Of a DNA stretch of 64,000 nt, positions 1 through 64,000 are shown one piece after another. The translations under genes and the position numbers were made by a program. The first letter of the stretch is position 1; each line of letters opens with the position of its first letter. The notes beneath the pieces were generated by a model. That model had not been told where the DNA came from. It ran no database searches and saw only the letters and a program-made list of their open reading frames with translations. Origin of the DNA: Candidatus Latescibacterota bacterium (GTDB lineage Bacteria; Latescibacterota; UBA2968; GCA-2709665); NCBI GenBank assembly GCA_963667175.2, contig CAXXXF010000013.1, positions 160,001 to 224,000 on the forward strand, in the 5' to 3' direction.

Positions 1-153
1 CAGATTCTGGCCGGCTCGGATCCGATGACCGCGATCAAGTATCAGATCATCGTGATGCTGATGATTGTCGCCGCCACCGCCATCGGTTCCGTGATCGTCG
101 TGCACGTCGTCCGGCGCCGCTGCTTTACGCGGGCGCACCAGCTGTCCATATAA
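1..153 (+). CDS. 3' end of UPF0014/FetB-like ABC transporter permease (partial)
   Basis: Frame 1 reads QILAGSDPMTAIKYQIIVMLMIVAATAIGSV...HQLSI*, resembling the FetB/YbbM C-terminal motif (ILAGxxPxxAxxYQ). Confidence 0.7.
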   Translation, partial: QILAGSDPMTAIKYQIIVMLMIVAATAIGSVIVVHVVRRRCFTRAHQLSI

Positions 154-158
154 ATCGG

Positions 159-944
159 CTAGACCGTCTCTCCCGATCCTCCGTCGATATTGATTGCCGC
201 GCCGGTAATGAAGGCTCCCCGGTCCGACACCAGAAACGCGACCAGATCGGCCACCTCGCCGGGTTCGCCCATCCGTCCAAGGGGGACGTCCTTTCCGAGT
301 TCTTCGCACCAGGCATCGAAACCCAGGTCGCTGCCGGACGCCGTCCACGCCCGCTGCGCCTGCGCGGACCTGATGTTCGTCAGACATACCGTGTTCACCC
401 GGATCATATGTTGCGCCAGATCCTTGGACATGGCTTTGGTCAACGCGATACCGGCGGCCCGGCTCACCGACGTGGGCACGGAGCCCGGTCCGGGCGCCTT
501 GCCTCCCGGATGCGTGATATTCACAATGCTGCCCCCGCCGCGGGCCTTCATATGCGGAACGGTCAGTTTCGAGCCGCGTACCGCGGCCCAGAACTTCAGA
601 TCGAAGTCCGCCAGCCAGACCGACTCGGCCGCGTCCTCGAAGTGATGGCCTTCCGAACGCCCCGCGTTGTTCACGAGAATGTCGACGCCGCCGAATTCGG
701 AAACCGCAGCGTCCACAAACCGCTCCAGGTCCGCCGCTCGCGTCACGTCCGCCGGCAACGCAAGCACCTCCGCGCCGCATTCCGACCTGATGGCCCGTGC
801 CGCGCTGGCGAGGACGTCCTCACGCCGCGCGCACACGGCAACCCTGCACCCCTCCCCGGCCAACTTGCGGGCGATTCCTTCTCCAATGCCCTCGCTGCCC
901 CCCGTCACCAGCGCTACCCTGCCCGACAGATTCAATTCCAGCAT
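159..944 (-). CDS. SDR family oxidoreductase
   Basis: TGGSEGIG Rossmann motif, LVNNAG, C-terminal ITGAAINIDGG; start MLELNLSG after GGAAGGAGG RBS. Confidence 0.9.
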   Translation of the reverse strand: MLELNLSGRVALVTGGSEGIGEGIARKLAGEGCRVAVCARREDVLASAARAIRSECGAEVLALPADVTRAADLERFVDAAVSEFGGVDILVNNAGRSEGHHFEDAAESVWLADFDLKFWAAVRGSKLTVPHMKARGGGSIVNITHPGGKAPGPGSVPTSVSRAAGIALTKAMSKDLAQHMIRVNTVCLTNIRSAQAQRAWTASGSDLGFDAWCEELGKDVPLGRMGEPGEVADLVAFLVSDRGAFITGAAINIDGGSGETV

Positions 945-1061
945 CTCGATTCCTCCTTCCCTGCCAACCCATGTTGAGGTTCCCCACGCACGCGGATCCG
1001 GTCCCCGCGGCCTCAAACGCGTATAGACGTCGCTGGAAGCACAGCATTCAGCCCGTGACGT

Positions 1062-1700
1062 TCAGCCTGCGGCCCAGCGCACGCCCTGGCAGAGCATCGC
1101 CTGAACCGGAGGCCTCGCGAACGTCCCCGGCCCGTGGCCGAGCGCCGTGTAGAAGACCCGCCCCGATCCGTACGCTTTCACCCAGGCAACGGGAAACGTC
1201 CCGCCATGCCATTGCGCGGAGGCGAGAATCCGCAGTTGAGGCTCATACGCCGATAGGTAGATTTCATCGTCCACCTCAAAATCATCGATACCTTCCATCG
1301 CGGGGTGAGCCTCATCTTCCACCCGTACGGTGAACGTCAAACCGGGCGGGTGCCAATTGGCATGCCCGCCCAGCAGATCCGCCGCGCGTCCGCCGATCCA
1401 CCAGCCCGATCCGTGAATTCCAACCAGGCCCTTGCCACTCGAAACGAACTCGAAGAGACCGTCCTCCTGCGCGGCGGTCAGGTCCGGCTCGCGCGCGATC
1501 GAACCGTCCTCCCGTTTTACCGTCCGGGTGAAACCCGTTCCGAACACGCAGACGTCGTACGGTTCCATCCCGCCCGCCAGCAGGTCCTTGTCTGCGCTCA
1601 AGTCCACCGAAATATCGGGTTGGGCATCCAGAAAGCCGCGGATCAAGCCGGCGCTCTGATCGAACCCATGGTTCGTTCCCGAAAGTACCAATGCGTTCAT
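1062..1700 (-). CDS. ThuA-like domain protein
   Basis: GKGLVGIH, DEIY, PVAWVKAYGSGRVFYTALGH motifs. Confidence 0.85.
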   Translation of the reverse strand: MNALVLSGTNHGFDQSAGLIRGFLDAQPDISVDLSADKDLLAGGMEPYDVCVFGTGFTRTVKREDGSIAREPDLTAAQEDGLFEFVSSGKGLVGIHGSGWWIGGRAADLLGGHANWHPPGLTFTVRVEDEAHPAMEGIDDFEVDDEIYLSAYEPQLRILASAQWHGGTFPVAWVKAYGSGRVFYTALGHGPGTFARPPVQAMLCQGVRWAAG

Positions 1701-2113
1701 CGCAATCCCTCCTGTCAGTCCGTTGAAAACCTGTCCCCTGGAATCCACGTACGCGCGCGATACCGGCGTCCATCCCGGAGGCATGTCGCACGTTGAGAAA
1801 TCCGTCTGTTCAGGCTGTAGGCAGCGGTCTGTAATCGGACCGCCTCGGGAGGGCGCGGCGCCAGCGGAGACGTGCGTCCACGTCCGGCGGCTACTGCCTC
1901 CGGCTGAACCTGACGGATTTCTTATCTAGTTGATTTTATTCATCTTCAATCCAGTATCCTCACGTCGTTCAAAACATGCATTGTGAGAATTCCGATGTCA
2001 ACGGTTTTTCTCGGCGTCGGCGTCGGGAGAACGCGCCCCTTGATTCGGGTTCTCATATCCCCTAAATTCAACAGAGATTTCGAGGTGGGCATTCTCCCGC
2101 ATGGAGCGGTGTT

Positions 2114-3133
2114 ATGGCCGTTCGGCCGCTTAGCGAAGCCATTCTGAATTATATGGTCTCCTGGACCCGGTTGGACTGGCCGCCGGACTGGAGTGCGATC
2201 TTCGGCCGTTCGGGGCTGCTGGTCGTGGAGATCGGCTTCGGCACCGGAGAGTTCCTGGTCGATCGGGCCCTCGCGTGTCCGGAGTTGGACTTCGTAGGCA
2301 TCGAGCGGTCATGGGTGTCCGTTCAGAGGTTGTTCAGGCGGATGGACCGGGAAAGGACGAAGAACGTGCGCGTGGTTCACGGCGGAGCGGAATTTGCGTT
2401 CGAACGCCTCTTCCCGGTGGATAGCGTCGCAGAGGCCTATATCAACTTCCCGGATCCCTGGCCGAAGGAGCGGCATCACGGCAGGCGCCTCATTCAGCCG
2501 GCATTCGTCAAGGCGCTGGCGGAACGTCTGTCTCCGGGCGGCGAGGTGACCGTGGCGACGGACCATGGGGAATACGCGTCGTGGATTGCAGAGGTGCTGG
2601 AAGGTCAGCCGCTTCTGCGATCCGTCTATCCGTCCGCATCGGCGCCGGGGCTGCGGGGGCGGAATCCCACCAAATACGAACGGAAGGCCCTGGATGCCGG
2701 GGCGCCCGTCAGTTATTTCGTCTGGCGGCGAGATGCCCGCGCGACCCTCCCGAAGCCCGTTGAAAAGGTCGGAACGATGCCGAATATGTTGCTGGAAGGG
2801 AAGTACGACCGTGCCCGATTACCGGCGGACTTTAAGCCCTGTTCGTGGCAGACGAACCACCACGGCGTAACCGTGGTGATCAAGCTGGTGGCCGTGTACA
2901 CCGACACAGACGGGGACTGTCTGGTGGAGACGATGGTGAAGGAGGGCGCGTTCTCCCAGCACTTCGGCGTTCTGGTTCTGGCGCGCCCCGGAAACCGGGT
3001 GCTGGTCAAATTGTCCCCGATCGGGCAGCCGCGGCCCACCTGGGGGGTGAAGCAGGCGGTGGGCAGGGTAGGAGAACTGGTCCTGGCGAAATGCTCCGGC
3101 CTGAGGGTGGCGGAAAGCGCGGTGGGGCGATAG
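2114..3133 (+). CDS. trmB: tRNA (guanine-N7)-methyltransferase with C-terminal extension
   Basis: VEIGFGTGEF, NFPDPWPKERH, ATD and TKYE motifs. Confidence 0.9.
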   Translation: MAVRPLSEAILNYMVSWTRLDWPPDWSAIFGRSGLLVVEIGFGTGEFLVDRALACPELDFVGIERSWVSVQRLFRRMDRERTKNVRVVHGGAEFAFERLFPVDSVAEAYINFPDPWPKERHHGRRLIQPAFVKALAERLSPGGEVTVATDHGEYASWIAEVLEGQPLLRSVYPSASAPGLRGRNPTKYERKALDAGAPVSYFVWRRDARATLPKPVEKVGTMPNMLLEGKYDRARLPADFKPCSWQTNHHGVTVVIKLVAVYTDTDGDCLVETMVKEGAFSQHFGVLVLARPGNRVLVKLSPIGQPRPTWGVKQAVGRVGELVLAKCSGLRVAESAVGR

Positions 3134-3180
3134 GCGCCTTACAGGGTCGGGTCGTTTCGTCCAGTTTTCTGACACGGCAA

Positions 3181-4239
3181 TCAGGCAAAGACGATCTGCG
3201 CGGCGCCATCCAGCGGTCTGGCGGTCCCGATGACGCGGGCGCCGGCCTCCCCGGCGTCGTTCAGGGCGGACAGGAGACCCGGGGCCTGATCGGCCGGAAC
3301 CGAGACCAGCAGACCTCCGCTGGTCTGGGGATCGACGAATATCTCTTTTTGACGTTCAGGCAGGGCCGCGTCGAATCGGGCCGCGCCTTTTATGAGTTCC
3401 CTGTTCGCGGCGTTGGCACCGGTGCCCACGCCCTTAACGTACATCTGGATGGCTTCCGGCATTACCGGGACGTCGGCGGTTGAGATCTCCAGGGTGAGGC
3501 CCGAACCCCTGGCGATTTCCAGGGCGTGGCCGGCCAGTCCGAAGCCGGTGACGTCGGTAGCGGCGTGAACGTCGAAGCCGGCCATGACACAAGCCGCGGT
3601 CTTGTTCAGGGCGGCCGTGGTGTTGAGGCATGCCCGCATCGCCGCATCCGTGACCCATCCTTTGAGATTTGCATTGAAGAGAACGCCGCTGCCGACGGGT
3701 TTGGTCAGGATGAGCGCGTCTCCCGGACGGGCGCCGGCGTTGTGCCAGTATTTATCGGGGTGCACGACCCCGGTTACGGAAAGGCCGAATTTGGGTTCCT
3801 CGTCGTCGGTGGTGTGCCCCCCCGCCAGCACGGCGCCGGCTTCCGTGATTTTGTTGAGCGCCCCCTCGACGATGCCCTCCAGTACCTCCGGCCCCAGGTT
3901 CCGGGATGGAAATCCGATGAGGTTCAGGCACGCGACGGGCCGTCCACCCATCGCGTAGACGTCGCTGAGGGCGTTGGCCGCGCCGATCTGACCGAACAGG
4001 TACGGATCGTCCACCGGCGGCGTGATGAAGTCCGCCGTAAGCACGAGCGCCGTCTCATTGTCTATACGGTAGACACCGGCGTCGTCGCTGGTCTGAAATC
4101 CCACCAACAGGTTCGGATCGACGTTTTGAGGCAGGCGGTCCAGAAGTTGCTTCAGTCCGACCGGACTGACTTTGGCCGCTCAGCCGCAGGTCCGCGCAAG
4201 CCCTGTAAGGGTGTGTTTTTTTCTGAAGAGAGAAGACAC
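3181..4239 (-). CDS. selD: Selenide, water dikinase (selenophosphate synthetase), selenocysteine-containing
   Basis: The tracked ORF extends upstream through an in-frame TGA (4182-4180) giving ...LARTCG-U-AAKVSP...; DDAGVY, DFITP, ANALSDVYAMGG, TDVTGFGL, DPQTSGGLL. GTG start 4239 follows AGGAG (alternative ATG 4257). Confidence 0.92.
4152..4169 (-). promoter_or_regulatory. Bacterial SECIS element for selD UGA recoding
   Basis: UCAGUCC-GGUC-GGACUGA perfect 7-bp stem with G-starting loop, loop 17 nt 3' of the UGA. Confidence 0.75.
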
Positions 4240-4384
4240 CAGGACGTCTCCTGACATTTACGCGCATTGCGAACGATGGTGAATTAGATACGGGAAAAGA
4301 GTCCCGATTGCAACCCCATTCCAACGGCGAACGCCTGCCGGATCCTCGGACCGGTTCGGCCCGTCCTCCCCGCTATGGTTCCTG

Positions 4385-5095
4385 ATGAAAGTTCAAATTG
4401 ACACGACGCCCGCGCTCTCGTTCGATAGCGTTTCCAGGGCGTACGACGCTGGAAGCGGGCTGCGTTACGCGCTGCGCGACGTGTCCTTCGACGTCGAGCC
4501 CGGCCGAAGGGTGGCCGTGGTCGGGCGCAGCGGCAGCGGGAAATCGACCCTGCTGCACCTTGCGGCGGGTATTGACGTTCCCACCGAGGGGGTGGTGCGG
4601 GTGCGACAACGGGACCTGAGCGCGTTGTCTGAAGAAGCGCGAACGATGGTGAGACGAGACGAGATCGGCCTTATCTTTCAATTTTTCTATCTGATGCCGC
4701 ACCTGCCGGTTGCCGAGAACGTCGCGTTGCCCGCGATGATCGCCGGGGAGAAGCCGCGAACGTACCGCCCGCGGGTTCGTGAACTGCTGGAGCGCGTGGA
4801 ACTGGCTGACCGGGCGCTGGACCCGGTGCAGAAGCTGTCCGGCGGCGAACAGCAGCGGGTGGCCATCTGCCGGGCGTTGTTGCGCCGGCCCGGTTTGTTG
4901 CTGGCCGATGAGCCGACGGGCAATCTGGACGACGAAAACGGCCGGCGGGTCATGAACCTGATGATGGATCTGGTTGAGAATGAGGGCGCGACGCTGGTGT
5001 ACGTGACCCACAGCCGGGAGTTCGCCTCGCTGGCCGATGAGGTCTGGGAGCTGCACAGCGGCAAGATCGGTCTTCCGCCGCGCCGCTCCGCGTGA
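4385..5095 (+). CDS. ABC transporter ATP-binding protein (LolD/MacB-like)
   Basis: GRSGSGKST Walker A, LSGGEQQRVAI signature, LLADEPTGNLD. Confidence 0.93.
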   Translation: MKVQIDTTPALSFDSVSRAYDAGSGLRYALRDVSFDVEPGRRVAVVGRSGSGKSTLLHLAAGIDVPTEGVVRVRQRDLSALSEEARTMVRRDEIGLIFQFFYLMPHLPVAENVALPAMIAGEKPRTYRPRVRELLERVELADRALDPVQKLSGGEQQRVAICRALLRRPGLLLADEPTGNLDDENGRRVMNLMMDLVENEGATLVYVTHSREFASLADEVWELHSGKIGLPPRRSA

Positions 5096-5102
5096 CCCGC
5101 CC

Positions 5103-7685
5103 GTGGCCGCGTTCCGGGTTGCACTGCTTCCTCTGGACATCAGGGCACATCTTTTGGTCCGATATTTTACACATTCGCTGGGCGCGCAACTTCGCTCGGG
5201 AGGCAGTCTTTACCTGCTGACGGTATTCGGGGTGGCGCTGGGCGTTGCGTCGGTGCTCTCTATCCAGATCGTGAATTACAACGCACTGGCCGCCTTCGAG
5301 GGGACGGTGCGAGCCGTCAGCGGGGAGGCCGAAATAAGCGTTTTTGGAAAAACGCCGGCGTTTCCGGAGCGACATTACGCAGAGGTGCTGTCCGTGGATG
5401 GGGTGGCGGCGGCCTGGCCGCTCTATCGGGTGGACGTGGCGCTGGCGGATCGCGACAGGTTCTATCTGGAGGTGTTGGGGGTCGACTTCTTTACGCCCAT
5501 GCGGATCCCGTGGCGCGGCGACCCGGACGACGTCTCGGCGGCGCTTGCGGGAGATGGATGGAGCGCGGTTACGCCGGCCCTTGCAGCGCGGTTCGGCTGG
5601 GCCGTGGGCGACACGTTCGAAGTTCACAGCGGGGTTCGACGGGTGCGGTTGCGCGTAGGAGCGATGGTGGACTTTCAGGAGTTGAGCCCGCTGGCCAGCC
5701 GGAAGCTGGTGGTGATGGATATTGCGCAGGCGCAGGCGCTGATGGGTCGGCGAGGCGAACTCCATCAGATCGACGTGCGTACGGCTCGCGGCACGGACGC
5801 CGAAGGGGTCCGGAGACGATTGCAGGACCGGCTCGGTCCCGGGATGCGGGTTGTTACGCCCGGGCAGCGTTCGGAGCAAGCGGAAGGACTGCTTTCGGCG
5901 TTTCGGCTGAACCTGTCCGCGATGAGTCTGATCAGCCTGTTTGTGGGGCTGTTTCTCGTCTACAGCAGCACGCAGGCGGGGCTGATACGGCGGCGGATGG
6001 AATTCGGGCTGCTGCGATCTCTGGGCGCGACGCGGACTCAGGTCCTGGCGCTGATCCTCGGGGAGGTGGCGCTTCTGGGAGCGCTGGGGGTCGTGCTTGG
6101 CCTGCCGCTGGGTTACTGGGCCGCAGATGCGAACCTCGAGGTCGTGAGCGCGACGCTTACGAATCTGTACCTGCTGGAGGAGATTTCATCCCTGGCGCTG
6201 CCGCGCTGGCTGTACGGGTTGGGCGCCGCGATTGGAATGGGCGGCGCCCTGGCGGGCGCGCTGGCGCCCGCGCTGGATATGAGCCGGCGGGATACGCGCG
6301 CTTTGCTTTCGGCGGTTCCGCTTCAGGAGCGGACGGAATCGCTGGTGTTCCGTCTTTTTGCAGCGGGCGCGGGCATTCTGGCAGCGACGGGCCTCTGGTA
6401 CCTGGGATGGGGGCGTGAATGGAAACACGCGGGGTTCGTACTCTGCGTGGCGCTCCTGATCGGGCTGCCGTTGTGCGCGCCGTTTGCCATCCGCCAGGTG
6501 TGCGGACGGGTGCGTGTAAGGGGATTCGGGCCGGGGTACAGTCTGAGAGGGCTGAGCGTCCGGATCCGCACGGCGTCGTTCGCGGTGGCGTCGTTGGCCA
6601 TTGCCGTAAGCATGCTGGTTGGCATCACGCTGATGATCGGGAGTTTCCGCCGGACCATGGAGGTGTGGGTCAACGCGTCAATCCGGGCGGACGTGTACAT
6701 TTCGCCCGCGTCGTGGCGGGGGCGCGGAACCGCGGGTACCCTGGAGGATGAGCTGGTCGAGGCCCTGGCGAGTCATCCGGGGGTGGCGGCGGTGGACCGC
6801 CTCCGCGGATTCCCTGCGTGGTCCGGCGACCGTCAGATCGGACTGGCGGGCGTGGACATGCAGCTCCCCGGGGGCGAGGTGCGTTTTCCACTTCTGGATG
6901 GGAACGTGGATGAAGCGTTTCGGCGGGTACGTGAGGACGGGGCGGTTCTCGTCGGCGAAACGCTGGCCCGGGGGGTCAACAAATGGACCGGTGACGAAAT
7001 CGCGATTGCCGGGCCGGAAGGGGAGGTCCGGTTTTCCGTGGCGGGCGTGTATTACGACTACCATACCGGCGGCGGCGCGGTCGTCATGGATCTGACAACC
7101 CTTGAGGCCTTCATCGGCCCGGGACCGGTCAACGGAGCGGCGCTATACCTGAAATCAGGCTGGGACGGAAATGCCGTCGTCGAGAGCCTTGAGGCCCGGT
7201 TTTCAGAGGCGCCGCTTCAGATTCGCAGCAATCGCCGGCTCAGAGACGAAGTGTTCCGGATATTCGACCAGACGTTTCTGGTCACACGCGTTCTGCAGGG
7301 CATGAGTCTGCTGATCGCCGTGTGCGGGATTATGTTGATGCTGCTGGTGCTCGTGCGCGAGCAGGTGACCGAATTGGCGTTGTATCGCGCGGTGGGCGCG
7401 AGGCGCGGGCAGGTTTTCGGGGTGTTCCTGGGCCAGGGGTTGGGATTTGGATTGCTGGGTTTGGGGCTGGGACTTGTGGGGGCCGTCCTGCTGGCCGGGG
7501 TTCTGGTTTTCGAGATCAACCGGGCGTATTTCGGATGGACCATACAGGTTTACTGGCCGTGGGGACCTGTCCTTCAGCAGGTGGCGGCCATCCTTGGCGC
7601 GGCCCTCCTGGCGAGTCTCTATCCGGCGATGCGCGCGAGCCGTACACCGGCTGCCGAGTTGGGCCGGGACGACCTGATGGCGTGA
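5103..7685 (+). CDS. FtsX/MacB-like ABC transporter permease (AttF/G-like)
   Basis: Two MacB-like periplasmic + FtsX TM repeats (RRMEFGLLRSLGAT; ELALYRAVGA), INRAYFGWTI motif; start approximate. Confidence 0.85.
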   Translation: MAAFRVALLPLDIRAHLLVRYFTHSLGAQLRSGGSLYLLTVFGVALGVASVLSIQIVNYNALAAFEGTVRAVSGEAEISVFGKTPAFPERHYAEVLSVDGVAAAWPLYRVDVALADRDRFYLEVLGVDFFTPMRIPWRGDPDDVSAALAGDGWSAVTPALAARFGWAVGDTFEVHSGVRRVRLRVGAMVDFQELSPLASRKLVVMDIAQAQALMGRRGELHQIDVRTARGTDAEGVRRRLQDRLGPGMRVVTPGQRSEQAEGLLSAFRLNLSAMSLISLFVGLFLVYSSTQAGLIRRRMEFGLLRSLGATRTQVLALILGEVALLGALGVVLGLPLGYWAADANLEVVSATLTNLYLLEEISSLALPRWLYGLGAAIGMGGALAGALAPALDMSRRDTRALLSAVPLQERTESLVFRLFAAGAGILAATGLWYLGWGREWKHAGFVLCVALLIGLPLCAPFAIRQVCGRVRVRGFGPGYSLRGLSVRIRTASFAVASLAIAVSMLVGITLMIGSFRRTMEVWVNASIRADVYISPASWRGRGTAGTLEDELVEALASHPGVAAVDRLRGFPAWSGDRQIGLAGVDMQLPGGEVRFPLLDGNVDEAFRRVREDGAVLVGETLARGVNKWTGDEIAIAGPEGEVRFSVAGVYYDYHTGGGAVVMDLTTLEAFIGPGPVNGAALYLKSGWDGNAVVESLEARFSEAPLQIRSNRRLRDEVFRIFDQTFLVTRVLQGMSLLIAVCGIMLMLLVLVREQVTELALYRAVGARRGQVFGVFLGQGLGFGLLGLGLGLVGAVLLAGVLVFEINRAYFGWTIQVYWPWGPVLQQVAAILGAALLASLYPAMRASRTPAAELGRDDLMA

Positions 7686-7846
7686 ATCGCAGCGCGCCTC
7701 GGATTCTGTTTGCCAGCGGAAATACGAAGAGGGATATTTCCAACGTCGCGATTCAGTCGCCGTGTAGCGAATACATCACGCGGCGGCGGTTCAGGAAGAC
7801 AATCGGCGCACCATTTTCATAGCCGACACTAAACCGGGAGGACCCG

Positions 7847-9106
7847 ATGAATCTTCATTCGATTTTGCAGACCGTCGCTATCGGCCTGCTCGTACTGGCG
7901 TTCGGGGCATTTGTAACCCTTCTGCTTTTCCCCGGCGCCGGGATGCAGATATCCAGACTGCTTGGATTGTATCAGAAGGCCCAGGCGCTTCAGTTCCTGG
8001 GAATCGGCGTTGCGGGTATCCTGGTCGCCTTGAACGCACTGACGTCCTACAGGCGCGCCAGAGCAATGGAGGGGGTCGCAAAGGAACTGGCCGTCGCGTC
8101 GCGCGAACAGGCCCGGGCCGCAACGGAGCAGGCGCGAGCCACCTGCGACGCTGAACTCGGACGGCGGCAGGAACGCCTGCACCAGGGCGTGGAACACCTC
8201 GGGCACGAGTCGGTGGCGGTGCGGCTGGGCGGCGCCTACGAACTCTTCCACCTCGCCGAGGACACTGCGACGCTGCGCCAGACCGTGCTGGACATTCTCT
8301 GCTCACATATCCGCCGCACGACAAACCAGGACACGTACCGGAGTAGGCAGAGGTCAAACCCTTCGGAAGAGGTCCAGAGCCTGCTGACCCTGCTGTTCAC
8401 GTCGCGTCAAGTGATCTGTCAAGGTCTTCGGATCGACCTGCAGGGAAGCTGGCTGAACGGAGCCACGCTTTGCGCCGCGTACCTTTGCGGCGCCAATCTT
8501 TCGGAGGCGAGGCTGAAGGGCGCGGACCTGGTCGGCGCGCAACTCCAGGGCGCCGACCTGTCGTGGGCGCGCCTGCAGGCGTCCGGTCTTACCTGGGCGA
8601 AGTTACAGGGCGCGGACCTGGTTGGGGCGCGACTCGATGCCGCGAGCCTTTCCAGGGCAAATCTCCACGGGGCCGATCTTGCCCGTTCGACGTTGCGCGG
8701 CGCCGTACTATCCCGTACGCATCTCCAGGGCGCGTTTATTGTGGGGGCGAATCTGCAGGGCGCGGACCTCACGGAGGCGCAGTTCCAGGGCGTGAGGAGT
8801 CACGTGGATTACCCCGAATCCTTCGCCCAGCGCGTCACGCAGTCCATCGGCGAAGAGACCGACCTGAGCGGGGCGATTTTCGGAGGCGGATTGAAACCGA
8901 CGGACGTGGAGTCCATTCTTGGCGGGATGTACAGCGACGCGGCAGACGACCTGCGGGAAAAGCTGACGCCCCACGTCGACAAGAGCGTCACGTACGAACT
9001 TCCGGAACACAGCGGCGCGGTCACAGGCGCCTACACGGAAGAAGAAGCCAAAAAGTGGATCGCGGAATACGAGGAGGCCGTGGGGGAGTCGGAGGAAGAA
9101 GGATGA
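7847..9106 (+). CDS. Membrane-anchored pentapeptide repeat protein (paralogue 1)
   Basis: Two N-terminal TM segments, VRLGGAYEL domain, tandem A(D/N)Lxx repeats. Confidence 0.9.
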   Translation: MNLHSILQTVAIGLLVLAFGAFVTLLLFPGAGMQISRLLGLYQKAQALQFLGIGVAGILVALNALTSYRRARAMEGVAKELAVASREQARAATEQARATCDAELGRRQERLHQGVEHLGHESVAVRLGGAYELFHLAEDTATLRQTVLDILCSHIRRTTNQDTYRSRQRSNPSEEVQSLLTLLFTSRQVICQGLRIDLQGSWLNGATLCAAYLCGANLSEARLKGADLVGAQLQGADLSWARLQASGLTWAKLQGADLVGARLDAASLSRANLHGADLARSTLRGAVLSRTHLQGAFIVGANLQGADLTEAQFQGVRSHVDYPESFAQRVTQSIGEETDLSGAIFGGGLKPTDVESILGGMYSDAADDLREKLTPHVDKSVTYELPEHSGAVTGAYTEEEAKKWIAEYEEAVGESEEEG

Positions 9107-9270
9107 TGGCAGATCGAACTCAGCTGGGCCAGGAAATCGAGACCGCACTTGGGGAAGTGCTCGCCCACGTTCGTGGCGAAACAGATCTTCCGTGCCGAAT
9201 CGTGGATGACCCTACCGCGGAACGGATTCGCGCCCTTCGCAACGGAACGCGGGCAGATCATTCGCATTGA
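9103..9270 (+). pseudogene. Truncated HigA/XRE-type antitoxin-like regulator (N-terminus only)
   Basis: MMADRTQLGQEIETALGEVLAHVRGE...ERIRALRN resembles the start of XRE antitoxins but ends before an HTH; ATGA-coupled to upstream gene. Confidence 0.55.
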
Positions 9271-9315
9271 AGCGCTATAACACAACCCGCTTCATTACGT
9301 TTCGGGAAATTCACG

Positions 9316-10824
9316 GTGAGACTTCCTTCTCAAATCAAAGAGAATCCTCTTCTGAGCTTTCTTGTTTTCCTGCTCGTCCTGGGTTTCGGGACATTCATGG
9401 GTGTCCTGTTTTGCGATGGTTTTCAAAAGTACGTTTCTTCGCGGCTTGACATATGGGAGAAATCCGAGGTTCTCCAATTTATCGGATTTGCCATGGGCGG
9501 AATCCTGATCGCCGTGCAAGCCCTGATGTCATACAAGCGCGCCACGGCATTGGAGGATACCGCGAGAGCCCAGGCCGATGCGGCGAACGCACAAGCGGAT
9601 GCGGCGAACACGCAGGCCAGAGCCACGGAGGAGCAGGCAAAAGCCAACCAGCACACCGAGCAAGGACAGCGACAGGAACGCCTGAAAAACGCCATCGAAC
9701 ACCTGGGGCATGAATCGGATTCCGTGCGACTGGGAGGTGCATACGAACTGTTCCATCTGGCGGAAGACACGAAATCGATGTGTCAGACGGTACTGGACAT
9801 TCTCTGCGCTCACATCCGGCGGACGACAGGCGAAAGGAAGTATCGGGAAGAGTACAAGTCTAATCCGTCGGAAGAAATCCAGAGCATTCTGAGCATGTTG
9901 TTTGTTCAGGAGCATGATGTATTTGAAGATTTGCCGATAGACTTGAGGGGAAGTTGGCTAACAGGGGCTGAGCTTCGGAACGCACGATTAAGAGCGGCTA
10001 TTCTACGAGAAGTGAATTTGCAAAAGGCCGATCTTATCGGTGCCCACTTGGAAAGGGCTGTTTTGGCGAGGGCGCAGTTGCAAGGGGCGATTCTTCAAGG
10101 TGCACACATGCAGGAAGCAAAGCTTCATAGTGCAACTCTGATCGGGGCGAACTTCAATGATGTAAATCTGCAAGGCGCAACCCTGGCGGATGCGCATCTC
10201 GAACGGACAGACCTTCGGATGGTACATTTGGAAGCAGCGGATTTTGACGGTGCATTCTTGACGGGGTCTAACCTCAGCCATGCGTACATGCAAGAAGCCC
10301 TGCTTTCCGGTGCGGACCTAAAAGGTGCGAATTTACAGGGTGCACGCCTTCACGGAACACATCTTAATGACGCACACCTGCAAGGGGCAAACCTCCGACA
10401 CGCGCGGCTTTACGGGGCTCATCTCAACGGCGCACACCTACAAGGGGCATGTGTTTCAGAAGCTCATTTTAATTATGCCGTTCTTGACAGAGCAGACCTT
10501 CGTGGCGTCAGATGCAAGGGGTGTTTACCTGCTATATTCGCGCAACGAATAATGCAGGTAGTAGACAGCGAAAGTGATTTGTCGACAGCAATATTCGCCG
10601 GTGGGTTAACGAACGAGGATTTGGATTCCATTGGAGAAGGTGTGTTCAGCGAATCAGCAAATGCGCTGCGTGAAGTGTTGGCATCTCATATTTGTCAACC
10701 AATACGTCATAGCCCACTGAAGGATAGCGGCACGATTACCGGTTCCTACACACAAGAAGAAGCCGAGAAATGGATCGCGGAATACCAGGAGGCGACGGCG
10801 GCGGAGTCGGAGGAGGATGGCTGA
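9316..10824 (+). CDS. Membrane-anchored pentapeptide repeat protein (paralogue 2)
   Basis: Same architecture as 7847-9106 (RQERL..EHLGHES.SVRLGGAYELFHLAEDT, NPSEE, EEAEKWIAEY) with a longer repeat tract. Confidence 0.9.
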   Translation: MRLPSQIKENPLLSFLVFLLVLGFGTFMGVLFCDGFQKYVSSRLDIWEKSEVLQFIGFAMGGILIAVQALMSYKRATALEDTARAQADAANAQADAANTQARATEEQAKANQHTEQGQRQERLKNAIEHLGHESDSVRLGGAYELFHLAEDTKSMCQTVLDILCAHIRRTTGERKYREEYKSNPSEEIQSILSMLFVQEHDVFEDLPIDLRGSWLTGAELRNARLRAAILREVNLQKADLIGAHLERAVLARAQLQGAILQGAHMQEAKLHSATLIGANFNDVNLQGATLADAHLERTDLRMVHLEAADFDGAFLTGSNLSHAYMQEALLSGADLKGANLQGARLHGTHLNDAHLQGANLRHARLYGAHLNGAHLQGACVSEAHFNYAVLDRADLRGVRCKGCLPAIFAQRIMQVVDSESDLSTAIFAGGLTNEDLDSIGEGVFSESANALREVLASHICQPIRHSPLKDSGTITGSYTQEEAEKWIAEYQEATAAESEEDG

Positions 10825-10926
10825 GACGAGACGCCGTCACCATAGTCGTAGGGTTTTTGGCAGAGGAGACGGCAGGCAGGACCGCGGCGTTTTTTCAAGG
10901 AAACTGAAACGAACGAGGATAGAGGA

Positions 10927-11247
10927 ATGGCTTCGAAGGAGATCCTCGAGCAAGTACGTCTCGCCGCGTCTCACCGCATTCTATTTCTCCCCCATGCCGT
11001 TCGCCAGATGGCAAGGCCAGACAGAATGATTGCGGCAATTGACATTCGTACCGTTATCATGCACGGGGAGTTAATCGAGGATTATCCCGATGATGTTCGC
11101 GGTCACAGTTGCCTTATTCACGGACAAGGCAGTGACCAGCGAGATATTCACGTAGTCTGCGCTCCGAAAGGAGATTTCGTTGCAGTAATCACTGCGTACC
11201 TGCCCTCAGATGACGAGTGGGAGCAAGACTTGCGGACAAGGAGATGA
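10927..11247 (+). CDS. DUF4258-like protein (putative TA toxin)
   Basis: PHAVRQM, GELIEDYPDD.RGHSCLI, IHVVC, VITAYLP..EW motifs. Confidence 0.8.
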   Translation: MASKEILEQVRLAASHRILFLPHAVRQMARPDRMIAAIDIRTVIMHGELIEDYPDDVRGHSCLIHGQGSDQRDIHVVCAPKGDFVAVITAYLPSDDEWEQDLRTRR

Positions 11248-11249
11248 CG

Positions 11250-11462
11250 ATGAACTGCATCCATTGCCATGGGCAAATGGCGCGTTCGAAAGCACCCTTC
11301 CATGTTGACCGCAGCGGTTATCACCTGGTCTTCAATACCGTTCCAGCGTGGGTCTGTGCCCAATGTGGCGAGGCCTACTTCGAAGAGCGCGAAGTCGACG
11401 CGATTCAGAACGCCATAAAAGGACTCGACCGTCAGGCTCGGGTGATTGTTGCTGAAAGTTGA
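11250..11462 (+). CDS. YgiT/MqsA-type zinc finger protein (putative antitoxin)
   Basis: CIHC ... VPAWVCAQCGE; AAGGAG RBS; adjacent to DUF4258 gene. Confidence 0.8.
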   Translation: MNCIHCHGQMARSKAPFHVDRSGYHLVFNTVPAWVCAQCGEAYFEEREVDAIQNAIKGLDRQARVIVAES

Positions 11463-11470
11463 TTCGCTGT

Positions 11471-11755
11471 CACTGCTGTCCAAGAACCGTCGGATTCCCA
11501 GAGATAAGGTTCGAAAAATGGCTTCAATAGGCGATTTTGGACGGGTTTGACCCGGATATTGAAAACCAGGTTTGCCATCGTCTGCGCAATGCTGTCCAAG
11601 AACAAGGTGACGTTTCCAGCGGCCATAATTGTGCTGTTTCCATCTCAATAAGCCCGTGAAATAAGCATTTTGTGAATCTCAGGCGATCTTGGTCGAGGGA
11701 TGGCTTCGCGGAAGTGAACCAGATGCTGTCCAAGACAGAAACTGATTTTGGACAG
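11471..11755. mobile_element. 285-bp MITE-like element, family A, copy 1
   Basis: Identical by eye to 14667-14951; CTGTCCAA...TTGGACAG inverted ends; three internal TGCTGTCCAAGA repeats. Confidence 0.8.
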
Positions 11756-11818
11756 GTGTGATCATCCATATGAACTCGAGAACAATGTAGTTTGCGTTTG
11801 CTACAGTAGAGGGGAATA

Positions 11819-12892
11819 ATGGGTAATAATCACGCGACTCCTGCCCAGCAACTCGCAGGCAGAGACCTGCCTAATGGTTGGAAGGTCGGTAAGTTGATTG
11901 AGCGACCAGAAACAGCAACCGGGGGACACTTCTCCACGTCTTACATCGTTCGCTCTGAAACTGGGGAAGAGGCATTTCTCAAGGCAATGGATTACACCAA
12001 AGCGCTTGAGTCACCGGACCCGGCACGGGCACTGCAATTAATGACGGCTGCGTATAACTTCGAACGGGACATACTAGAAAAATGTAAATCAAAACACCTA
12101 TCTCGCATTGTTAGAGTTCTTGACTACGGAACGCTCCCGTCCCAAAAGGGTAATCCAAGTAGCGTGGTCCAGTATCTGATTTTCGAATTGGCAAAACACG
12201 ACATTCGGTCATTCGTAGGTTGGGAGCGAAATTTCGATACAGCTTGGTCATTGCGTACGATGCATCAGGCAACAGCGGCATTGCAGCAACTTCACTCTTT
12301 GGAAATAGCCCATCAAGATCTAAAACCGTCGAACGTTCTGATTTTTGAAGATGACCAATCAAAGTTGGCAGATTTGGGACGAGCATTTGATCGCCACAGC
12401 AGGTCGCCTCATGACGAGTCAGCCTGCGCGGGTGATTTAACCTATGCGCCGCCGGAGCTATTATATAGCCATGTTCCAGCAGACTGGAGGGTTCGTCGGT
12501 TAGGATGCGACCTGTACCTATTGGGCAGTCTTGTAGTGTTCTTTTGCACGGGAGTATCCCTGACTCACTTGCTTCTTATGAGGCTTGACGAGGAACACCG
12601 ACCCACGAAATGGGGCGGCACGTACAAAGAGGTATTGCCATATCTCCAACATCGTTTAATGCAGATCATTCGGGAGTTACGTGGGATGATTCGGATAGAC
12701 TTCGCTGATGAAATCGCAGATATAGTGAAACAGCTTTGTAATCCTGATCCCACATTGCGGGGCCATCCCAAGAACAACAAATTTAACCGCAACCAGTACT
12801 CTCTCGAGCGGTATGTGTCCATTTTTAACCTTCTCGCCAAGAAGGCAGAATGGTCACTGACGCGTAGAGATCCGATCAGGAGGTCGAACTAG
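11819..12892 (+). CDS. Hanks-type Ser/Thr protein kinase
   Basis: GGHFS loop, AFLK lysine, HQDLKPSN catalytic loop, LADLG, YAPPE, CDLYLLG. Confidence 0.9.
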   Translation: MGNNHATPAQQLAGRDLPNGWKVGKLIERPETATGGHFSTSYIVRSETGEEAFLKAMDYTKALESPDPARALQLMTAAYNFERDILEKCKSKHLSRIVRVLDYGTLPSQKGNPSSVVQYLIFELAKHDIRSFVGWERNFDTAWSLRTMHQATAALQQLHSLEIAHQDLKPSNVLIFEDDQSKLADLGRAFDRHSRSPHDESACAGDLTYAPPELLYSHVPADWRVRRLGCDLYLLGSLVVFFCTGVSLTHLLLMRLDEEHRPTKWGGTYKEVLPYLQHRLMQIIRELRGMIRIDFADEIADIVKQLCNPDPTLRGHPKNNKFNRNQYSLERYVSIFNLLAKKAEWSLTRRDPIRRSN

Positions 12893-12894
12893 CC

Positions 12895-14427
12895 ATGGCC
12901 GGATTTAGTACGGACAAAGACCGGAGAGTCATCCCTCGTTGGAGAACTCTCGACAAGACTATTGTGCTTGGCGAACTCAATTCGGTCGCGCCACCTCTCG
13001 CCTATCAGATGGTTACTGCCGATTCCTTGAAATCAAGAATCATGGATTGGTTGGAACACCAGACGGTAGGCCATGCGGCAGATCTTGTTGGTGCAAGTCT
13101 CACACTCGGTGCAGAAACAGAGGTCGCCAAAGCTGCAAAGTTTCTATTGCAAGACGATCGCAATGCATCGCCGTGGGCTAGAGAGCTTGCAGAGCACGCG
13201 TTAAAGACTACATACATCGATAAGGCAAATCCGATCTCAGCCGTAACTGGAGATGAACTTTCGCAAAATAGCATCGCAACTTTACGTAAACTGCTTCGAA
13301 ACGAACCTAGGGATCCAATCACTTGGGTGGAACTCTCGCGCGCATATACCATTCTTGGGCACGGAAAACAGGCTGAACGAGCTATGACCGTTGCGTTGCA
13401 GCTTGCTTTTGACAACCGTTTCGTTCTTCGTGCCGCGAGTAGGCTCTGGGTACATCGCAAGGATCCGGAGAAAGCGCACGACATAATCGCCAAATCAGAA
13501 AGAACCCCTTTTGATCCGTGGTTGTTGGCTGCCGAGATCGCGATAGGTAGTATTGATGGAAGGAAACCAAGATTCGTTAAGGCTGCACGGCGAATGCTTC
13601 ACGAAAGCCATTTTTCGCGTGTCCACATAAGTGAACTTGCGTCAGCGATAGCCACATTGGAATTCAATCATGGAAACGTAAAAAGATCTCGTCAGCTCTT
13701 TGACCTATCTCTAGAAAATCCGACTGAAAACAGTATTGCTCAAGCCGCTTGGGCATCGAGACAAAACACGTCAATTTGCATCGACGAGGGACATTTGGAT
13801 CGCCCCAATACATTCGAGGCACGCGCTTGGTCATTTTACAATCGAAGTCAGTGGAACCGGGTAATCGAAGAATGCCGGCTGTGGCAGTCAGATCAACCAT
13901 TTTCGAGTCGGCCAAGTGTTCTAGGTTCCTATGTGGCAGCGGTTGCGCTTGAAGATTACGATACGAGTACATCGTTTGCCGAACCCGGTCTAAAGGCTAA
14001 TCCGGCTAATGTCACGTTGCTGAATAACATGGCGTTCGCGTTAATAAACCGTAGCGGGAAGGGTGACATTGACAAAGCGAAAAGAGCGCTTTCGCGAGTG
14101 GATCATTTGCCTGTATCTAAGCAGGAGCGCGTTGCTATTAAAGCGACTCGTGGACTATTGGCGTTCCAGACAGGAGATGTAGCCGAGGGTCATCGAATGT
14201 ATTCGGATGCACGATCGGATGCCCGAAGATTGCAGGATAATAAATTACATGCCTTGGCATCTGCTTTTCATGTCATTGCTGGCTCGTTAGATAGATCCTC
14301 TGACAAAAGTCCCACAGGTTCTGAGCCGTTGGACAGGTTGCGACGCGAGCCCGATCCAATCTTCAGGGTGCTCGAACGCAGGCTTGCTAAGATTAAAATA
14401 AAACCTATTACCAGGAGCAGCAAATAG
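12895..14427 (+). CDS. TPR-like alpha-helical repeat protein, coupled to the kinase
   Basis: PRDPITWVELSRAYTILGH and NPANVTLLNNMAFAL TPR-like segments; starts 2 nt after the kinase stop. Confidence 0.7.
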   Translation: MAGFSTDKDRRVIPRWRTLDKTIVLGELNSVAPPLAYQMVTADSLKSRIMDWLEHQTVGHAADLVGASLTLGAETEVAKAAKFLLQDDRNASPWARELAEHALKTTYIDKANPISAVTGDELSQNSIATLRKLLRNEPRDPITWVELSRAYTILGHGKQAERAMTVALQLAFDNRFVLRAASRLWVHRKDPEKAHDIIAKSERTPFDPWLLAAEIAIGSIDGRKPRFVKAARRMLHESHFSRVHISELASAIATLEFNHGNVKRSRQLFDLSLENPTENSIAQAAWASRQNTSICIDEGHLDRPNTFEARAWSFYNRSQWNRVIEECRLWQSDQPFSSRPSVLGSYVAAVALEDYDTSTSFAEPGLKANPANVTLLNNMAFALINRSGKGDIDKAKRALSRVDHLPVSKQERVAIKATRGLLAFQTGDVAEGHRMYSDARSDARRLQDNKLHALASAFHVIAGSLDRSSDKSPTGSEPLDRLRREPDPIFRVLERRLAKIKIKPITRSSK

Positions 14428-14458
14428 TGGTCAGTGGCCGGTGGTCAGGAAGAGCAGT

Positions 14459-15517
<1,059 letters not shown>

Positions 15518-15803
15518 TGTCAGCTTCCGTTTATTTTCATGAATTGCAAATAGTCGACATCCAGGCCCCACCAAGCAAGAGTGGGAGGATGTAAACAATA
15601 CGGTGCTCCCCGTAATAAGTGCGAGACCACGTAATCAACCAATGACCATTGCGGAGTCTACATCGGGTACGAAGCTGACCTCGCTGCAGTAATTGGATCC
15701 CGTTGTACCGATATATTAATGAGACAATTCTCCTTTATAGAGAGAATAATGACGAGGTTGAAGGGGCGCCGACCGAGATACCGCCCGTTACCTATTACGC
15801 CAG

Positions 15804-16265
15804 ATGGAGTGTATTATGGATATGATCAAGATTCTTGCTGGTGGTTTTGTAGGCGCGCTAATTTCCGCGTTTGTCACTTGGCTGATCGCAGCAAAACGTA
15901 CCGTCATCGAGAACATCACTCACGAGCGAGCTAAATGGCGTGAAAAAGTTCGGGAGAGAGCGATGCTCGTTCACGATGCCATGATCAAGAGAAGTGAAGA
16001 AGATCTCGATCGGCATAGAAATGAGTTTCGTGCGCTACTCAATCCGTTCGACTGTGAAGACATGAGCATTATTCGGTGCATTGAACTTCCGAAAAATGGT
16101 GGTGAATTGGTGCACGCTGAGGAATTCGCCGAACGGATAGCGCGACTACTGAAGCACGACTGGGAACGAGCAAAACGTGAAGCCAAAACTTTCTCCTTCC
16201 TCCGACGCAAGCCGAAACTCAAACCCTACCGCGTGTGCTGTTGCCGTTCTACGCGGGGCAGGTGA
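15804..16265 (+). CDS. Hypothetical protein with N-terminal TM helix; native 3' end possibly lost
   Basis: Hydrophobic ILAGGFVGALISAFVTWLI followed by ERAKWREKVR and LLKHDWERAK; its tail runs out of frame over the start of mod. Confidence 0.65.
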   Translation: MECIMDMIKILAGGFVGALISAFVTWLIAAKRTVIENITHERAKWREKVRERAMLVHDAMIKRSEEDLDRHRNEFRALLNPFDCEDMSIIRCIELPKNGGELVHAEEFAERIARLLKHDWERAKREAKTFSFLRRKPKLKPYRVCCCRSTRGR

Positions 16266-17635
16266 AGTGCATCTATATCGATCCGCCGTACAACACGCGT
16301 TCGGCCTTTGAGCATTATGACGACAACCTCGAACACACGAAATGGTTGGCGATGATGTGGCCGCGCCTTGAACTCCTGCGCGACTTGCTGGCGGAGGACG
16401 GTTCGATTTGGGTGTCGATTGACGACAACGAGGCGCACTATCTCAAGATCATTATGGACGAAGTATTCGGAAGAAGGAATTTCGTGGCAAACGTGTTTTG
16501 GCAGAAGACCCACACACGAGAGAATCGAACGGATGTATCGGCTGTACATGACCATATAATACTTTTCGCACGCGACCGGGATGCTTGGAAGGAAGTTCGA
16601 AATGTCCTTCCTGCGTCAGAGAGTCAACTTGAAAGATTCACAAATCCAGATAATGACCCAAGAGGTTCTTGGTCTTCGCTTCCAGCCCATGCAAAGGCTG
16701 AGAAGGGCCGCAGAAAGGAACAGTTTTTCACAGTGACTACCCCAACAGGACGTACGGTTAATCCCCCTCCGGGCCGATGCTGGCTATATACGGAAGAGCG
16801 ATTTGCAGAAATGGTTGCAGACAACCGTATATGGTTTGGAACTGAAGGCACTAACGTCCCCCGGGTAAAGAAATTCCTGTCGGAAGTTCAACAAGGACTC
16901 GTTCCATCTACACTCTGGCTTTACAGAGACGTCGGTACGACTGGAGAAGCAAAAAGTGAAACCACGGGCCTGTTTCCTGGAGAGATACCTTTTTCAACCC
17001 CGAAACCGGAACGTCTGCTTCAACGAATCCTTCATATCGCTACCAATCCAGGCGATCTCGTCCTCGATTCCTTCCTCGGCTCCGGCACGACCGCAGCGGT
17101 GGCGCACAAGATGGGTCGGCGGTACATTGGCATAGAAATGGGTCAACACGCGGTGACACATTGTGTTCCGCGTTTGAGGAAAGTGATCGACGGCGAACAG
17201 GGCGGCATCTCAAAGCTTGTAAATTGGCAGGGCGGTGGTGGATTTCGCTTCTATCGGCTCGGTCCGCCCGTCTTCGACGAGGACGGGCACATTCGATCGG
17301 ATATCCGCTTTTCCGTGCTGGCCGCACATGTCTATTTCAGCGAGACCGGGCGTCCTTGGCGCGGCAACGACGATTCGCCACTCCTCGGTCTGCACGAGGG
17401 GCGCGCCTACGCGCTACTGTACAACGGCATCCTCGGCGACGGGCAACCGGGCCCCGGCAATGTCTTGACCCGAAGGACTCTGACGATGATTCGTCGAGAG
17501 ATTGCGCGAAAGGATGCGGGTTTCGACGGTCCAGTGACCATCTACGGCGAACAGTCGCGCTTATCGCCTTCAACTCTCGATCGTGAGGGCATCGTTTACA
17601 AGCAGACACCTTATGACGTCAAAGTGAGTCGATGA
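16235..17635 (+). CDS. Type III-like (beta-class) N6-adenine DNA methyltransferase Mod, apparently 5'-truncated
   Basis: KCIYIDPPYNT, TPKPERLL, LDSFLGSGTT; begins at LLPFYAGQVK without the usual preceding GDNL segment. Confidence 0.8.
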   Translation: MLLPFYAGQVKCIYIDPPYNTRSAFEHYDDNLEHTKWLAMMWPRLELLRDLLAEDGSIWVSIDDNEAHYLKIIMDEVFGRRNFVANVFWQKTHTRENRTDVSAVHDHIILFARDRDAWKEVRNVLPASESQLERFTNPDNDPRGSWSSLPAHAKAEKGRRKEQFFTVTTPTGRTVNPPPGRCWLYTEERFAEMVADNRIWFGTEGTNVPRVKKFLSEVQQGLVPSTLWLYRDVGTTGEAKSETTGLFPGEIPFSTPKPERLLQRILHIATNPGDLVLDSFLGSGTTAAVAHKMGRRYIGIEMGQHAVTHCVPRLRKVIDGEQGGISKLVNWQGGGGFRFYRLGPPVFDEDGHIRSDIRFSVLAAHVYFSETGRPWRGNDDSPLLGLHEGRAYALLYNGILGDGQPGPGNVLTRRTLTMIRREIARKDAGFDGPVTIYGEQSRLSPSTLDREGIVYKQTPYDVKVSR

Positions 17636-17675
17636 ACCTGCGGAATGCGTCAGCATGTGGGTGTAATCCTACGTC

Positions 17676-19073
17676 GTGCTGTCATTTACGGAGGAGCATT
17701 CACGAGGAGAATGGACGATCGATAGTGAAACATCGCGCATCCGCGACCCGGTCCATGGGCTAATTGTGTTCGGGGACCGAAATGACAAAGCCCGAAACGA
17801 GACGGATGACATCGCCTGGCGTCTGCTCAATACGCCCGAGTTTCAGCGATTGCGCCGAATCCGCCACTTGGGTTTCTCCGACCTGGTATATCCCGGCGCG
17901 ACGCATAGCCGATTTGCACACGCGGTCGGCGTCTATCACACAGCACGTCTGCTCATTGAAGTGATCAGGCGCCGCCTGAAGAACCGTGAGTTTGACAAGG
18001 AACGAGCAACGGTTGCGCTGTTGGCAGCGCTTCTGCACGATATCGGGCATGGGCCTCTGAGTCACGTCTTCGAACAAGCGTCTCAGGCCACGGGCGGTAC
18101 AAAACGCCATGAAGACTGGAGTGCGGAGATCCTCCAGGGAGATACGGAGGTCAACAGCATATTACAGGAGGTGGACAAGGGGTTACCGAGAGAAATTAGC
18201 GCGGTTATTAAGGAGGAAGAGCCGAAGGACATCTACGCCACTGTGGTTTCCAGTCAGTTCGACGCCGACCGACTCGACTACCTGCAGCGGGACCGCCTGA
18301 TGACCGGTGTCGAGTTCGCGCATCTCGATCGTGACTGGCTGTTCGACTGCCTGGAGGTCGGCTCGGTCACAATAGATGAGGATGCGCCGGTAAGGGTACC
18401 CTGTCTATATCTCAATCTCAAGGGTCTGCAAGTGGCGGAGGAATATCTGGAGGCCCGTTTCCGCCTCTACAAGGCGGTCTATATGCACAAGACCACACGG
18501 GCCGCCGAGAAGATGCTTGGCTCTATGCTAAAAACCTTCACGCTGGATTATCGAGACAGCCAACTGGCACAGCAAGAGCCATTATTGCGGTATTTTGTGG
18601 ACGAATCGCCGTCGTTGGGTTCGTATCTCGAACTCGACGATGCGTCGGTTTGGACCACCCTGGCGACTCTTGCTGCTTCATCCGACACTCACGTCGCTGA
18701 GTTAGCAAGCCGTCTGCGCGAACGCCGTCTATACAAGTGCCTGGACGTCGGAATGCAGGCGCAGGACGAAGCACAAGGCAATCTATTCCTCCGCTTCCGG
18801 CGAGAATTGAGGTATCGTTACCTGGGCTTCGACAGCCTTCTGTTCGACGACGCGCCGGTCACGCTATACGACTGGTACAGTTTCGAGGATTCCTCTGCAC
18901 TCAATAAAATACTCGTCAAGACGCGCGCCGAAGATCACGAACCAAAGGACATCGCCAACGTGTCGAGCATTGTACCTGCGCTTCGAGACGCGGAGCGTAT
19001 TCAGCGGGTTTACGCCCCGTGCCAACGCCAAATAGAAGAAATCACTCGCATTATGGAGGAGATCAATAAATGA
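17676..19073 (+). CDS. HD-domain phosphohydrolase (YwfO/SAMHD1-like dNTPase family)
   Basis: IRDPVHG, FQRLRRI, YPGATHSRFAH, LLHDIGHGP.SH, DADRLDYL.RD, VYMHK; start uncertain. Confidence 0.9.
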   Translation: MLSFTEEHSRGEWTIDSETSRIRDPVHGLIVFGDRNDKARNETDDIAWRLLNTPEFQRLRRIRHLGFSDLVYPGATHSRFAHAVGVYHTARLLIEVIRRRLKNREFDKERATVALLAALLHDIGHGPLSHVFEQASQATGGTKRHEDWSAEILQGDTEVNSILQEVDKGLPREISAVIKEEEPKDIYATVVSSQFDADRLDYLQRDRLMTGVEFAHLDRDWLFDCLEVGSVTIDEDAPVRVPCLYLNLKGLQVAEEYLEARFRLYKAVYMHKTTRAAEKMLGSMLKTFTLDYRDSQLAQQEPLLRYFVDESPSLGSYLELDDASVWTTLATLAASSDTHVAELASRLRERRLYKCLDVGMQAQDEAQGNLFLRFRRELRYRYLGFDSLLFDDAPVTLYDWYSFEDSSALNKILVKTRAEDHEPKDIANVSSIVPALRDAERIQRVYAPCQRQIEEITRIMEEINK

Positions 19074-19603
19074 ACGCGAAAGACGTCGTAGTCGACATAG
19101 TTAAACTGAGCGGTCACGAATTGAACGGCCAGACCCGGCTGCAGAGGGAAGCCTACCTGCTGGATCGCTGCGGGGCGAAATTCGGGATCTCGTTCTTCTA
19201 CTACCATCACGGTCCGTATTCCTTCGAGCTAGCGGATGGATGGGCCGACGCAAAAGCCGAAGATCGGATTGAAATCAAGCAAAAGCTCGGCCGGTACGAT
19301 GTCTCATACTTGAGTTTCAAGAAGAAAGCGGCCGATGCCCATCCGGAAAACCTGGGCGAACTTTCAGCCGCCGATGCTCGGGAACGACTACAGAAAATGG
19401 CGCAGGTATCAGACGTCGTTTTGGAACTCGCCGCTACTATCGTATTTCTGAAGGAAAATGGTTATAGTGAGCGGCCAATTGAAGAGTTGAAAATGCGCAA
19501 GCCTATCAAAGCCGCGGGTGGTCGGACCGAGAAAGCCAGGGCTCTTCTCTGCGACCTCGGCCTCAAAAGTGAAGCGACGCTTTCAGAGTCGGCTGCGATT
19601 TAG
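19070..19603 (+). CDS. YwgA/SocA-like protein
   Basis: GQTRLQREAYLL...F.YYHHGPYS.EL and LELAATI motifs; ATGA-coupled to the HD gene. Confidence 0.7.
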   Translation: MNAKDVVVDIVKLSGHELNGQTRLQREAYLLDRCGAKFGISFFYYHHGPYSFELADGWADAKAEDRIEIKQKLGRYDVSYLSFKKKAADAHPENLGELSAADARERLQKMAQVSDVVLELAATIVFLKENGYSERPIEELKMRKPIKAAGGRTEKARALLCDLGLKSEATLSESAAI

Positions 19604-19625
19604 ATAGGATTTCAGGAACTGATCC

Positions 19626-22271
19626 ATGCAACTCAAACAATTCCAGATAGATACTCTCTCAGTCCTGCGCCGGTTTTTTGAGGAGGCACGAATCGCCGGG
19701 CCGAAGAACGCCTATGAAGCGATAACGACGGAACCGGAGCAGGCCGCGCGGCTTGGCGGATATTGCGCAGAATATATACCCTTGATGGAATTGCCTGACG
19801 TTCCGTATATCTGCCTGCGCCTGCCCACGGGCGGTGGCAAGACCATCCTGGCTGCGCATTCCGTTTCCGTTGCCCAGGGCGCATGGATTGAGAAGGACTA
19901 TCCGTTGGTTCTGTGGCTTGTGCCGACGAATACGATCCGTCGGCAGACGGTCGACGCGCTGAAGAACACGCGCCACGGTTATCGGCAGGTGCTGGACGAG
20001 GCATTTGAGGGGCGAGTGCGAATATTTGACATCTCAGATTTCACGTATATCCGCCCTCACGACCTGAGAGACCGGTGCTGCATTGTGGTGGGTACGATCC
20101 AGACGTTGAGGGTGAGAAGCACCGAGGGCCGCAAGGTCTACGCGCACAGCGAAGAAATGGAACCCCACTTCGCCAGGGCGCCGATGAAGGCGCCTGGTCT
20201 GGAGTTGCTGAATAACGGAACGGCCAAATACTCCTTTGCCAACCTGCTGCATCTGCATCGCCCGCTGATGGTGGTCGACGAGGCGCACAACGCCGTGACC
20301 GGGCTCACCAGGGAGATGCAGGCGCGAGTAAACCCATGCGGTATTATCGAGTTTACCGCTACGCCACGGACAAGATCAAACATTCTGCACAGCGTTTCCG
20401 CGCTCGAACTCAAGCGTGAGGAGATGATCAAGTTGCCGATCGCACTTTCCGAGTGCGACACGTGGCAGAGCGCCGTTAACGGCGCAGTGGCCGCCCGTGC
20501 CGCGTTGTCGGAAAAAGCCCGGGATGACTCCGCCTACGTCCGTCCAATCGTTCTCTTACAGGCGCAGGCGAGAAATCAGGACGTGCCGGTTCAGGCGTTG
20601 AAAGCGCATTTGATTGACGTCGAGCAGGTAACTGAAGAGAAGATCGCTGTGGCGACCGGCGATCAGCGGCAGCTCGACGGTATAGACCTATTCGACCGGG
20701 CTTGCCCTATCGAGTACGTCATTACGGTCGAGGCGCTCAAGGAAGGGTGGGACTGTTCGTTTGCGTACGTTTTCTGCTCTGTCTCGCGCATTCAGAGCGC
20801 GAAAGACGTGGAGCAGTTACTCGGTCGCGTGCTTCGAATGCCTTACGCGAAAAGGCGAGAGGTTGCAGATCTCAATAAGGCTTATGCCTTCCTTTCCGAA
20901 CCGTCTTTTGGACAGGCTGCGCGTGGGCTTGCTGACAAGCTTGTGGCCATGGGCTTTGAGGAAGACGAGGCTTTGGAAAATATCGAGCATGTTCAGCGCA
21001 CGTTCGACGATGAGGGTGACCTGTATCGCACACGGGACAAGCAGGATCCGATATTTGCCCACGAGGTCACAGCGACTACCGAGGTCTTGTATGCACTCAA
21101 GGAGGTCAACCACGAGAGATTGCTGGTGCGCGAAACGGCTGAGGGGAAGGTCGAAATCGCGATAGCGGGCTGGATCAACGAGAGCAGCGAGAAGGCCATT
21201 TGGGAGACGTTGCCTGCGCCGGAGAGAAAGCCTTTCGCCAATGCCGTTGCGAAATATCGCGTCAACGTCAAGGATCAAGTCGCACCCGCCGAACAGGGCC
21301 TGGAATTCCAGGTTCCGCGTTTAATGTCGGAAATTCAGGGGACGCATGAATTCGCCGATGCCGACGTGTTCATGGAATATAACGAATGGTCGTTGCTCAA
21401 CCATTCTCCAAAGATTGATGAGCACGAGTTTTCGATCCATGAGACTGCCCGCAGCTTCGAGATCGACCTGGACGGTAAGCGCGTTACCTACCGTTTCGCC
21501 AGCACGGAGGAACAAATGACGCTGAACGTCGACGTGGAAGGTTGGACACCGGAAGCACTCGTCCTGTGGCTCGACCGAAAGGTGCGCCAGGTGGATATTC
21601 ATCAGCGCGAACTATTAAGATGGCTGCGCGATTTGGTTGGCCATCTGCTTAACGTACGCGGCATGGGCATCTCTGCGCTGATGCGCTGCAAATTTCTGCT
21701 TGCCAGGAAGATTCAGGACAAGATCAACGGTATTCGCAAGATGGAACGGGACGCCGTATACCAGCGTTACCTATTCGCGCCCGGGTCTGGAGTATCGGTA
21801 TCGTTCGATAACGCCTTTTCGTTCCAAGCCGGTATGTACCGGGATCAAAGAAATTATCGCGGGCGCTGGAAACCACGAAAGCACTACTTGGGTTCAGATA
21901 ACGTTCCGGCCTTTGACGGCGCTGAAGACGGTGAGGAGGTTCAGTGCGCTCAGGTAATCGACAGCCTCCCGGAAGTCGCATACTGGATTCGCAACGTGGC
22001 GCGTCATCCGAGTTCGTTCTGGTTGCCGACTGCGACGGGTAAGTTCTATCCAGACTTCGTAGCGCAAATGTCGGATAGCCGCCTCTTTGTGGTCGAATAC
22101 AAAGGCGCGCATATTGCTGATGGGCCGGATACCGCTGAAAAGCGCACGATTGGCGCCCTATGGGAGAAAGCGAGCGAGGGGAAGGGTCTTTTTATCGTCG
22201 CTGAGAAAACCGTCGACGGGAGCGACGTTCGAGAGCAACTGACGCAGAAAATCCGCAGTTTCAGATATTAG
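19626..22271 (+). CDS. Type III-like restriction subunit Res (SF2 helicase + PD-(D/E)xK nuclease)
   Basis: LPTGGGKT, VDEAH, FTATP, LKEGWD, EQLLGRVLR, C-terminal FYPDF...VEYKG. Confidence 0.9.
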   Translation: MQLKQFQIDTLSVLRRFFEEARIAGPKNAYEAITTEPEQAARLGGYCAEYIPLMELPDVPYICLRLPTGGGKTILAAHSVSVAQGAWIEKDYPLVLWLVPTNTIRRQTVDALKNTRHGYRQVLDEAFEGRVRIFDISDFTYIRPHDLRDRCCIVVGTIQTLRVRSTEGRKVYAHSEEMEPHFARAPMKAPGLELLNNGTAKYSFANLLHLHRPLMVVDEAHNAVTGLTREMQARVNPCGIIEFTATPRTRSNILHSVSALELKREEMIKLPIALSECDTWQSAVNGAVAARAALSEKARDDSAYVRPIVLLQAQARNQDVPVQALKAHLIDVEQVTEEKIAVATGDQRQLDGIDLFDRACPIEYVITVEALKEGWDCSFAYVFCSVSRIQSAKDVEQLLGRVLRMPYAKRREVADLNKAYAFLSEPSFGQAARGLADKLVAMGFEEDEALENIEHVQRTFDDEGDLYRTRDKQDPIFAHEVTATTEVLYALKEVNHERLLVRETAEGKVEIAIAGWINESSEKAIWETLPAPERKPFANAVAKYRVNVKDQVAPAEQGLEFQVPRLMSEIQGTHEFADADVFMEYNEWSLLNHSPKIDEHEFSIHETARSFEIDLDGKRVTYRFASTEEQMTLNVDVEGWTPEALVLWLDRKVRQVDIHQRELLRWLRDLVGHLLNVRGMGISALMRCKFLLARKIQDKINGIRKMERDAVYQRYLFAPGSGVSVSFDNAFSFQAGMYRDQRNYRGRWKPRKHYLGSDNVPAFDGAEDGEEVQCAQVIDSLPEVAYWIRNVARHPSSFWLPTATGKFYPDFVAQMSDSRLFVVEYKGAHIADGPDTAEKRTIGALWEKASEGKGLFIVAEKTVDGSDVREQLTQKIRSFRY

Positions 22272-22303
22272 TGGAATTCTCGTGCGGGATCATTGACATG
22301 CGT

Positions 22304-25177
22304 CTACCTCGGCGCCAGATATCGATCTCCATTGAAGTGAATCATGTGATCCGGTATTTCGGATAACCAGACTTCCGTCTGCCAAGCGATTTCGGTGATG
22401 AAATCCTTGAAGATGTTGAAGTCCGGGAATGCACTCACGTAAACTCGGGTGGCAGGACAATCTCCAAACATCTCCTCGAGTTCGACGTGGCGTTTCGGAG
22501 AAACCGGACCGTGGGATGTGACGGCTTCGATCAAGTACAGTCGACTCTGATTTTCTCCATAAAGTACGATATCCGGCAATTTGTCGTGACTGGGAACAGG
22601 TAGACCAAGCCCGTCGAAACCTTTTTCATTGAGGATCAACGACTTATTTTCTGCATCGCCAAGATAGAGAAGCTGGGCGCCGGGGGCGAATCTTGGCCCG
22701 AATTCCTCAACAACGGCGGCCTGTAATTCGTTGTGTTGCCCGGGCGAGAGGTGAAATTCCTCGCCAGTTGGCAGTTGTAAAGGCACTCTGTGCTGATCTC
22801 GGCGTTTCTGATAGACTTCGAAGAGTGCGCCCTTTACCTCGTTGAAGGATGCGATTGCCTGTTGCCACATCTCGGTACCGTACGCGCTAATTGTCCGAAT
22901 CGCGGATTCAGATAGTGTGTAATGGGTGCGCGGACTGTTTGTCGGGAGGGACACGTCATCAGGGTTTCGAATTACGAGACCTGCCTGCTCGAATTGATGA
23001 ATGACCCGGCGACGAATGGTCTCTCGCGTATTCTCCGCGTATTCGCGATCGTATCTGTCCCTGATTTCTTCCAATACGTCGTGAATCCGCAAACTACGGG
23101 ATCTCGCTTCAGCCCAGGGGGTATCTTCAGAAAGTTGCGCAAGGACAAGCAATGTCAGAGCCGACGTTTCGTTTTGTTGTGCGGGTGGCAGCCCTAAGGA
23201 TTTCAATACCTCTTGAGCCTCCTGTATTCTTCCGATTGACATACGGGATTCCTTTATTGTAGGGAAATCTCTCGGAATACATCCGGTTTCTCTCAACGTG
23301 GTAAAAACCAGAGCGTCTGAATCCACTCCTTTTTTTGATTCTTCGACTGACCGATGCCGTTCTCCAATTCGCCTGATGACTTTTCGGGGCGGAAGCGGCA
23401 ATGCGCGCAATTCCATTGCGTTTACCTGGGTGTTTCCACTTGAAATGCGGAAATACCGATCCAATAGCGCGCAATTTAACACGGCTGACAGTCCAAGCGT
23501 TTCTTCGACGTCGAGTTCGCCGTTCTTCCTGTATATGTAATTGAGATGATTCTCAAGCCCGATCCTCTTATGGCTAAATTGGTCTTTCAGTAACGGCGCT
23601 GAAATCAGACGACGTGGTTCTTCCTTTGCGCTAAACCGGCAAAGCAGGACGTAGTTCGAAACCGGGACGGACAGATCCTCAGCGGATTCACCGAGAGAAA
23701 GGCCCTGTGGTTTGGCGCCTTTTAACGCGGGCCATTCAACCTTTCGGCGTCGCACATTGTTCATCCACAGAAGCGGGACCGCGTGGTCGCGTTCAACTGC
23801 GACTTCATCTGTCAGAGACCCTCTGGCACGGAAGCCAACCACCGGACCCGTTGACACTTCCAAACCGTATTTCTGCAGGGTGCCCGGCCAGCGATCCACG
23901 ATTTCGATAACCTGCTCGTCGAACTCGCTCGTGGGCAATCTGAAATTGAGCTTGTTCTTGTACTCCCGTATGAAATGCCTCCGGGTCACCATGCGGGCTA
24001 TCGATTCGCCCAAATCCAGCGCGTTTTTCGATGATGAAATCTTGATAAATGAAGACTCGGGTGCTTTTTCGTCCGGTAATCTTCGGAACGCAACGATAAC
24101 ATTTTCCTGAAGGACGGAATCTTTACCAAATGTGTCGTGGCGCGATTCAAACAAGTGAACAGACACAGGGAGCGTTAGGTCGACAAACTCCCGCCTGAAT
24201 GCGGAAAAGTAAGCGCCCGAACAGAAGCTTCGTGGGACGATAAAACACGCGCATCCCTGAGGCGCAAGCATTCTTGCGGAGAGCGCCATGAACAGTGTAT
24301 AGATATTCGAATGTCCTTTTATCTGGCCTGCTACTGCTTTTACGCGAGGGTCGTTGCTATTCAGTTTGAAATACGGTGGATTCGCGATAATCTTGTCATA
24401 CAGTAATGGCTTTCTCGGATTGACTGGATTGTCGACCTGGAAGAGCGAAGGCTGAGGCGATGGGATGCAATCAACGACAAAATCGCGATTATATACATGT
24501 GCGTGAACGGTAATGCCTCTTTCTTGAGCGCGTCTTGCTGCCCGTTCAAGTGCCGTGCGGGCAACTTCAGACAAGCCCTCGTCGATTTCATATCCGTCGA
24601 TCCATAATTCCATCGGGCGGCCTGCGATTATCGTGCGTTCAATGAGCGCACATGCCAAAACGCCGGAACCAATGGATGGATCGAGCAACCTTTCACCGTC
24701 TCGCACCGGCCCGAGTTGCCCGGCCATAAAGCGGCCAACCAGCTCGGGCGTGAGGAATTGGCCGTTTTGCTTGCGGTGAGCAATAGGCCGTTCTGATAGA
24801 GCGTCTTCACCCAACTTAAGACTGAAATCCACTAAGTCCGGTACTCGATATGCAGGGACGCTTTCTGCGACGGACATCGTCGACACACGGCGCAGGACGG
24901 ATGTGGCAAATTCAGGATCTTTTTTTATAAACTCCCTCATCGAGGTTGTTTGTCTTCCGGACAGAAGCTGCAGTTCCTCCGGATCGCATTTCAGAATCTG
25001 GGTCAGCCGTAAGATTAACGACTCAGATGGCCGGACTTTTCCAGCTTCGATTCGTGACAGGTGAGCCGGGTCGACTCCAATCGCAAACGAGAGTGACCGT
25101 AAGCTGATATTTTCCCTTTCTCTCAGCGAACGCATGTACTGGCCGAATTCCATTCGCATCCTTCGCCTGTAAACCAT
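22304..25177 (-). CDS. Fusion: XRE HTH + gamma-class N6-adenine MTase + BsuBI/PstI-family restriction endonuclease
   Basis: N-terminal LRSLSFAIGVDPAHLSRIEAGK; GQFLTP, LDPSIGSG, IIANPPY, ENHLNY, SGNTQVNA; C-terminal YAENTRETIRR, NSP, LSPGQH, KLPD, IEAVTSHGP. Confidence 0.9.
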   Translation of the reverse strand: MVYRRRMRMEFGQYMRSLRERENISLRSLSFAIGVDPAHLSRIEAGKVRPSESLILRLTQILKCDPEELQLLSGRQTTSMREFIKKDPEFATSVLRRVSTMSVAESVPAYRVPDLVDFSLKLGEDALSERPIAHRKQNGQFLTPELVGRFMAGQLGPVRDGERLLDPSIGSGVLACALIERTIIAGRPMELWIDGYEIDEGLSEVARTALERAARRAQERGITVHAHVYNRDFVVDCIPSPQPSLFQVDNPVNPRKPLLYDKIIANPPYFKLNSNDPRVKAVAGQIKGHSNIYTLFMALSARMLAPQGCACFIVPRSFCSGAYFSAFRREFVDLTLPVSVHLFESRHDTFGKDSVLQENVIVAFRRLPDEKAPESSFIKISSSKNALDLGESIARMVTRRHFIREYKNKLNFRLPTSEFDEQVIEIVDRWPGTLQKYGLEVSTGPVVGFRARGSLTDEVAVERDHAVPLLWMNNVRRRKVEWPALKGAKPQGLSLGESAEDLSVPVSNYVLLCRFSAKEEPRRLISAPLLKDQFSHKRIGLENHLNYIYRKNGELDVEETLGLSAVLNCALLDRYFRISSGNTQVNAMELRALPLPPRKVIRRIGERHRSVEESKKGVDSDALVFTTLRETGCIPRDFPTIKESRMSIGRIQEAQEVLKSLGLPPAQQNETSALTLLVLAQLSEDTPWAEARSRSLRIHDVLEEIRDRYDREYAENTRETIRRRVIHQFEQAGLVIRNPDDVSLPTNSPRTHYTLSESAIRTISAYGTEMWQQAIASFNEVKGALFEVYQKRRDQHRVPLQLPTGEEFHLSPGQHNELQAAVVEEFGPRFAPGAQLLYLGDAENKSLILNEKGFDGLGLPVPSHDKLPDIVLYGENQSRLYLIEAVTSHGPVSPKRHVELEEMFGDCPATRVYVSAFPDFNIFKDFITEIAWQTEVWLSEIPDHMIHFNGDRYLAPR

Positions 25178-25212
25178 GCTCCCAAATACATTCTCACGGC
25201 GCCACCATTGCT

Positions 25213-25242
25213 AATGTATTCGCTGTTGATCGATTTGTCAAC
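25213..25242 (-). promoter_or_regulatory. sigma70 promoter with overlapping inverted-repeat operator for the fused R-M gene
   Basis: TTGACA(25241-25236)-17 nt-TACATT(25218-25213); palindrome GTTGA-N8-TCAAC (25225-25242) covers the -35. Confidence 0.65.
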
Positions 25243-25435
25243 GGCATATATTCGGTTCGATCGGGTATGAGACTGTCTTGATACTTCGGCTTGAAAGACC
25301 GACACCATTTGGTTCTTGTGTGTTTGGCACGCGGACCCACGCTTCACGTCGCGTGAGGATGCTTCCGCTGACTGACTCACGCCAGTACCAAAAAAGATCC
25401 TGAATTTGTGCCAGCTTCCAACCCGGGAGTCTACG

Positions 25436-26753
25436 ATGGGTATCTTGCGAGGCCACATTATCGACGGCGCGACGGGAGAGCCAATCGACGCCAAGGTCCA
25501 CGTGCTGACGTCCGACGGCCGTTTTACGCAACCACGCGACGCCGTGTTGAAGCGTGGCCCGGGCACGCCGTTCTTCTTTTGCGACGGTTCCTTCGAGGTT
25601 CGGACGGGTCGTGGACGCACCGACGTTCGGGTCGAACGCGGCACGGAGTACGAGCCCCTGCGCACGGTTATCGATATGCCGGAACACGGCGCCAGGGACG
25701 TCCAGATCGTCCTGAACCGATGGTATTTCCCGCAGGAGAACAACTGGTATCCCGGCAACACCCACATCCACTACGATGAAAGGGAAACGCGGCCTGACGA
25801 CAGGCTGGCGATCGACTGCAGCGTCGAAGGCTATAACGTGACCGTCGTCAGCGTTCTGGACAGAAGGCAACTTCCGTACGCCAGCAACAAATATCCCATT
25901 GGCGTGATGAACGATTTCACCACCGCCCATCACGTGCTGGACATTGGTGAAGAGAACCGCCACTACGGTGAAAGCTCGCCATGGGGTTTCGGATACGGAC
26001 ACGTGATGTTTCTCAACATCCGGAACCTCGTCCAGCCCGTCAGCCGCGGTGCTGGGGAAACTGGACGCCTTCAATCTGTTCGATCCATTCTGGATGGACC
26101 CCGAATACGATCTCTGGTACAAGCTGCTCAATTGCGGCATCGCTCTGCCCGCTTCCACCGGCACGGACTGGTTCGTCTGCTCCAACAACCGCGTGTACGT
26201 CAACACCAGCGATACGTTCTCCTACGAGAACTGGATCGCCGGCATGAAGGCGGGCAATACGTTCATCACCAACGGTCCCGCCGTCGATCTGCGCGTCAAC
26301 GACCACCCGATGGGATCTACGGTTCAGTTGCCCACCGGCGGCGCCCTCGACGTCGAGGCAAATTATACGTCATTCTACCCCGTTCATCGCGCGGAGATCG
26401 TGATGAACGGCCGCGTGATTCACTCCGAGTACGAGCCAGAAGGCAAACGCGATGGCTCGCTCCGCCACCGCGCGGAGGTCGATCGCGACGGCTGGATCGC
26501 AGCGCGGCTCTGGGGCGACGGGCGCGACAGTTTCGACCAGTCCATCTACGCCCACAGCAGCCCGGTCTATTTTTCGTGTGGCCGTCCGCCCGCCGAACGG
26601 GAGGACTCCGCCCGGCATTTCATAAACGGGATCGACGACTCGCTCAAATGGATCGACACCTGGGGACGTTTCAACACCGACCGGCAACGCGAAGACGTGC
26701 GGGAACTCTTCCGCCGCGGGCGGGAAGGTTTCCTGGGGCTGGCAAAGGGTTAA
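25436..26753 (+). pseudogene. CehA/McbA-family (PHP-like) metallohydrolase, frameshifted near 26045
   Basis: First half (VERGTEY, WYPGNTHIH, GEE.RH, GYGH) in one frame, second half (LGKLDAF, WYKLLNCG, STGTD, TNGP, YAHSSPVY) in another. Confidence 0.75.
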
Positions 26754-26946
26754 CAGTCCGTTGAAAAAGTCGCTCTGCAGGCGAGGCCGAGCCATTGTGG
26801 CCGAAGACAAGGCGCGCGACCGACGCGAATCCCTGGATTCGGGGAGGGAGCGCCTGCCTGCCGCGCTTCGCTTGGCGCAGGCAGGCAACGCCGTACTTCG
26901 GTCACAAGGGCCGGACACAGCCCGGATGGACTTTTTCAACGGGCTG
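26754..26946. mobile_element. MITE family B copy 1 (193 bp), IS5-like ends, TTAA duplication
   Basis: TIR CAGTCCGTTGAAAAAGTC / GACTTTTTCAACGGGCTG; TTAA on both sides; second copy at 49968-50127. Confidence 0.85.
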
Positions 26947-26967
26947 TTAAGCTTAGTGAAAAGAAAA

Positions 26968-28107
26968 ATGAAGCGCGCCCCCGCGTGGGTTAACAGAATG
27001 AGGGTCGCGCTCGCTCTTTGCCTGCTCGGCGCCGCGCCTTCGGTCCACGCCGAGGACTGGAATGCGGCGCGCCCCGATTACGCGTGGTCCTTTCCGCGCG
27101 ATCACTGGGCCCGGGCTGGATACAAGACCGAGTGGTGGTACTTCACGGGGCATCTGGCGTCCGCGGACGGCCGGCGTTTCGGGTACCAGTTCACCTTCTT
27201 CAGGGTCGGGATGTTGCCCCAAACGCCTTCGCTGGCGTCGGAATGGGCGACCGCCGATCTGATCATGGGCCACGCGGCCATCGGCGATCCGGCTACGGGA
27301 CGGCATTTGTTCAGCGAGATCATCTACCGGGTCACGCCGCTGCTGGGCGGGTTCGGCGCGTATCCCGACGCGCTTATCGCCTGGAGCCGGGCGCCCGCGG
27401 GTACGGACGGGACGTGGACCCTGCGCTGGAACGGGTCCGGCTTCGATTTTTCGATGACCGACGTCCGGCAGGGTATCGCGTTTTCGCTGTCGACCACGCC
27501 GGCGAAGCCGCTGGTATTTCAGGGGCCGGACGGATACAGCCGAAAAGGAAAGGGACCGGCGTCCGCCAGCCAGTATTACAGCTTTACGCGCCTTGCGACG
27601 ACCGGCGAGATCAGGCTGGCCGATGAGCGATTGGCGGTAACCGGCCAGAGCTGGATGGACAAGGAATTCGGGTCGCAACAACTCGAACCCCATCAGGCGG
27701 GGTGGGACTGGTTCAGCCTGCAGCTTGACGACGGGCGGGAGGCGATGCTGTACGTGCTTCGCGATACGACTGGCGCCGTGGATTTTTCGGGAGCGACCAT
27801 CGTCTCGGCGGCTGGCGACGCCCGTTATCTGGCGCCGGAAGCGTTTTCCATTCGCGCGACGGAGACGTGGGAGAGCCCGGAGACCGACGCGGTCTATCCC
27901 GCGCGATGGGAGATCGCGCTGCCGGGCGAGGGCCTTCGGATGCTGATCCGGCCGGTCATGGCCGACCAGGAGAACCGCAGCCGGCTGATGAAATCGATGT
28001 TCTACTGGGAAGGCGCGGTGGAAATCACCGGCCCCGACGGCAAATCTATGGGGCGGGGTTACGTGGAACTCGTGGGGTACGGGACGGGCAGCCGCCCGCG
28101 GCTATAG
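26968..28107 (+). CDS. AttH-like lipocalin-domain / carotenoid 1,2-hydratase family secreted protein
   Basis: Signal peptide, FPRDH, EWWYFTG, FGYQFTFFR, YYS, WMDKE, GWDWFSLQL, YWEG, GYVELVGY; start 26968 or 26998. Confidence 0.85.
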   Translation: MKRAPAWVNRMRVALALCLLGAAPSVHAEDWNAARPDYAWSFPRDHWARAGYKTEWWYFTGHLASADGRRFGYQFTFFRVGMLPQTPSLASEWATADLIMGHAAIGDPATGRHLFSEIIYRVTPLLGGFGAYPDALIAWSRAPAGTDGTWTLRWNGSGFDFSMTDVRQGIAFSLSTTPAKPLVFQGPDGYSRKGKGPASASQYYSFTRLATTGEIRLADERLAVTGQSWMDKEFGSQQLEPHQAGWDWFSLQLDDGREAMLYVLRDTTGAVDFSGATIVSAAGDARYLAPEAFSIRATETWESPETDAVYPARWEIALPGEGLRMLIRPVMADQENRSRLMKSMFYWEGAVEITGPDGKSMGRGYVELVGYGTGSRPRL

Positions 28108-28185
28108 CAAAGAGCCGATTGAAGACGCGGATGGCGTGGGGATTCCTTCCAATGGATCGGGAACGGGATCCCCATTTTTCATGCC

Positions 28186-29424
28186 CTATCTGATTGACGT
28201 CGTTTCCTCCGGGAGTTCGCCCACGTACCGCGCGCGCGGGCGGATGATCCGTCCGATGCCGTACTGTTCGATCGCGTGGCCGATCCAGCCGACGGTTCTG
28301 CCCATCGCGAACAGCGTCATCGCGCCCCCTGGCGGCAGGTTGAGAACGCGGGCGAGCGTTGCCAGCGCAAGGTCGACGTTATACGAAAGGCTGGTGACCT
28401 CGGACGCCGCCGCAATGATCTCGAACGCGAGACCCACGGCCGGATGCTCCGAATGGGTTTCCCGGAGCATCCGGAGCAGAAGTCTCGCCCGGGGGTCATG
28501 GTCCCGGTAGATGACGTGACCGAAGCCCGGAAGGGCTTCGCCCCGCTTGAGGCGGTCGCGCATGGCCTGCTTTACGTCGGGACGGCTCTCCAACTCTTTG
28601 AAGAGGGCCTCGACCTGTTCGCTGGCGCCGCCGTGTTTATGGCCCTGAAAGGCGCTGAGTGCTGCCGTCACGACGGCATAGAGCGTCGCCCCTGTCGAGG
28701 CCACGCAACGCGCCGTGAAGGCCGAAGCATTGAGTTCGTGGTCGGCGCAGAGGATGAGCGCGGCATTGATGAGAAACTCGGCGTGGTCGTCGCAGGGAGC
28801 CCAGGCCTGCTGGAGCGTACTCGCGATGCCCCCGCCATGGGTCCCGCCGCAGGCGACGGTTGCAAACCGGCGAAGGATTCGGCTGCCCGTCCGGACGGCC
28901 GATTCCGTTCGCAGGTCGTAGGACGCGTAGTCTTCACGCGCGGCCAGCGGCAGAAGGGTCTGGAGCGCCTCGACGGGCCGCATGTCCGGAAAGGCAGGCA
29001 GACCCATCTCGAGGGTCGGAGAGACAAGGCTGCCGCCGGAAGAGACCAATTCGGGAATTTCCGCTTCAGGGTTGCCCGTCCAGATGAGCGCCGCGACCTG
29101 TTCGATACTGCGCTGCCGGGCGAGAACCATCGCGCTGCGGCCCCGGTAGTAGACGCAATCGTCGGTGATGAGGGTAATGGCCGATTCGAGGACCGGCGCG
29201 CCCGCGTGCAAGGCGTCTTCCGCGACGGTCTCCGGATTCCTGCGGCCCTTTTTCCTCGCCTTGTGCGTCCGCACGTCGTCTGCGTGGTACCTGCGGGTCC
29301 GACGGTTGTGTCCCGACGCCTCGGAGCGGATCAATCCGCGGCTCACGTAGGCGTAGAGGCTGTCCACGGAGACGTTCAACTCGCCGGCCGCCTCCCGGGC
29401 GGTGAGGTATCGGGCGTTTTTCAT
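28186..29424 (-). CDS. HTH-containing citrate synthase family protein (putative regulator)
   Basis: N-terminal YLTAREAAGELNV...LYAYVSRGLIRS HTH; ADHELNAS, HGG, GFGH, NVD motifs. Confidence 0.88.
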   Translation of the reverse strand: MKNARYLTAREAAGELNVSVDSLYAYVSRGLIRSEASGHNRRTRRYHADDVRTHKARKKGRRNPETVAEDALHAGAPVLESAITLITDDCVYYRGRSAMVLARQRSIEQVAALIWTGNPEAEIPELVSSGGSLVSPTLEMGLPAFPDMRPVEALQTLLPLAAREDYASYDLRTESAVRTGSRILRRFATVACGGTHGGGIASTLQQAWAPCDDHAEFLINAALILCADHELNASAFTARCVASTGATLYAVVTAALSAFQGHKHGGASEQVEALFKELESRPDVKQAMRDRLKRGEALPGFGHVIYRDHDPRARLLLRMLRETHSEHPAVGLAFEIIAAASEVTSLSYNVDLALATLARVLNLPPGGAMTLFAMGRTVGWIGHAIEQYGIGRIIRPRARYVGELPEETTSIR

Positions 29425-29465
29425 GGCCAAGCCCTTTCTGAGAATACGATTAAATATACGATATA

Positions 29466-29511
29466 TTGATTTTACAATCAAGGTTGACAATATATATCAA
29501 TTGTTTAGAAT
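29466..29511 (+). promoter_or_regulatory. Divergent promoter region with two TTGA-N-TCAA inverted repeats
   Basis: TTGATTTTACAATCAA (29466-81) and TTGACAATATATATCAA (29484-500); TTGACA-16 nt-TAGAAT. Confidence 0.6.
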
Positions 29512-29593
29512 TCATACAGAAACGGCGAATGCAAGCGGCAATTCGGTGTGTGCAAAACGCCCGCGAACGCGGGCAAGATTACAGGAGGACGAT

Positions 29594-30730
29594 ATGCCGG
29601 AACTGGAATTCGTTCCCGGCCTCAAGGGCGTGGTCGCGGCGCGGACGCGGCTGAGCAGGATCGACGGCGATGCGGGCGAGTTGATCCTTGGCGGGTTTCC
29701 GCTGGAATCGGTGGCGCGCAACGCGTCGTTTGAAGAGATGCTCTCCCTGTTGTGGCACGATCGGCTTCCGGATGCCGGTAAGTTGAACGAAGTCACGGAG
29801 GCGCTGGCAATACGGCGCGGGCTTCCTGAGGCGACCCACGCGGTACTCCGGGCAGCGGCAGCGAAGCGCGCGCCGGTGATCGATGCGCTCAGAATGGGCA
29901 CGGCCGCGTTGAGCCTCGGGGTCGATGAAGACTCGGACGCATGGATGGACGCGTTGACTGTCGTCGCCCGGTTCCCCACGCTGGTCGCGGCATATTGGAG
30001 GTTGCTGAACGACGAGGAACCGGTTGGGCCGCGTCACGATTTGGGTCATGCGGCGAACTATCTATACATGTTGAATGGCGAGGAGGCGAGCGCCGCCCGG
30101 GTCCGCGCGATCGAAACCTACCTGAATACCGTGATGGACCACGGGATGAATGCATCCACCTTTACGGCGCGGGTAATTATCTCCACGCGATCCGATATGG
30201 TCTCCGCGGTAACGGGCGCCATTGGCGCTTTGAAGGGACCGCTGCACGGCGGCGCGCCGGGACCGGCGCTGGATATGGTGTTCGAGATCGGGAGCGTGGA
30301 AAACGTGGAGCCGTATCTGCGTGCGAAACTGGATCGCGGGGAGCGGCTGATGGGGTTCGGCCACGCGGTCTACCGGGTGCGGGATCCGCGCGCGTCGGTG
30401 CTGGCGGCGGAGGCGGCGCGGTTCTTCAGCGAAGAAGGCGACCGGAAGGTGTACGATCTCGCCCTCGAGGTGGAACGTACCGCCGTGCGCCTGCTGGCCG
30501 AATTCAAACCGGGCCGGAATCTGGAGACGAACGTGGAGTTTTACACGGCGTTGCTGCTGCACGGTCTGGGCCTGCCGTCCGCGTTGTTCACGCCCACGTT
30601 TGCGGTGGGCCGCGTGGTTGGGTGGACGGCGCACGCACTCGAGCAGCGGGCGCAGGACCGGATCATCCGGCCGCGGGCGGAATACGTCGGCGCGACGGAC
30701 CGGCGCTGGAAGCCTCTCGGCGAGAGATGA
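29594..30730 (+). CDS. Citrate synthase / methylcitrate synthase
   Basis: PGLKGV, DHGMNASTF, GPLHGGA, MGFGH.VYR..DPR, NVEFY; AGGAGG RBS. Confidence 0.92.
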   Translation: MPELEFVPGLKGVVAARTRLSRIDGDAGELILGGFPLESVARNASFEEMLSLLWHDRLPDAGKLNEVTEALAIRRGLPEATHAVLRAAAAKRAPVIDALRMGTAALSLGVDEDSDAWMDALTVVARFPTLVAAYWRLLNDEEPVGPRHDLGHAANYLYMLNGEEASAARVRAIETYLNTVMDHGMNASTFTARVIISTRSDMVSAVTGAIGALKGPLHGGAPGPALDMVFEIGSVENVEPYLRAKLDRGERLMGFGHAVYRVRDPRASVLAAEAARFFSEEGDRKVYDLALEVERTAVRLLAEFKPGRNLETNVEFYTALLLHGLGLPSALFTPTFAVGRVVGWTAHALEQRAQDRIIRPRAEYVGATDRRWKPLGER

Positions 30731-30794
30731 CGTTGACGCAGGGCGGTTGAACTGCCTTGTGCAGTGAAACCGTCGCGCGGTTACCTGTTCGGAC

Positions 30795-30821
30795 GTACGG
30801 GCGACCCTTGTGGTCGCCCGT
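30795..30821. repeat. REP-like palindrome
   Basis: GTACGGGCGACC-CTTGT-GGTCGCCCGT intergenic hairpin with GTA head. Confidence 0.5.
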
Positions 30822-30955
30822 TGTCATAATGGTTTGCTGTCAGAAAGGAATTGATCGGCTGGATTGCCAAAGGTATCTTGTCGGCGGTGTCAGAAGCGAA
30901 TGGCGCCGCCGATTTTCAGTCTTTGCGTAGAGTACTTCCCGTACAAGAGGTGGGT

Positions 30956-32092
30956 ATGGACAGCGAAAGAGGGCGTCGGATATACGAAGATTTGGGCGTG
31001 AACCCCGTGATCAATGCGATGGGCAGCCAGACCGTTCTGGGCGGTTCACGGCTGTCTCCCGGGGTGCTGCGGGCCATGCAGGACGCGAACCGGTATTTTG
31101 TGGATATGAAGGAACTGCTGAAGCGCTCGGGGGAAGTGATCGCCGGGATGCTCGGGGCGGAGGCGGCGCTGGTGACGCCCGGGTGCGCCTCGGTGCTGTC
31201 GCTGGGGTCGGCCGCGTGCATGACGGGAAACGACCCTGGAAGGATGGAACGGCTGCCGGACACCGCGGGGATGCGCGACGAGTTTCTGATTCAGTCCCGG
31301 CAGCGTTACAAGTACGAACGCTGTGTGACGGTGTACGGCGGAAAACTGGTGGAGGTGGGCGCCGAGAGCGGCACGACCGCGAGCCAGTTGCGGGAGGCGA
31401 TGACCGGTCGAACGGCCGGCCTGCTCTACGTTGCGCCCGGGGGCGGGGATGGCGTCGTTCCGCTGGAAGACGCCCTGGGCGTCGCGAAGGAGTGCGGTGT
31501 ACCGGTGATCGTAGACGCGGCCTCCCAGATATTCCCGCTGGACGACATGTGCCGGTATCCGAGGATGGGCGCGGACGTGGTGGGGTACGGCGCCAAATAT
31601 TTCGGGTCGTGCAACTCCACGGGGATCATGTGCGGGCGGAAAGACCTGGTGGACGCGGCTTTCACGCAGGGCTTTATCGGATTCGAGACCGAGGAACGGC
31701 GCACGGTGGGACGCCCCATGAAGGTGGACCGCCAGGAGGTGATTGCCGTCACGGCCGCGCTGAAGGAGTGGTTCGAGATGGACCACGACGCGCGCTTTGC
31801 CGATCACCGGCGCAAGGCCGATGAACTTTCTCACGCCCTGGATGGCGTCGTTCACGTCGAAGTCAATCACGTCGACGAAAAGCGCGGGCTCGGAAGCGGG
31901 CTGCTGATCCGGTTCGACGAGAACGCCGTGGGCAAGACCCGGTCGCAGGTCCTGGCCGAACTGAAGGAGGGCCGCCCGAGTATCGTGCTGGGGGATTCCG
32001 CAAATGCGCTCCACGTGTCGGTGCCCACGTTGACGGACGAAGACCTGGGCGTCGTCGCCACGCGCCTGCGGGAGGTTCTGGGCGCGGCGTAA
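30956..32092 (+). CDS. SelA-like PLP-dependent enzyme (DgaE-type)
   Basis: GVNPVINAMG..T.LGGS, VIVDAA, YGAK, GRPMKV motifs; lacks the SelA N-terminal domain. Confidence 0.8.
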   Translation: MDSERGRRIYEDLGVNPVINAMGSQTVLGGSRLSPGVLRAMQDANRYFVDMKELLKRSGEVIAGMLGAEAALVTPGCASVLSLGSAACMTGNDPGRMERLPDTAGMRDEFLIQSRQRYKYERCVTVYGGKLVEVGAESGTTASQLREAMTGRTAGLLYVAPGGGDGVVPLEDALGVAKECGVPVIVDAASQIFPLDDMCRYPRMGADVVGYGAKYFGSCNSTGIMCGRKDLVDAAFTQGFIGFETEERRTVGRPMKVDRQEVIAVTAALKEWFEMDHDARFADHRRKADELSHALDGVVHVEVNHVDEKRGLGSGLLIRFDENAVGKTRSQVLAELKEGRPSIVLGDSANALHVSVPTLTDEDLGVVATRLREVLGAA

Positions 32093-32161
32093 GCGGCATG
32101 GGGGTGGCAACCGCGCCGGATGATCGGCGCCTGACTGTACGGCGACGTTACCACTTGGGGA

Positions 32162-32929
32162 ATGAGATTGAATTCAGCCGGGAAACAGTTCCATCGCCAG
32201 GCGGCGAAATACGCGGTGAGCGAAGCACATTCCTCCGGAGAAAGCCTGCGCATCCTCACGGAGTGGGCAGCCCTCGAACGCTACCCGCTGGGTCTGGATA
32301 TCGCCACCGGTCCCGGGTTTACGGCGTTTGCGGTTGCAGCGTTCTGCGATACGGTCGTCGCCTCGGACGTCGCCCCGGGGATGCTGGATCAGGCCCGAAG
32401 AATCGCGGCCGAACGCGGCATTGCAAACGTCCGGTTCGAGATCATCGACGCGGGAGATATTCCGTATCCGGACGCATCCATCGATCTGGTCACCTGCCGG
32501 ACCGCGCCCCACCATTTTCAGGACGTTCGGAAATTCCTCTCAGAAGTCCACCGGGTGTTGAGACCAGACAGCGTCTTTCTCCTGTGCGACACCACGACGT
32601 CGGACGACCCGGACGTCGCGGCGTGGCACCATCGCGTGGAGGTGGCTCGGGACCCCACGCATGCAACCGCGGCAACACCGTCCGAGTGGCGCCGATACGT
32701 GACGGAGACGGGTTTCGACGTCACGCATGACGCGGCCACACGGGTGGACATGACGCTTCGGGAGTGGATAGACAGGTCAGGGACGCCAGCAGCGGCCCGT
32801 GAGAGATTGCATCGGGAGTTCGCCGCCGCGCCGGAGAACGTCAAGAGCGAGTTTGGGATTTGCCGTTCGGGCGACGACGACTTCGCGTTTTACTGGCCGG
32901 TTTTCTGTTGTCGGGCGGTGAAGATCTGA
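32162..32929 (+). CDS. Class I SAM-dependent methyltransferase
   Basis: LDIATGPGFT, IDLVTCR.APHHF, HRVLRP, RDPTH. Confidence 0.88.
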   Translation: MRLNSAGKQFHRQAAKYAVSEAHSSGESLRILTEWAALERYPLGLDIATGPGFTAFAVAAFCDTVVASDVAPGMLDQARRIAAERGIANVRFEIIDAGDIPYPDASIDLVTCRTAPHHFQDVRKFLSEVHRVLRPDSVFLLCDTTTSDDPDVAAWHHRVEVARDPTHATAATPSEWRRYVTETGFDVTHDAATRVDMTLREWIDRSGTPAAARERLHREFAAAPENVKSEFGICRSGDDDFAFYWPVFCCRAVKI

Positions 32930-33002
32930 ACGGAGAGTCGGAAATCTCTGAAACCGCCCTATATCGATTTGCATCAACCATCGAAACCGGGAGATCGAAA
33001 CC

Positions 33003-33416
33003 ATGCCGTCGACAACCGTTCCGACATGCAAGCTGATTCGCTCGCAGAAACGCTACACCGGCAAGCAGGACTTTACGTATCTCGAGGGTGTCATGGCCGA
33101 GAACACCGGCTCGCGTGCCTTATGCATGCACCTGCTGTCGATTCCGCCCGGCGAACGCGCCCGGGCCCACCTGCATGAAGACCACGAGACCGCGGTCTAC
33201 GTCATCAGCGGCAGGTCCGGACTGTGGTACGGCGACAAACTCGAGGAGCACATGTGGGTCGACAGCGGCGATTTCGTCTACATCCCGCCAGGCATCCCCC
33301 ACCTTCCATATAATCCGAGCGAGACCGAAACCTGCACCGCCGTGATCGCCCGCACCGACCCCAACGAACAGGAAAGCGTCCGGCTGCTGCCGGAGCTGGA
33401 CGACATTCACGGCTGA
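33003..33416 (+). CDS. Cupin domain protein
   Basis: AHLHEDHETAVY and GDFVYIPPGIPH motifs. Confidence 0.88.
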   Translation: MPSTTVPTCKLIRSQKRYTGKQDFTYLEGVMAENTGSRALCMHLLSIPPGERARAHLHEDHETAVYVISGRSGLWYGDKLEEHMWVDSGDFVYIPPGIPHLPYNPSETETCTAVIARTDPNEQESVRLLPELDDIHG

Positions 33417-33477
33417 GGTGGCTTGCACCGTCGACGGAGACGCCAGGTGTGCCGACGAGGCTGCGAAGGATATCGAA

Positions 33478-34083
33478 TTACGACAATACACTTCGAATAT
33501 ACCCTAAGCCGTCGACGAATTTTGTCAGCAGTCGGCAATCGCGTTGAGTCAGTTCGGTTTCAATGTCCGGATTGGCGAAATCTCTGGAGTTTGTGGTTAT
33601 GAAACAGCGTGACTCGGGAGAACTCCTGTTCAGATGATCGACAACCGAAGCGTAAACGATCGAGTCTTGCGGAGAAAGGGTAAGCGTCCTTTGGAAATTT
33701 ATCGCCGCTCTGATAATATTCAATCCAGTCGGTATTACTTCAACGGTCCCCAGGATTTCTTCCAGGGTTTCATCCAACCGGCGCTTCTCCTCCTCACCAC
33801 TTCGGATCAACACGCCGGTGAGTTCGTCGAAATGTTTGGATGCATCCTCATAAGGACTTGAACGAGAAAGTTCCCGAATGGCTGTTGTAAGATCTTCGTG
33901 AATCCCGACTCTTCGCTTCGAGCGGCGAACCCACGTTTCGTAAGGTTCACCGATACTGAATGCGGGTAACACCATACGAATCTCCCCCGATTCCGATAGA
34001 CGCAAAAGTGCCGAGCAATGCTCATGCTCGGCTTGAAGAAATGCCAGTTCAAGTACGAAATTCGACTCCAGGTATACAATCAT
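33478..34083 (-). CDS. PIN domain protein
   Basis: MIVYLESNFVLE, LSPQDSIVYAS, FITTNSRDF. Confidence 0.8.
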   Translation of the reverse strand: MIVYLESNFVLELAFLQAEHEHCSALLRLSESGEIRMVLPAFSIGEPYETWVRRSKRRVGIHEDLTTAIRELSRSSPYEDASKHFDELTGVLIRSGEEEKRRLDETLEEILGTVEVIPTGLNIIRAAINFQRTLTLSPQDSIVYASVVDHLNRSSPESRCFITTNSRDFANPDIETELTQRDCRLLTKFVDGLGYIRSVLS

Positions 34084-34547
34084 GTCGTAGCTTCGAGTTC
34101 AAGGGAACCGTTTGTAACTGCTCTATATAATCCCGAGTCAAATATCCATTTGAGATTACCGTCAATCGAGTCAGGTCTCAGGTCCGCATGAAGTATATCT
34201 TCCAGCCACGACACCGTAAGCATTTCCAGCCCATATCGACTTAGTTCGATAAGGGATTGGTTGTATTTGAGATATGGTGCGAGTATGTCGCCAGCCTCGA
34301 TCTTATAGTCAGGTTTTGCCAGACGATCTGCTGTAGAAGACTCCGTCCAAAGGTATAGAAAGTCGGGGAGTACTAGCAGAAAGAAGGGCGCAGGAGGCAG
34401 AAACGAATGGGCCAGCAAGTTGCGACGCATCAGGGTGACCCACTCGGCAGATGCACCGGGTACGTTCTTAATTTCCAGGACGAGTTGGAGTGTTCCATCG
34501 GCGCCGGACACCGCTATGTCGACGTTTCTCACTGTACGGACCTCCAC
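34080..34547 (-). CDS. Hypothetical protein, possible PD-(D/E)xK fold
   Basis: VDIAV...LVLEIK pattern; ATGA-coupled to the PIN gene. Confidence 0.6.
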   Translation of the reverse strand: MEVRTVRNVDIAVSGADGTLQLVLEIKNVPGASAEWVTLMRRNLLAHSFLPPAPFFLLVLPDFLYLWTESSTADRLAKPDYKIEAGDILAPYLKYNQSLIELSRYGLEMLTVSWLEDILHADLRPDSIDGNLKWIFDSGLYRAVTNGSLELEATT

Positions 34548-34630
34548 GACGCGACTGGCTTCTAACGCGCGGAAAACTCACCCCGGGATTTGTGGAATAG
34601 ACAGGCGGCTGTGATCCTGGTCGTGCCTTG

Positions 34631-34659
34631 ATAATACCCATGCTGTTCTGTCGTGTCAA
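34631..34659 (-). promoter_or_regulatory. sigma70 promoter for the PIN operon
   Basis: TTGACA-17 nt-TATTAT on the minus strand. Confidence 0.7.
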
Positions 34660-34839
34660 GCGATTGCTGGAAGAAAAATCCTCTAAATTGCGTTCGTCCA
34701 TCGCTGGTTCTTCAGCAGCCTTCCCTTCTGGTAGTACAGCTCCGCCAGGGGCATTTCCTTTAGTGCTTCGTGCCCGAGCGCTTCCGCCCTGGTCAACCAC
34801 TTCGAAACCTTCCCTCAGTTCGATTTGTTATCGATTGAT

Positions 34840-34872
34840 GCGCCGGCGGCTTTTGTCGCCGGTGTTTTTTTT
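34840..34872 (+). terminator. Rho-independent terminator-like hairpin upstream of the peptide locus
   Basis: GCGCCGGCGGC-TTTT-GTCGCCGGTGT followed by a T run. Confidence 0.6.
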
Positions 34873-35048
34873 GCGGGAAGCAGAGGTTGCGGCAGGCTGA
34901 AGACCGTGCAAAGTGCAACATCGTTTCAGACGTGTGATGACGATTGGAACGGATCATTCAACGTTCCGCAGCGGGACGGCCGCCTGGCGAAGGGTTGAAG
35001 ATAAACTCGCATTTGCGGGCCAGCCAGTTACGCCGAGGGCATTGCGAA

Positions 35049-35063
35049 TGGCACGAGGATTGC
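35049..35063 (+). promoter_or_regulatory. sigma54 (-24/-12) promoter
   Basis: TGGCACGAGGATTGC matches TGGCAC-N5-TTGC, GG-N10-GC spacing. Confidence 0.7.
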
Positions 35064-35291
35064 GAGTCAACTGCATCGACGGCGTCACGAACGGCAGATG
35101 TTGCGTGACAGGGCAATTCCGTTGATTCGCAGCCGAAGCGGACCCCGCGGCAGGTACGCCGCGGTCGTCAGACGCCATTCGAAACGCTTCGGACATCCTG
35201 GCATTTCAGCGACGCGCAGCCGGCGCACTGATCTGCGACGTTGAAGATTGTTCCGGCATCGCTGAGATGTGAACGAAAGGAGGTGAGGGAC

Positions 35292-35483
35292 ATGAACAGA
35301 AGCATTGCATCGAGCCCTGCGGCGTCTCACGAAGTTCCGACCCGTCTGCCGGTTCAGACGGAAGACCTGACCGCCGGGCAAACCGCGCGGGTCTCGGGAG
35401 GAAGAATACGCTGGTGGAACATATTCGGAGAACTATTCGGCGCCGATCCGCCGGAGACGGGTGATTCCGGTTCGGTACTGTAG
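35292..35483 (+). CDS. Double-glycine leader precursor peptide 1 (63 aa)
   Basis: AAAGGAGGT RBS; leader ...DLTAGQTARVSGG | core RIRWWNIFGELFGADPPETGDSGSVL. Confidence 0.78.
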   Translation: MNRSIASSPAASHEVPTRLPVQTEDLTAGQTARVSGGRIRWWNIFGELFGADPPETGDSGSVL

Positions 35484-35554
35484 TGGTGAAGGAACTCGTG
35501 AATCAGGTCTGACTGAGAGGCATCGCAGAGACAATTCAGAAAGGAGTTGACGAA

Positions 35555-35743
35555 GTGACTGATCGAATCCGACCGCAGCCGGCACATGCCTTCTTGGCCT
35601 GTGGCCAACTTCCAGGGCGGGAAACCAACCTTGCACCGCCTGAGATGAGGAATGCATCTGGTGGAATTGGTATGCCACCCATTTTACCAGTAGCGATTGC
35701 CAGACTTATCGCCGAGGCAGTCGTAGATTATTTCGACGACTGA
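35555..35743 (+). CDS. Double-glycine leader precursor peptide 2 (62 aa)
   Basis: AAAGGAG RBS; leader ...NLAPPEMRNASGG | core IGMPPILPVAIARLIAEAVVDYFDD. Confidence 0.78.
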   Translation: MTDRIRPQPAHAFLACGQLPGRETNLAPPEMRNASGGIGMPPILPVAIARLIAEAVVDYFDD

Positions 35744-36170
35744 AATTGAGTGCGGGGCCTGTCAGGCGGAAAGTAATCCATCCTGCCGATATCGACTACT
35801 GATGTAGCGGGCTTCTCAGAAGACTCCGTGAAGCCAGCACGGAATCGTCCGCAATTCAACCCAACGGAGAATTGCCCAGGTTGCATTCAGAGTCGGTAGC
35901 CGGATCCTGCCGGGCCTTGCTGAAGCGATCGAGAAAGGCCGTGATAAAGTGACGGTCCATGTTACATTGGGGTCCAGTGGATTTTCGAAAGGCGGACGCC
36001 GATCTACCGCCAGGGCTATCGAATGAGCACTGAATTTGAAGTCCCACCCAAGAATGCAGCTCGATTCTCGAACCCAATGACCGTCCGGAAAAGACACCGT
36101 ATCCGTAACCCGAGATTCAGGCCATTTGGCTGCAAGACCGCAAATCCGATTAACTCTTCAGGAGGACATC

Positions 36171-36443
36171 ATGACACATGCATTGGCTTATCCGGCGGTG
36201 ACCGATGCTGGTCACAAGCTTGTAGCCTGCAACACACTGCAGCGACGGGAAGAATTGCTTGATAATGGACAGATGGGAGAAACTCAGGGTGGTGGTATCT
36301 TTATACCATTCCTCATCGTGGCCGCCAAAGCTGCAGCACCCTACGTAGCGACTGGTGTGACTGCTATCGTTGTTGGAGTGACAGTCGCTGAGTTAACGTC
36401 CAAAGACGACAACAAGTGCTGTAGCTGCAGCTGCAAAAAATGA
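36171..36443 (+). CDS. Double-glycine leader precursor peptide 3 (90 aa)
   Basis: AGGAGG RBS; leader ...LLDNGQMGETQGG | hydrophobic core ending KCCSCSCKK. Confidence 0.82.
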   Translation: MTHALAYPAVTDAGHKLVACNTLQRREELLDNGQMGETQGGGIFIPFLIVAAKAAAPYVATGVTAIVVGVTVAELTSKDDNKCCSCSCKK

Positions 36444-36542
36444 GAAGTAAGCACCAGTAGTTCTGAACATGGGATAGGGGCAACTCGCGAAACCTGCTCC
36501 TATCCCGAAAAAGTTCGGTTGATTCAACAGTGGAGGTCCAGA

Positions 36543-37436
36543 ATGAAGTACTCGGTACTCGGTGGGAGATGGAGACGTTTTTTTCTCACGGCTTTGTTAT
36601 ATGCGTTCTTTTCCGTTGCGCCGGCGATGCTTATTCTCAGATTCGTCTTTAATCTGGACAATTCAGTGCTGTTAGCAATTCTCGTTGGTCAAGCATTTAC
36701 GTTATTAATCCTCCAAAAGACATTCTCCGAGTACGCTGGTAGAATATTGACCTCCGTCTGCAAACTCTATTCACCGAATTTCGGCCAAAAAGAAACCGGT
36801 GAAGATCAAAAGGTCATGGAAGTGATCTACGACAAGGAAGATATCTACAATTTGTCCTTCTTGATGCTCTGGTTTTTGGGGATGACGATTTTCGTGTTGG
36901 GCGCCTTTCTTCCTTGGGAAATCGAGTTTCGATTTCCCGTCGACGATCTGTTGATTCTGTTGGGAAGTACTGTTGTTTTGTTCGTTATTCACGAAGCACT
37001 TCACGGTCTTGCAGCAATAACGTGGGGAAAGTTCCCGATTAAATCGCTGCACTTCGGATTCAACATGCGCTTGATCGTGTTTTACTGTCACGCGGACAGG
37101 CCCATGACGGTGAGCGCTTACCGGATGTTCGCGATCTTGCCGATGATCGTGACCACTCCGGTCGCTGGTCTGATAATATGGTGGGACCCGGCGATCTGGT
37201 CGCTATTATTCTTCAGCGTCGTATTCTGCGGATGTGCTGGAGATGTGCTCGTCGTTTTCGGAATTCGTGGAGTAGAGAATGACAAATGGATTCAGGATCA
37301 TCCGTCGGAAGTCGGATTCTACGTGTTGTCATCCAGAGAGACGCCGATAATACGCGATGATGAACCCTACGAACCAATGCGGAACGACCCGCATTCTTCA
37401 TCCCCAACTTCTAAACTTCTACGCATTCTGCGTTGA
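36543..37436 (+). CDS. DUF3267-like membrane zincin peptidase
   Basis: IHEALHG (HExxH), FYCH, GCAGD, IQDHP..VGF; multiple TM segments. Confidence 0.78.
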   Translation: MKYSVLGGRWRRFFLTALLYAFFSVAPAMLILRFVFNLDNSVLLAILVGQAFTLLILQKTFSEYAGRILTSVCKLYSPNFGQKETGEDQKVMEVIYDKEDIYNLSFLMLWFLGMTIFVLGAFLPWEIEFRFPVDDLLILLGSTVVLFVIHEALHGLAAITWGKFPIKSLHFGFNMRLIVFYCHADRPMTVSAYRMFAILPMIVTTPVAGLIIWWDPAIWSLLFFSVVFCGCAGDVLVVFGIRGVENDKWIQDHPSEVGFYVLSSRETPIIRDDEPYEPMRNDPHSSSPTSKLLRILR

Positions 37437-37464
37437 AGTCAAACTGTAAGGCTAAGGTATTCAG

Positions 37465-38307
37465 GTGGCGTACCCAAACCTGAAGCAGGCGATTTGGTTG
37501 CTTGCCTTATTTTTTATTTTTCAAGGGGTTTTAGCAGTGCCTGTAGGTATCGTCGACAGTTGCCTACTTGAAAACGAACTCCTGTGGGGAATTCTGTCGT
37601 TCGTGAGTCTCCTGGTCATTTTGGGTTACGTGACCAGCCGCACCGATCTGGACTGGAAATACCTGCGGCAGCTATTCAGCACAGGTTTCGATTGGCGGGT
37701 CTGGGCCTGCGTTGTAATTACGATCGTTGGCGTGCTTATATTTGACGTTGTTCTGATTGATGCATTGACTCGAATCGTTCCTTTGCCGGAGTGGCTGCAC
37801 GATACCTTTTCTCCGGAGATCGGACGCGAAACACCCATATGGTCAATCTTCGTCACCTCGGTCGTTATTGGGCCGTTTGTGGAAGAGTTGCTTGTCAGGG
37901 GTATTATCCTGAGCGGCCTGCTGGCACACTACACAAGGGCCTCTGCAATAGTGTGGTCGGCAGTTTTATTTGGTGTTTATCATATCCACCCCTGGCAAGT
38001 TGTGCTGTCCTTTTTTACCGGCCTGGTCTGGGCATGGTGGGTGGTCCGGACCGGGTCCTTGCTTCCCGCGTTATTCGGGCACGCACTGATCAACTTCGTC
38101 GCGGCCACGACTGGGCATCTCCTTAACTCATCGCACCCGGTTTCAGAAGACCTCGATAATGCGTCATTTCTTCCGTGGTGGTTAGGTGTAGCCGGGCTGG
38201 CGCTCGCTACGCTTGGACTGTGGTGGTTTTCCCGGGTTGCAGTACCCGTTCAACACGATTCCGGGGGTGAGACGCTGCATGAAGACGTCGGTACGGATGC
38301 AGGATAG
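37465..38307 (+). CDS. CPBP (CAAX/Abi) intramembrane metalloprotease 1
   Basis: GPFVEELLVRG, FGVYH, RTGSL, HALIN. Confidence 0.9.
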   Translation: MAYPNLKQAIWLLALFFIFQGVLAVPVGIVDSCLLENELLWGILSFVSLLVILGYVTSRTDLDWKYLRQLFSTGFDWRVWACVVITIVGVLIFDVVLIDALTRIVPLPEWLHDTFSPEIGRETPIWSIFVTSVVIGPFVEELLVRGIILSGLLAHYTRASAIVWSAVLFGVYHIHPWQVVLSFFTGLVWAWWVVRTGSLLPALFGHALINFVAATTGHLLNSSHPVSEDLDNASFLPWWLGVAGLALATLGLWWFSRVAVPVQHDSGGETLHEDVGTDAG

Positions 38308-38489
38308 CGACTGATGGGCCATGTCCGGCACTGAACGTAGCGGCGTCGATTGCGGGTCCATTGCTACGGCTGAAAACGGTGGATCACGAGCGCCTACATA
38401 CTATATATAGTAAATACAGAATCGGAAAACAACGTGCGGTAGCCCGTCGGACATTGGTTAAGATCCAGACAATCGAATAAACCTCCAGT

Positions 38490-41400
38490 ATGCGTAAGAG
38501 TACAATGGACGTTCTCGAGTTCTTTTCACAATCGTCGATTCGGTCGGAAACCGCTCGATTTCCCTTCGGGTCGGTCGTCTTCGATCAAGGGGAGCCCGGC
38601 GAAGCGTTCTACGTCGTCCAATCCGGCCGGTTGCGAGTGATCAGGCGTAATGCGGACGGCGATTCCGAAACGATCGGTTTCCTGTATCCCGGCGACCACT
38701 TCGGTGAGGGAGCGCTGCTGACCGGTCGCGGGCGCCGGGCATCGGTGCGCGCGGTGGAGGATTCAGATGTATTGCGGGTGTCCCGGGACGATTTCGCCAG
38801 GTTATTGAGAAAAGAACCCGAACTGAAAGCACATCTCCACGATCATGTGGCGAATATCGCGCACAGGAATTTCACCCGATATCTGAAGGGGTCCGTTTCC
38901 GGCGACGGGACGCGGAGACTGCTCCGTCGTTTGAAGCGGGAGGAGATTGCGAGGGGAGCGACGGTTGCCGGTCCCGGTCACTCGCGAGGGCGGTTCTGCG
39001 TGGTGGGAAGCGGCGAGTTGGTGATGACGTCCGGGGATGGCGGCGACCATCGTCTGGGCGCGGGTCATTTCTACGAGGAAACCGATCACTCCGACGGAGA
39101 GACCCCGGTTGTCCGCAGTTCCCGGGACAGTGTTCTGTTCTACCTGGACGAGAGCGACTTTCGGGTACTTGGCGAAGCGGCCGCCGAGTTGGGGTCGGCG
39201 ACCGCCCTGGTGCGCCAATTGCGCGCAGCAGAGAATTCGAACGTGTCACCGTCTCTCGGGACCCGTCCTTCCGAGGCGCGCGCCCTGGTCGAAGCCCGAT
39301 CGCCAGATGGGAAAGACGTCACCGACGCGAATGGACCGGCAACCGGAATCGGGAGCGGCGAATCGGAACAGGGCAGAAACCGCGCGCCGTCGTCGTTCCG
39401 TTTTCCATTCCTGAAACAGCACGATCAGTCGGATTGCGGCGCGGCATGTCTGGGGATGATCTGCAAGTATTACAAGATGCCGATCGGGCTGAACCGGCTG
39501 CGCGATATGTGCAACGTTTCACGCGACGGCACGTCGATGGCGGCGCTGGCCGAGGCGGCGGAGACGCTCGGGTTCGTCACGCGGGGCGTGCGCACGGGTT
39601 ATGAAGCGCTGATGCGGACCGGGCTTCCGGCGATTCTGCACTGGAAAGGCAACCATTTTGTGGTGTTGTATGAAATATTCAAAAAGAAGGTGAGAATCGC
39701 CGACCCCGGCCTGGGTATCCGCACGCTCTCCCGTGAGGAGTTTGAGAAGAGTTGGACCAATATGGCCCTCTTGCTGGAATACACGGATCAGGTGTCCGAG
39801 AATGAACCCTCCAGGTCTTCCTTCAAACGGTTCTTCCCCTTGATCAAACCCTATACGCCCATCCTGATCGAGGTGTTGCTGGCGTCCCTCGTGCTCAGCC
39901 TGTTCGGGCTGGCTTCACCGGTATTCACGCAGACAATCGTGGACCAGGTGCTTGTGCATCATGACAGGGATCTGTTGAACCTGATGCTGGCGGGAATGGT
40001 CGTTGTGGCGCTGTTCCAGATGGGCACGTCGACGTTACGGGCTTATCTGATCGGTTATATCAGCGCGCGTCTCAGCCTGACCATGCTGTCCAGGTTCTAC
40101 CGGCACCTGCTGGGTCTTTCCATGCGGTTCTTCGCGCTCAGGCGCACCGGCGATCTGACCACGCGGTTCAAGGAGAATGCCACAATCCAGCGCCTGTTTA
40201 CGGATACAACCGTGTCCGCGATACTGGACTTCATCATGTTATTCGTCTACCTCGGGCTGATGTTCTATTACAACTGGGAGTTGACGCTCGTGATGTTGAT
40301 TTTCGCGCCGCTATCCGTGGGTCTCACGCTGATCTATACGCCGATATTGAAGTCCTTCAGCCAGCGCGCCTTTCTTGCCCGCGCGGAACAATCGTCCGTG
40401 CTGATCGATTCATTGCACGGCGTCGACGTGGTGAAGGCCGAGGCCGTCGAACGCGTCACCCGCTGGCAATGGGAAGGGAAGTTCACGAAAGAAATCCAGA
40501 TCGGGTTCAAGCGTCTGAAGATGGAGATGCTGTTCGGGGCGGGGGGCAGTATGATCAATCTTTTGAGTTCAACCGTGATCCTGTGGTACGGCGCGTCCCT
40601 GGTTATGGAAGGGGAGTTGTCCGTGGGGCAGTTGATGGCGTTCAACGCGCTCATCGGCAACGTTATGGGACCTGTAATGGGGTTGATCGGCGTCTGGCCG
40701 GAAGTGCAGGAAGCCCGCGTCGCACTGGACAGGCTGAACGACGTGTACGACGCGAAGATGGAGGACGCGCGCCAGCGAGGACAAGGCATGAGACTGAAAC
40801 GGGTGAGAGGGCGCGTGGAATTCGACGAGGTGTTTTTCAGGTACGGCGTGGGCTCCGACGAACCCTACGTGTTGAACAATATCAACCTGAATCTCGAACC
40901 GGGACGCAAAGTCGCAATCGTAGGGCGGAGCGGGGCGGGCAAGACCACGCTGGTGAAGCTGGTGCCGCGCCTGTTCGATCCCTCTGAAGGGCGGGTGACC
41001 CTCGATGGGGTGGACGTGCGCGACCTGGATCCGCACTGGCTTCGGCGCCAGGTGGGCATGGTGATGCAGGATCCGTTCCTGTTCAGCGGCACGATTTCGG
41101 AAAACATCGCGGTCGGAGAAGCGGACGCCGATATGGATCGGGTCCTTGAAGTGGCGAGAATGGCCTGTGTACAGGACTTTGTGACCGAGATGCCCCTGGG
41201 ATTTGAGACAAGAGTCGGTGAGCAGGGGATCGGATTGTCCGGCGGACAGCGGCAACGGATTGCGATAGCGAGAGCGCTGTACCGTGATCCGGGAATCCTG
41301 ATCTTCGACGAAGCCACAAACGCGCTGGATACGGACTCCGAAGGCGCGATCCAGGCCAACCTGGACCTTTTCCTCGAAAACCGCACGGCGATGATCATTG

Positions 41401-41546
41401 CTCATCGTTTGAGTACCGTGCGGGATGCAGACGTGATTGTCGTGTTGGAAAAGGGCCATATCGTCGACACGGGGACGCATGAAGAACTCATGGATCGCCG
41501 CGGCCTCTACTACCACATGGCCGGCCAGCAGTTGCATATGGCTTGA
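38490..41546 (+). CDS. Peptidase-containing ABC transporter (cNMP-binding domains + C39 + TMD + NBD)
   Basis: cNMP: GDHFGEGALL...RRASVRA; C39: QHDQSDCGAACL, HWKGNHFVV, IADP; NBD: GRSGAGKTT, LSGGQRQR, DEAT. Confidence 0.93.
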   Translation: MRKSTMDVLEFFSQSSIRSETARFPFGSVVFDQGEPGEAFYVVQSGRLRVIRRNADGDSETIGFLYPGDHFGEGALLTGRGRRASVRAVEDSDVLRVSRDDFARLLRKEPELKAHLHDHVANIAHRNFTRYLKGSVSGDGTRRLLRRLKREEIARGATVAGPGHSRGRFCVVGSGELVMTSGDGGDHRLGAGHFYEETDHSDGETPVVRSSRDSVLFYLDESDFRVLGEAAAELGSATALVRQLRAAENSNVSPSLGTRPSEARALVEARSPDGKDVTDANGPATGIGSGESEQGRNRAPSSFRFPFLKQHDQSDCGAACLGMICKYYKMPIGLNRLRDMCNVSRDGTSMAALAEAAETLGFVTRGVRTGYEALMRTGLPAILHWKGNHFVVLYEIFKKKVRIADPGLGIRTLSREEFEKSWTNMALLLEYTDQVSENEPSRSSFKRFFPLIKPYTPILIEVLLASLVLSLFGLASPVFTQTIVDQVLVHHDRDLLNLMLAGMVVVALFQMGTSTLRAYLIGYISARLSLTMLSRFYRHLLGLSMRFFALRRTGDLTTRFKENATIQRLFTDTTVSAILDFIMLFVYLGLMFYYNWELTLVMLIFAPLSVGLTLIYTPILKSFSQRAFLARAEQSSVLIDSLHGVDVVKAEAVERVTRWQWEGKFTKEIQIGFKRLKMEMLFGAGGSMINLLSSTVILWYGASLVMEGELSVGQLMAFNALIGNVMGPVMGLIGVWPEVQEARVALDRLNDVYDAKMEDARQRGQGMRLKRVRGRVEFDEVFFRYGVGSDEPYVLNNINLNLEPGRKVAIVGRSGAGKTTLVKLVPRLFDPSEGRVTLDGVDVRDLDPHWLRRQVGMVMQDPFLFSGTISENIAVGEADADMDRVLEVARMACVQDFVTEMPLGFETRVGEQGIGLSGGQRQRIAIARALYRDPGILIFDEATNALDTDSEGAIQANLDLFLENRTAMIIAHRLSTVRDADVIVVLEKGHIVDTGTHEELMDRRGLYYHMAGQQLHMA

Positions 41547-41573
41547 ACTTCCTGCCTACGAGGCGCCGGTACT

Positions 41574-42974
41574 ATGACGGGACACCCGCCGAAACCCTCA
41601 CCGGGCACAACGCCGCCGGTCGTTGCCGGGCAACGGGACGACCCCGCAGAAGACATGCGCGCGTTTATCGGTTCTCTTCGACCGTTTTGGGGTCGGGCGC
41701 TGCTATATATCGTGCTGCTTTTTGTCGGCATCGCGGTGGTCTGGGCGTGGTGGGGCGAGGTAGACGTGGTCGCGTCAGCGCCATTCAGGCTCGTGCCGCT
41801 CGGAAAAGTGAAGATATTGCAGGCCCGTCGAGGCGGTGAGATCGAATACATCGGAATCGCGGAAGGCGACCACGTCGAAGAAGGCCAACTGCTGTTCAAG
41901 CTCAAATCGTGGGAAACCTGGGGAGACCTGCGTGAACTCGAACAGGCGGAAGTAGCGTTTCAGAAGGCCGAGTACGATTTCCACCAGGTGTTGCCTCAGA
42001 AGACCGGATTAAACCGGGAGACGATCGCTTCGCTGAAGAAACGGCTTGCCGTTCTGGAGCGGTTTGCGGCAGCACATCAGAATGCCCTGGAGGACTACCA
42101 GGCCGACTCGGGTGACGTCGAGGCCACCGGAAGGAGCCCGTCGGACGGGGAACTGCAGGCGCAAATCAGCTTTCGGCAGGCCGAGATCGACCATCTGAAA
42201 CAGGACTACACGCAGCAGAAAATGCTGTACGAACGCCAATTGATCAGCAGGGCGGAGATCAATCGCGCACGCGTCAGATATCTGAGCGCCCTTGCGGCGC
42301 TTCCCGGACGCATGTCGGAAATCTACAAGAACGAAACGGCGGTCCAGGATCTCAAGCGCCAGATTCTCGAGGCTCGCATCGCCCACGGTCGCGAGGCCGC
42401 GCAGATAAGGCACGCACACAAGACCGCGCGGCTGAGACTGGATCAGGCGCACAAACGCGTCGATCGCCAGCTTGACGCCGAATCGGACCTGATTCTGGCC
42501 CCGGAGTCCGGAATGGTAACCCGGGTGGAGGTGAATACGCTCGGACAGGTCATCAACAAAGGACAGGCTCTGGTGACACTGGCGCCGGCGTCCGCGCCGA
42601 TCGTCGCCGAATTGACTGTTTTGAACAAGGACGTGGGCCTGCTCAAGCCGGGACAGATCGTCAAACTGAAATACGACGCATTCGCGTTCCAGGACTTCGG
42701 AATCAAACGCGGATGGCTCAAGCAGATCTCGCCGGATGCCGTCATCGACGAGACCGTAGGACCGATATTCAAAGGCGTCGTTGAATTGGAGGAGACCACC
42801 ATGGCCGTGAAAGGACAGGAAAAGCCGCTCCTCTTCGGCATGAAGGGCACGGCGGAGATCATGACGGACCGTCAGTCGGTCCTTCTGATGCTGCTGAGTC
42901 CATTGCGAAAGCTGTACGAATCCGCAACGTACGACGCCGCGACAATGCCGTCCGTGCGCCGGGGTGAAACGTGA
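41574..42974 (+). CDS. HlyD-family membrane fusion protein
   Basis: N-terminal TM, EGDHVEEGQLL lipoyl half, coiled coil, ILAPESG, YDAFAFQDFG, GMKGTAEI. Confidence 0.9.
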   Translation: MTGHPPKPSPGTTPPVVAGQRDDPAEDMRAFIGSLRPFWGRALLYIVLLFVGIAVVWAWWGEVDVVASAPFRLVPLGKVKILQARRGGEIEYIGIAEGDHVEEGQLLFKLKSWETWGDLRELEQAEVAFQKAEYDFHQVLPQKTGLNRETIASLKKRLAVLERFAAAHQNALEDYQADSGDVEATGRSPSDGELQAQISFRQAEIDHLKQDYTQQKMLYERQLISRAEINRARVRYLSALAALPGRMSEIYKNETAVQDLKRQILEARIAHGREAAQIRHAHKTARLRLDQAHKRVDRQLDAESDLILAPESGMVTRVEVNTLGQVINKGQALVTLAPASAPIVAELTVLNKDVGLLKPGQIVKLKYDAFAFQDFGIKRGWLKQISPDAVIDETVGPIFKGVVELEETTMAVKGQEKPLLFGMKGTAEIMTDRQSVLLMLLSPLRKLYESATYDAATMPSVRRGET

Positions 42975-43774
42975 TGCGCCGTGAGGATGAACACGAAGCC
43001 ACAAACGCGGCCGGGACTGCATCGCTGGTTCGGGTCAATGGAATCGACGTGTCCCTGAAGCAGGTCGTGCGACATCTGGGCGTCGCAGACAAGCTCGGAT
43101 TCCTCGGTGACTACGCTCGAAGAGAACTGGTGCGGCAACTCGCGGAGAGGGAGGGCATCCACGCGAAGGCTGAGGATATCCAGCGCGACGTGGACGACTG
43201 GCGGTATCGACGGCGCCTGGAACGCGTGGAAGATACGGAAGCCTGGCTCCTGTCCAGAGGCATTACGCTCGGTGACGTCGCCGAAGACGCCCAGGTAAGA
43301 CGATTGGAGCGTATGATGTCCCAAAAAGTCTCGGAGGGAAGGATCGAAGCCTACTTCGCACAGCACACGCTGGATTTCGACGAGGCCGAGGTCTGCTGGA
43401 TTTTCCATCAGAATCGTGGCGTCATAGACGAAATCGGATCTCAGACCCGTGAAGAGGGCGCCAATTTCTGCGCATTCGCCCGCGAATTCTCTCAGGATGA
43501 GCGCACGCGGCCGGCAGGCGGGTTTATGGGGCGGTTGCGGCGAGAGCATTTGCCGAAGGGCATTGCCGCGCGCCTCTTCGCTGCCGCGCCGGGTGAAATC
43601 TTCGGTCCCGAAAAAGCGCCGGGTGGCTTCGCGCTGTATATGCTGCAGAGAAGCTACCCGGCAACGCTGGCCGATCGCGTCATCGACGAGATTCGCGACA
43701 CATTGTTCAACCACTGGCTGCACGGGGAGATGCAACGGGCGGACATTCGCTATCCGGTCAGGGAATCAGTATAG
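42971..43774 (+). CDS. PpiC-type rotamase / SurA-like chaperone associated with peptide export
   Basis: FCAFAREFSQD...AGGFMG, FAAAPGEIFGP; GTGA-coupled to hlyD. Confidence 0.8.
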   Translation: MMRREDEHEATNAAGTASLVRVNGIDVSLKQVVRHLGVADKLGFLGDYARRELVRQLAEREGIHAKAEDIQRDVDDWRYRRRLERVEDTEAWLLSRGITLGDVAEDAQVRRLERMMSQKVSEGRIEAYFAQHTLDFDEAEVCWIFHQNRGVIDEIGSQTREEGANFCAFAREFSQDERTRPAGGFMGRLRREHLPKGIAARLFAAAPGEIFGPEKAPGGFALYMLQRSYPATLADRVIDEIRDTLFNHWLHGEMQRADIRYPVRESV

Positions 43775-44018
43775 CAGGACTTTCATCATACGCGAAGCGG
43801 AAGCGGTTGATGGGGTAGTTCGACTGTGCCGATCCTTCAGTTCTGAAGGCGCGGCTCTCACTGCAAGGGATGCGCCGGAATGATGAATCCGGGAAGTCCG
43901 CCGCTTGTTACCGGCGCGCGAACCTGGATCTAATGGACAATGAAGAATCGTCTGCGGCGGCAGTGTCCTCCGGATATCTGATTTGCCGGCAAATGACGTT
44001 CGAATGAGGAGGGAGTAG

Positions 44019-44846
44019 ATGGCCTATCCGAATCTGAAGCAATCCGTTTGGTTGGTGGTCCTGCTTTTGGTAGCAATGAACGCATTGGGGTTGGTGCTTC
44101 ATTTCCTCGGCGCCGCGTCGGGCAATGCGACACGGATCTTTTATTACCTGGCATTGATCGCAAATCTGCCCGTTATTGGTCTGTTCGTGCTATACGCGCA
44201 ACGTCGATCCGGTCGGCCGTGGTCCGAAGTCCTGCTTTTCAATACAGTGCCGTGGAAAATGTACTTTCCCATTTCCGTCTCGATCGTGGGATTGGGCATT
44301 TTCATATCCAACCTTGCGAGCTTTGTTCAATATCTGATTCCAATCCCAGAAGAAATACTCGGCATGTTTCTTGATTTAATGGGCAGTAAAACACCATTTG
44401 GTCTTGCGTTTTATGTTCTGGCGATTCAAGCGCCGCTTACCGAGGAGGTCCTCTGCAGAGGCGTTATTCTGGGCGGGTTGTTATCCCACGGAACCCGGGG
44501 GCGTGCCATGCTGTGGTCCGCGTTTCTGTTCGCCGCGCTCCATATGAATCCCTGGCAATTTCCCGGAACATTGATACTGGGTATCGTATTTGCGTGGTGG
44601 GTCGTACATACGGGTTCCTTGGCGCCGGCGTTGTTCGGTCACGCGCTGAACAATTTCCTGTCACTGATAACGGTGCGTATGGAATTATTCCGACCTAACG
44701 AGGATTGGCATATTGTAGAGTTTCTTCCCTGGTGGCTGTTTGCGAGCGGTATCGTCCTGGCCGTGGCCGGTTTGTGGTGGTTCAAGCAGATGGCGCAGCG
44801 CGAAGCGAAGCCGGTCGTTGCGCCGGAGGACCAGGAGCCCGCCTGA
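44019..44846 (+). CDS. CPBP (CAAX/Abi) intramembrane metalloprotease 2
   Basis: APLTEEVLCRG, FAALH, HTGSL, HALNN; paralogue of 37465-38307. Confidence 0.9.
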   Translation: MAYPNLKQSVWLVVLLLVAMNALGLVLHFLGAASGNATRIFYYLALIANLPVIGLFVLYAQRRSGRPWSEVLLFNTVPWKMYFPISVSIVGLGIFISNLASFVQYLIPIPEEILGMFLDLMGSKTPFGLAFYVLAIQAPLTEEVLCRGVILGGLLSHGTRGRAMLWSAFLFAALHMNPWQFPGTLILGIVFAWWVVHTGSLAPALFGHALNNFLSLITVRMELFRPNEDWHIVEFLPWWLFASGIVLAVAGLWWFKQMAQREAKPVVAPEDQEPA

Positions 44847-45199
44847 TGTCACGACCCGTACGAATTCCTGTGTCAGATCTGCCGACCGATAACGTGATCC
44901 GTGGATCAGGCGAAGCCAGGGGCGGGACGTTCGCCAACAATCCAGGGTTTCGCGAAGCCGCGGGCGGTCGCCCGCGTTTCCGTGCTGACACTTCGAATTC
45001 AATTAAAGTCTTGCAGCATGTGCTGCGTAATGGCTATTATGGAGGCGATCCGTTGGCAAGACCGCCTGCGCCGAGGAAGTACTATCCTTCAGGGCCGGAA
45101 GTTCGGGCTCTTCCCGAAAAAGCGCTCGCCTCATGTGGAATCGGTTCCGCCACACCCTCCCGAAATGCCCGGCCGTGCCGGCGAACGAGTGAATCGGTT

Positions 45200-46396
45200 A
45201 TGATTCCTCGAAAAAGATTGGACATCGGCTGGCGCGATCTCTTCTTCGGCATGGGCCAATGCCTATCGGGCGATAACCGCGCGAAAGGGCACGCTGCCTG
45301 CCGCGAAAACACCGGCAATCCCGACGAGGCCCTTTTCTTTCTTTCGCTTCGCAGCGGCTTCGATGCCGTTCTCCAGGCGGCCCGTTTTCCGCGTGGATCG
45401 CACGTCCTCGTGTCCGCCATCACCATCCCCGACATACTCGAAATCATCAGGAGCCACGGTCTCGTGCCCGTTCCGGTCGATCTGGATCCCCAAACGCTCG
45501 AACCCGATCCGGACAGCCTGAACAGCGGGCTTACGCCAAGAGCCGTCGCGCTGCTGGCCACCCATCTATTCGGGGCGCGTATCCCAATGGATCCCCTGGT
45601 GCGCTTCGCGCGAAAGCATGGCCTGGTGCTGTTCGAAGACTGCGCCCAGGCCTATTGCGGTGACGGCTTTACTGGTCATCCGGAGAGCCACGTGCGCATG
45701 TTCAGCTTCGGCCCGATCAAGTACTATACCGCGTTGGGCGGCGGCCTGCTCTTCGTGCGCGATCCCGACCTCCGAGACGAGGTCAGACGGTTGCATCACA
45801 GCTATCCGGTCCAGGGCAAGGCACGGTTCTTCTTGCGCCTCGCAAAATACGGCGTCGTTCTCCTGCTCAACAGACCCGGTCCCTATACGCTTCTATGCGC
45901 CGCGTGCCGCCTGCTGGGCATGTCGCACGATGCCGTGAGTTACCGCGCAACCCGCGGTTTCCGGGGGTTGGAACTGCTCAAGAAAATCCGCCGTCAACCC
46001 TGCGGCGCCCTTTTGCATTTATTGTCGAGGCGACTGCGCTCCAATGCACAGGAGCGCACGGGTTGCCGTAAGGAGGTCATCGCGTTTCATCGAAGCGTTC
46101 CGGAACTCTGTTATCCGGGCCGACGCGCGGACCACTCGTACTGGCTCTTCGTCGTCCGTGTCGGAAATGCCGCGGACTTGTGTCGGCAACTCTGGGACGC
46201 CGGCTTCGACGCGCACCTGTGGCCGCCGTCGCTATGCGTGGTCCCGCCAGACCGTAATCTGCCGGGCCAGGCGCCAACTTTCGTCAGGGCGCTGTGGCCG
46301 CAACTCCTGTTCCTTCCCGTTTACCCCCTCGTGGGGCGGGTCCGCGCGGGGCGTCTGAGCCGTATCGTGGGGAAGTGGGTCCGGATGCATGGGTGA
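45200..46396 (+). CDS. DegT/DnrJ/EryC1/StrS-family PLP-dependent aminotransferase
   Basis: PVPVD, THLFG, EDCAQA, FSFGPIK motifs. Confidence 0.82.
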   Translation: MIPRKRLDIGWRDLFFGMGQCLSGDNRAKGHAACRENTGNPDEALFFLSLRSGFDAVLQAARFPRGSHVLVSAITIPDILEIIRSHGLVPVPVDLDPQTLEPDPDSLNSGLTPRAVALLATHLFGARIPMDPLVRFARKHGLVLFEDCAQAYCGDGFTGHPESHVRMFSFGPIKYYTALGGGLLFVRDPDLRDEVRRLHHSYPVQGKARFFLRLAKYGVVLLLNRPGPYTLLCAACRLLGMSHDAVSYRATRGFRGLELLKKIRRQPCGALLHLLSRRLRSNAQERTGCRKEVIAFHRSVPELCYPGRRADHSYWLFVVRVGNAADLCRQLWDAGFDAHLWPPSLCVVPPDRNLPGQAPTFVRALWPQLLFLPVYPLVGRVRAGRLSRIVGKWVRMHG

Positions 46397-46667
46397 AACT
46401 CCCATCCCAATTGCAATCATCCCTCCCTGCCGCGGCCCGCGCGGCTGGGCCACCTTGTCTTCGGGGTCTACCCGTTCTCCCTGCAAATGCGACCCGGGAC
46501 ACCCCGATCCTGAATCCGCAGCCCCGGACGCGGGGTCATCAGAAACCGTCCGCCTATTTTGGTTTTTCCGCCGGTGTCTTGATATTATATTTGACCCGAT
46601 CGATCCACCCTTCCATCTGAAACATCCGCTCCCCGGCGCCGCGCGGAAACCCAACGGAGGCAATCCT

Positions 46668-48530
46668 ATGTCTGGTTCAAATACCGAAGCGATGGGTAAC
46701 GGCTTTTTTCATCACGGCGTCGCCACCCCGATCAGCAACCATCGTGGCACGGCCGTAACGGTGGACGGCGAGGGCCGTAACGTTGTTCTGATCTGGCTTT
46801 ACGACCACCGCGGCGGATACGCGCTTCTCATGATCGATGCGGAAACCGGCAAGAGCGAAGAATTCCTCATGCCGTATCCGCCGGGCGGCGACGGACCCTT
46901 CGCGGCCATCCTGTCCAGCCGAAACAGGTACTACACCCACTTCAACAGCCACTTTGTGGAATTTAACCCCGAAGAGCGCGCATTCACCTTCCATCACAAG
47001 ACCGTGCCGCAGATGGCCATGAGCATGACCGAGGACGACGACGGCCGCATCTGGTCCGGAACGTACCCAAACAGCGCGGTGGCATCCTACAACCCCCGGA
47101 CCGGAGAGTTCCGCGACTACGGCAATCTCTACGACCAGAACTGGCGTCAGTATCCCAGAGCGATCGCGGCCGACGATACCGGTTGGGTCTATTTCGGCAT
47201 CGGCAGCACCGCCAGTCAGATTATTTCCCTGGATCCGGAAAGCGGAAAGGCGGAACCTCTCCTTGTCGAAAGCGAGCGAAGCCAGGCCCACGCGCCGGTG
47301 TACCGTGACCTGAACGGAAAGGTCTACGGGCACACAAGCGGCGGAACCGAAGATGGGTGGATGGAACTGTATCGGGGTGTGAGAACGGACGTCGGCAAGA
47401 TCGAGAACAGACGTGAAAAACCCTTTATCGCCGGCAGTCAGGGCCTCTTCCACACCGATTTCCCCGACGGCAGGCGTATGGTCGCATGCAGCCTGGTCGA
47501 CCGTACTCTGGACGTGGAGGATCCCCGTTCCGGCGAAATCCGCCGGGTTTCATTCGACTATTCGAGCGAAGGCGCCCACATTATGGGCGTTGCAACGGCG
47601 CCCGACAATACCGTCTGCGGGGGCACCGCCTTTCCCATGCACTTCTTCAGCTTCAATCCGGAAACCGACGCCTGGACCAACCGTCCGGCACTGGGGCAGT
47701 GGAATACCGTCGCCAGAGAAGGTGGAATGTTCTTCATTGGCGCATACACCCACGGACTGCTTGAAGAATGGGACCCGGCCAGACCGTGGGTACACACAGA
47801 GCGTGGCAAGGCCGGCTGCAACCCGGATTTGCTATACGAATGCCACGAGGTCATCAACCGGCCTCACATGCTGCTTGCCCATCCGAACGGGAGAACCGTC
47901 GTCCTTGCCGGTACCCCCGGATACGGGTTGACAGGCGGCGGGATGCTGTTCTGGGACAGGCAGACCCGCAAGCACACCCTGCTCGAGCATACCGACGTCC
48001 TGCCCGACCAATCCACAATGAGCCTGGCGCCCCTGCCCGACGGCAAGCTTCTGGGGGGCACCACGACCAGCGCCGGTACGGGCGGCGAACAGAAAGCCAG
48101 TGAAGCAGAACTCTATATCATGGACATGGAATCGAAGCGGCTCGACTGGCACGCCGTAGTGTTCCCCGGCGCGCAGGGGTATACCGATATGTGTTCGGGG
48201 CCGAATGGTGTCGTCTACGGCGTGGTCGACCGCAGGCGCTTTTTCGTCTTCGATCCCGGAGCCAGGGGGGTGGTCCACCAGAAGGAGCTCGAATCCGAGT
48301 TCGGCCCTACAACGTCTCAGCAGGGCCCGAGGGTGTTCGTCACCGCGCCGGACGGCGCCGTTTACATCCTCTTCACGAAGGGTATCGCCACCGTGGATCC
48401 CGACACGTACGCGATCCGGTTGCTGGCGGAATCGCCCGTACCCATCGGTCCGGGAGGAGACATCCTCAACGGCCGCATCTACTTCGGCAGCGGGTCCCAC
48501 GTATACAGCTACAGGGTCCCGGAAGCGTAG
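46668..48530 (+). CDS. Beta-propeller-like hypothetical protein
   Basis: Repeated DGRIW/DGKL/NGVVYG beta-blade-like segments; GGAGG RBS. Confidence 0.6.
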   Translation: MSGSNTEAMGNGFFHHGVATPISNHRGTAVTVDGEGRNVVLIWLYDHRGGYALLMIDAETGKSEEFLMPYPPGGDGPFAAILSSRNRYYTHFNSHFVEFNPEERAFTFHHKTVPQMAMSMTEDDDGRIWSGTYPNSAVASYNPRTGEFRDYGNLYDQNWRQYPRAIAADDTGWVYFGIGSTASQIISLDPESGKAEPLLVESERSQAHAPVYRDLNGKVYGHTSGGTEDGWMELYRGVRTDVGKIENRREKPFIAGSQGLFHTDFPDGRRMVACSLVDRTLDVEDPRSGEIRRVSFDYSSEGAHIMGVATAPDNTVCGGTAFPMHFFSFNPETDAWTNRPALGQWNTVAREGGMFFIGAYTHGLLEEWDPARPWVHTERGKAGCNPDLLYECHEVINRPHMLLAHPNGRTVVLAGTPGYGLTGGGMLFWDRQTRKHTLLEHTDVLPDQSTMSLAPLPDGKLLGGTTTSAGTGGEQKASEAELYIMDMESKRLDWHAVVFPGAQGYTDMCSGPNGVVYGVVDRRRFFVFDPGARGVVHQKELESEFGPTTSQQGPRVFVTAPDGAVYILFTKGIATVDPDTYAIRLLAESPVPIGPGGDILNGRIYFGSGSHVYSYRVPEA

Positions 48531-48667
48531 GAAACCACGGATACACCTTCGATCCCTGAGGGGCAGTGCCCCTGAGGATGGAGGTGGATTGTCCGAACGC
48601 GGGGCGGATCGGGAATCGGAAGGCAATCGTCTCAGGGGAACGCGCCGGGTTGATTAACCTGACGCGC

Positions 48668-49954
48668 TCAACGTGAGCGGGGCCCGGTATCGGGCAGGTC
48701 CGGCATCACCTCGTTCGCCGTTATCTGCTCAAGCGTCTGTCGTTTCCGAATCAGGCGCAGCGTTCCGTCGGGGGCCTGCAGTACCTCAGCGGCCTCGGGA
48801 AACGAATTGTAATTCTTCGACGCCATGCCCGAACAGTACGCGCCGGACCCGCCCACCGCCAGCAGATCGCCGATCCTCGCTTCGGCAAGCAGGCGGGGTC
48901 GCAATCCTTCGGGATCTCCAGGGGCCGGCGTCAGCACATCCCCGCTTTCGCAGCAATGTCCTGCAACCAGATATTCTCTCTGCCGCCGCGACCCCGGCTG
49001 CGCGGGCACGGTCATGATCGGGTGCTGCGCACCGTAAAGGCTGATGCGCAACAGCTCGGTCATACCGGCATCCACCTTCAAGAACTCGTACCCGTCCCTG
49101 CCCGTATCGACACAGTCGATCACCGAACAGATCAGCGCTCCCGCATTGGCCACCAGAAAGGTGCCGGGTTCGACCTCCAGCCGAAGCCTGCGCCCATGAT
49201 CGCTCCGAAAGGCCCGAAACGCTTCCATAACATGCGTTCCGATCCTCTTCAGGTCGGTAGACGCCTCCCCTGGCATACGTCCTACCTTGAATCCGCCTCC
49301 GAGGCTGAGCACCTCCACCTTCGGCAGCCTGGCGGCGATGCGCAGAGAAATCATCGCGCAGTGTTCCCAGACCTCGGGATCGTTTCCAGAACCGATGTGG
49401 GTATGCATACCCGAAATCCGCAAGTTGCAGACCCTGGCGATAGCCAGCACGTCATCCAGATGCTCGTGCCAGATTCCGAAACTGGCGGATGGACCGCCGA
49501 CATTGGTTTTCTTGCTATGGCCCGATCCCAGACCGGGGTTCATTCGTACGGTCAGGGAACATCCCGGAAACAGTTCCCCGTAGTCCCGCAACTGCTGCAG
49601 AGAACAGGCATTGAATCTGACGCCCTGTTTCACCAGGCTTTCCAGATTTTCGGGCGTACGCTGTGCCGTAAGCTGGATCTGCCCTGGAGGCACGCCGGCC
49701 CGCATGGCCCGCTCCGCTTCGTAACCGCTGCTGGCATCGATGTGCAACCCCGCCCGGTTGAGTATTCGCACAACCGCCGCTGTCGGTAACGCCTTCATTG
49801 CGTACCGGGCGGTCAATCCAAAGGCATGCGGAAAATCCAGCACGTCACTCGCCCGGGCTTCCAATGTCGCCTGATCATAGACGAAGACAGGCGTGCCGAA
49901 CCGGCGCCCGATCTCACGGATTTTTTCCTCGGTCAAGAACGCAAGCTGATCCAT
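48668..49954 (-). CDS. lysA: Diaminopimelate decarboxylase
   Basis: FGTP, YAMKA, H.HIGSG, LGGG, EPG, CESGD, GAYC, YNS. Confidence 0.92.
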   Translation of the reverse strand: MDQLAFLTEEKIREIGRRFGTPVFVYDQATLEARASDVLDFPHAFGLTARYAMKALPTAAVVRILNRAGLHIDASSGYEAERAMRAGVPPGQIQLTAQRTPENLESLVKQGVRFNACSLQQLRDYGELFPGCSLTVRMNPGLGSGHSKKTNVGGPSASFGIWHEHLDDVLAIARVCNLRISGMHTHIGSGNDPEVWEHCAMISLRIAARLPKVEVLSLGGGFKVGRMPGEASTDLKRIGTHVMEAFRAFRSDHGRRLRLEVEPGTFLVANAGALICSVIDCVDTGRDGYEFLKVDAGMTELLRISLYGAQHPIMTVPAQPGSRRQREYLVAGHCCESGDVLTPAPGDPEGLRPRLLAEARIGDLLAVGGSGAYCSGMASKNYNSFPEAAEVLQAPDGTLRLIRKRQTLEQITANEVMPDLPDTGPRSR

Positions 49955-49967
49955 CTTCGCTCCCTGA

Positions 49968-50127
49968 CAGTCCGTTGAAAAAGTCGCTCTGCAGGCGAGG
50001 CCGAGTCATTGTGGCCGAAGGCAAGGCGCGCGACCGACGCGAATCCCCGGATTCGGGGAGGGAGCGCAACGCCGTATCTCGATCACAAGGGCCGGGCGCA
50101 GCCCGGATGGACTTTTTCAACGGGCTG
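49968..50127. mobile_element. MITE family B copy 2 (160 bp), CTGA duplication
   Basis: Same TIRs as 26754-26946; CTGA at 49964-67 and 50128-31. Confidence 0.85.
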
Positions 50128-50304
50128 CTGAGCTTCGAATTGCCGGAATTCGGCTTGACTCACTTTCCGAAAAACGGAATATTGATTAAATCACCTTGTG
50201 CTGCGGGCTGGTCTGCATTACGTCTGTACAATGGGAAAGCCGTGCGCCAGAAGTGCAGCAACGCACGGCCCGAGTTTTCGCAGCCCGCCGTCCGGCTTCA
50301 ACAC

Positions 50305-50390
50305 TGGTGCGGAAGGGGGGATTCGAACCCCCACGGGCAATGCCCACCAGATCCTAAATCTGACGTGTCTGCCAATTCCACCACTTCCGC
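50305..50390 (-). tRNA. tRNA-Leu (UAG)
   Basis: GCGGAAGTGGTGGAATTGGCAGACAC...TCAGA-TTTAGGA-TCTGG, long variable arm, GGTTCGAATCC, ACCA end. Confidence 0.95.
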
Positions 50391-50680
50391 ATGAAATACA
50401 GTGCGTTACCCTTCGAAATCATCCGCACTGCGCGTCATTTCCAAGCGACGTCGTGCTATAGAGCAACCGCCTAAAATAACGGGAAATACACAAAAAAGTC
50501 AACCGCTATTGTCTTCTCCTGACCGCGGTGTCGTTCCCGTCCGGCGCATGTAGACGCGGGCGCTGAGACAGCCTGCAAGGTCGTGAAACGGGACGCCCCG
50601 AGACCTTCCAGGAGTGCGTCGCCGCTGTTTTTTCAGGATGCCTCTCGTTCATTCGCGAAAACAGGCGGCGCCTTGAGAAC

Positions 50681-53053
50681 ATGAACTCGCATCAGTCACA
50701 TCCTGTATCTGCACCCTGGAAGGCGATTCACCGCGCTTCCGGCGCGCTTCTGCTCCTGGCGTCGCTTCTGGTCAGTACGGCGCTTGCGCGGACGGCGCCC
50801 GGGCCGACTCGCGTCCGTCCGGCGGCAATCGCGATGGATTCGATGCTCTACGAGTATTCAGCCGACCGGGTTGAGGACGACGTTGCAGCGGGTCGCGTCG
50901 TCTTCACGGGAAACGTCGTCGTCAAATACAGGGACGTGGAACTGCGCGCCGGTCGTATCGTCCTGTACCGGGATGCGAAGCGCCTGGAGGCCGAGGCTCT
51001 GCCGGATTCCTCCGGGGCGAAAACCATAGGAATGCCCGAGTTCGTCCGTGGCAGCGAACGGTTCACCGGTTCGTCGATGGTCTACAACCTGGAGACCGGC
51101 CGCGGCCGGGTGCAAGGAGGCCGGGCCCGTCACCGGCGTCGATATTATCGGGGCGAGCGGATCCTCCTCGATCGCCGGCGTGAACTTCACGCCCGTGCGA
51201 TTTCCATGTCCTCCTGCGACAAAGACCACACCCACTACGACTTTCTGTGCCAGGCGCTGAAGGTGGTTGAGAACGACAAGGCCATTGCGCGCTCCGTTAC
51301 CTTTCGCGTCGGTCCGGTCCCCTTGATGTGGCTGCCGTTCTACGTCTTTCCGCTCACGCAGGGCCGGCGTTCCGGCATTCTGACCCCCCGCGTCGGCAGC
51401 AACAGCCGCGACGGCGTAACCGTAAGCAATATCGGCTACTATTGGGCGCCGAGCGACTATTGGGACGCCACGTTGAAGACGGCCCTGCGGGAGCGCAACG
51501 GTTTCCTCTTTGACGCGGGCATCGACTACGCCGTGCGCAGACGACTCAGCGGCTACGTGAATCTTTCCTTTGAGCGGGGCCGGCGGCCGTCGGGTGATTC
51601 GCATCGTGCCTGGCGTTTGAACTTCCACCATCAGCACCGCCTGAATCCGACGCTCAACATGAGAGCCAGGGGGGACTTTACGAACAGCTCCAGTTTCGAC
51701 CTTCACAATTCCAACAACCTCTATCGTTATCTGAATCGACAACTCAGGTCGTCCTTTTCCATGGACAAGCGCTGGACGGAAGCCAGGAGGAGCTTGGATA
51801 TCAATCTCAACTACTACCGGGACCTCGACCAGAACCAGAACCGGTTTCAGGGATTTCCCCGCCTGTCGTTCCGCCAGGGAAGGCGTCGTGTTTTCGGCCA
51901 GCCTGAAACAACGCGGGAAGCCCAATGGTACCACGCGTTCTACTACGACCTTTCCGGCGGCCTGACCAATGCCTTCACACGCAATGAGGACCCGTCGGAC
52001 AACACGCGCAATCTGACTCTCAACTCCCGTCTCGGGCTCAGCAGCCAGCACCGCCCGTTCGGATGGCTGGATCTCGCTCATCGAGTCAACGTCAGTCAGA
52101 CCTCCTCGCGTCTGAACCCGGATGCGCGCACGCGCCGGGAGTCCTACAACGCCAGTCTCGCCGCAGGTACCGCGCTGTATGGCATCTTTAAGCCACGCGT
52201 TGGACGGTTGAGGGGTATCCGGCACCGGTTTCAGCCGCAGATCGACTTCAGGTATTCCCAGAGCGCGAGGGTCGAGGGAGCCACTCTGGGCTTTCACGGC
52301 CGCCGGGACTGGAACGACCCCAGGCGAACCCTCAATATGCGGCTCAACAACACAATCGAAATCAAGACCGAGGTGGACGACAAAGTGCGGCGATCCACGT
52401 TCGCCACGGCGAGTTTCTCTACCGGGTACGACTTCGACACCAACCCGATGCGGCGATGGCGCGATCTGCGCACGTCAGCTTCGATAAAGCCGGCCCGCCG
52501 GATAGACGTTCGCCTGAATACGTCCCACACGTTTTACGACGAGGCGGACCGTCTGATCCTGCATCGCCCTCGACTTCGCAGCCTCACCGTCAACACCAGT
52601 CTTCGCTTCAGCGGCCGGACCGATCGGGGATCCGATTCGCTCCGGACCCACAGATCCATGCTGCCCTCTGCCGGTACAGGCTTTAATTTTGAAGACGACC
52701 TCTACAGAGACTTCGGCGACGTCACACAACCGTGGCATTTCAACCTCGGACACTATTTCAGCCATCGGGAGTCTTTTGCCGCGGGCTTCGGATCCACGAA
52801 GCGCTCGTGGTTGAAGGCAGATCTGGCCCTGAATCCCACGCGCGCCTGGCGCGTCAACTACTCCGTCAACTTTGATCCGATAAACACGCGGCTTATCTCT
52901 CAGTCCGTCTATGTCTACAGGGACCTTCACTGCTGGCAAGCCACGTTCAGCTGGTATCCCACGGGCTTTAACAAGGGATTCCACTTCAAGCTCAATATCA
53001 AGGAGTTCCCCCAGATCAAACTGGAACATCGCCGGGGCGGTTTCGGGCTGTGA
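50681..53053 (+). CDS. lptD: LPS assembly protein LptD-like
   Basis: N-terminal OstA-like (YSAD, GNVVVKY), RRSGIL.P, GYYW, C-terminal RDLHCW barrel motif. Confidence 0.85.
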   Translation: MNSHQSHPVSAPWKAIHRASGALLLLASLLVSTALARTAPGPTRVRPAAIAMDSMLYEYSADRVEDDVAAGRVVFTGNVVVKYRDVELRAGRIVLYRDAKRLEAEALPDSSGAKTIGMPEFVRGSERFTGSSMVYNLETGRGRVQGGRARHRRRYYRGERILLDRRRELHARAISMSSCDKDHTHYDFLCQALKVVENDKAIARSVTFRVGPVPLMWLPFYVFPLTQGRRSGILTPRVGSNSRDGVTVSNIGYYWAPSDYWDATLKTALRERNGFLFDAGIDYAVRRRLSGYVNLSFERGRRPSGDSHRAWRLNFHHQHRLNPTLNMRARGDFTNSSSFDLHNSNNLYRYLNRQLRSSFSMDKRWTEARRSLDINLNYYRDLDQNQNRFQGFPRLSFRQGRRRVFGQPETTREAQWYHAFYYDLSGGLTNAFTRNEDPSDNTRNLTLNSRLGLSSQHRPFGWLDLAHRVNVSQTSSRLNPDARTRRESYNASLAAGTALYGIFKPRVGRLRGIRHRFQPQIDFRYSQSARVEGATLGFHGRRDWNDPRRTLNMRLNNTIEIKTEVDDKVRRSTFATASFSTGYDFDTNPMRRWRDLRTSASIKPARRIDVRLNTSHTFYDEADRLILHRPRLRSLTVNTSLRFSGRTDRGSDSLRTHRSMLPSAGTGFNFEDDLYRDFGDVTQPWHFNLGHYFSHRESFAAGFGSTKRSWLKADLALNPTRAWRVNYSVNFDPINTRLISQSVYVYRDLHCWQATFSWYPTGFNKGFHFKLNIKEFPQIKLEHRRGGFGL

Positions 53054-53248
53054 GAACGGCCGTCAGGAAACCGGATCCGGCCGCGCCGTCCAGCGTTCCG
53101 GTGTCCGGTTTTGCGGCGCGTTCTTTCGCTTGCTTCGCCCTCGTGAATCGGCTAAATTAGACATTGGCATGACGGCTTGTGCCGCGTGTCGCGAATTTTC
53201 TTACACAACCCACCTGATGGTGGTATTTTTCGAATTCCGGGAACCAGG

Positions 53249-53686
53249 GTGCGCGCGCTTGTACAACGGGTCAGTCGTTCCGCGGTGTCCATCAACGGGC
53301 AGCTCAGCGCCGAAATCGGCCGGGGGATGCTGATTCTTCTGGGTGTCGGTCGGCAGGACGCTCCCGCCAACGTTCAGTACCTGGCCGAAAAGTGCATCCA
53401 CCTTCGAATATTCGGAGACGAGCAGGGAAAGATGAACCGTTCCCTCGTCGACGTCGGCGGGCAGGCCCTGGTTGTCTCGCAGTTCACGCTCTATGGCGAC
53501 ACCCGGAAGGGCCGCCGTCCCGGCTATTCAGGTGCGGCCCCTCCCGGGATGGCCGAGGCGTATTATAACGATTTCGTGGACGCGTTGCGCAGCCGGGGTG
53601 TGTCCGTACGCACGGGGCGGTTCGGCGCCAACATGCAGGTTGAGATTCACAACGACGGCCCCGTCACCTTCTTGATAGAAACCTAG
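53249..53686 (+). CDS. dtd: D-aminoacyl-tRNA deacylase
   Basis: MRALVQRV, SQFTL, KGRRP, NDGPVT. Confidence 0.95.
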   Translation: MRALVQRVSRSAVSINGQLSAEIGRGMLILLGVGRQDAPANVQYLAEKCIHLRIFGDEQGKMNRSLVDVGGQALVVSQFTLYGDTRKGRRPGYSGAAPPGMAEAYYNDFVDALRSRGVSVRTGRFGANMQVEIHNDGPVTFLIET

Positions 53687-53737
53687 GAAGCGGAGCTTCG
53701 CCGTCGCGCGGCCGTACCGGGCAATACCCTTCCCATC

Positions 53738-54343
53738 ATGAAAAGACTCATCCTGGCCTCAGCATCACCAAGGCGGTCCGACCTTCTGCGTCTTCTCGGC
53801 ATGTCCTTTGACGTTGTGCCGAGCAACGTTTCGGAAAACCTGGACCGATCGATTCCACCCGCCGACTACGTCCGCGAAATCTCCAGTCGAAAGGCGCGGG
53901 CGGTCGCCACCAACTTTCACGAGGAAATCGTCCTTGGCGCCGACACCGTTGTCGTGCTGGAAGGCGACATTCTAGAAAAGCCGGCAGGGGAAGACGAAGC
54001 GGTACAAATGCTGGGCAGACTCTCAGGAAAGACGCACCGTGTATATACCGGCCTGGCGTTGATCGATACCGGGTCCGGTCGTTCTCTCCAGGACGTTGCC
54101 GTCACGGATGTCTCCATGAGACCGATCACACCTGAGGAGATCCGGCAGTACGTTCAGACGCGGGAACCCATGGACAAGGCGGGCGCGTACGCGGTTCAGG
54201 GCAAGGCGGCAGCGTTCGTTCACTCCATCTCCGGCTGTTTCTACAATGTGGTGGGGTTGCCGCTTTCGCTCTTCTGCTCACTCCTCGAACGCATGGTGGG
54301 CGCGTCATCGTTGATGGTTGCCGCCGGACAACGCAAGGACTGA
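53738..54343 (+). CDS. maf: Maf family nucleoside triphosphate pyrophosphatase
   Basis: LILASASPRR, GADTVV, DKAGAY, NVVGLP. Confidence 0.93.
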   Translation: MKRLILASASPRRSDLLRLLGMSFDVVPSNVSENLDRSIPPADYVREISSRKARAVATNFHEEIVLGADTVVVLEGDILEKPAGEDEAVQMLGRLSGKTHRVYTGLALIDTGSGRSLQDVAVTDVSMRPITPEEIRQYVQTREPMDKAGAYAVQGKAAAFVHSISGCFYNVVGLPLSLFCSLLERMVGASSLMVAAGQRKD

Positions 54344-54357
54344 TTTCGGAGCCTTTC

Positions 54358-55260
54358 ATGCGGGAATTCGCTTCAGAGTTGAGGACCCATCGTGAAGCCA
54401 GCGGGATGTCACTGGAAGAGTTGTTCGACCGGACGCGGATCAACCCGGAGTATCTCCGCGCTATTGAAACCGGCAACTTCGACATTCTTCCGGAAATCTA
54501 TGTTCGACTCTTCCTGAAAAAATACGCACAGGAAGTCGGCCTCGACGTCGAGGAGACCCTGGGCAAATACGAAAGAGTCAGGCCCTTACCGGATTCCGGT
54601 CAGACTGCTGTGCGCCGACCGCGCGACCGTTCCCTGCCTCTCGGACGCATCCTGGCGATTCTGAGCGTGCTGACGCTCGTTGTGGTTATCGCGTACGTTT
54701 TCCTCAGGCAAGATTCGACTTCCGCGCCGGAGGTCGTGACGGAAACGCCGACGTCGGGGAACGTCGTACCGTCGACGACGTCCGCACCGGAACCTTCAAC
54801 GGCGCCGGAGCCCGTGATCCCTCCTGAAGCGGCCACCGGCCACGTCGCCGCAGCGAAGCCGGAATCCCTTTCTGCTCCGCCACAGGAGCCGGACAATACG
54901 CTGAACTCCCTACACGGCGAACAGGTGGTGTCGTCCTATTCGCTTTCGCAGCAGTATTCGGGCATTTGGGAAGACGAAATCATCCTGTCCGCTCGTGCGC
55001 TGTTGGACACCAGGATGAGCGTCTTCAGCGACGGTGATTCCTCCTTTGAAGGGGGCCTGCTGTCCGGTACCAGCCGCCAGTGGACCGCACGCGATCGGTT
55101 CCGTGTGGAAATTGAAGACCCCGCAGCCGTCACCCTCTCCCTGCAGGACAAGCCCGTTTCCCTACCTGCAAAACACGGCCGCAAGCACCGTCTGTTCATC
55201 TCCCGATCCACCATTTGGGTTGAAGAGATTGAATCCGTGGCCCAGCCCCCCGTGCGTTGA
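54358..55260 (+). CDS. RodZ-like HTH membrane protein
   Basis: N-terminal HTH (TRINPEYLRAIETG..LP..YVR.FLKKYA), single TM, Pro/Thr linker, C-terminal beta domain. Confidence 0.8.
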   Translation: MREFASELRTHREASGMSLEELFDRTRINPEYLRAIETGNFDILPEIYVRLFLKKYAQEVGLDVEETLGKYERVRPLPDSGQTAVRRPRDRSLPLGRILAILSVLTLVVVIAYVFLRQDSTSAPEVVTETPTSGNVVPSTTSAPEPSTAPEPVIPPEAATGHVAAAKPESLSAPPQEPDNTLNSLHGEQVVSSYSLSQQYSGIWEDEIILSARALLDTRMSVFSDGDSSFEGGLLSGTSRQWTARDRFRVEIEDPAAVTLSLQDKPVSLPAKHGRKHRLFISRSTIWVEEIESVAQPPVR

Positions 55261-55267
55261 TCCGTCA

Positions 55268-57697
55268 ATGGATTCAAACTACGCGCAAATTGTTCCCCTT
55301 GCCACGCCGATCGACAGGGAGATGACGTATCGGATTCCCGACGACCTGAGACAGCAGATTCAAGTCGGAAACAGGGCGCTTGTTCCGCTGGGGCCCAGGT
55401 GGACGACAGGCATCGTCGTCGGTTTTCAAGACACGACCGACCTGGAAAACGTCAAGTCTATCGGCATTCTGCTCGACCCCTATCCCGTCGTCTCTCCGGG
55501 CGTTCTCGACCTCTGCCGTTGGATGGCGGGTTATTATGTCTGCACCTTGTCCGAAGTGCTTACGGCCGCCCTTCCCTCCGGCATCCATACCCATAGCGGA
55601 CAACGCATAGCCGTCAACGCCCTCAATGGCGCCGGTCGCGATGCGATAACACCCGGCCAACGGCAGGTGCTCGACCACCTGCAGTCGCGGGGCCCGGCCA
55701 GCCTCCGCCAGCTGCAGCTTCGTCTGCGCGGGAATGGGGTCCGCAGTGCCGTCTACGGTCTGATTCGACGGGGCATGCTCACAACCCATCAGATCATCGA
55801 AGATCCCCGGGTCAGGCCCAAACGGGAGCGCGTCGTTCAACTGGTGCCTGATGCGCGGTGGTTCGAAGTGGAATGGCCCGCTCTGAAACGCAGGGCGCCC
55901 CGACAGGCGGAATGTCTCACGCGTCTTCGGGCATGCGGGGGCGCGATGCCCGCTGCCGCACTCAGCCGCGCGGGGATCGCGGCGGGCATCCTCAAAGCGC
56001 TGGCCGGCCGCAGACTGGTCCGGATCTTCCAGCGGGAAGTCCGGCGTGATCCATACGCGGACGTGGCGTCCGCTACTCCCGAACGGTTTACGCTCACCGG
56101 GGATCAGAAGAAAGCGATAGAGCAAATCCAGGAGTCACTCACGCCCCCCAAATTCAGTTCCTTTCTTCTTCACGGAGTGACCGGCAGCGGCAAGACGCTG
56201 GTCTACATCCGGGCTGTCGACCATGTTCTGAGATCCGGTCTTGGCGCATTGATTCTGGTACCCGAGATTTCGCTTACCCCTCAGACCGTGCGCCGCTTCA
56301 GAGCCCATTTCGGCGACCGGGTTGCCGTTCTCCACAGCGCACTGTCGGAAAGCGAACGCTACGACGCCTGGCGGGACGTCCGCGAGGGGAACCGGACGAT
56401 TGTCATCGGCGCTCGATCCGCCGTCTTCGCGCCAGTTTCGAACCTTGGTCTTATTGTTGTGGACGAGGAACATGATGGCGCTTACAAGCAGTCGGAGCCG
56501 GCGCCCCGTTACAATGCGCGCGATGTTGCGGTGATGCGTGCAAAAATGGAAAATATCCCTGTCATTCTGGGCTCGGCGACGCCCGCGCTCGAGTCCTTTC
56601 ACAACGTGGACACCAAAAAATTCCATCTGCTTACCCTGCCCGAACGGATCGACTCCCGCCCCCTGCCCGAAGTCATCCTGGTCGATATGAAGAAGGAGAG
56701 CGGCGGGCTCTTTTCCCGGGTCCTGAGGGAAAAACTCAGGGATCGCCTGAATAGAAGGGAGCGGGTCATCCTGCTGCAAAACCGAAGAGGTTATGCTCCC
56801 TTCGTCCAATGTCAGGATTGTGGTGAAAGCGTACAATGCCCGAATTGCAGGGTCACGCTCACGTACCATGCCCAGGGCCGGCGGATGTTGTGCCACTATT
56901 GCGCCTTCGATACCCCGGCGCCGTCCGTTTGCGGCGCTTGCGATGGAAACAACCTCCGGCAGTTCGGCGCAGGTACGCAACGGGTGGAAGAAGCACTTCA
57001 GGAACAGTTTCCCGACGCGCGTCTGCTTCGCATGGACGTCGATACGACCCGCCGAAAAGGGGGCCACGACCGCATCCTCGAATCCTTCAGGTTGGGACGG
57101 GCGGATATTCTGCTGGGTACGCAGATGGTCGCCAAAGGCCTGGATTTTCCCGGTGTCACCCTTGTCGGCGTCATTTCTGCAGATACCGGCATTCATCTTC
57201 CGGACTTCAGAGCCGGTGAACGCACATTTCAGTTGCTGACGCAGGTGAGCGGCCGGGCCGGACGAGGGAACTCACCGGGTGAGGTCGTCATACAGACCCA
57301 CCTGCCTGAGGGCGAAGCCGTGCGCTGCGCGCGGAAACATGATTTTCTGAAATTCGCCCGGCATGAACTCGTGGGCCGACGCAGCGTACTCTATCCGCCG
57401 TTCGGTCGGATGGCCCTGCTTCTCTTTAAAGGCAGACATGAACGGGACGTCGAACGAACCGCGGGGCTGTGCGCTGAGGCCCTGCGTGCAATGGCATTGC
57501 CGCGCGTTGACGTGATGGGACCCGCACAGGCGCCGCTTGCCCGTATCCGAAGGAACTACCGGTGGCAGGTCGTGCTTAAAACGCCCTCATCCAGACAACT
57601 GAACGTCCTCGCCCAAAGGGCCGTGCGCGAATTCGCCCGGAACCGCGGCGCCGCAGTAACCCTGGACGTGGATATCGATCCTGTTTCCATGTTGTAG
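55268..57697 (+). CDS. priA: Primosomal protein N'
   Basis: GVTGSGKT, VPEISLT, DEEH, NRRGY, four CxxC pairs, GTQMVAKGLDF, QVSGRAGR. Confidence 0.96.
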   Translation: MDSNYAQIVPLATPIDREMTYRIPDDLRQQIQVGNRALVPLGPRWTTGIVVGFQDTTDLENVKSIGILLDPYPVVSPGVLDLCRWMAGYYVCTLSEVLTAALPSGIHTHSGQRIAVNALNGAGRDAITPGQRQVLDHLQSRGPASLRQLQLRLRGNGVRSAVYGLIRRGMLTTHQIIEDPRVRPKRERVVQLVPDARWFEVEWPALKRRAPRQAECLTRLRACGGAMPAAALSRAGIAAGILKALAGRRLVRIFQREVRRDPYADVASATPERFTLTGDQKKAIEQIQESLTPPKFSSFLLHGVTGSGKTLVYIRAVDHVLRSGLGALILVPEISLTPQTVRRFRAHFGDRVAVLHSALSESERYDAWRDVREGNRTIVIGARSAVFAPVSNLGLIVVDEEHDGAYKQSEPAPRYNARDVAVMRAKMENIPVILGSATPALESFHNVDTKKFHLLTLPERIDSRPLPEVILVDMKKESGGLFSRVLREKLRDRLNRRERVILLQNRRGYAPFVQCQDCGESVQCPNCRVTLTYHAQGRRMLCHYCAFDTPAPSVCGACDGNNLRQFGAGTQRVEEALQEQFPDARLLRMDVDTTRRKGGHDRILESFRLGRADILLGTQMVAKGLDFPGVTLVGVISADTGIHLPDFRAGERTFQLLTQVSGRAGRGNSPGEVVIQTHLPEGEAVRCARKHDFLKFARHELVGRRSVLYPPFGRMALLLFKGRHERDVERTAGLCAEALRAMALPRVDVMGPAQAPLARIRRNYRWQVVLKTPSSRQLNVLAQRAVREFARNRGAAVTLDVDIDPVSML

Positions 57698-57826
57698 ACA
57701 TCCCATCCTTCCGACCCGGCGCCGCGTCGGCCTGGGCACGGATTCCGACGTGCGTTCTCCGGTTCCAGCGCGGCGCGGCGGCGGTCGTGTCCGACACCGG
57801 TGAAGTTGGATGGCCGCGATTTCTCC

Positions 57827-59314
57827 ATGCGCTTGCGTCACGTCAAATCGCTCGCAAAACACACTGCCGTCTATGGGATGGGCGACCTGCTCGGCAAGGC
57901 GACGGGCATCCTGCTGGTGCCGGTCTACGCCCGACTCCTCTCGCCTTCCGAGAACGGCGACATGGCCCTGGCGTACGCGTTTGTCAGTTTCAGCGTGCTC
58001 CTGTACGCACTGGGTCTGAACCACGCGCTCGTCCGCCATCTTTCCGTCGAGCGCGGCGCCGAAGGCGCTCGCCTCAAGTTCAGCACGGCATATTGGACAC
58101 TTCTGGTCGTCGGCATCCTTCTTTCTGTCCTCGTATGGACCTCCTCGGCGCGCCTCGCTGTTTTCTTTCTCAATTCCCCTTCCTACGCCGACGTCTTCCG
58201 GATAACCGCGGCCATTCTGCTGCTGGACACCCTTTCCGAGCCCTTTTTCACGTTGTGCAGGGTGCGGCAGCAATCCGGAATTTACGCGGCTGTCCGGTTC
58301 GTCCAGCACACATTGCAGCTTGGCCTCACCGTCTACCTGATTGCGTGGGAAGGACACGGGGTGCGTGCCATATTCTGGAGCAACCTGGCAAGCTCGACGT
58401 TTGCCTTTCTTGCCCTGTGTCCGGTGGGTTTCCGTGAACTCCGGCCCGTCTATTCGCGTGCGATCCTGTGCGAGCTTCTGCACTTTGGCCTGCCCTTCGT
58501 TCCCTCCGCCGCGGCCCTTCTGCTGATTAACCTGTCCGACCGGTTGCTTCTGAAATTTTTAATCGGCAAGGATCCCGTCGGGATCCTTCAGATCCTCTTC
58601 CGCTTTTGTCTTCCCATGCAGATGCTTACGCGCGTATTCCGCGCCGCGTGGGCGCCCGGGGTCCTTGCCATTTCGGACAGAACGGAAGCCCGCAACGTCG
58701 TTGCCCGGATGACCACGTACTTTGCCGCTGGAGCGACCCTGCTGCTGCTGGTTCTTTCCACCTTTGCCCGGGATCTCATCCTGCTGGGCTGTGGTGACAT
58801 GGCCTCCGAATACCTGCCCGCGCAGGGTGTCATCCCCATTGTAACCCTTGCATTCCTTTTGTCCGGCATTTACATTATATTGACCGCCGGCGTCTACGCG
58901 GAGGGGCGTTCACGCATGCTGCCCTTCATTGTGGGCCTGGGCGCGGGCGTCAACGTGGGACTCAACCTCCTGCTCATCCCGCGCATGGGCGTGATCGGTG
59001 CGGCCTGGAGTACGCTGGCCGCGTACGGGGTCATGGTCGTTTTCCTTTATCTCCACACCCGACGGTTTTACCCGGTCGCCTACGAATACGCCCGTCTGGG
59101 GAAGGTTGCGGTCGCCGGCGGCATCGTTTTTCTCGTCGTATCCGGAACTGTTTCCGATGCCAGCCCGTCCGGCGTCGCGACCCGGTGCATTCTGTTGCTG
59201 GCCTATCCGTTCGTCCTGTGGGGCTGGAACTTCCTTGAAGCCGGAGAGTGGGGGGAGATTCGGCAACTCTTCCGGCTGTCGACTCCGACAGGCGTAGAAC
59301 GGGACCCAACGTGA
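57827..59314 (+). CDS. Polysaccharide/oligosaccharide flippase (Wzx-like)
   Basis: Multi-TM protein, LLVPVYARLLSP, DRLLL, LIPRMGVIGAA. Confidence 0.82.
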   Translation: MRLRHVKSLAKHTAVYGMGDLLGKATGILLVPVYARLLSPSENGDMALAYAFVSFSVLLYALGLNHALVRHLSVERGAEGARLKFSTAYWTLLVVGILLSVLVWTSSARLAVFFLNSPSYADVFRITAAILLLDTLSEPFFTLCRVRQQSGIYAAVRFVQHTLQLGLTVYLIAWEGHGVRAIFWSNLASSTFAFLALCPVGFRELRPVYSRAILCELLHFGLPFVPSAAALLLINLSDRLLLKFLIGKDPVGILQILFRFCLPMQMLTRVFRAAWAPGVLAISDRTEARNVVARMTTYFAAGATLLLLVLSTFARDLILLGCGDMASEYLPAQGVIPIVTLAFLLSGIYIILTAGVYAEGRSRMLPFIVGLGAGVNVGLNLLLIPRMGVIGAAWSTLAAYGVMVVFLYLHTRRFYPVAYEYARLGKVAVAGGIVFLVVSGTVSDASPSGVATRCILLLAYPFVLWGWNFLEAGEWGEIRQLFRLSTPTGVERDPT

Positions 59315-59372
59315 GGAAAGGGCCAGGAGTTCCCTGAGGAAACCTCTGCGACAGATGAGAAACGGAGCACAC

Positions 59373-59720
59373 ATGAAATTGCCGTTCAGGGCTCGTCAGG
59401 CCGCAGGAAAAGTTCGCCGACTGATCCTGGTTCACTTTCGGAAGTCCTATGTTGCGCAGCAGGCAACGCTCCTTGCGGGCGAATGCAACCGGTGCGGCAA
59501 TTGTTGCGAGATTCTCTTCAAATGTCCCTTCCTGGTCAAACAGGACGATGGAATCTCAGTTTGCAGCATCTACGAAAACCGGCCGCTTCAGTGCGACGCG
59601 TTTCCGATCGACGAAAGATGTCTGGCCGACGTGGAGTTCGATTGCACGTTCAGTTTTGAAAAGAACCCCGCGCCGGCGCCGGGCCGGGCGAGACGACTGC
59701 TTCAGATCGATTCCGATTGA
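59373..59720 (+). CDS. YkgJ-like cysteine cluster protein
   Basis: CNRCGNCC...CPFL...CSIYENRP..C..FP. Confidence 0.75.
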   Translation: MKLPFRARQAAGKVRRLILVHFRKSYVAQQATLLAGECNRCGNCCEILFKCPFLVKQDDGISVCSIYENRPLQCDAFPIDERCLADVEFDCTFSFEKNPAPAPGRARRLLQIDSD

Positions 59721-59866
59721 CCGGAGCCCTGGAACTTCCCATTGCCTGTCACGTCTAAACTGGGGCCGGACGCCGGAACGCGGGCCACACACGCCTCCGT
59801 TCCCCTCGCCCGGCCCCAGTTTCGCTGATTCCGGTCGCAATCCAGAGACAGATAAACAGGATTTCA

Positions 59867-60571
59867 ATGCCCGACAACGCCGCAGGACGATCCGCCCGAT
59901 GGGGAGTGCCCTGTGCCTTGTTTTGCCTTCTGGCGGTTGGCTCCGCCCGCACTCCGGCGCAACTTCCGGGACCTCCCGCGACGTTCACGATTGCGCGGCT
60001 CAAGTTCGGCGGGGGGGGCGACTGGTACAACGGGCCCACCGAGATTCCCAACCTTCTGGCATTTATCCGAAGTCAAACGACGATCCAAACGGCAGACCGG
60101 GAAGCCAGGGTCGAAATCATGGACGAGAACCTCTTCGCCTATCCCGTACTTTACCTCACCGGGCATGGAAATATCCGATTTTCCGAAGACGAGGTCAGGC
60201 GCTTGCGCACGTACCTTGAACATGGCGGCTTCCTGTTTGCCAACGACGACTACGGACTGGACACAGCGTTCCGCCGTGAAATCAGACGAACGTTTCCGGA
60301 TAAGGAACTGGTCGAGTTGCCGCCCTCGTTCGGCATCTTTCAACACCCGTTCTCGTTCCCGGACGGCCTTCCCAAGATCCACGAGCATGACGGGAAACGA
60401 CCACAGGCCTTTGGCATCTTTCACGAAGGAAGGCTTGTGGTCTTTTACAATTACGAATGCGACCTCGGGGATGGTTGGAACGACGCGGCTGTCCACGAAG
60501 ATCCGCCGGAAAAGCGGGATGCCGCATTGAAGATGGGTACAAACGTTATCGTCTGGGCGCTTACGCACTGA
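59867..60571 (+). CDS. DUF4159 domain protein
   Basis: GGGDWY, YLTGHG, GGFLFAND, GLPKIHEHD, DLGDGW. Confidence 0.85.
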   Translation: MPDNAAGRSARWGVPCALFCLLAVGSARTPAQLPGPPATFTIARLKFGGGGDWYNGPTEIPNLLAFIRSQTTIQTADREARVEIMDENLFAYPVLYLTGHGNIRFSEDEVRRLRTYLEHGGFLFANDDYGLDTAFRREIRRTFPDKELVELPPSFGIFQHPFSFPDGLPKIHEHDGKRPQAFGIFHEGRLVVFYNYECDLGDGWNDAAVHEDPPEKRDAALKMGTNVIVWALTH

Positions 60572-60609
60572 CCGCTCGACGCCTCCGAAACGGCGCTCCC
60601 CTCACTTTT

Positions 60610-63600
60610 ATGTCCGGAACATCCGCAAATGCCGCGTACCGGAACCTGCTGCGCAGGCTGTACGCGCTTCGGAAGAGGCAGATTGCCGCCCGTGTCCTGT
60701 ACGGCGCGGGTTTGACGCTCTGCTGCGCGCTGGGGTGCTTTTTCGTTTTGCTTCTCCTTGAAACAGCCCTCTATCTCCCGCCGACGGTCAAGGTGGTAGT
60801 GGTGGGGGTTATCGGGCTTGTTCTGGCCTTTCTCGCGGTATTGTACTGCTTTCGTCCGTTACTCCTTCCGCCGTCGCCGGAAGACGTCGCCCTGCAGGTC
60901 GAACGCGCGTTCGGCGGACTTCATCAGCGTCTGATCAGCGCGCTGCAGCTCTGGACTACGGAGAGGCACGTCGACCATTCTGCCCGGATGGTCGACGCCG
61001 CCGTGATTCAGGCGGACGAAGCCCTCGCGAGCTTGAATCTGGATCCGCTGGTCGCCCGCGTCCAACCTCTGCGGATGGCCGTTCTCTGCGGTGCGCTTGG
61101 CGTCGCCATTCTCGTGGCATTCGCGATTCTTCCCGGGCCGTTAACCGCTGCCGCGGGCCGGATTTCCCGACCGGCCACCGCCTACGCCCGCCCGCCCGAG
61201 ACGTTTATCGCGGTCCATTCCGGGAGCGCCGAGATCGTCGCCGGCGAGCCGTTCGCAATCGAGGCGACACTCACCGGTCTCGTGCCCCTCCAGGCCAGAA
61301 TCACCCTCCGGGAAGATGACGCATGGACGCCCCTCGAGCTTTCGGTGCGCAACGGGCGGATCGAGCACAGGATTCCCGCCGTTACCCGATCACTTCAGTA
61401 CCGACTTCAAGCAAACGACGCGGTAACGCCGGTTTACACGGTTACGGCGAAACCGCGGCCGATGGTGGTGCGGCTGCGCCACGACAACCGCTATCCTGCC
61501 TATACCCGGCATGAGGAAGTCCACGGCGTGGATGGCGGCGATATTGTGGCCGTCACCGGAACCTCGACCGCCCTTCACGTGGGATCCAGCCTGCCGCTGG
61601 GCGCCGCTGAAATCGTCTTCGACGACAGCATCAGGTCAATGGCGCGAATAGACGGACGATCCGCTCTCTTCAATCTGATTGTCGGCCGGGACCGGCGATA
61701 TACAATCGCGCTGCGCGATACGCATGATATCGCCAGCACCGATCCTGTCGAATACCGCATCGTGGCCCTGCAGGACCGTCCTCCTGAAATCCGCTTGCTC
61801 CGGCCGGGAAGAGTCACCGAACTGGGGGAAGACATGCAGGTACCCCTGTTCGTGGAAGCCCAAGATGATTTCGGCGTTGCAAAGATCGAAATTCGATACC
61901 GCCTGAACGATGACGAGGCGGCGGAGATCCTCCCCTTCCCCCTGGATGAACCGGGTGTCGGAGAGCTCACCCGGTCCTATGTATGGGATCTTTCGGGCCT
62001 GGACCTGTTGCCCGGCGATCGAGTCGTCTTCAGGCTGCGCGCGTACGACGCCAACACGGTTTCCGGACCAGGCATGACGGAAACACCGGCATTCACCGTC
62101 CGTTTTCCTTCTCTGCTGGAGATTCATCGGCAGGCGCAGCAGGCCCACGAAGAGGGTCTGACAGATATGACCGCCATCAGGCAGGAGGGGGAGGCGGTAC
62201 GGGAACGACTGGAAGCGTTCGCCCATCGACTGTTGAAAGAACGACAGATGCAATGGCAGCACGGCAAGGAACTGGAAACCGCGATCGACGACCAGGCCCA
62301 CGCCGGGGAACGTCTTGAGAAGGTGAGCGAGAAACTTGAGGAAACACTGGACAGGTTGGAACAGAGCGGACTTCTGGGCGACGAAACCCTGCAGAAGCTG
62401 ACCCAGATACAGGAACTGCTCTCCGAAATCGAGACACCCGGATTGAAAGAAGCCATGGAGGAACTCCGGGACGCCATGCAGCGCGTCGATCCCGCAGCCG
62501 TCGAGGAAGCCCTGAAGGCGTTCCGAGGCGAACAGCAAGGGTTTCAGCGGTCTCTGGCGCGGACGATCGACCTGCTGCGGCAACTTCGATCGGAACAGGC
62601 CCTCGAGGCCCTGACCCGGGCGCTGAAAGCGCTTTCGGAAGAGCAACGTCGCGTGGTCGAGAACATCGGCGATGATCACGCGCCTTCGTCACTGGCAGGC
62701 CGGCAGGACGCGATCAGAAAGCGGACAGGTTCATTTGAAGACGAACTCGCTGAAACCACCGGGAAGATAGCGGAGCACCCCACGGCCGCGAATCAGCTGA
62801 GACGCCTGGCGGAGCGGTTCGAAGCACAGCGCATACCCGAACGCATGCGCCTCGTGAGCCGCGATCTGCGCGAGGAATCGGCGCAGTCGGCTCGAACCCG
62901 GGGCGAACGTATCGCCGGAGAACTCGACAGGTTCGCGAAGGACTTCGACGCGGTCAGGCAGGCTTTTGTCAACCGACGGAAGGAAGCGCTGACCCGTCAA
63001 CTCGATCAGCTGACCCACAACCTGCTGGGCCTCTCGACCGCTCAGGAAGAGACCGCGCGCAAGGCGGAGGAATTCTCCCGGGACAGCGATCCGGCAGTGC
63101 TGGCGGCTGAACAGGCACGTATACTGGCCGGCGCGACCCGTCTGGCCAACCACTTGATGGAAGCCGCTCACAGGACCTATTTCGTCACGCCCGAAACCGG
63201 CGCCGCGCTGGGTCGGGCGCTCATCAGGATCAGGGAGGCTGCCGGTCATATGCAGGCCGGCGCCGGTTCCCGGGCAGCCGAAACCGGCAAGGACGCCATG
63301 GGCGCCCTGAATGACGCCGCACTCGCGCTCCGAAAGGTAATCGAGGACGTCTCCGCTGCCGGTTCTTCGGTGGGCCTGGAAGAAATGCTCCAGCGCATGC
63401 AGGAATTGGCCGACCAACAGTCGGGCCTGAACACCCTGAGCGAATCCCTGCTCGATTCGCGGCGTCCGTCGGCCGAGGGGCGAAGTCGCCCGATGAGCTT
63501 CGCCCGGATGGCGGCCAGGCAGAGAGCCATCCTGCAGGCGCTGCAGGAAGTCCGCCGGTGGATGGGCAGCCGGCGGCAGGCGCTGCTCGGCGATCTGGAT

Positions 63601-63945
63601 CATATCGCATCCGAGATGGAAGCCGTGGTTCAGGAGATGCAGGACCGGCGCGCGGGCAGCGGAACGCTGGAGCGCCAGCGCAGGATTCTCTCTCGCCTGC
63701 TGGATGCCCAGAGATCGATCCGCCAGCGCGGCCGAAGCTCGGAACGGCGCGCACGACGGGGTTCAGACCTGGCGTACCAGGGTCCGGGCTCGTTGCCCGG
63801 GAATCTGGGCGAAGCCGACAATCCGCTCCGCAAACGTCTCCGGGAGGCGCTCGATGCAGGGTTCGCCGTCGAATATCAGCGGCTCATCCGGAGCTACTTC
63901 GAGTCATTGATGCAGGACGCGCTCAAGCGCGAAGATGCCCGATGA
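60610..63945 (+). CDS. DUF4175-like membrane-anchored coiled-coil protein
   Basis: N-terminal TMs, Ig-like middle (YPAYT, DRPP, DDFG), long coiled-coil tail ending EYQRLIRSYF; adjacent to DUF4159. Confidence 0.75.
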   Translation: MSGTSANAAYRNLLRRLYALRKRQIAARVLYGAGLTLCCALGCFFVLLLLETALYLPPTVKVVVVGVIGLVLAFLAVLYCFRPLLLPPSPEDVALQVERAFGGLHQRLISALQLWTTERHVDHSARMVDAAVIQADEALASLNLDPLVARVQPLRMAVLCGALGVAILVAFAILPGPLTAAAGRISRPATAYARPPETFIAVHSGSAEIVAGEPFAIEATLTGLVPLQARITLREDDAWTPLELSVRNGRIEHRIPAVTRSLQYRLQANDAVTPVYTVTAKPRPMVVRLRHDNRYPAYTRHEEVHGVDGGDIVAVTGTSTALHVGSSLPLGAAEIVFDDSIRSMARIDGRSALFNLIVGRDRRYTIALRDTHDIASTDPVEYRIVALQDRPPEIRLLRPGRVTELGEDMQVPLFVEAQDDFGVAKIEIRYRLNDDEAAEILPFPLDEPGVGELTRSYVWDLSGLDLLPGDRVVFRLRAYDANTVSGPGMTETPAFTVRFPSLLEIHRQAQQAHEEGLTDMTAIRQEGEAVRERLEAFAHRLLKERQMQWQHGKELETAIDDQAHAGERLEKVSEKLEETLDRLEQSGLLGDETLQKLTQIQELLSEIETPGLKEAMEELRDAMQRVDPAAVEEALKAFRGEQQGFQRSLARTIDLLRQLRSEQALEALTRALKALSEEQRRVVENIGDDHAPSSLAGRQDAIRKRTGSFEDELAETTGKIAEHPTAANQLRRLAERFEAQRIPERMRLVSRDLREESAQSARTRGERIAGELDRFAKDFDAVRQAFVNRRKEALTRQLDQLTHNLLGLSTAQEETARKAEEFSRDSDPAVLAAEQARILAGATRLANHLMEAAHRTYFVTPETGAALGRALIRIREAAGHMQAGAGSRAAETGKDAMGALNDAALALRKVIEDVSAAGSSVGLEEMLQRMQELADQQSGLNTLSESLLDSRRPSAEGRSRPMSFARMAARQRAILQALQEVRRWMGSRRQALLGDLDHIASEMEAVVQEMQDRRAGSGTLERQRRILSRLLDAQRSIRQRGRSSERRARRGSDLAYQGPGSLPGNLGEADNPLRKRLREALDAGFAVEYQRLIRSYFESLMQDALKREDAR

Positions 63946-64000
63946 AAACACGGACTTTACCCCATACCGTTTCCGTTCTCGTTGCGTTTCTCCTGATCGC
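63942..64000 (+). CDS. Start of a downstream gene (partial, signal-peptide-like)
   Basis: ATGA overlap; MKTRTLPHTVSVLVAFLLI. Confidence 0.45.
   Translation, partial: MKTRTLPHTVSVLVAFLLI

Follow-up and report, generated by a model that had tools for sequence, protein, structure and literature searches.

The window, a stretch of 64,000 nucleotides from Candidatus Latescibacterota, most likely carries a conserved operon for the leader removal and export of three small peptides, and the membrane proteases encoded beside the peptide genes probably shield the producing cell or shorten its peptides. All genes lie on the forward strand, in the order three precursors (preA, preB, preC), DUF3267 protease, CPBP1, cNMP-C39 ABC transporter, HlyD, PpiC/SurA-like protein and CPBP2. 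We assign a probability of roughly 0.6 to the whole reading, in which the operon couples cleavage to the export of three ribosomal peptides that most likely act in interbacterial competition as an unmodified, class II-like cocktail. The genome encodes one PCAT (its only C39-bearing ABC transporter), one DUF3267 protein, one TIGR04500-like protein and three leader ORFs, all at the peptide locus.

Precursors, leaders and cores

The original prediction described three co-oriented small ORFs with strong ribosome-binding sites, and these were recovered. preA (35292-35483, +) starts with ATG and encodes 63 aa, a 37-aa leader (MNRSIASSP...ARVSGG) followed by a 26-aa core. preB (35555-35743, +) starts with GTG and encodes 62 aa, with a 37-aa leader (...LPGRETNLAPPEMRNASGG) and a 25-aa core (IGMPP...AEAVVDYFDD). 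preC (36171-36443, +) starts with ATG and encodes 90 aa, with a 41-aa leader (...LQRREELLDNGQMGETQGG) and a 49-aa core that combines one transmembrane-like stretch (hydropathy maximum 1.75 over 19 residues) with a Cys-rich tail, CCSCSCKK. A GGAGG-type site lies 6-9 nt before each start (AAGGAGG for preA; AAAGGAG or CAGGAGG for the others). The leaders end in ...LTAGQTARVSGG before RIRWW (preA), ...LAPPEMRNASGG before IGMPP (preB) and ...LLDNGQMGETQGG before GIFIP (preC), and 3/3 have L at -12, Q/E at -8 and GG at -2/-1; for preC the predicted cut, placed by orthologues, falls after the second G. Counted from the sequences, the net charges of the cores are approximately -2, -3 and +2. The ORFs are genuine double-glycine precursors adjoining a catalytically intact PCAT, as had been proposed. 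The further expectation that annotation would miss or mis-start them failed for preA and preC, whose exact sequences with the same starts are in public protein sets on a 240,704-bp contig; the GTG-start sequence of preB was found from one other source only, a 1,648-bp contig.

Leader profiles that include preA, preB and preC themselves were run against all 114,443 stop-to-stop ORFs in the genome; they picked out just those three (E 8e-16 to 2e-8), the next-best ORF having an E of 0.083. Apart from the profiles, tblastn detected translated precursor homologues at the syntenic position in relatives (E down to 6e-19 for preA and 4e-29 for preC), and the preB orthologue alignment (A3) holds 17 sequences. 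An HMM of the leaders had been suggested as a check, and homologous leader ORFs, one to four per locus, lie 5' of PCAT-HlyD-PpiC in 34/38 related loci, supporting a conserved unit. All of these loci fall within one order of Candidatus Latescibacterota, and counts across them lack phylogenetic independence: the 13 window-type loci descend from one ancestor. The cNMP-C39 N-terminus is present in 40/41 related genomes.

Among the leaders of relatives (83 distinct sequences), G-2 is invariant (83/83), position -1 is G in 63, L in 17, A in 2 and T in 1, and L-12, E/Q-8 and M-7 occur in 78/83, 70/83 and 58/83, respectively; a GGAGG-type ribosome-binding site precedes every one of the 83 ORFs. Compared with Pfam and NCBIfam models the leaders gave no NHLP/Nif11 or other match. 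Across 184 pairs, leader codons show 1013/1086/2151 substitutions at positions 1/2/3, and single-base codon changes comprise 1445 synonymous versus 1063 non-synonymous, the mark of conserved leaders under purifying selection. The cores, by contrast, are hypervariable and swapped between leader types: mean identity over 410 pairs is 0.63 for leaders versus 0.30 for cores, and alternative cores (k3 or k6; k4 or k5) follow the same leader type at the same locus position. Between preB and preC lies a conserved, non-coding spacer (35744-36170), with 83% identity over 477 nt to locus L050 and 77% over 489 nt to L049; its substitutions by codon position are 24/20/27, it has stops in six of six frames and 1-nt indels, and no relic precursor was found in it.

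Could the small ORFs be chance open frames beside a transporter for a large protein or glycan? The transporter has sub-threshold NCBIfam similarity to HlyB-type and HepA-type exporters, and sugar genes surround the sister loci. Nevertheless, the translated conservation in synteny, the universal ribosome-binding site, the excess of third-position substitutions, the uniqueness of the leader family in the genome and an intact C39 triad make this explanation very unlikely, and no RTX-type gene was found near the locus among the ORFs scanned by domain.

The original prediction also held that modifying enzymes are lacking. This stands for the window, where no YcaO, LanM/LanC, radical SAM or glycosyltransferase domain was found in the 34 ORFs scanned (16-64 kb), but not for the sister genus, where two glycosyltransferase genes lie on the same strand just 5' of the precursors in 19/25 loci, including paralogous loci of one genome. 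End and start coordinates put the first precursor 53-61 nt beyond these genes in L059, L060, L082, L083 and L085, and approximately 220 nt beyond them in L079. Therefore, "unmodified" cannot be generalised to the whole family. The glycosyltransferase genes also raise the idea that enzymes from other parts of the genome act in trans on the window's peptides, for instance by glycosylation, the more so as k3, k4 and k5 cores occur both with and without glycosyltransferase genes. However, the pair is found in 0/13 loci of the window's type and a search of the window's genome (95% complete) for the 467-aa glycosyltransferase gave nothing at E<=1e-5, so that modification in trans seems quite improbable.

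Transport proteins and a proposed export route

The long-type PCAT (38490-41546, +; 1018 aa) contains cNMP_binding (Pfam E 1.8e-28), Peptidase_C39 (1.5e-40), ABC_membrane (5.3e-54) and ABC_tran (7.1e-34) domains. The cNMP-binding domain (residues 23-108) retains its FGE...RRAS cassette, and within the C39 peptidase (residues 305-431) Q310, C316, H389 and D405 line up with the Gln, Cys, His and Asp motifs in the solved LahT and PCAT1 peptidase domains, confirming the predicted intact catalytic motifs. A six-helix membrane domain follows, then an NBD with Walker A at 812, LSGGQ at 916 and Walker B at 937. The HlyD-family membrane fusion protein (41574-42974, +) has one N-terminal transmembrane helix (residues 42-60) and matches TIGR01843 at 6.9e-61 (206.5 bits; cut-off 208.65). 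Its stop is overlapped by the start of the PpiC/SurA/PrsA-like protein (42971-43774, +; Rotamase 6.6e-10), which scores 91.3 bits against TIGR04500 (cut-off 180) over profile positions 82-336 and has a PrsA/SurA-like fold. A chaperone role, as originally proposed, is plausible, yet the protein is cytoplasmic, with no signal peptide and no transmembrane or hydrophobic segment, and an invariant Ala221 takes the place of the conserved parvulin His in 17/17 sequences. MirC, a TIGR04500 member, is described as a chaperone-type partner and not an isomerase (PMC13097080).

We propose that precursors with 37-41 aa leaders are synthesised in the cytoplasm, where the genome's single PCAT, through its C39 domain, would recognise the amphipathic leader from -15 to -1 (L-12, E/Q-8, M-7, a hydrophobic residue at -4, GG) and cut after GG. 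Export of the cores would then fall to ABC/HlyD, probably joined by one of the six TolC-like proteins encoded elsewhere in the genome. The locus itself contains neither an outer-membrane factor gene nor a small classical immunity gene, which counts against this reading. A nucleotide signal may gate the pump via the N-terminal cNMP domain, and the SurA/PrsA-like protein would work as a holdase or a delivery partner, not as a prolyl isomerase. The intramembrane proteases (DUF3267 being S2P-like and CPBP glutamic-type) may deal with peptides that seek the membrane, the transmembrane-type preC in particular; self-protection is their most likely role, the alternative being a second processing cut. 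Once released, the cores would most likely act against competing bacteria as a mixture of a few unmodified, class II-like peptides.

Intramembrane proteases and the use of the peptides

The DUF3267 (PF11667) membrane metalloprotease (36543-37436, +; Pfam 1.9e-14) has an intact HEALH motif at residue 150 and six hydrophobic segments. The Rce1-like/CPBP proteins CPBP1 (37465-38307, +; 2e-18; EELLVR, FGVYH, HALIN) and CPBP2 (44019-44846, +; 1.7e-18; EEVLCR, FAALH, HALNN) both carry the EExxxR, FxxxH and HxxxN motifs and share the N-terminus MAYPNLKQ; CPBP2 orthologues, 62-87% identical, occur in all loci of the genus. Up to five CPBP copies are found at related loci. CPBP is present in 16/16 loci with a transmembrane-like core versus 6/18 without, and the gene directly 3' of a transmembrane-type peptide encodes DUF3267 in 10/12 cases and CPBP in 2/12. 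The window-type DUF3267 clade (12 orthologues in the tree) is kept in genus loci without a k5 peptide, a pattern reminiscent of orphan immunity genes, and k4 peptides are followed by distinct DUF3267 clades. Because many sister-genus loci lack both protease types altogether (12/34 loci), these are accessory, which counts against the main reading. CPBP1 and CPBP2 weakly match MroQ in NCBIfam (E 1.7e-4 and 5.8e-5), a protease acting in staphylococcal autoinducer processing.

The last similarity fits a different use of the peptides, as pheromone or developmental signals that the nucleotide-gated PCAT releases on a physiological cue, a scheme proposed for HetC in Nostoc, and that the proteases mature or turn over. 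The only studied relative, the cNMP-PCAT HetC, is required for differentiation, presumably exports a signalling peptide, and has a cNMP domain that bound ppGpp in vitro (PMC10986499); the intact cassette here is in keeping with this. Furthermore, 63/83 cores in the precursor family are net-negative, which is unusual for pore-forming bacteriocins and counts against competition. On the other hand, no receptor gene of any kind, histidine kinase and response regulator included, lies in the conserved unit, and protease cassettes are kept where the neighbouring peptide type is missing. With up to four peptides per locus, the hypervariable cores and their alternative types per position are more in line with diversifying conflict than with a conserved signal, and we consider signalling unlikely.

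A protective role of the proteases also has to be weighed against a membrane maturation of the kind seen in the TMcin pathway (2026), in which preC would be inserted, cut by the S2P-like DUF3267 protein (and CPBP) and extracted, making the proteases biosynthetic and the product RiPP-like. The first characterised DUF3267 protein, TmcP, cuts a 45-residue leader off a single-helix bacteriocin precursor within the membrane, maturing the bacteriocin instead of conferring protection (PMC13712780), which leaves immunity, one of the two functions originally named for the CPBPs, as one reading among others. The 41-residue leader, single transmembrane-like stretch and Cys-bearing C-terminus of preC match this route, as do the DUF3267 genes that follow such peptides and the distinct clades behind k4 peptides. 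However, the GG site of preC is canonical and an intact C39 domain should already take off the leader; the TmcBC-type transporter and the two-helix escort gene are both absent from the locus; and neither the persistence of the window-type clade without k5 nor the substitution of CPBP for DUF3267 would be expected. We therefore regard this route as doubtful, and continue to favour self-protection by the proteases.

Comparison with known systems

Class II microcins and bacteriocins of the CvaAB-TolC type use double-glycine leaders of approximately 15-25 aa, a PCAT with a membrane fusion protein and an outer-membrane factor in trans, with several unmodified peptides and small immunity proteins per locus. 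The locus shares the double-glycine leaders, the PCAT and fusion protein, the probable factor in trans and the several, apparently unmodified peptides, and differs in its 37-44 aa leaders, putative cNMP gate, cytoplasmic SurA-like partner and mostly acidic cores. It has no small classical immunity gene, and intramembrane proteases stand where the CvaAB-TolC type has such proteins. Kjos and colleagues reportedly described, in 2010, CPBP (Abi) proteins that confer bacteriocin immunity in lactic acid bacteria. CPBPs with intact motifs likewise occur here in multi-peptide double-glycine loci, but there are as many as five of them, they are accompanied by DUF3267 and the phylum is of the Gram-negative type, their protective role being putative.

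HetC of Nostoc PCC 7120 resembles the locus PCAT in its cNMP, C39 and ABC domains and catalytic Cys/His, but lacks an adjacent gene for a membrane fusion protein, and its substrate is not known (PMC10986499), whereas HlyD and three candidate substrates adjoin the PCAT here. The TMcin pathway of Staphylococcus aureus (TmcA/TmcP/TmcE/TmcBC/TmcD) likewise has a long-leader peptide with one transmembrane helix, C-terminal cysteines and an adjoining DUF3267 protease; the locus differs in its predicted C39 leader removal at the GG site, its predicted export by C39-PCAT/HlyD instead of TmcBC, and its lack of escort and DsbA genes (PMC13712780). The host envelope, judged from an LptD domain and the TolC-like genes, is probably diderm, unlike that of the TMcin host. 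In the rosaritide graspetide cluster, MirC also places a SurA-like chaperone-type domain beside a PCAT, but the PpiC-like protein lacks the N-terminal domain of about 80 residues resembling a peptide-recognition element in MirC, and the locus has no ATP-grasp enzyme (PMC13097080).

The closest match lies in the "group I" (and II) bacteriocin gene clusters that Wang, Fewer and Sivonen described from cyanobacteria in 2011, which combine HlyD, a long-type PCAT and a SurA-like rotamase (PMC3140520). The three-protein transport core and the transporter's domain order (CAP_ED, C39, ABC) are common to both, a likeness of domain content rather than of compared sequences. This upholds the original statement that the triad is known from cyanobacteria and, because the triad matches "group I", overturns the suggestion of an undescribed system. 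The paper gives an average of 0.35 recognised precursors for "group I" (PMC3140520), against one to four per locus in 34/38 loci here. The locus further differs in its host phylum, its added CPBP/DUF3267 cassettes and leaders outside the NHLP/Nif11 models. The export machinery is thus of a known type, while relative to the literature searched the phylum, the cargo family and its protease partners are new, and the 37-44 aa leader family provides a visible cargo for the cNMP-PCAT/HlyD/PpiC triad.

Gene order and leader peptides of the locus

The locus comprises about ten co-oriented genes between 35.3 and 44.8 kb of the window, all on the plus strand. Three small precursor genes lie at its 5' end, preA (35292-35483), preB (35555-35743, with a GTG start) and preC (36171-36443), each preceded by a GGAGG-type ribosome-binding site. 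A gene for a DUF3267 protein (36543-37436) starts 99 nt 3' of preC and is followed by genes for the CPBP intramembrane protease CPBP1 (37465-38307), the 1018-aa cNMP-C39 ABC transporter PCAT (38490-41546), HlyD (41574-42974), a PpiC/SurA-like protein whose start overlaps the HlyD stop (PpiC-like; 42971-43774) and a second protease, CPBP2 (44019-44846). The G+C content is 47-50% from preC to CPBP1, compared with about 57-64% in the transport genes and flanks. Every domain named by the original prediction was recovered with Pfam and NCBIfam. Its expectation that standard annotation would miss or mis-start the precursors failed for two of the three, which are already in public protein sets with the same starts.

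Homologs of the three window peptides were detected by tblastn upstream of the transporter in relatives (E down to 4e-29), and 40 of 41 related genomes, representing two families within a single order, have the cNMP-C39 N-terminus of PCAT. We took 14 kb around 20 homologs of this N-terminus and 20 kb around 37 loci located via the PpiC-like protein; together with the window, the latter form a 38-locus set, within which all counts are phylogenetically non-independent. One to four leader-bearing ORFs were found upstream of PCAT-HlyD-PpiC in 34 of the 38 loci (the remaining four include a truncated locus and another whose upstream edge falls at a protease gene), and the PCAT-HlyD-PpiC order is kept in 37, the exception being the truncated L081. 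The constant module is precursors followed by PCAT-HlyD-PpiC. Judged by sequence, all of it from genomes of uncultured bacteria, preA, preB and preC are real genes. No relic of a fourth precursor was detected between preB and preC, upstream of the locus or between the PpiC-like gene and CPBP2, and the locus contains no match to an Rfam family.

Two noncoding stretches accompany the precursor genes. The 427-bp preB-preC spacer (35744-36170) aligns with two relatives at 83% over 477 nt and 77% over 489 nt, has stops in every frame and lacks codon periodicity; it may be regulatory or transcribed into an untranslated RNA. A strong terminator-like hairpin followed by T8 (34840-34875, plus strand; 11 pairs, 8 of them G-C) lies ~420 bp upstream of preA, with no plus-strand gene preceding it.

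Double-glycine leaders are defined by GG (or GA/GS) at -2/-1, hydrophobic residues at -4, -7 and -12 and an acidic or polar residue at -8. All three window leaders fit, with L at -12, Q or E at -8 and GG at -2/-1. Profile searches iterated from each leader converged on a single family, with 62 of 121 ORFs reached from all three seeds. Among 83 distinct leaders, every one is preceded by a GGAGG-type site before ATG or GTG and has G at -2, while position -1 is G in 63, L in 17 (atypical), A in 2 and T in 1. L-12 occurs in 78, E/Q-8 in 70 and M-7 in 58, and the L of an 'LP' motif ~19 residues ahead of the cut site is invariant. Substitutions in the leader DNA at codon positions 1, 2 and 3 numbered 1013, 1086 and 2151, and single-base codon changes were synonymous in 1445 cases versus non-synonymous in 1063, showing purifying selection on the leader DNA.

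The leader profiles matched only preA, preB and preC among the 114,443 ORFs of the window's genome (next best E 0.083); because the profiles contain these three sequences, the scan speaks to uniqueness and not to independent significance. Against 1.84 billion representative proteins the 83-leader profile returned just 101 proteins at E<=1e-3, of which about 90 are small and carry the leader N-terminally, and the three precursors matched neither NHLP, Nif11 nor any other Pfam or NCBIfam family at E<=0.01. So few matches and the lack of a Pfam or NCBIfam model indicate that, at the sequence level, this is a narrow and unnamed double-glycine leader family, in which the leaders are unusually long (37-44 aa).

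Transporter, SurA-like partner and predicted export

PCAT contains Peptidase_C39 (1.5e-40), ABC_membrane (5.3e-54) and ABC_tran (7.1e-34) domains by Pfam. Residues Q310, C316, H389 and D405 of its C39 domain align with the Gln/Cys/His/Asp motifs of the solved LahT and PCAT1 peptidase domains (6mpz, 4ry2, 8vp3); we take the Cys and His, together with the Asp and the oxyanion Gln, to be the catalytic residues. HetC of Nostoc agrees with this assignment, the corresponding residues there being C347 and H420 (PMC10986499). The nucleotide-binding domain carries GRSGAGKT (Walker A) at 812, LSGGQ at 916 and LIFDEAT (Walker B) at 937. The protein thus combines a C39 peptidase bearing the catalytic motifs with an ABC membrane domain and nucleotide-binding domain, as is characteristic of PCATs, and its cNMP domain retains an FGE...RRAS cassette.

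The component parts, their intact motifs, their linkage and the agreement of the leaders with the C39 consensus are established here, and cleavage of the double-glycine leaders is predicted from this substrate fit. The C39 domain would cut after GG, the cores would be exported by the ABC/HlyD pair, and the pump would be gated by the cNMP domain. Class II microcins are exported by CvaAB-TolC; six TolC-like proteins are encoded elsewhere in the genome, one of which probably joins the export. We estimate the probability of cleavage-coupled export at roughly 85%. An antagonistic role for the exported peptides is a separate proposition, to which we give an even chance.

The PpiC-like protein has no hydrophobic segment, suggesting that it is cytoplasmic, and the TIGR04500-like gene is single-copy in the window's genome. 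It falls outside TIGR04500 (PpiC_rel_mature), scoring 91.3 bits on the protein and 89.7 on the genome against a cut-off of 180, with a match covering only profile positions 82-336 of 340. Nor does the protein have the catalytic His that parvulin-type prolyl isomerases carry in a G-x-H motif of the last strands: the GfH/GwH of SurA aligns with GFA of the query profile, and Ala221 is invariant in its place in 17 of 17 aligned sequences. A structure predicted from a 17-row alignment had a mean pLDDT of 60, with the parvulin part poorly modeled; Foldseek ranked YacD, PrsA and SurA at the top (E 4e-6 to 5e-4, TM about 0.3), a ranking that supports the fold class only. Complex prediction for the PpiC-like protein and preB (alignments A1 and A3) scored 0.03, short of the mark of 0.32, and speaks neither for nor against an interaction. 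MirC, a true TIGR04500 member, resembles SurA and is needed as a partner by a graspetide synthetase; its authors read it as a chaperone whose N-terminal domain resembles a peptide-recognition element (PMC13097080). The window's protein differs from MirC in lacking that N-terminal domain. It may hold or deliver precursors, with the extra conserved upstream half of the leader as a candidate handle.

Core diversity, intramembrane proteases and flanking genes

The cores vary far more than the leaders. Among the 410 pairs whose leaders are at least 50% identical, identity averaged 0.63 for leaders and 0.30 for cores, and the core was the better conserved part in just 23 pairs. Moreover, one leader type bears alternative, unrelated cores at the same locus position: the first gene carries either a RIRWW-type (k6) or a DAGLGRL-type (k3) core, and the last gene a transmembrane stretch followed by either a Cys-rich tail (k5, as in the window) or an ...ADGLSNL tail (k4). 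Cores are mostly acidic (net negative in 63 of 83), 16 have Cys at the first position and 12 end in a Cys cluster. As read from these comparisons, the pattern is one of diversifying cargo on a fixed export tag, providing a natural library of about 100 clusters at 50% identity that includes acidic, Trp/Pro-rich, Cys-rich and transmembrane types. Pro was found within the first six core residues of 48 of 83 cores, against 33.7 +/- 4.4 in shuffles; this enrichment near the cut site is suggestive, and because the core sequences are related it was not used as evidence.

Both CPBP proteases of the locus carry their family motifs. CPBP1 (EELLVR/FGVYH/HALIN) and CPBP2 (EEVLCR/FAALH/HALNN) both have the CPBP signature EExxxR, FxxxH and HxxxN/D and match PF02517 at 2e-18 and 1.7e-18, respectively. 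S2P-clan intramembrane metalloproteases are marked by a membrane-helix HExxH together with a distal Asp. The DUF3267 protein (Pfam 1.9e-14, profile positions 2-103 of 108) has HEALH at residue 150, six hydrophobic segments and a GD in the last of these as a candidate distal Asp; its gene is single-copy in the window's genome. Across loci, the interval separating the precursors from the transporter holds zero to four DUF3267/CPBP genes, and loci of the window's genus have two or three additional CPBP genes downstream of the PpiC-like gene.

These genes and the transmembrane-type peptides are closely paired. The preC core reaches a hydropathy of 1.75 over 19 residues. At least one CPBP gene was present in 16 of 16 loci with a transmembrane-like core versus 6 of 18 loci without one, an association that its nominal p-value overstates because the loci are related. 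Directly after the transmembrane-type peptide the next gene encodes a DUF3267 protein in 10 of 12 cases and a CPBP protein in the other two. The number of peptides per locus did not clearly scale with the number of CPBP and DUF3267 genes (Spearman 0.27, p 0.10).

Single-linkage clustering of DUF3267/CPBP proteins at 55% identity lumped nearly all of them, and a tree was used instead. Among 30 DUF3267 proteins, that of the window falls in a clade of 12 present in every locus of its genus. This clade is kept in loci that have k4 in place of k5, where a further, distinct DUF3267 clade lies directly 3' of k4. By analogy, a DUF3267 gene retained without its neighboring peptide type resembles orphan immunity genes.

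CPBP proteins are known as bacteriocin immunity factors. The intramembrane proteases of this locus may deal with peptides that enter the producer membrane, either by protecting the cell or by providing a second maturation step. We hold protection at roughly even odds and regard processing as less likely.

The original prediction also stated that no modifying enzyme is present. This was borne out for the window and its genus (0 of 13 loci), where the window scan found no glycosyltransferase gene and the window's genome contains no homolog of the 467-aa glycosyltransferase of the sister genus. The locus therefore does not have the enzyme gene that marks clusters for glycocins and other glycosylated RiPPs. 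The statement does not extend to the family, since two same-strand glycosyltransferase genes, whose products may act on the peptides, lie just upstream of the precursors in 19 of 25 sister-type loci (L059:17-4084, L066:1927-4646, L082:78-4072 and 16 further loci). The pair consists of a GT28-C-containing protein of 440-860 aa and a GT1-family protein of 467 aa, and, where coordinates were compared (five loci), 53-61 nt separate the pair from the first precursor. Glycosyltransferase-bearing loci include two or three paralogous loci within single genomes and have a UDP-GlcNAc 2-epimerase gene or an opposite-strand PhyH gene downstream. Copies of the 467-aa protein share about 87-91% identity, exceeding the conservation of the transporters; a tree built from them to date the duplication was unresolved, with copies ~90% alike and no separation by locus type.

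A downstream DegT-like aminotransferase and a 713-aa protein were considered as modifiers and rejected, since this pair is absent beside sister-genus loci and the 713-aa protein has paralogs scattered elsewhere. This protein, encoded at window 46389-48530 and at five other places in the genome, has ~six paralogs in every genome of the genus; it matches no clear Pfam family, with one weak match below threshold.

Several further elements were noted around the locus and its relatives. An element of ~255 nt lies ~200 bp downstream of the PpiC-like gene at L049:11003-11257 and at the same place in L050-L057, L078, L081 and L084, and is absent at window 43775-44018; contig C16 of the window's genome carries only a weak, incomplete copy (76% over 141 nt). 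Its DNA is 87-93% identical among the 12 relatives, above the flanking genes, and contains a promoter-like site (TTGTCA-17-TATATT), a 21-bp closing helix, inner hairpins and a GC hairpin with a T-run. RNAalifold gave -87.5 kcal/mol and 68 pairs, of which 3 show compensatory changes, and no Rfam family reached its gathering score (sRNA-Xcc1, 28 bits where 53 are needed). From its sequence the element is a candidate for an unnamed small RNA gene. A dispersed short repeat of 30-90 bp at L049:11505-11765 has more than 40 matches on 12 contigs of the window's genome.

Upstream of the locus in the window, a 201-aa PIN_12-domain gene and the 155-aa gene upstream of it, whose stop it overlaps, lie on the minus strand at 33478-34547. 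The 155-aa gene is of no known family and also flanks the locus in relative L084; the two are like a toxin-antitoxin or PIN-partner pair. Two citrate-synthase-like frames lie side by side on opposite strands at 28186-30730, the minus-strand frame with an N-terminal HTH_17 domain. A low-GC stretch (49-56%) at 16235-25177, encoding a DNA methylase, an HD-domain protein, a ResIII helicase and a 957-aa fusion of HTH, Eco57I-type methylase and BsuBI/PstI endonuclease, looks like a restriction/defense islet. Group II intron matches were found at 14459-15491 on the minus strand (RF02003, 100.7 bits; RF00029, 46.5 bits).

Comparison with known peptide-export systems

A literature search that included titles and abstracts on Latescibacteria bacteriocins found no published description of this locus. 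The broader proposal that the system is of an undescribed type could not be upheld: the type is already known as the cyanobacterial 'group I' cluster (Wang et al. 2011). Such clusters combine HlyD and a SurA-like rotamase with a long-type PCAT that has an additional CAP_ED domain, and the 57 of them hold only 0.35 recognized precursors per cluster (PMC3140520). The window's locus has the same combination of long-type cNMP PCAT, HlyD and SurA-like rotamase, a likeness seen at the level of domains. HetC of Nostoc is a transporter of the group I type that binds ppGpp in vitro and for which no substrate is known (PMC10986499). The triad is the commonest bacteriocin-type cluster in cyanobacteria, where its cargo is mostly unknown; here it occurs in an uncultured phylum with plainly recognizable cargo genes. 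These loci therefore offer a tractable set for studying the process gated by the nucleotide domain, the role of the SurA-like protein and the leader features that are recognized.

The second comparison concerns the proteases. A first function for DUF3267 was reported in 2026 with TmcP of the Staphylococcus aureus TMcin pathway, an S2P-clan intramembrane protease that cleaves the 45-residue leader off a single-helix bacteriocin within the membrane (PMC13712780). The window's locus is similar in placing a single-helix precursor beside a DUF3267 (TmcP-type) protease, a likeness of arrangement and protein family. Unlike TMcin, it contains no TmcBC-type exporter, PCAT being the sole transporter, and no two-helix escort such as TmcE, the genes from preC to PCAT being those for DUF3267 and CPBP, with a very small escort ORF possible. 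The pairing of a transmembrane peptide with DUF3267/CPBP proteins extends a protease family that was first given a function in that year.

Bringing these comparisons together, the locus could be a so far undescribed hybrid of a nucleotide-gated PCAT, two-part long leaders, a SurA-like holdase and intramembrane proteases acting on a transmembrane-helix peptide, a reading that we consider unlikely as a whole. The C39 domain would then read the GG-proximal helix of the leader and a dedicated cytoplasmic SurA-like holdase its upstream half with the invariant LP motif, while the S2P-like (DUF3267) and CPBP proteases would act on the transmembrane-helix peptide. Were this so, the locus would be the diderm counterpart to the TMcin membrane pathway reported in 2026 and the first HetC-type triad with natural cargo readable from the genome, and that cargo would serve as a search template for the missing cyanobacterial substrates.
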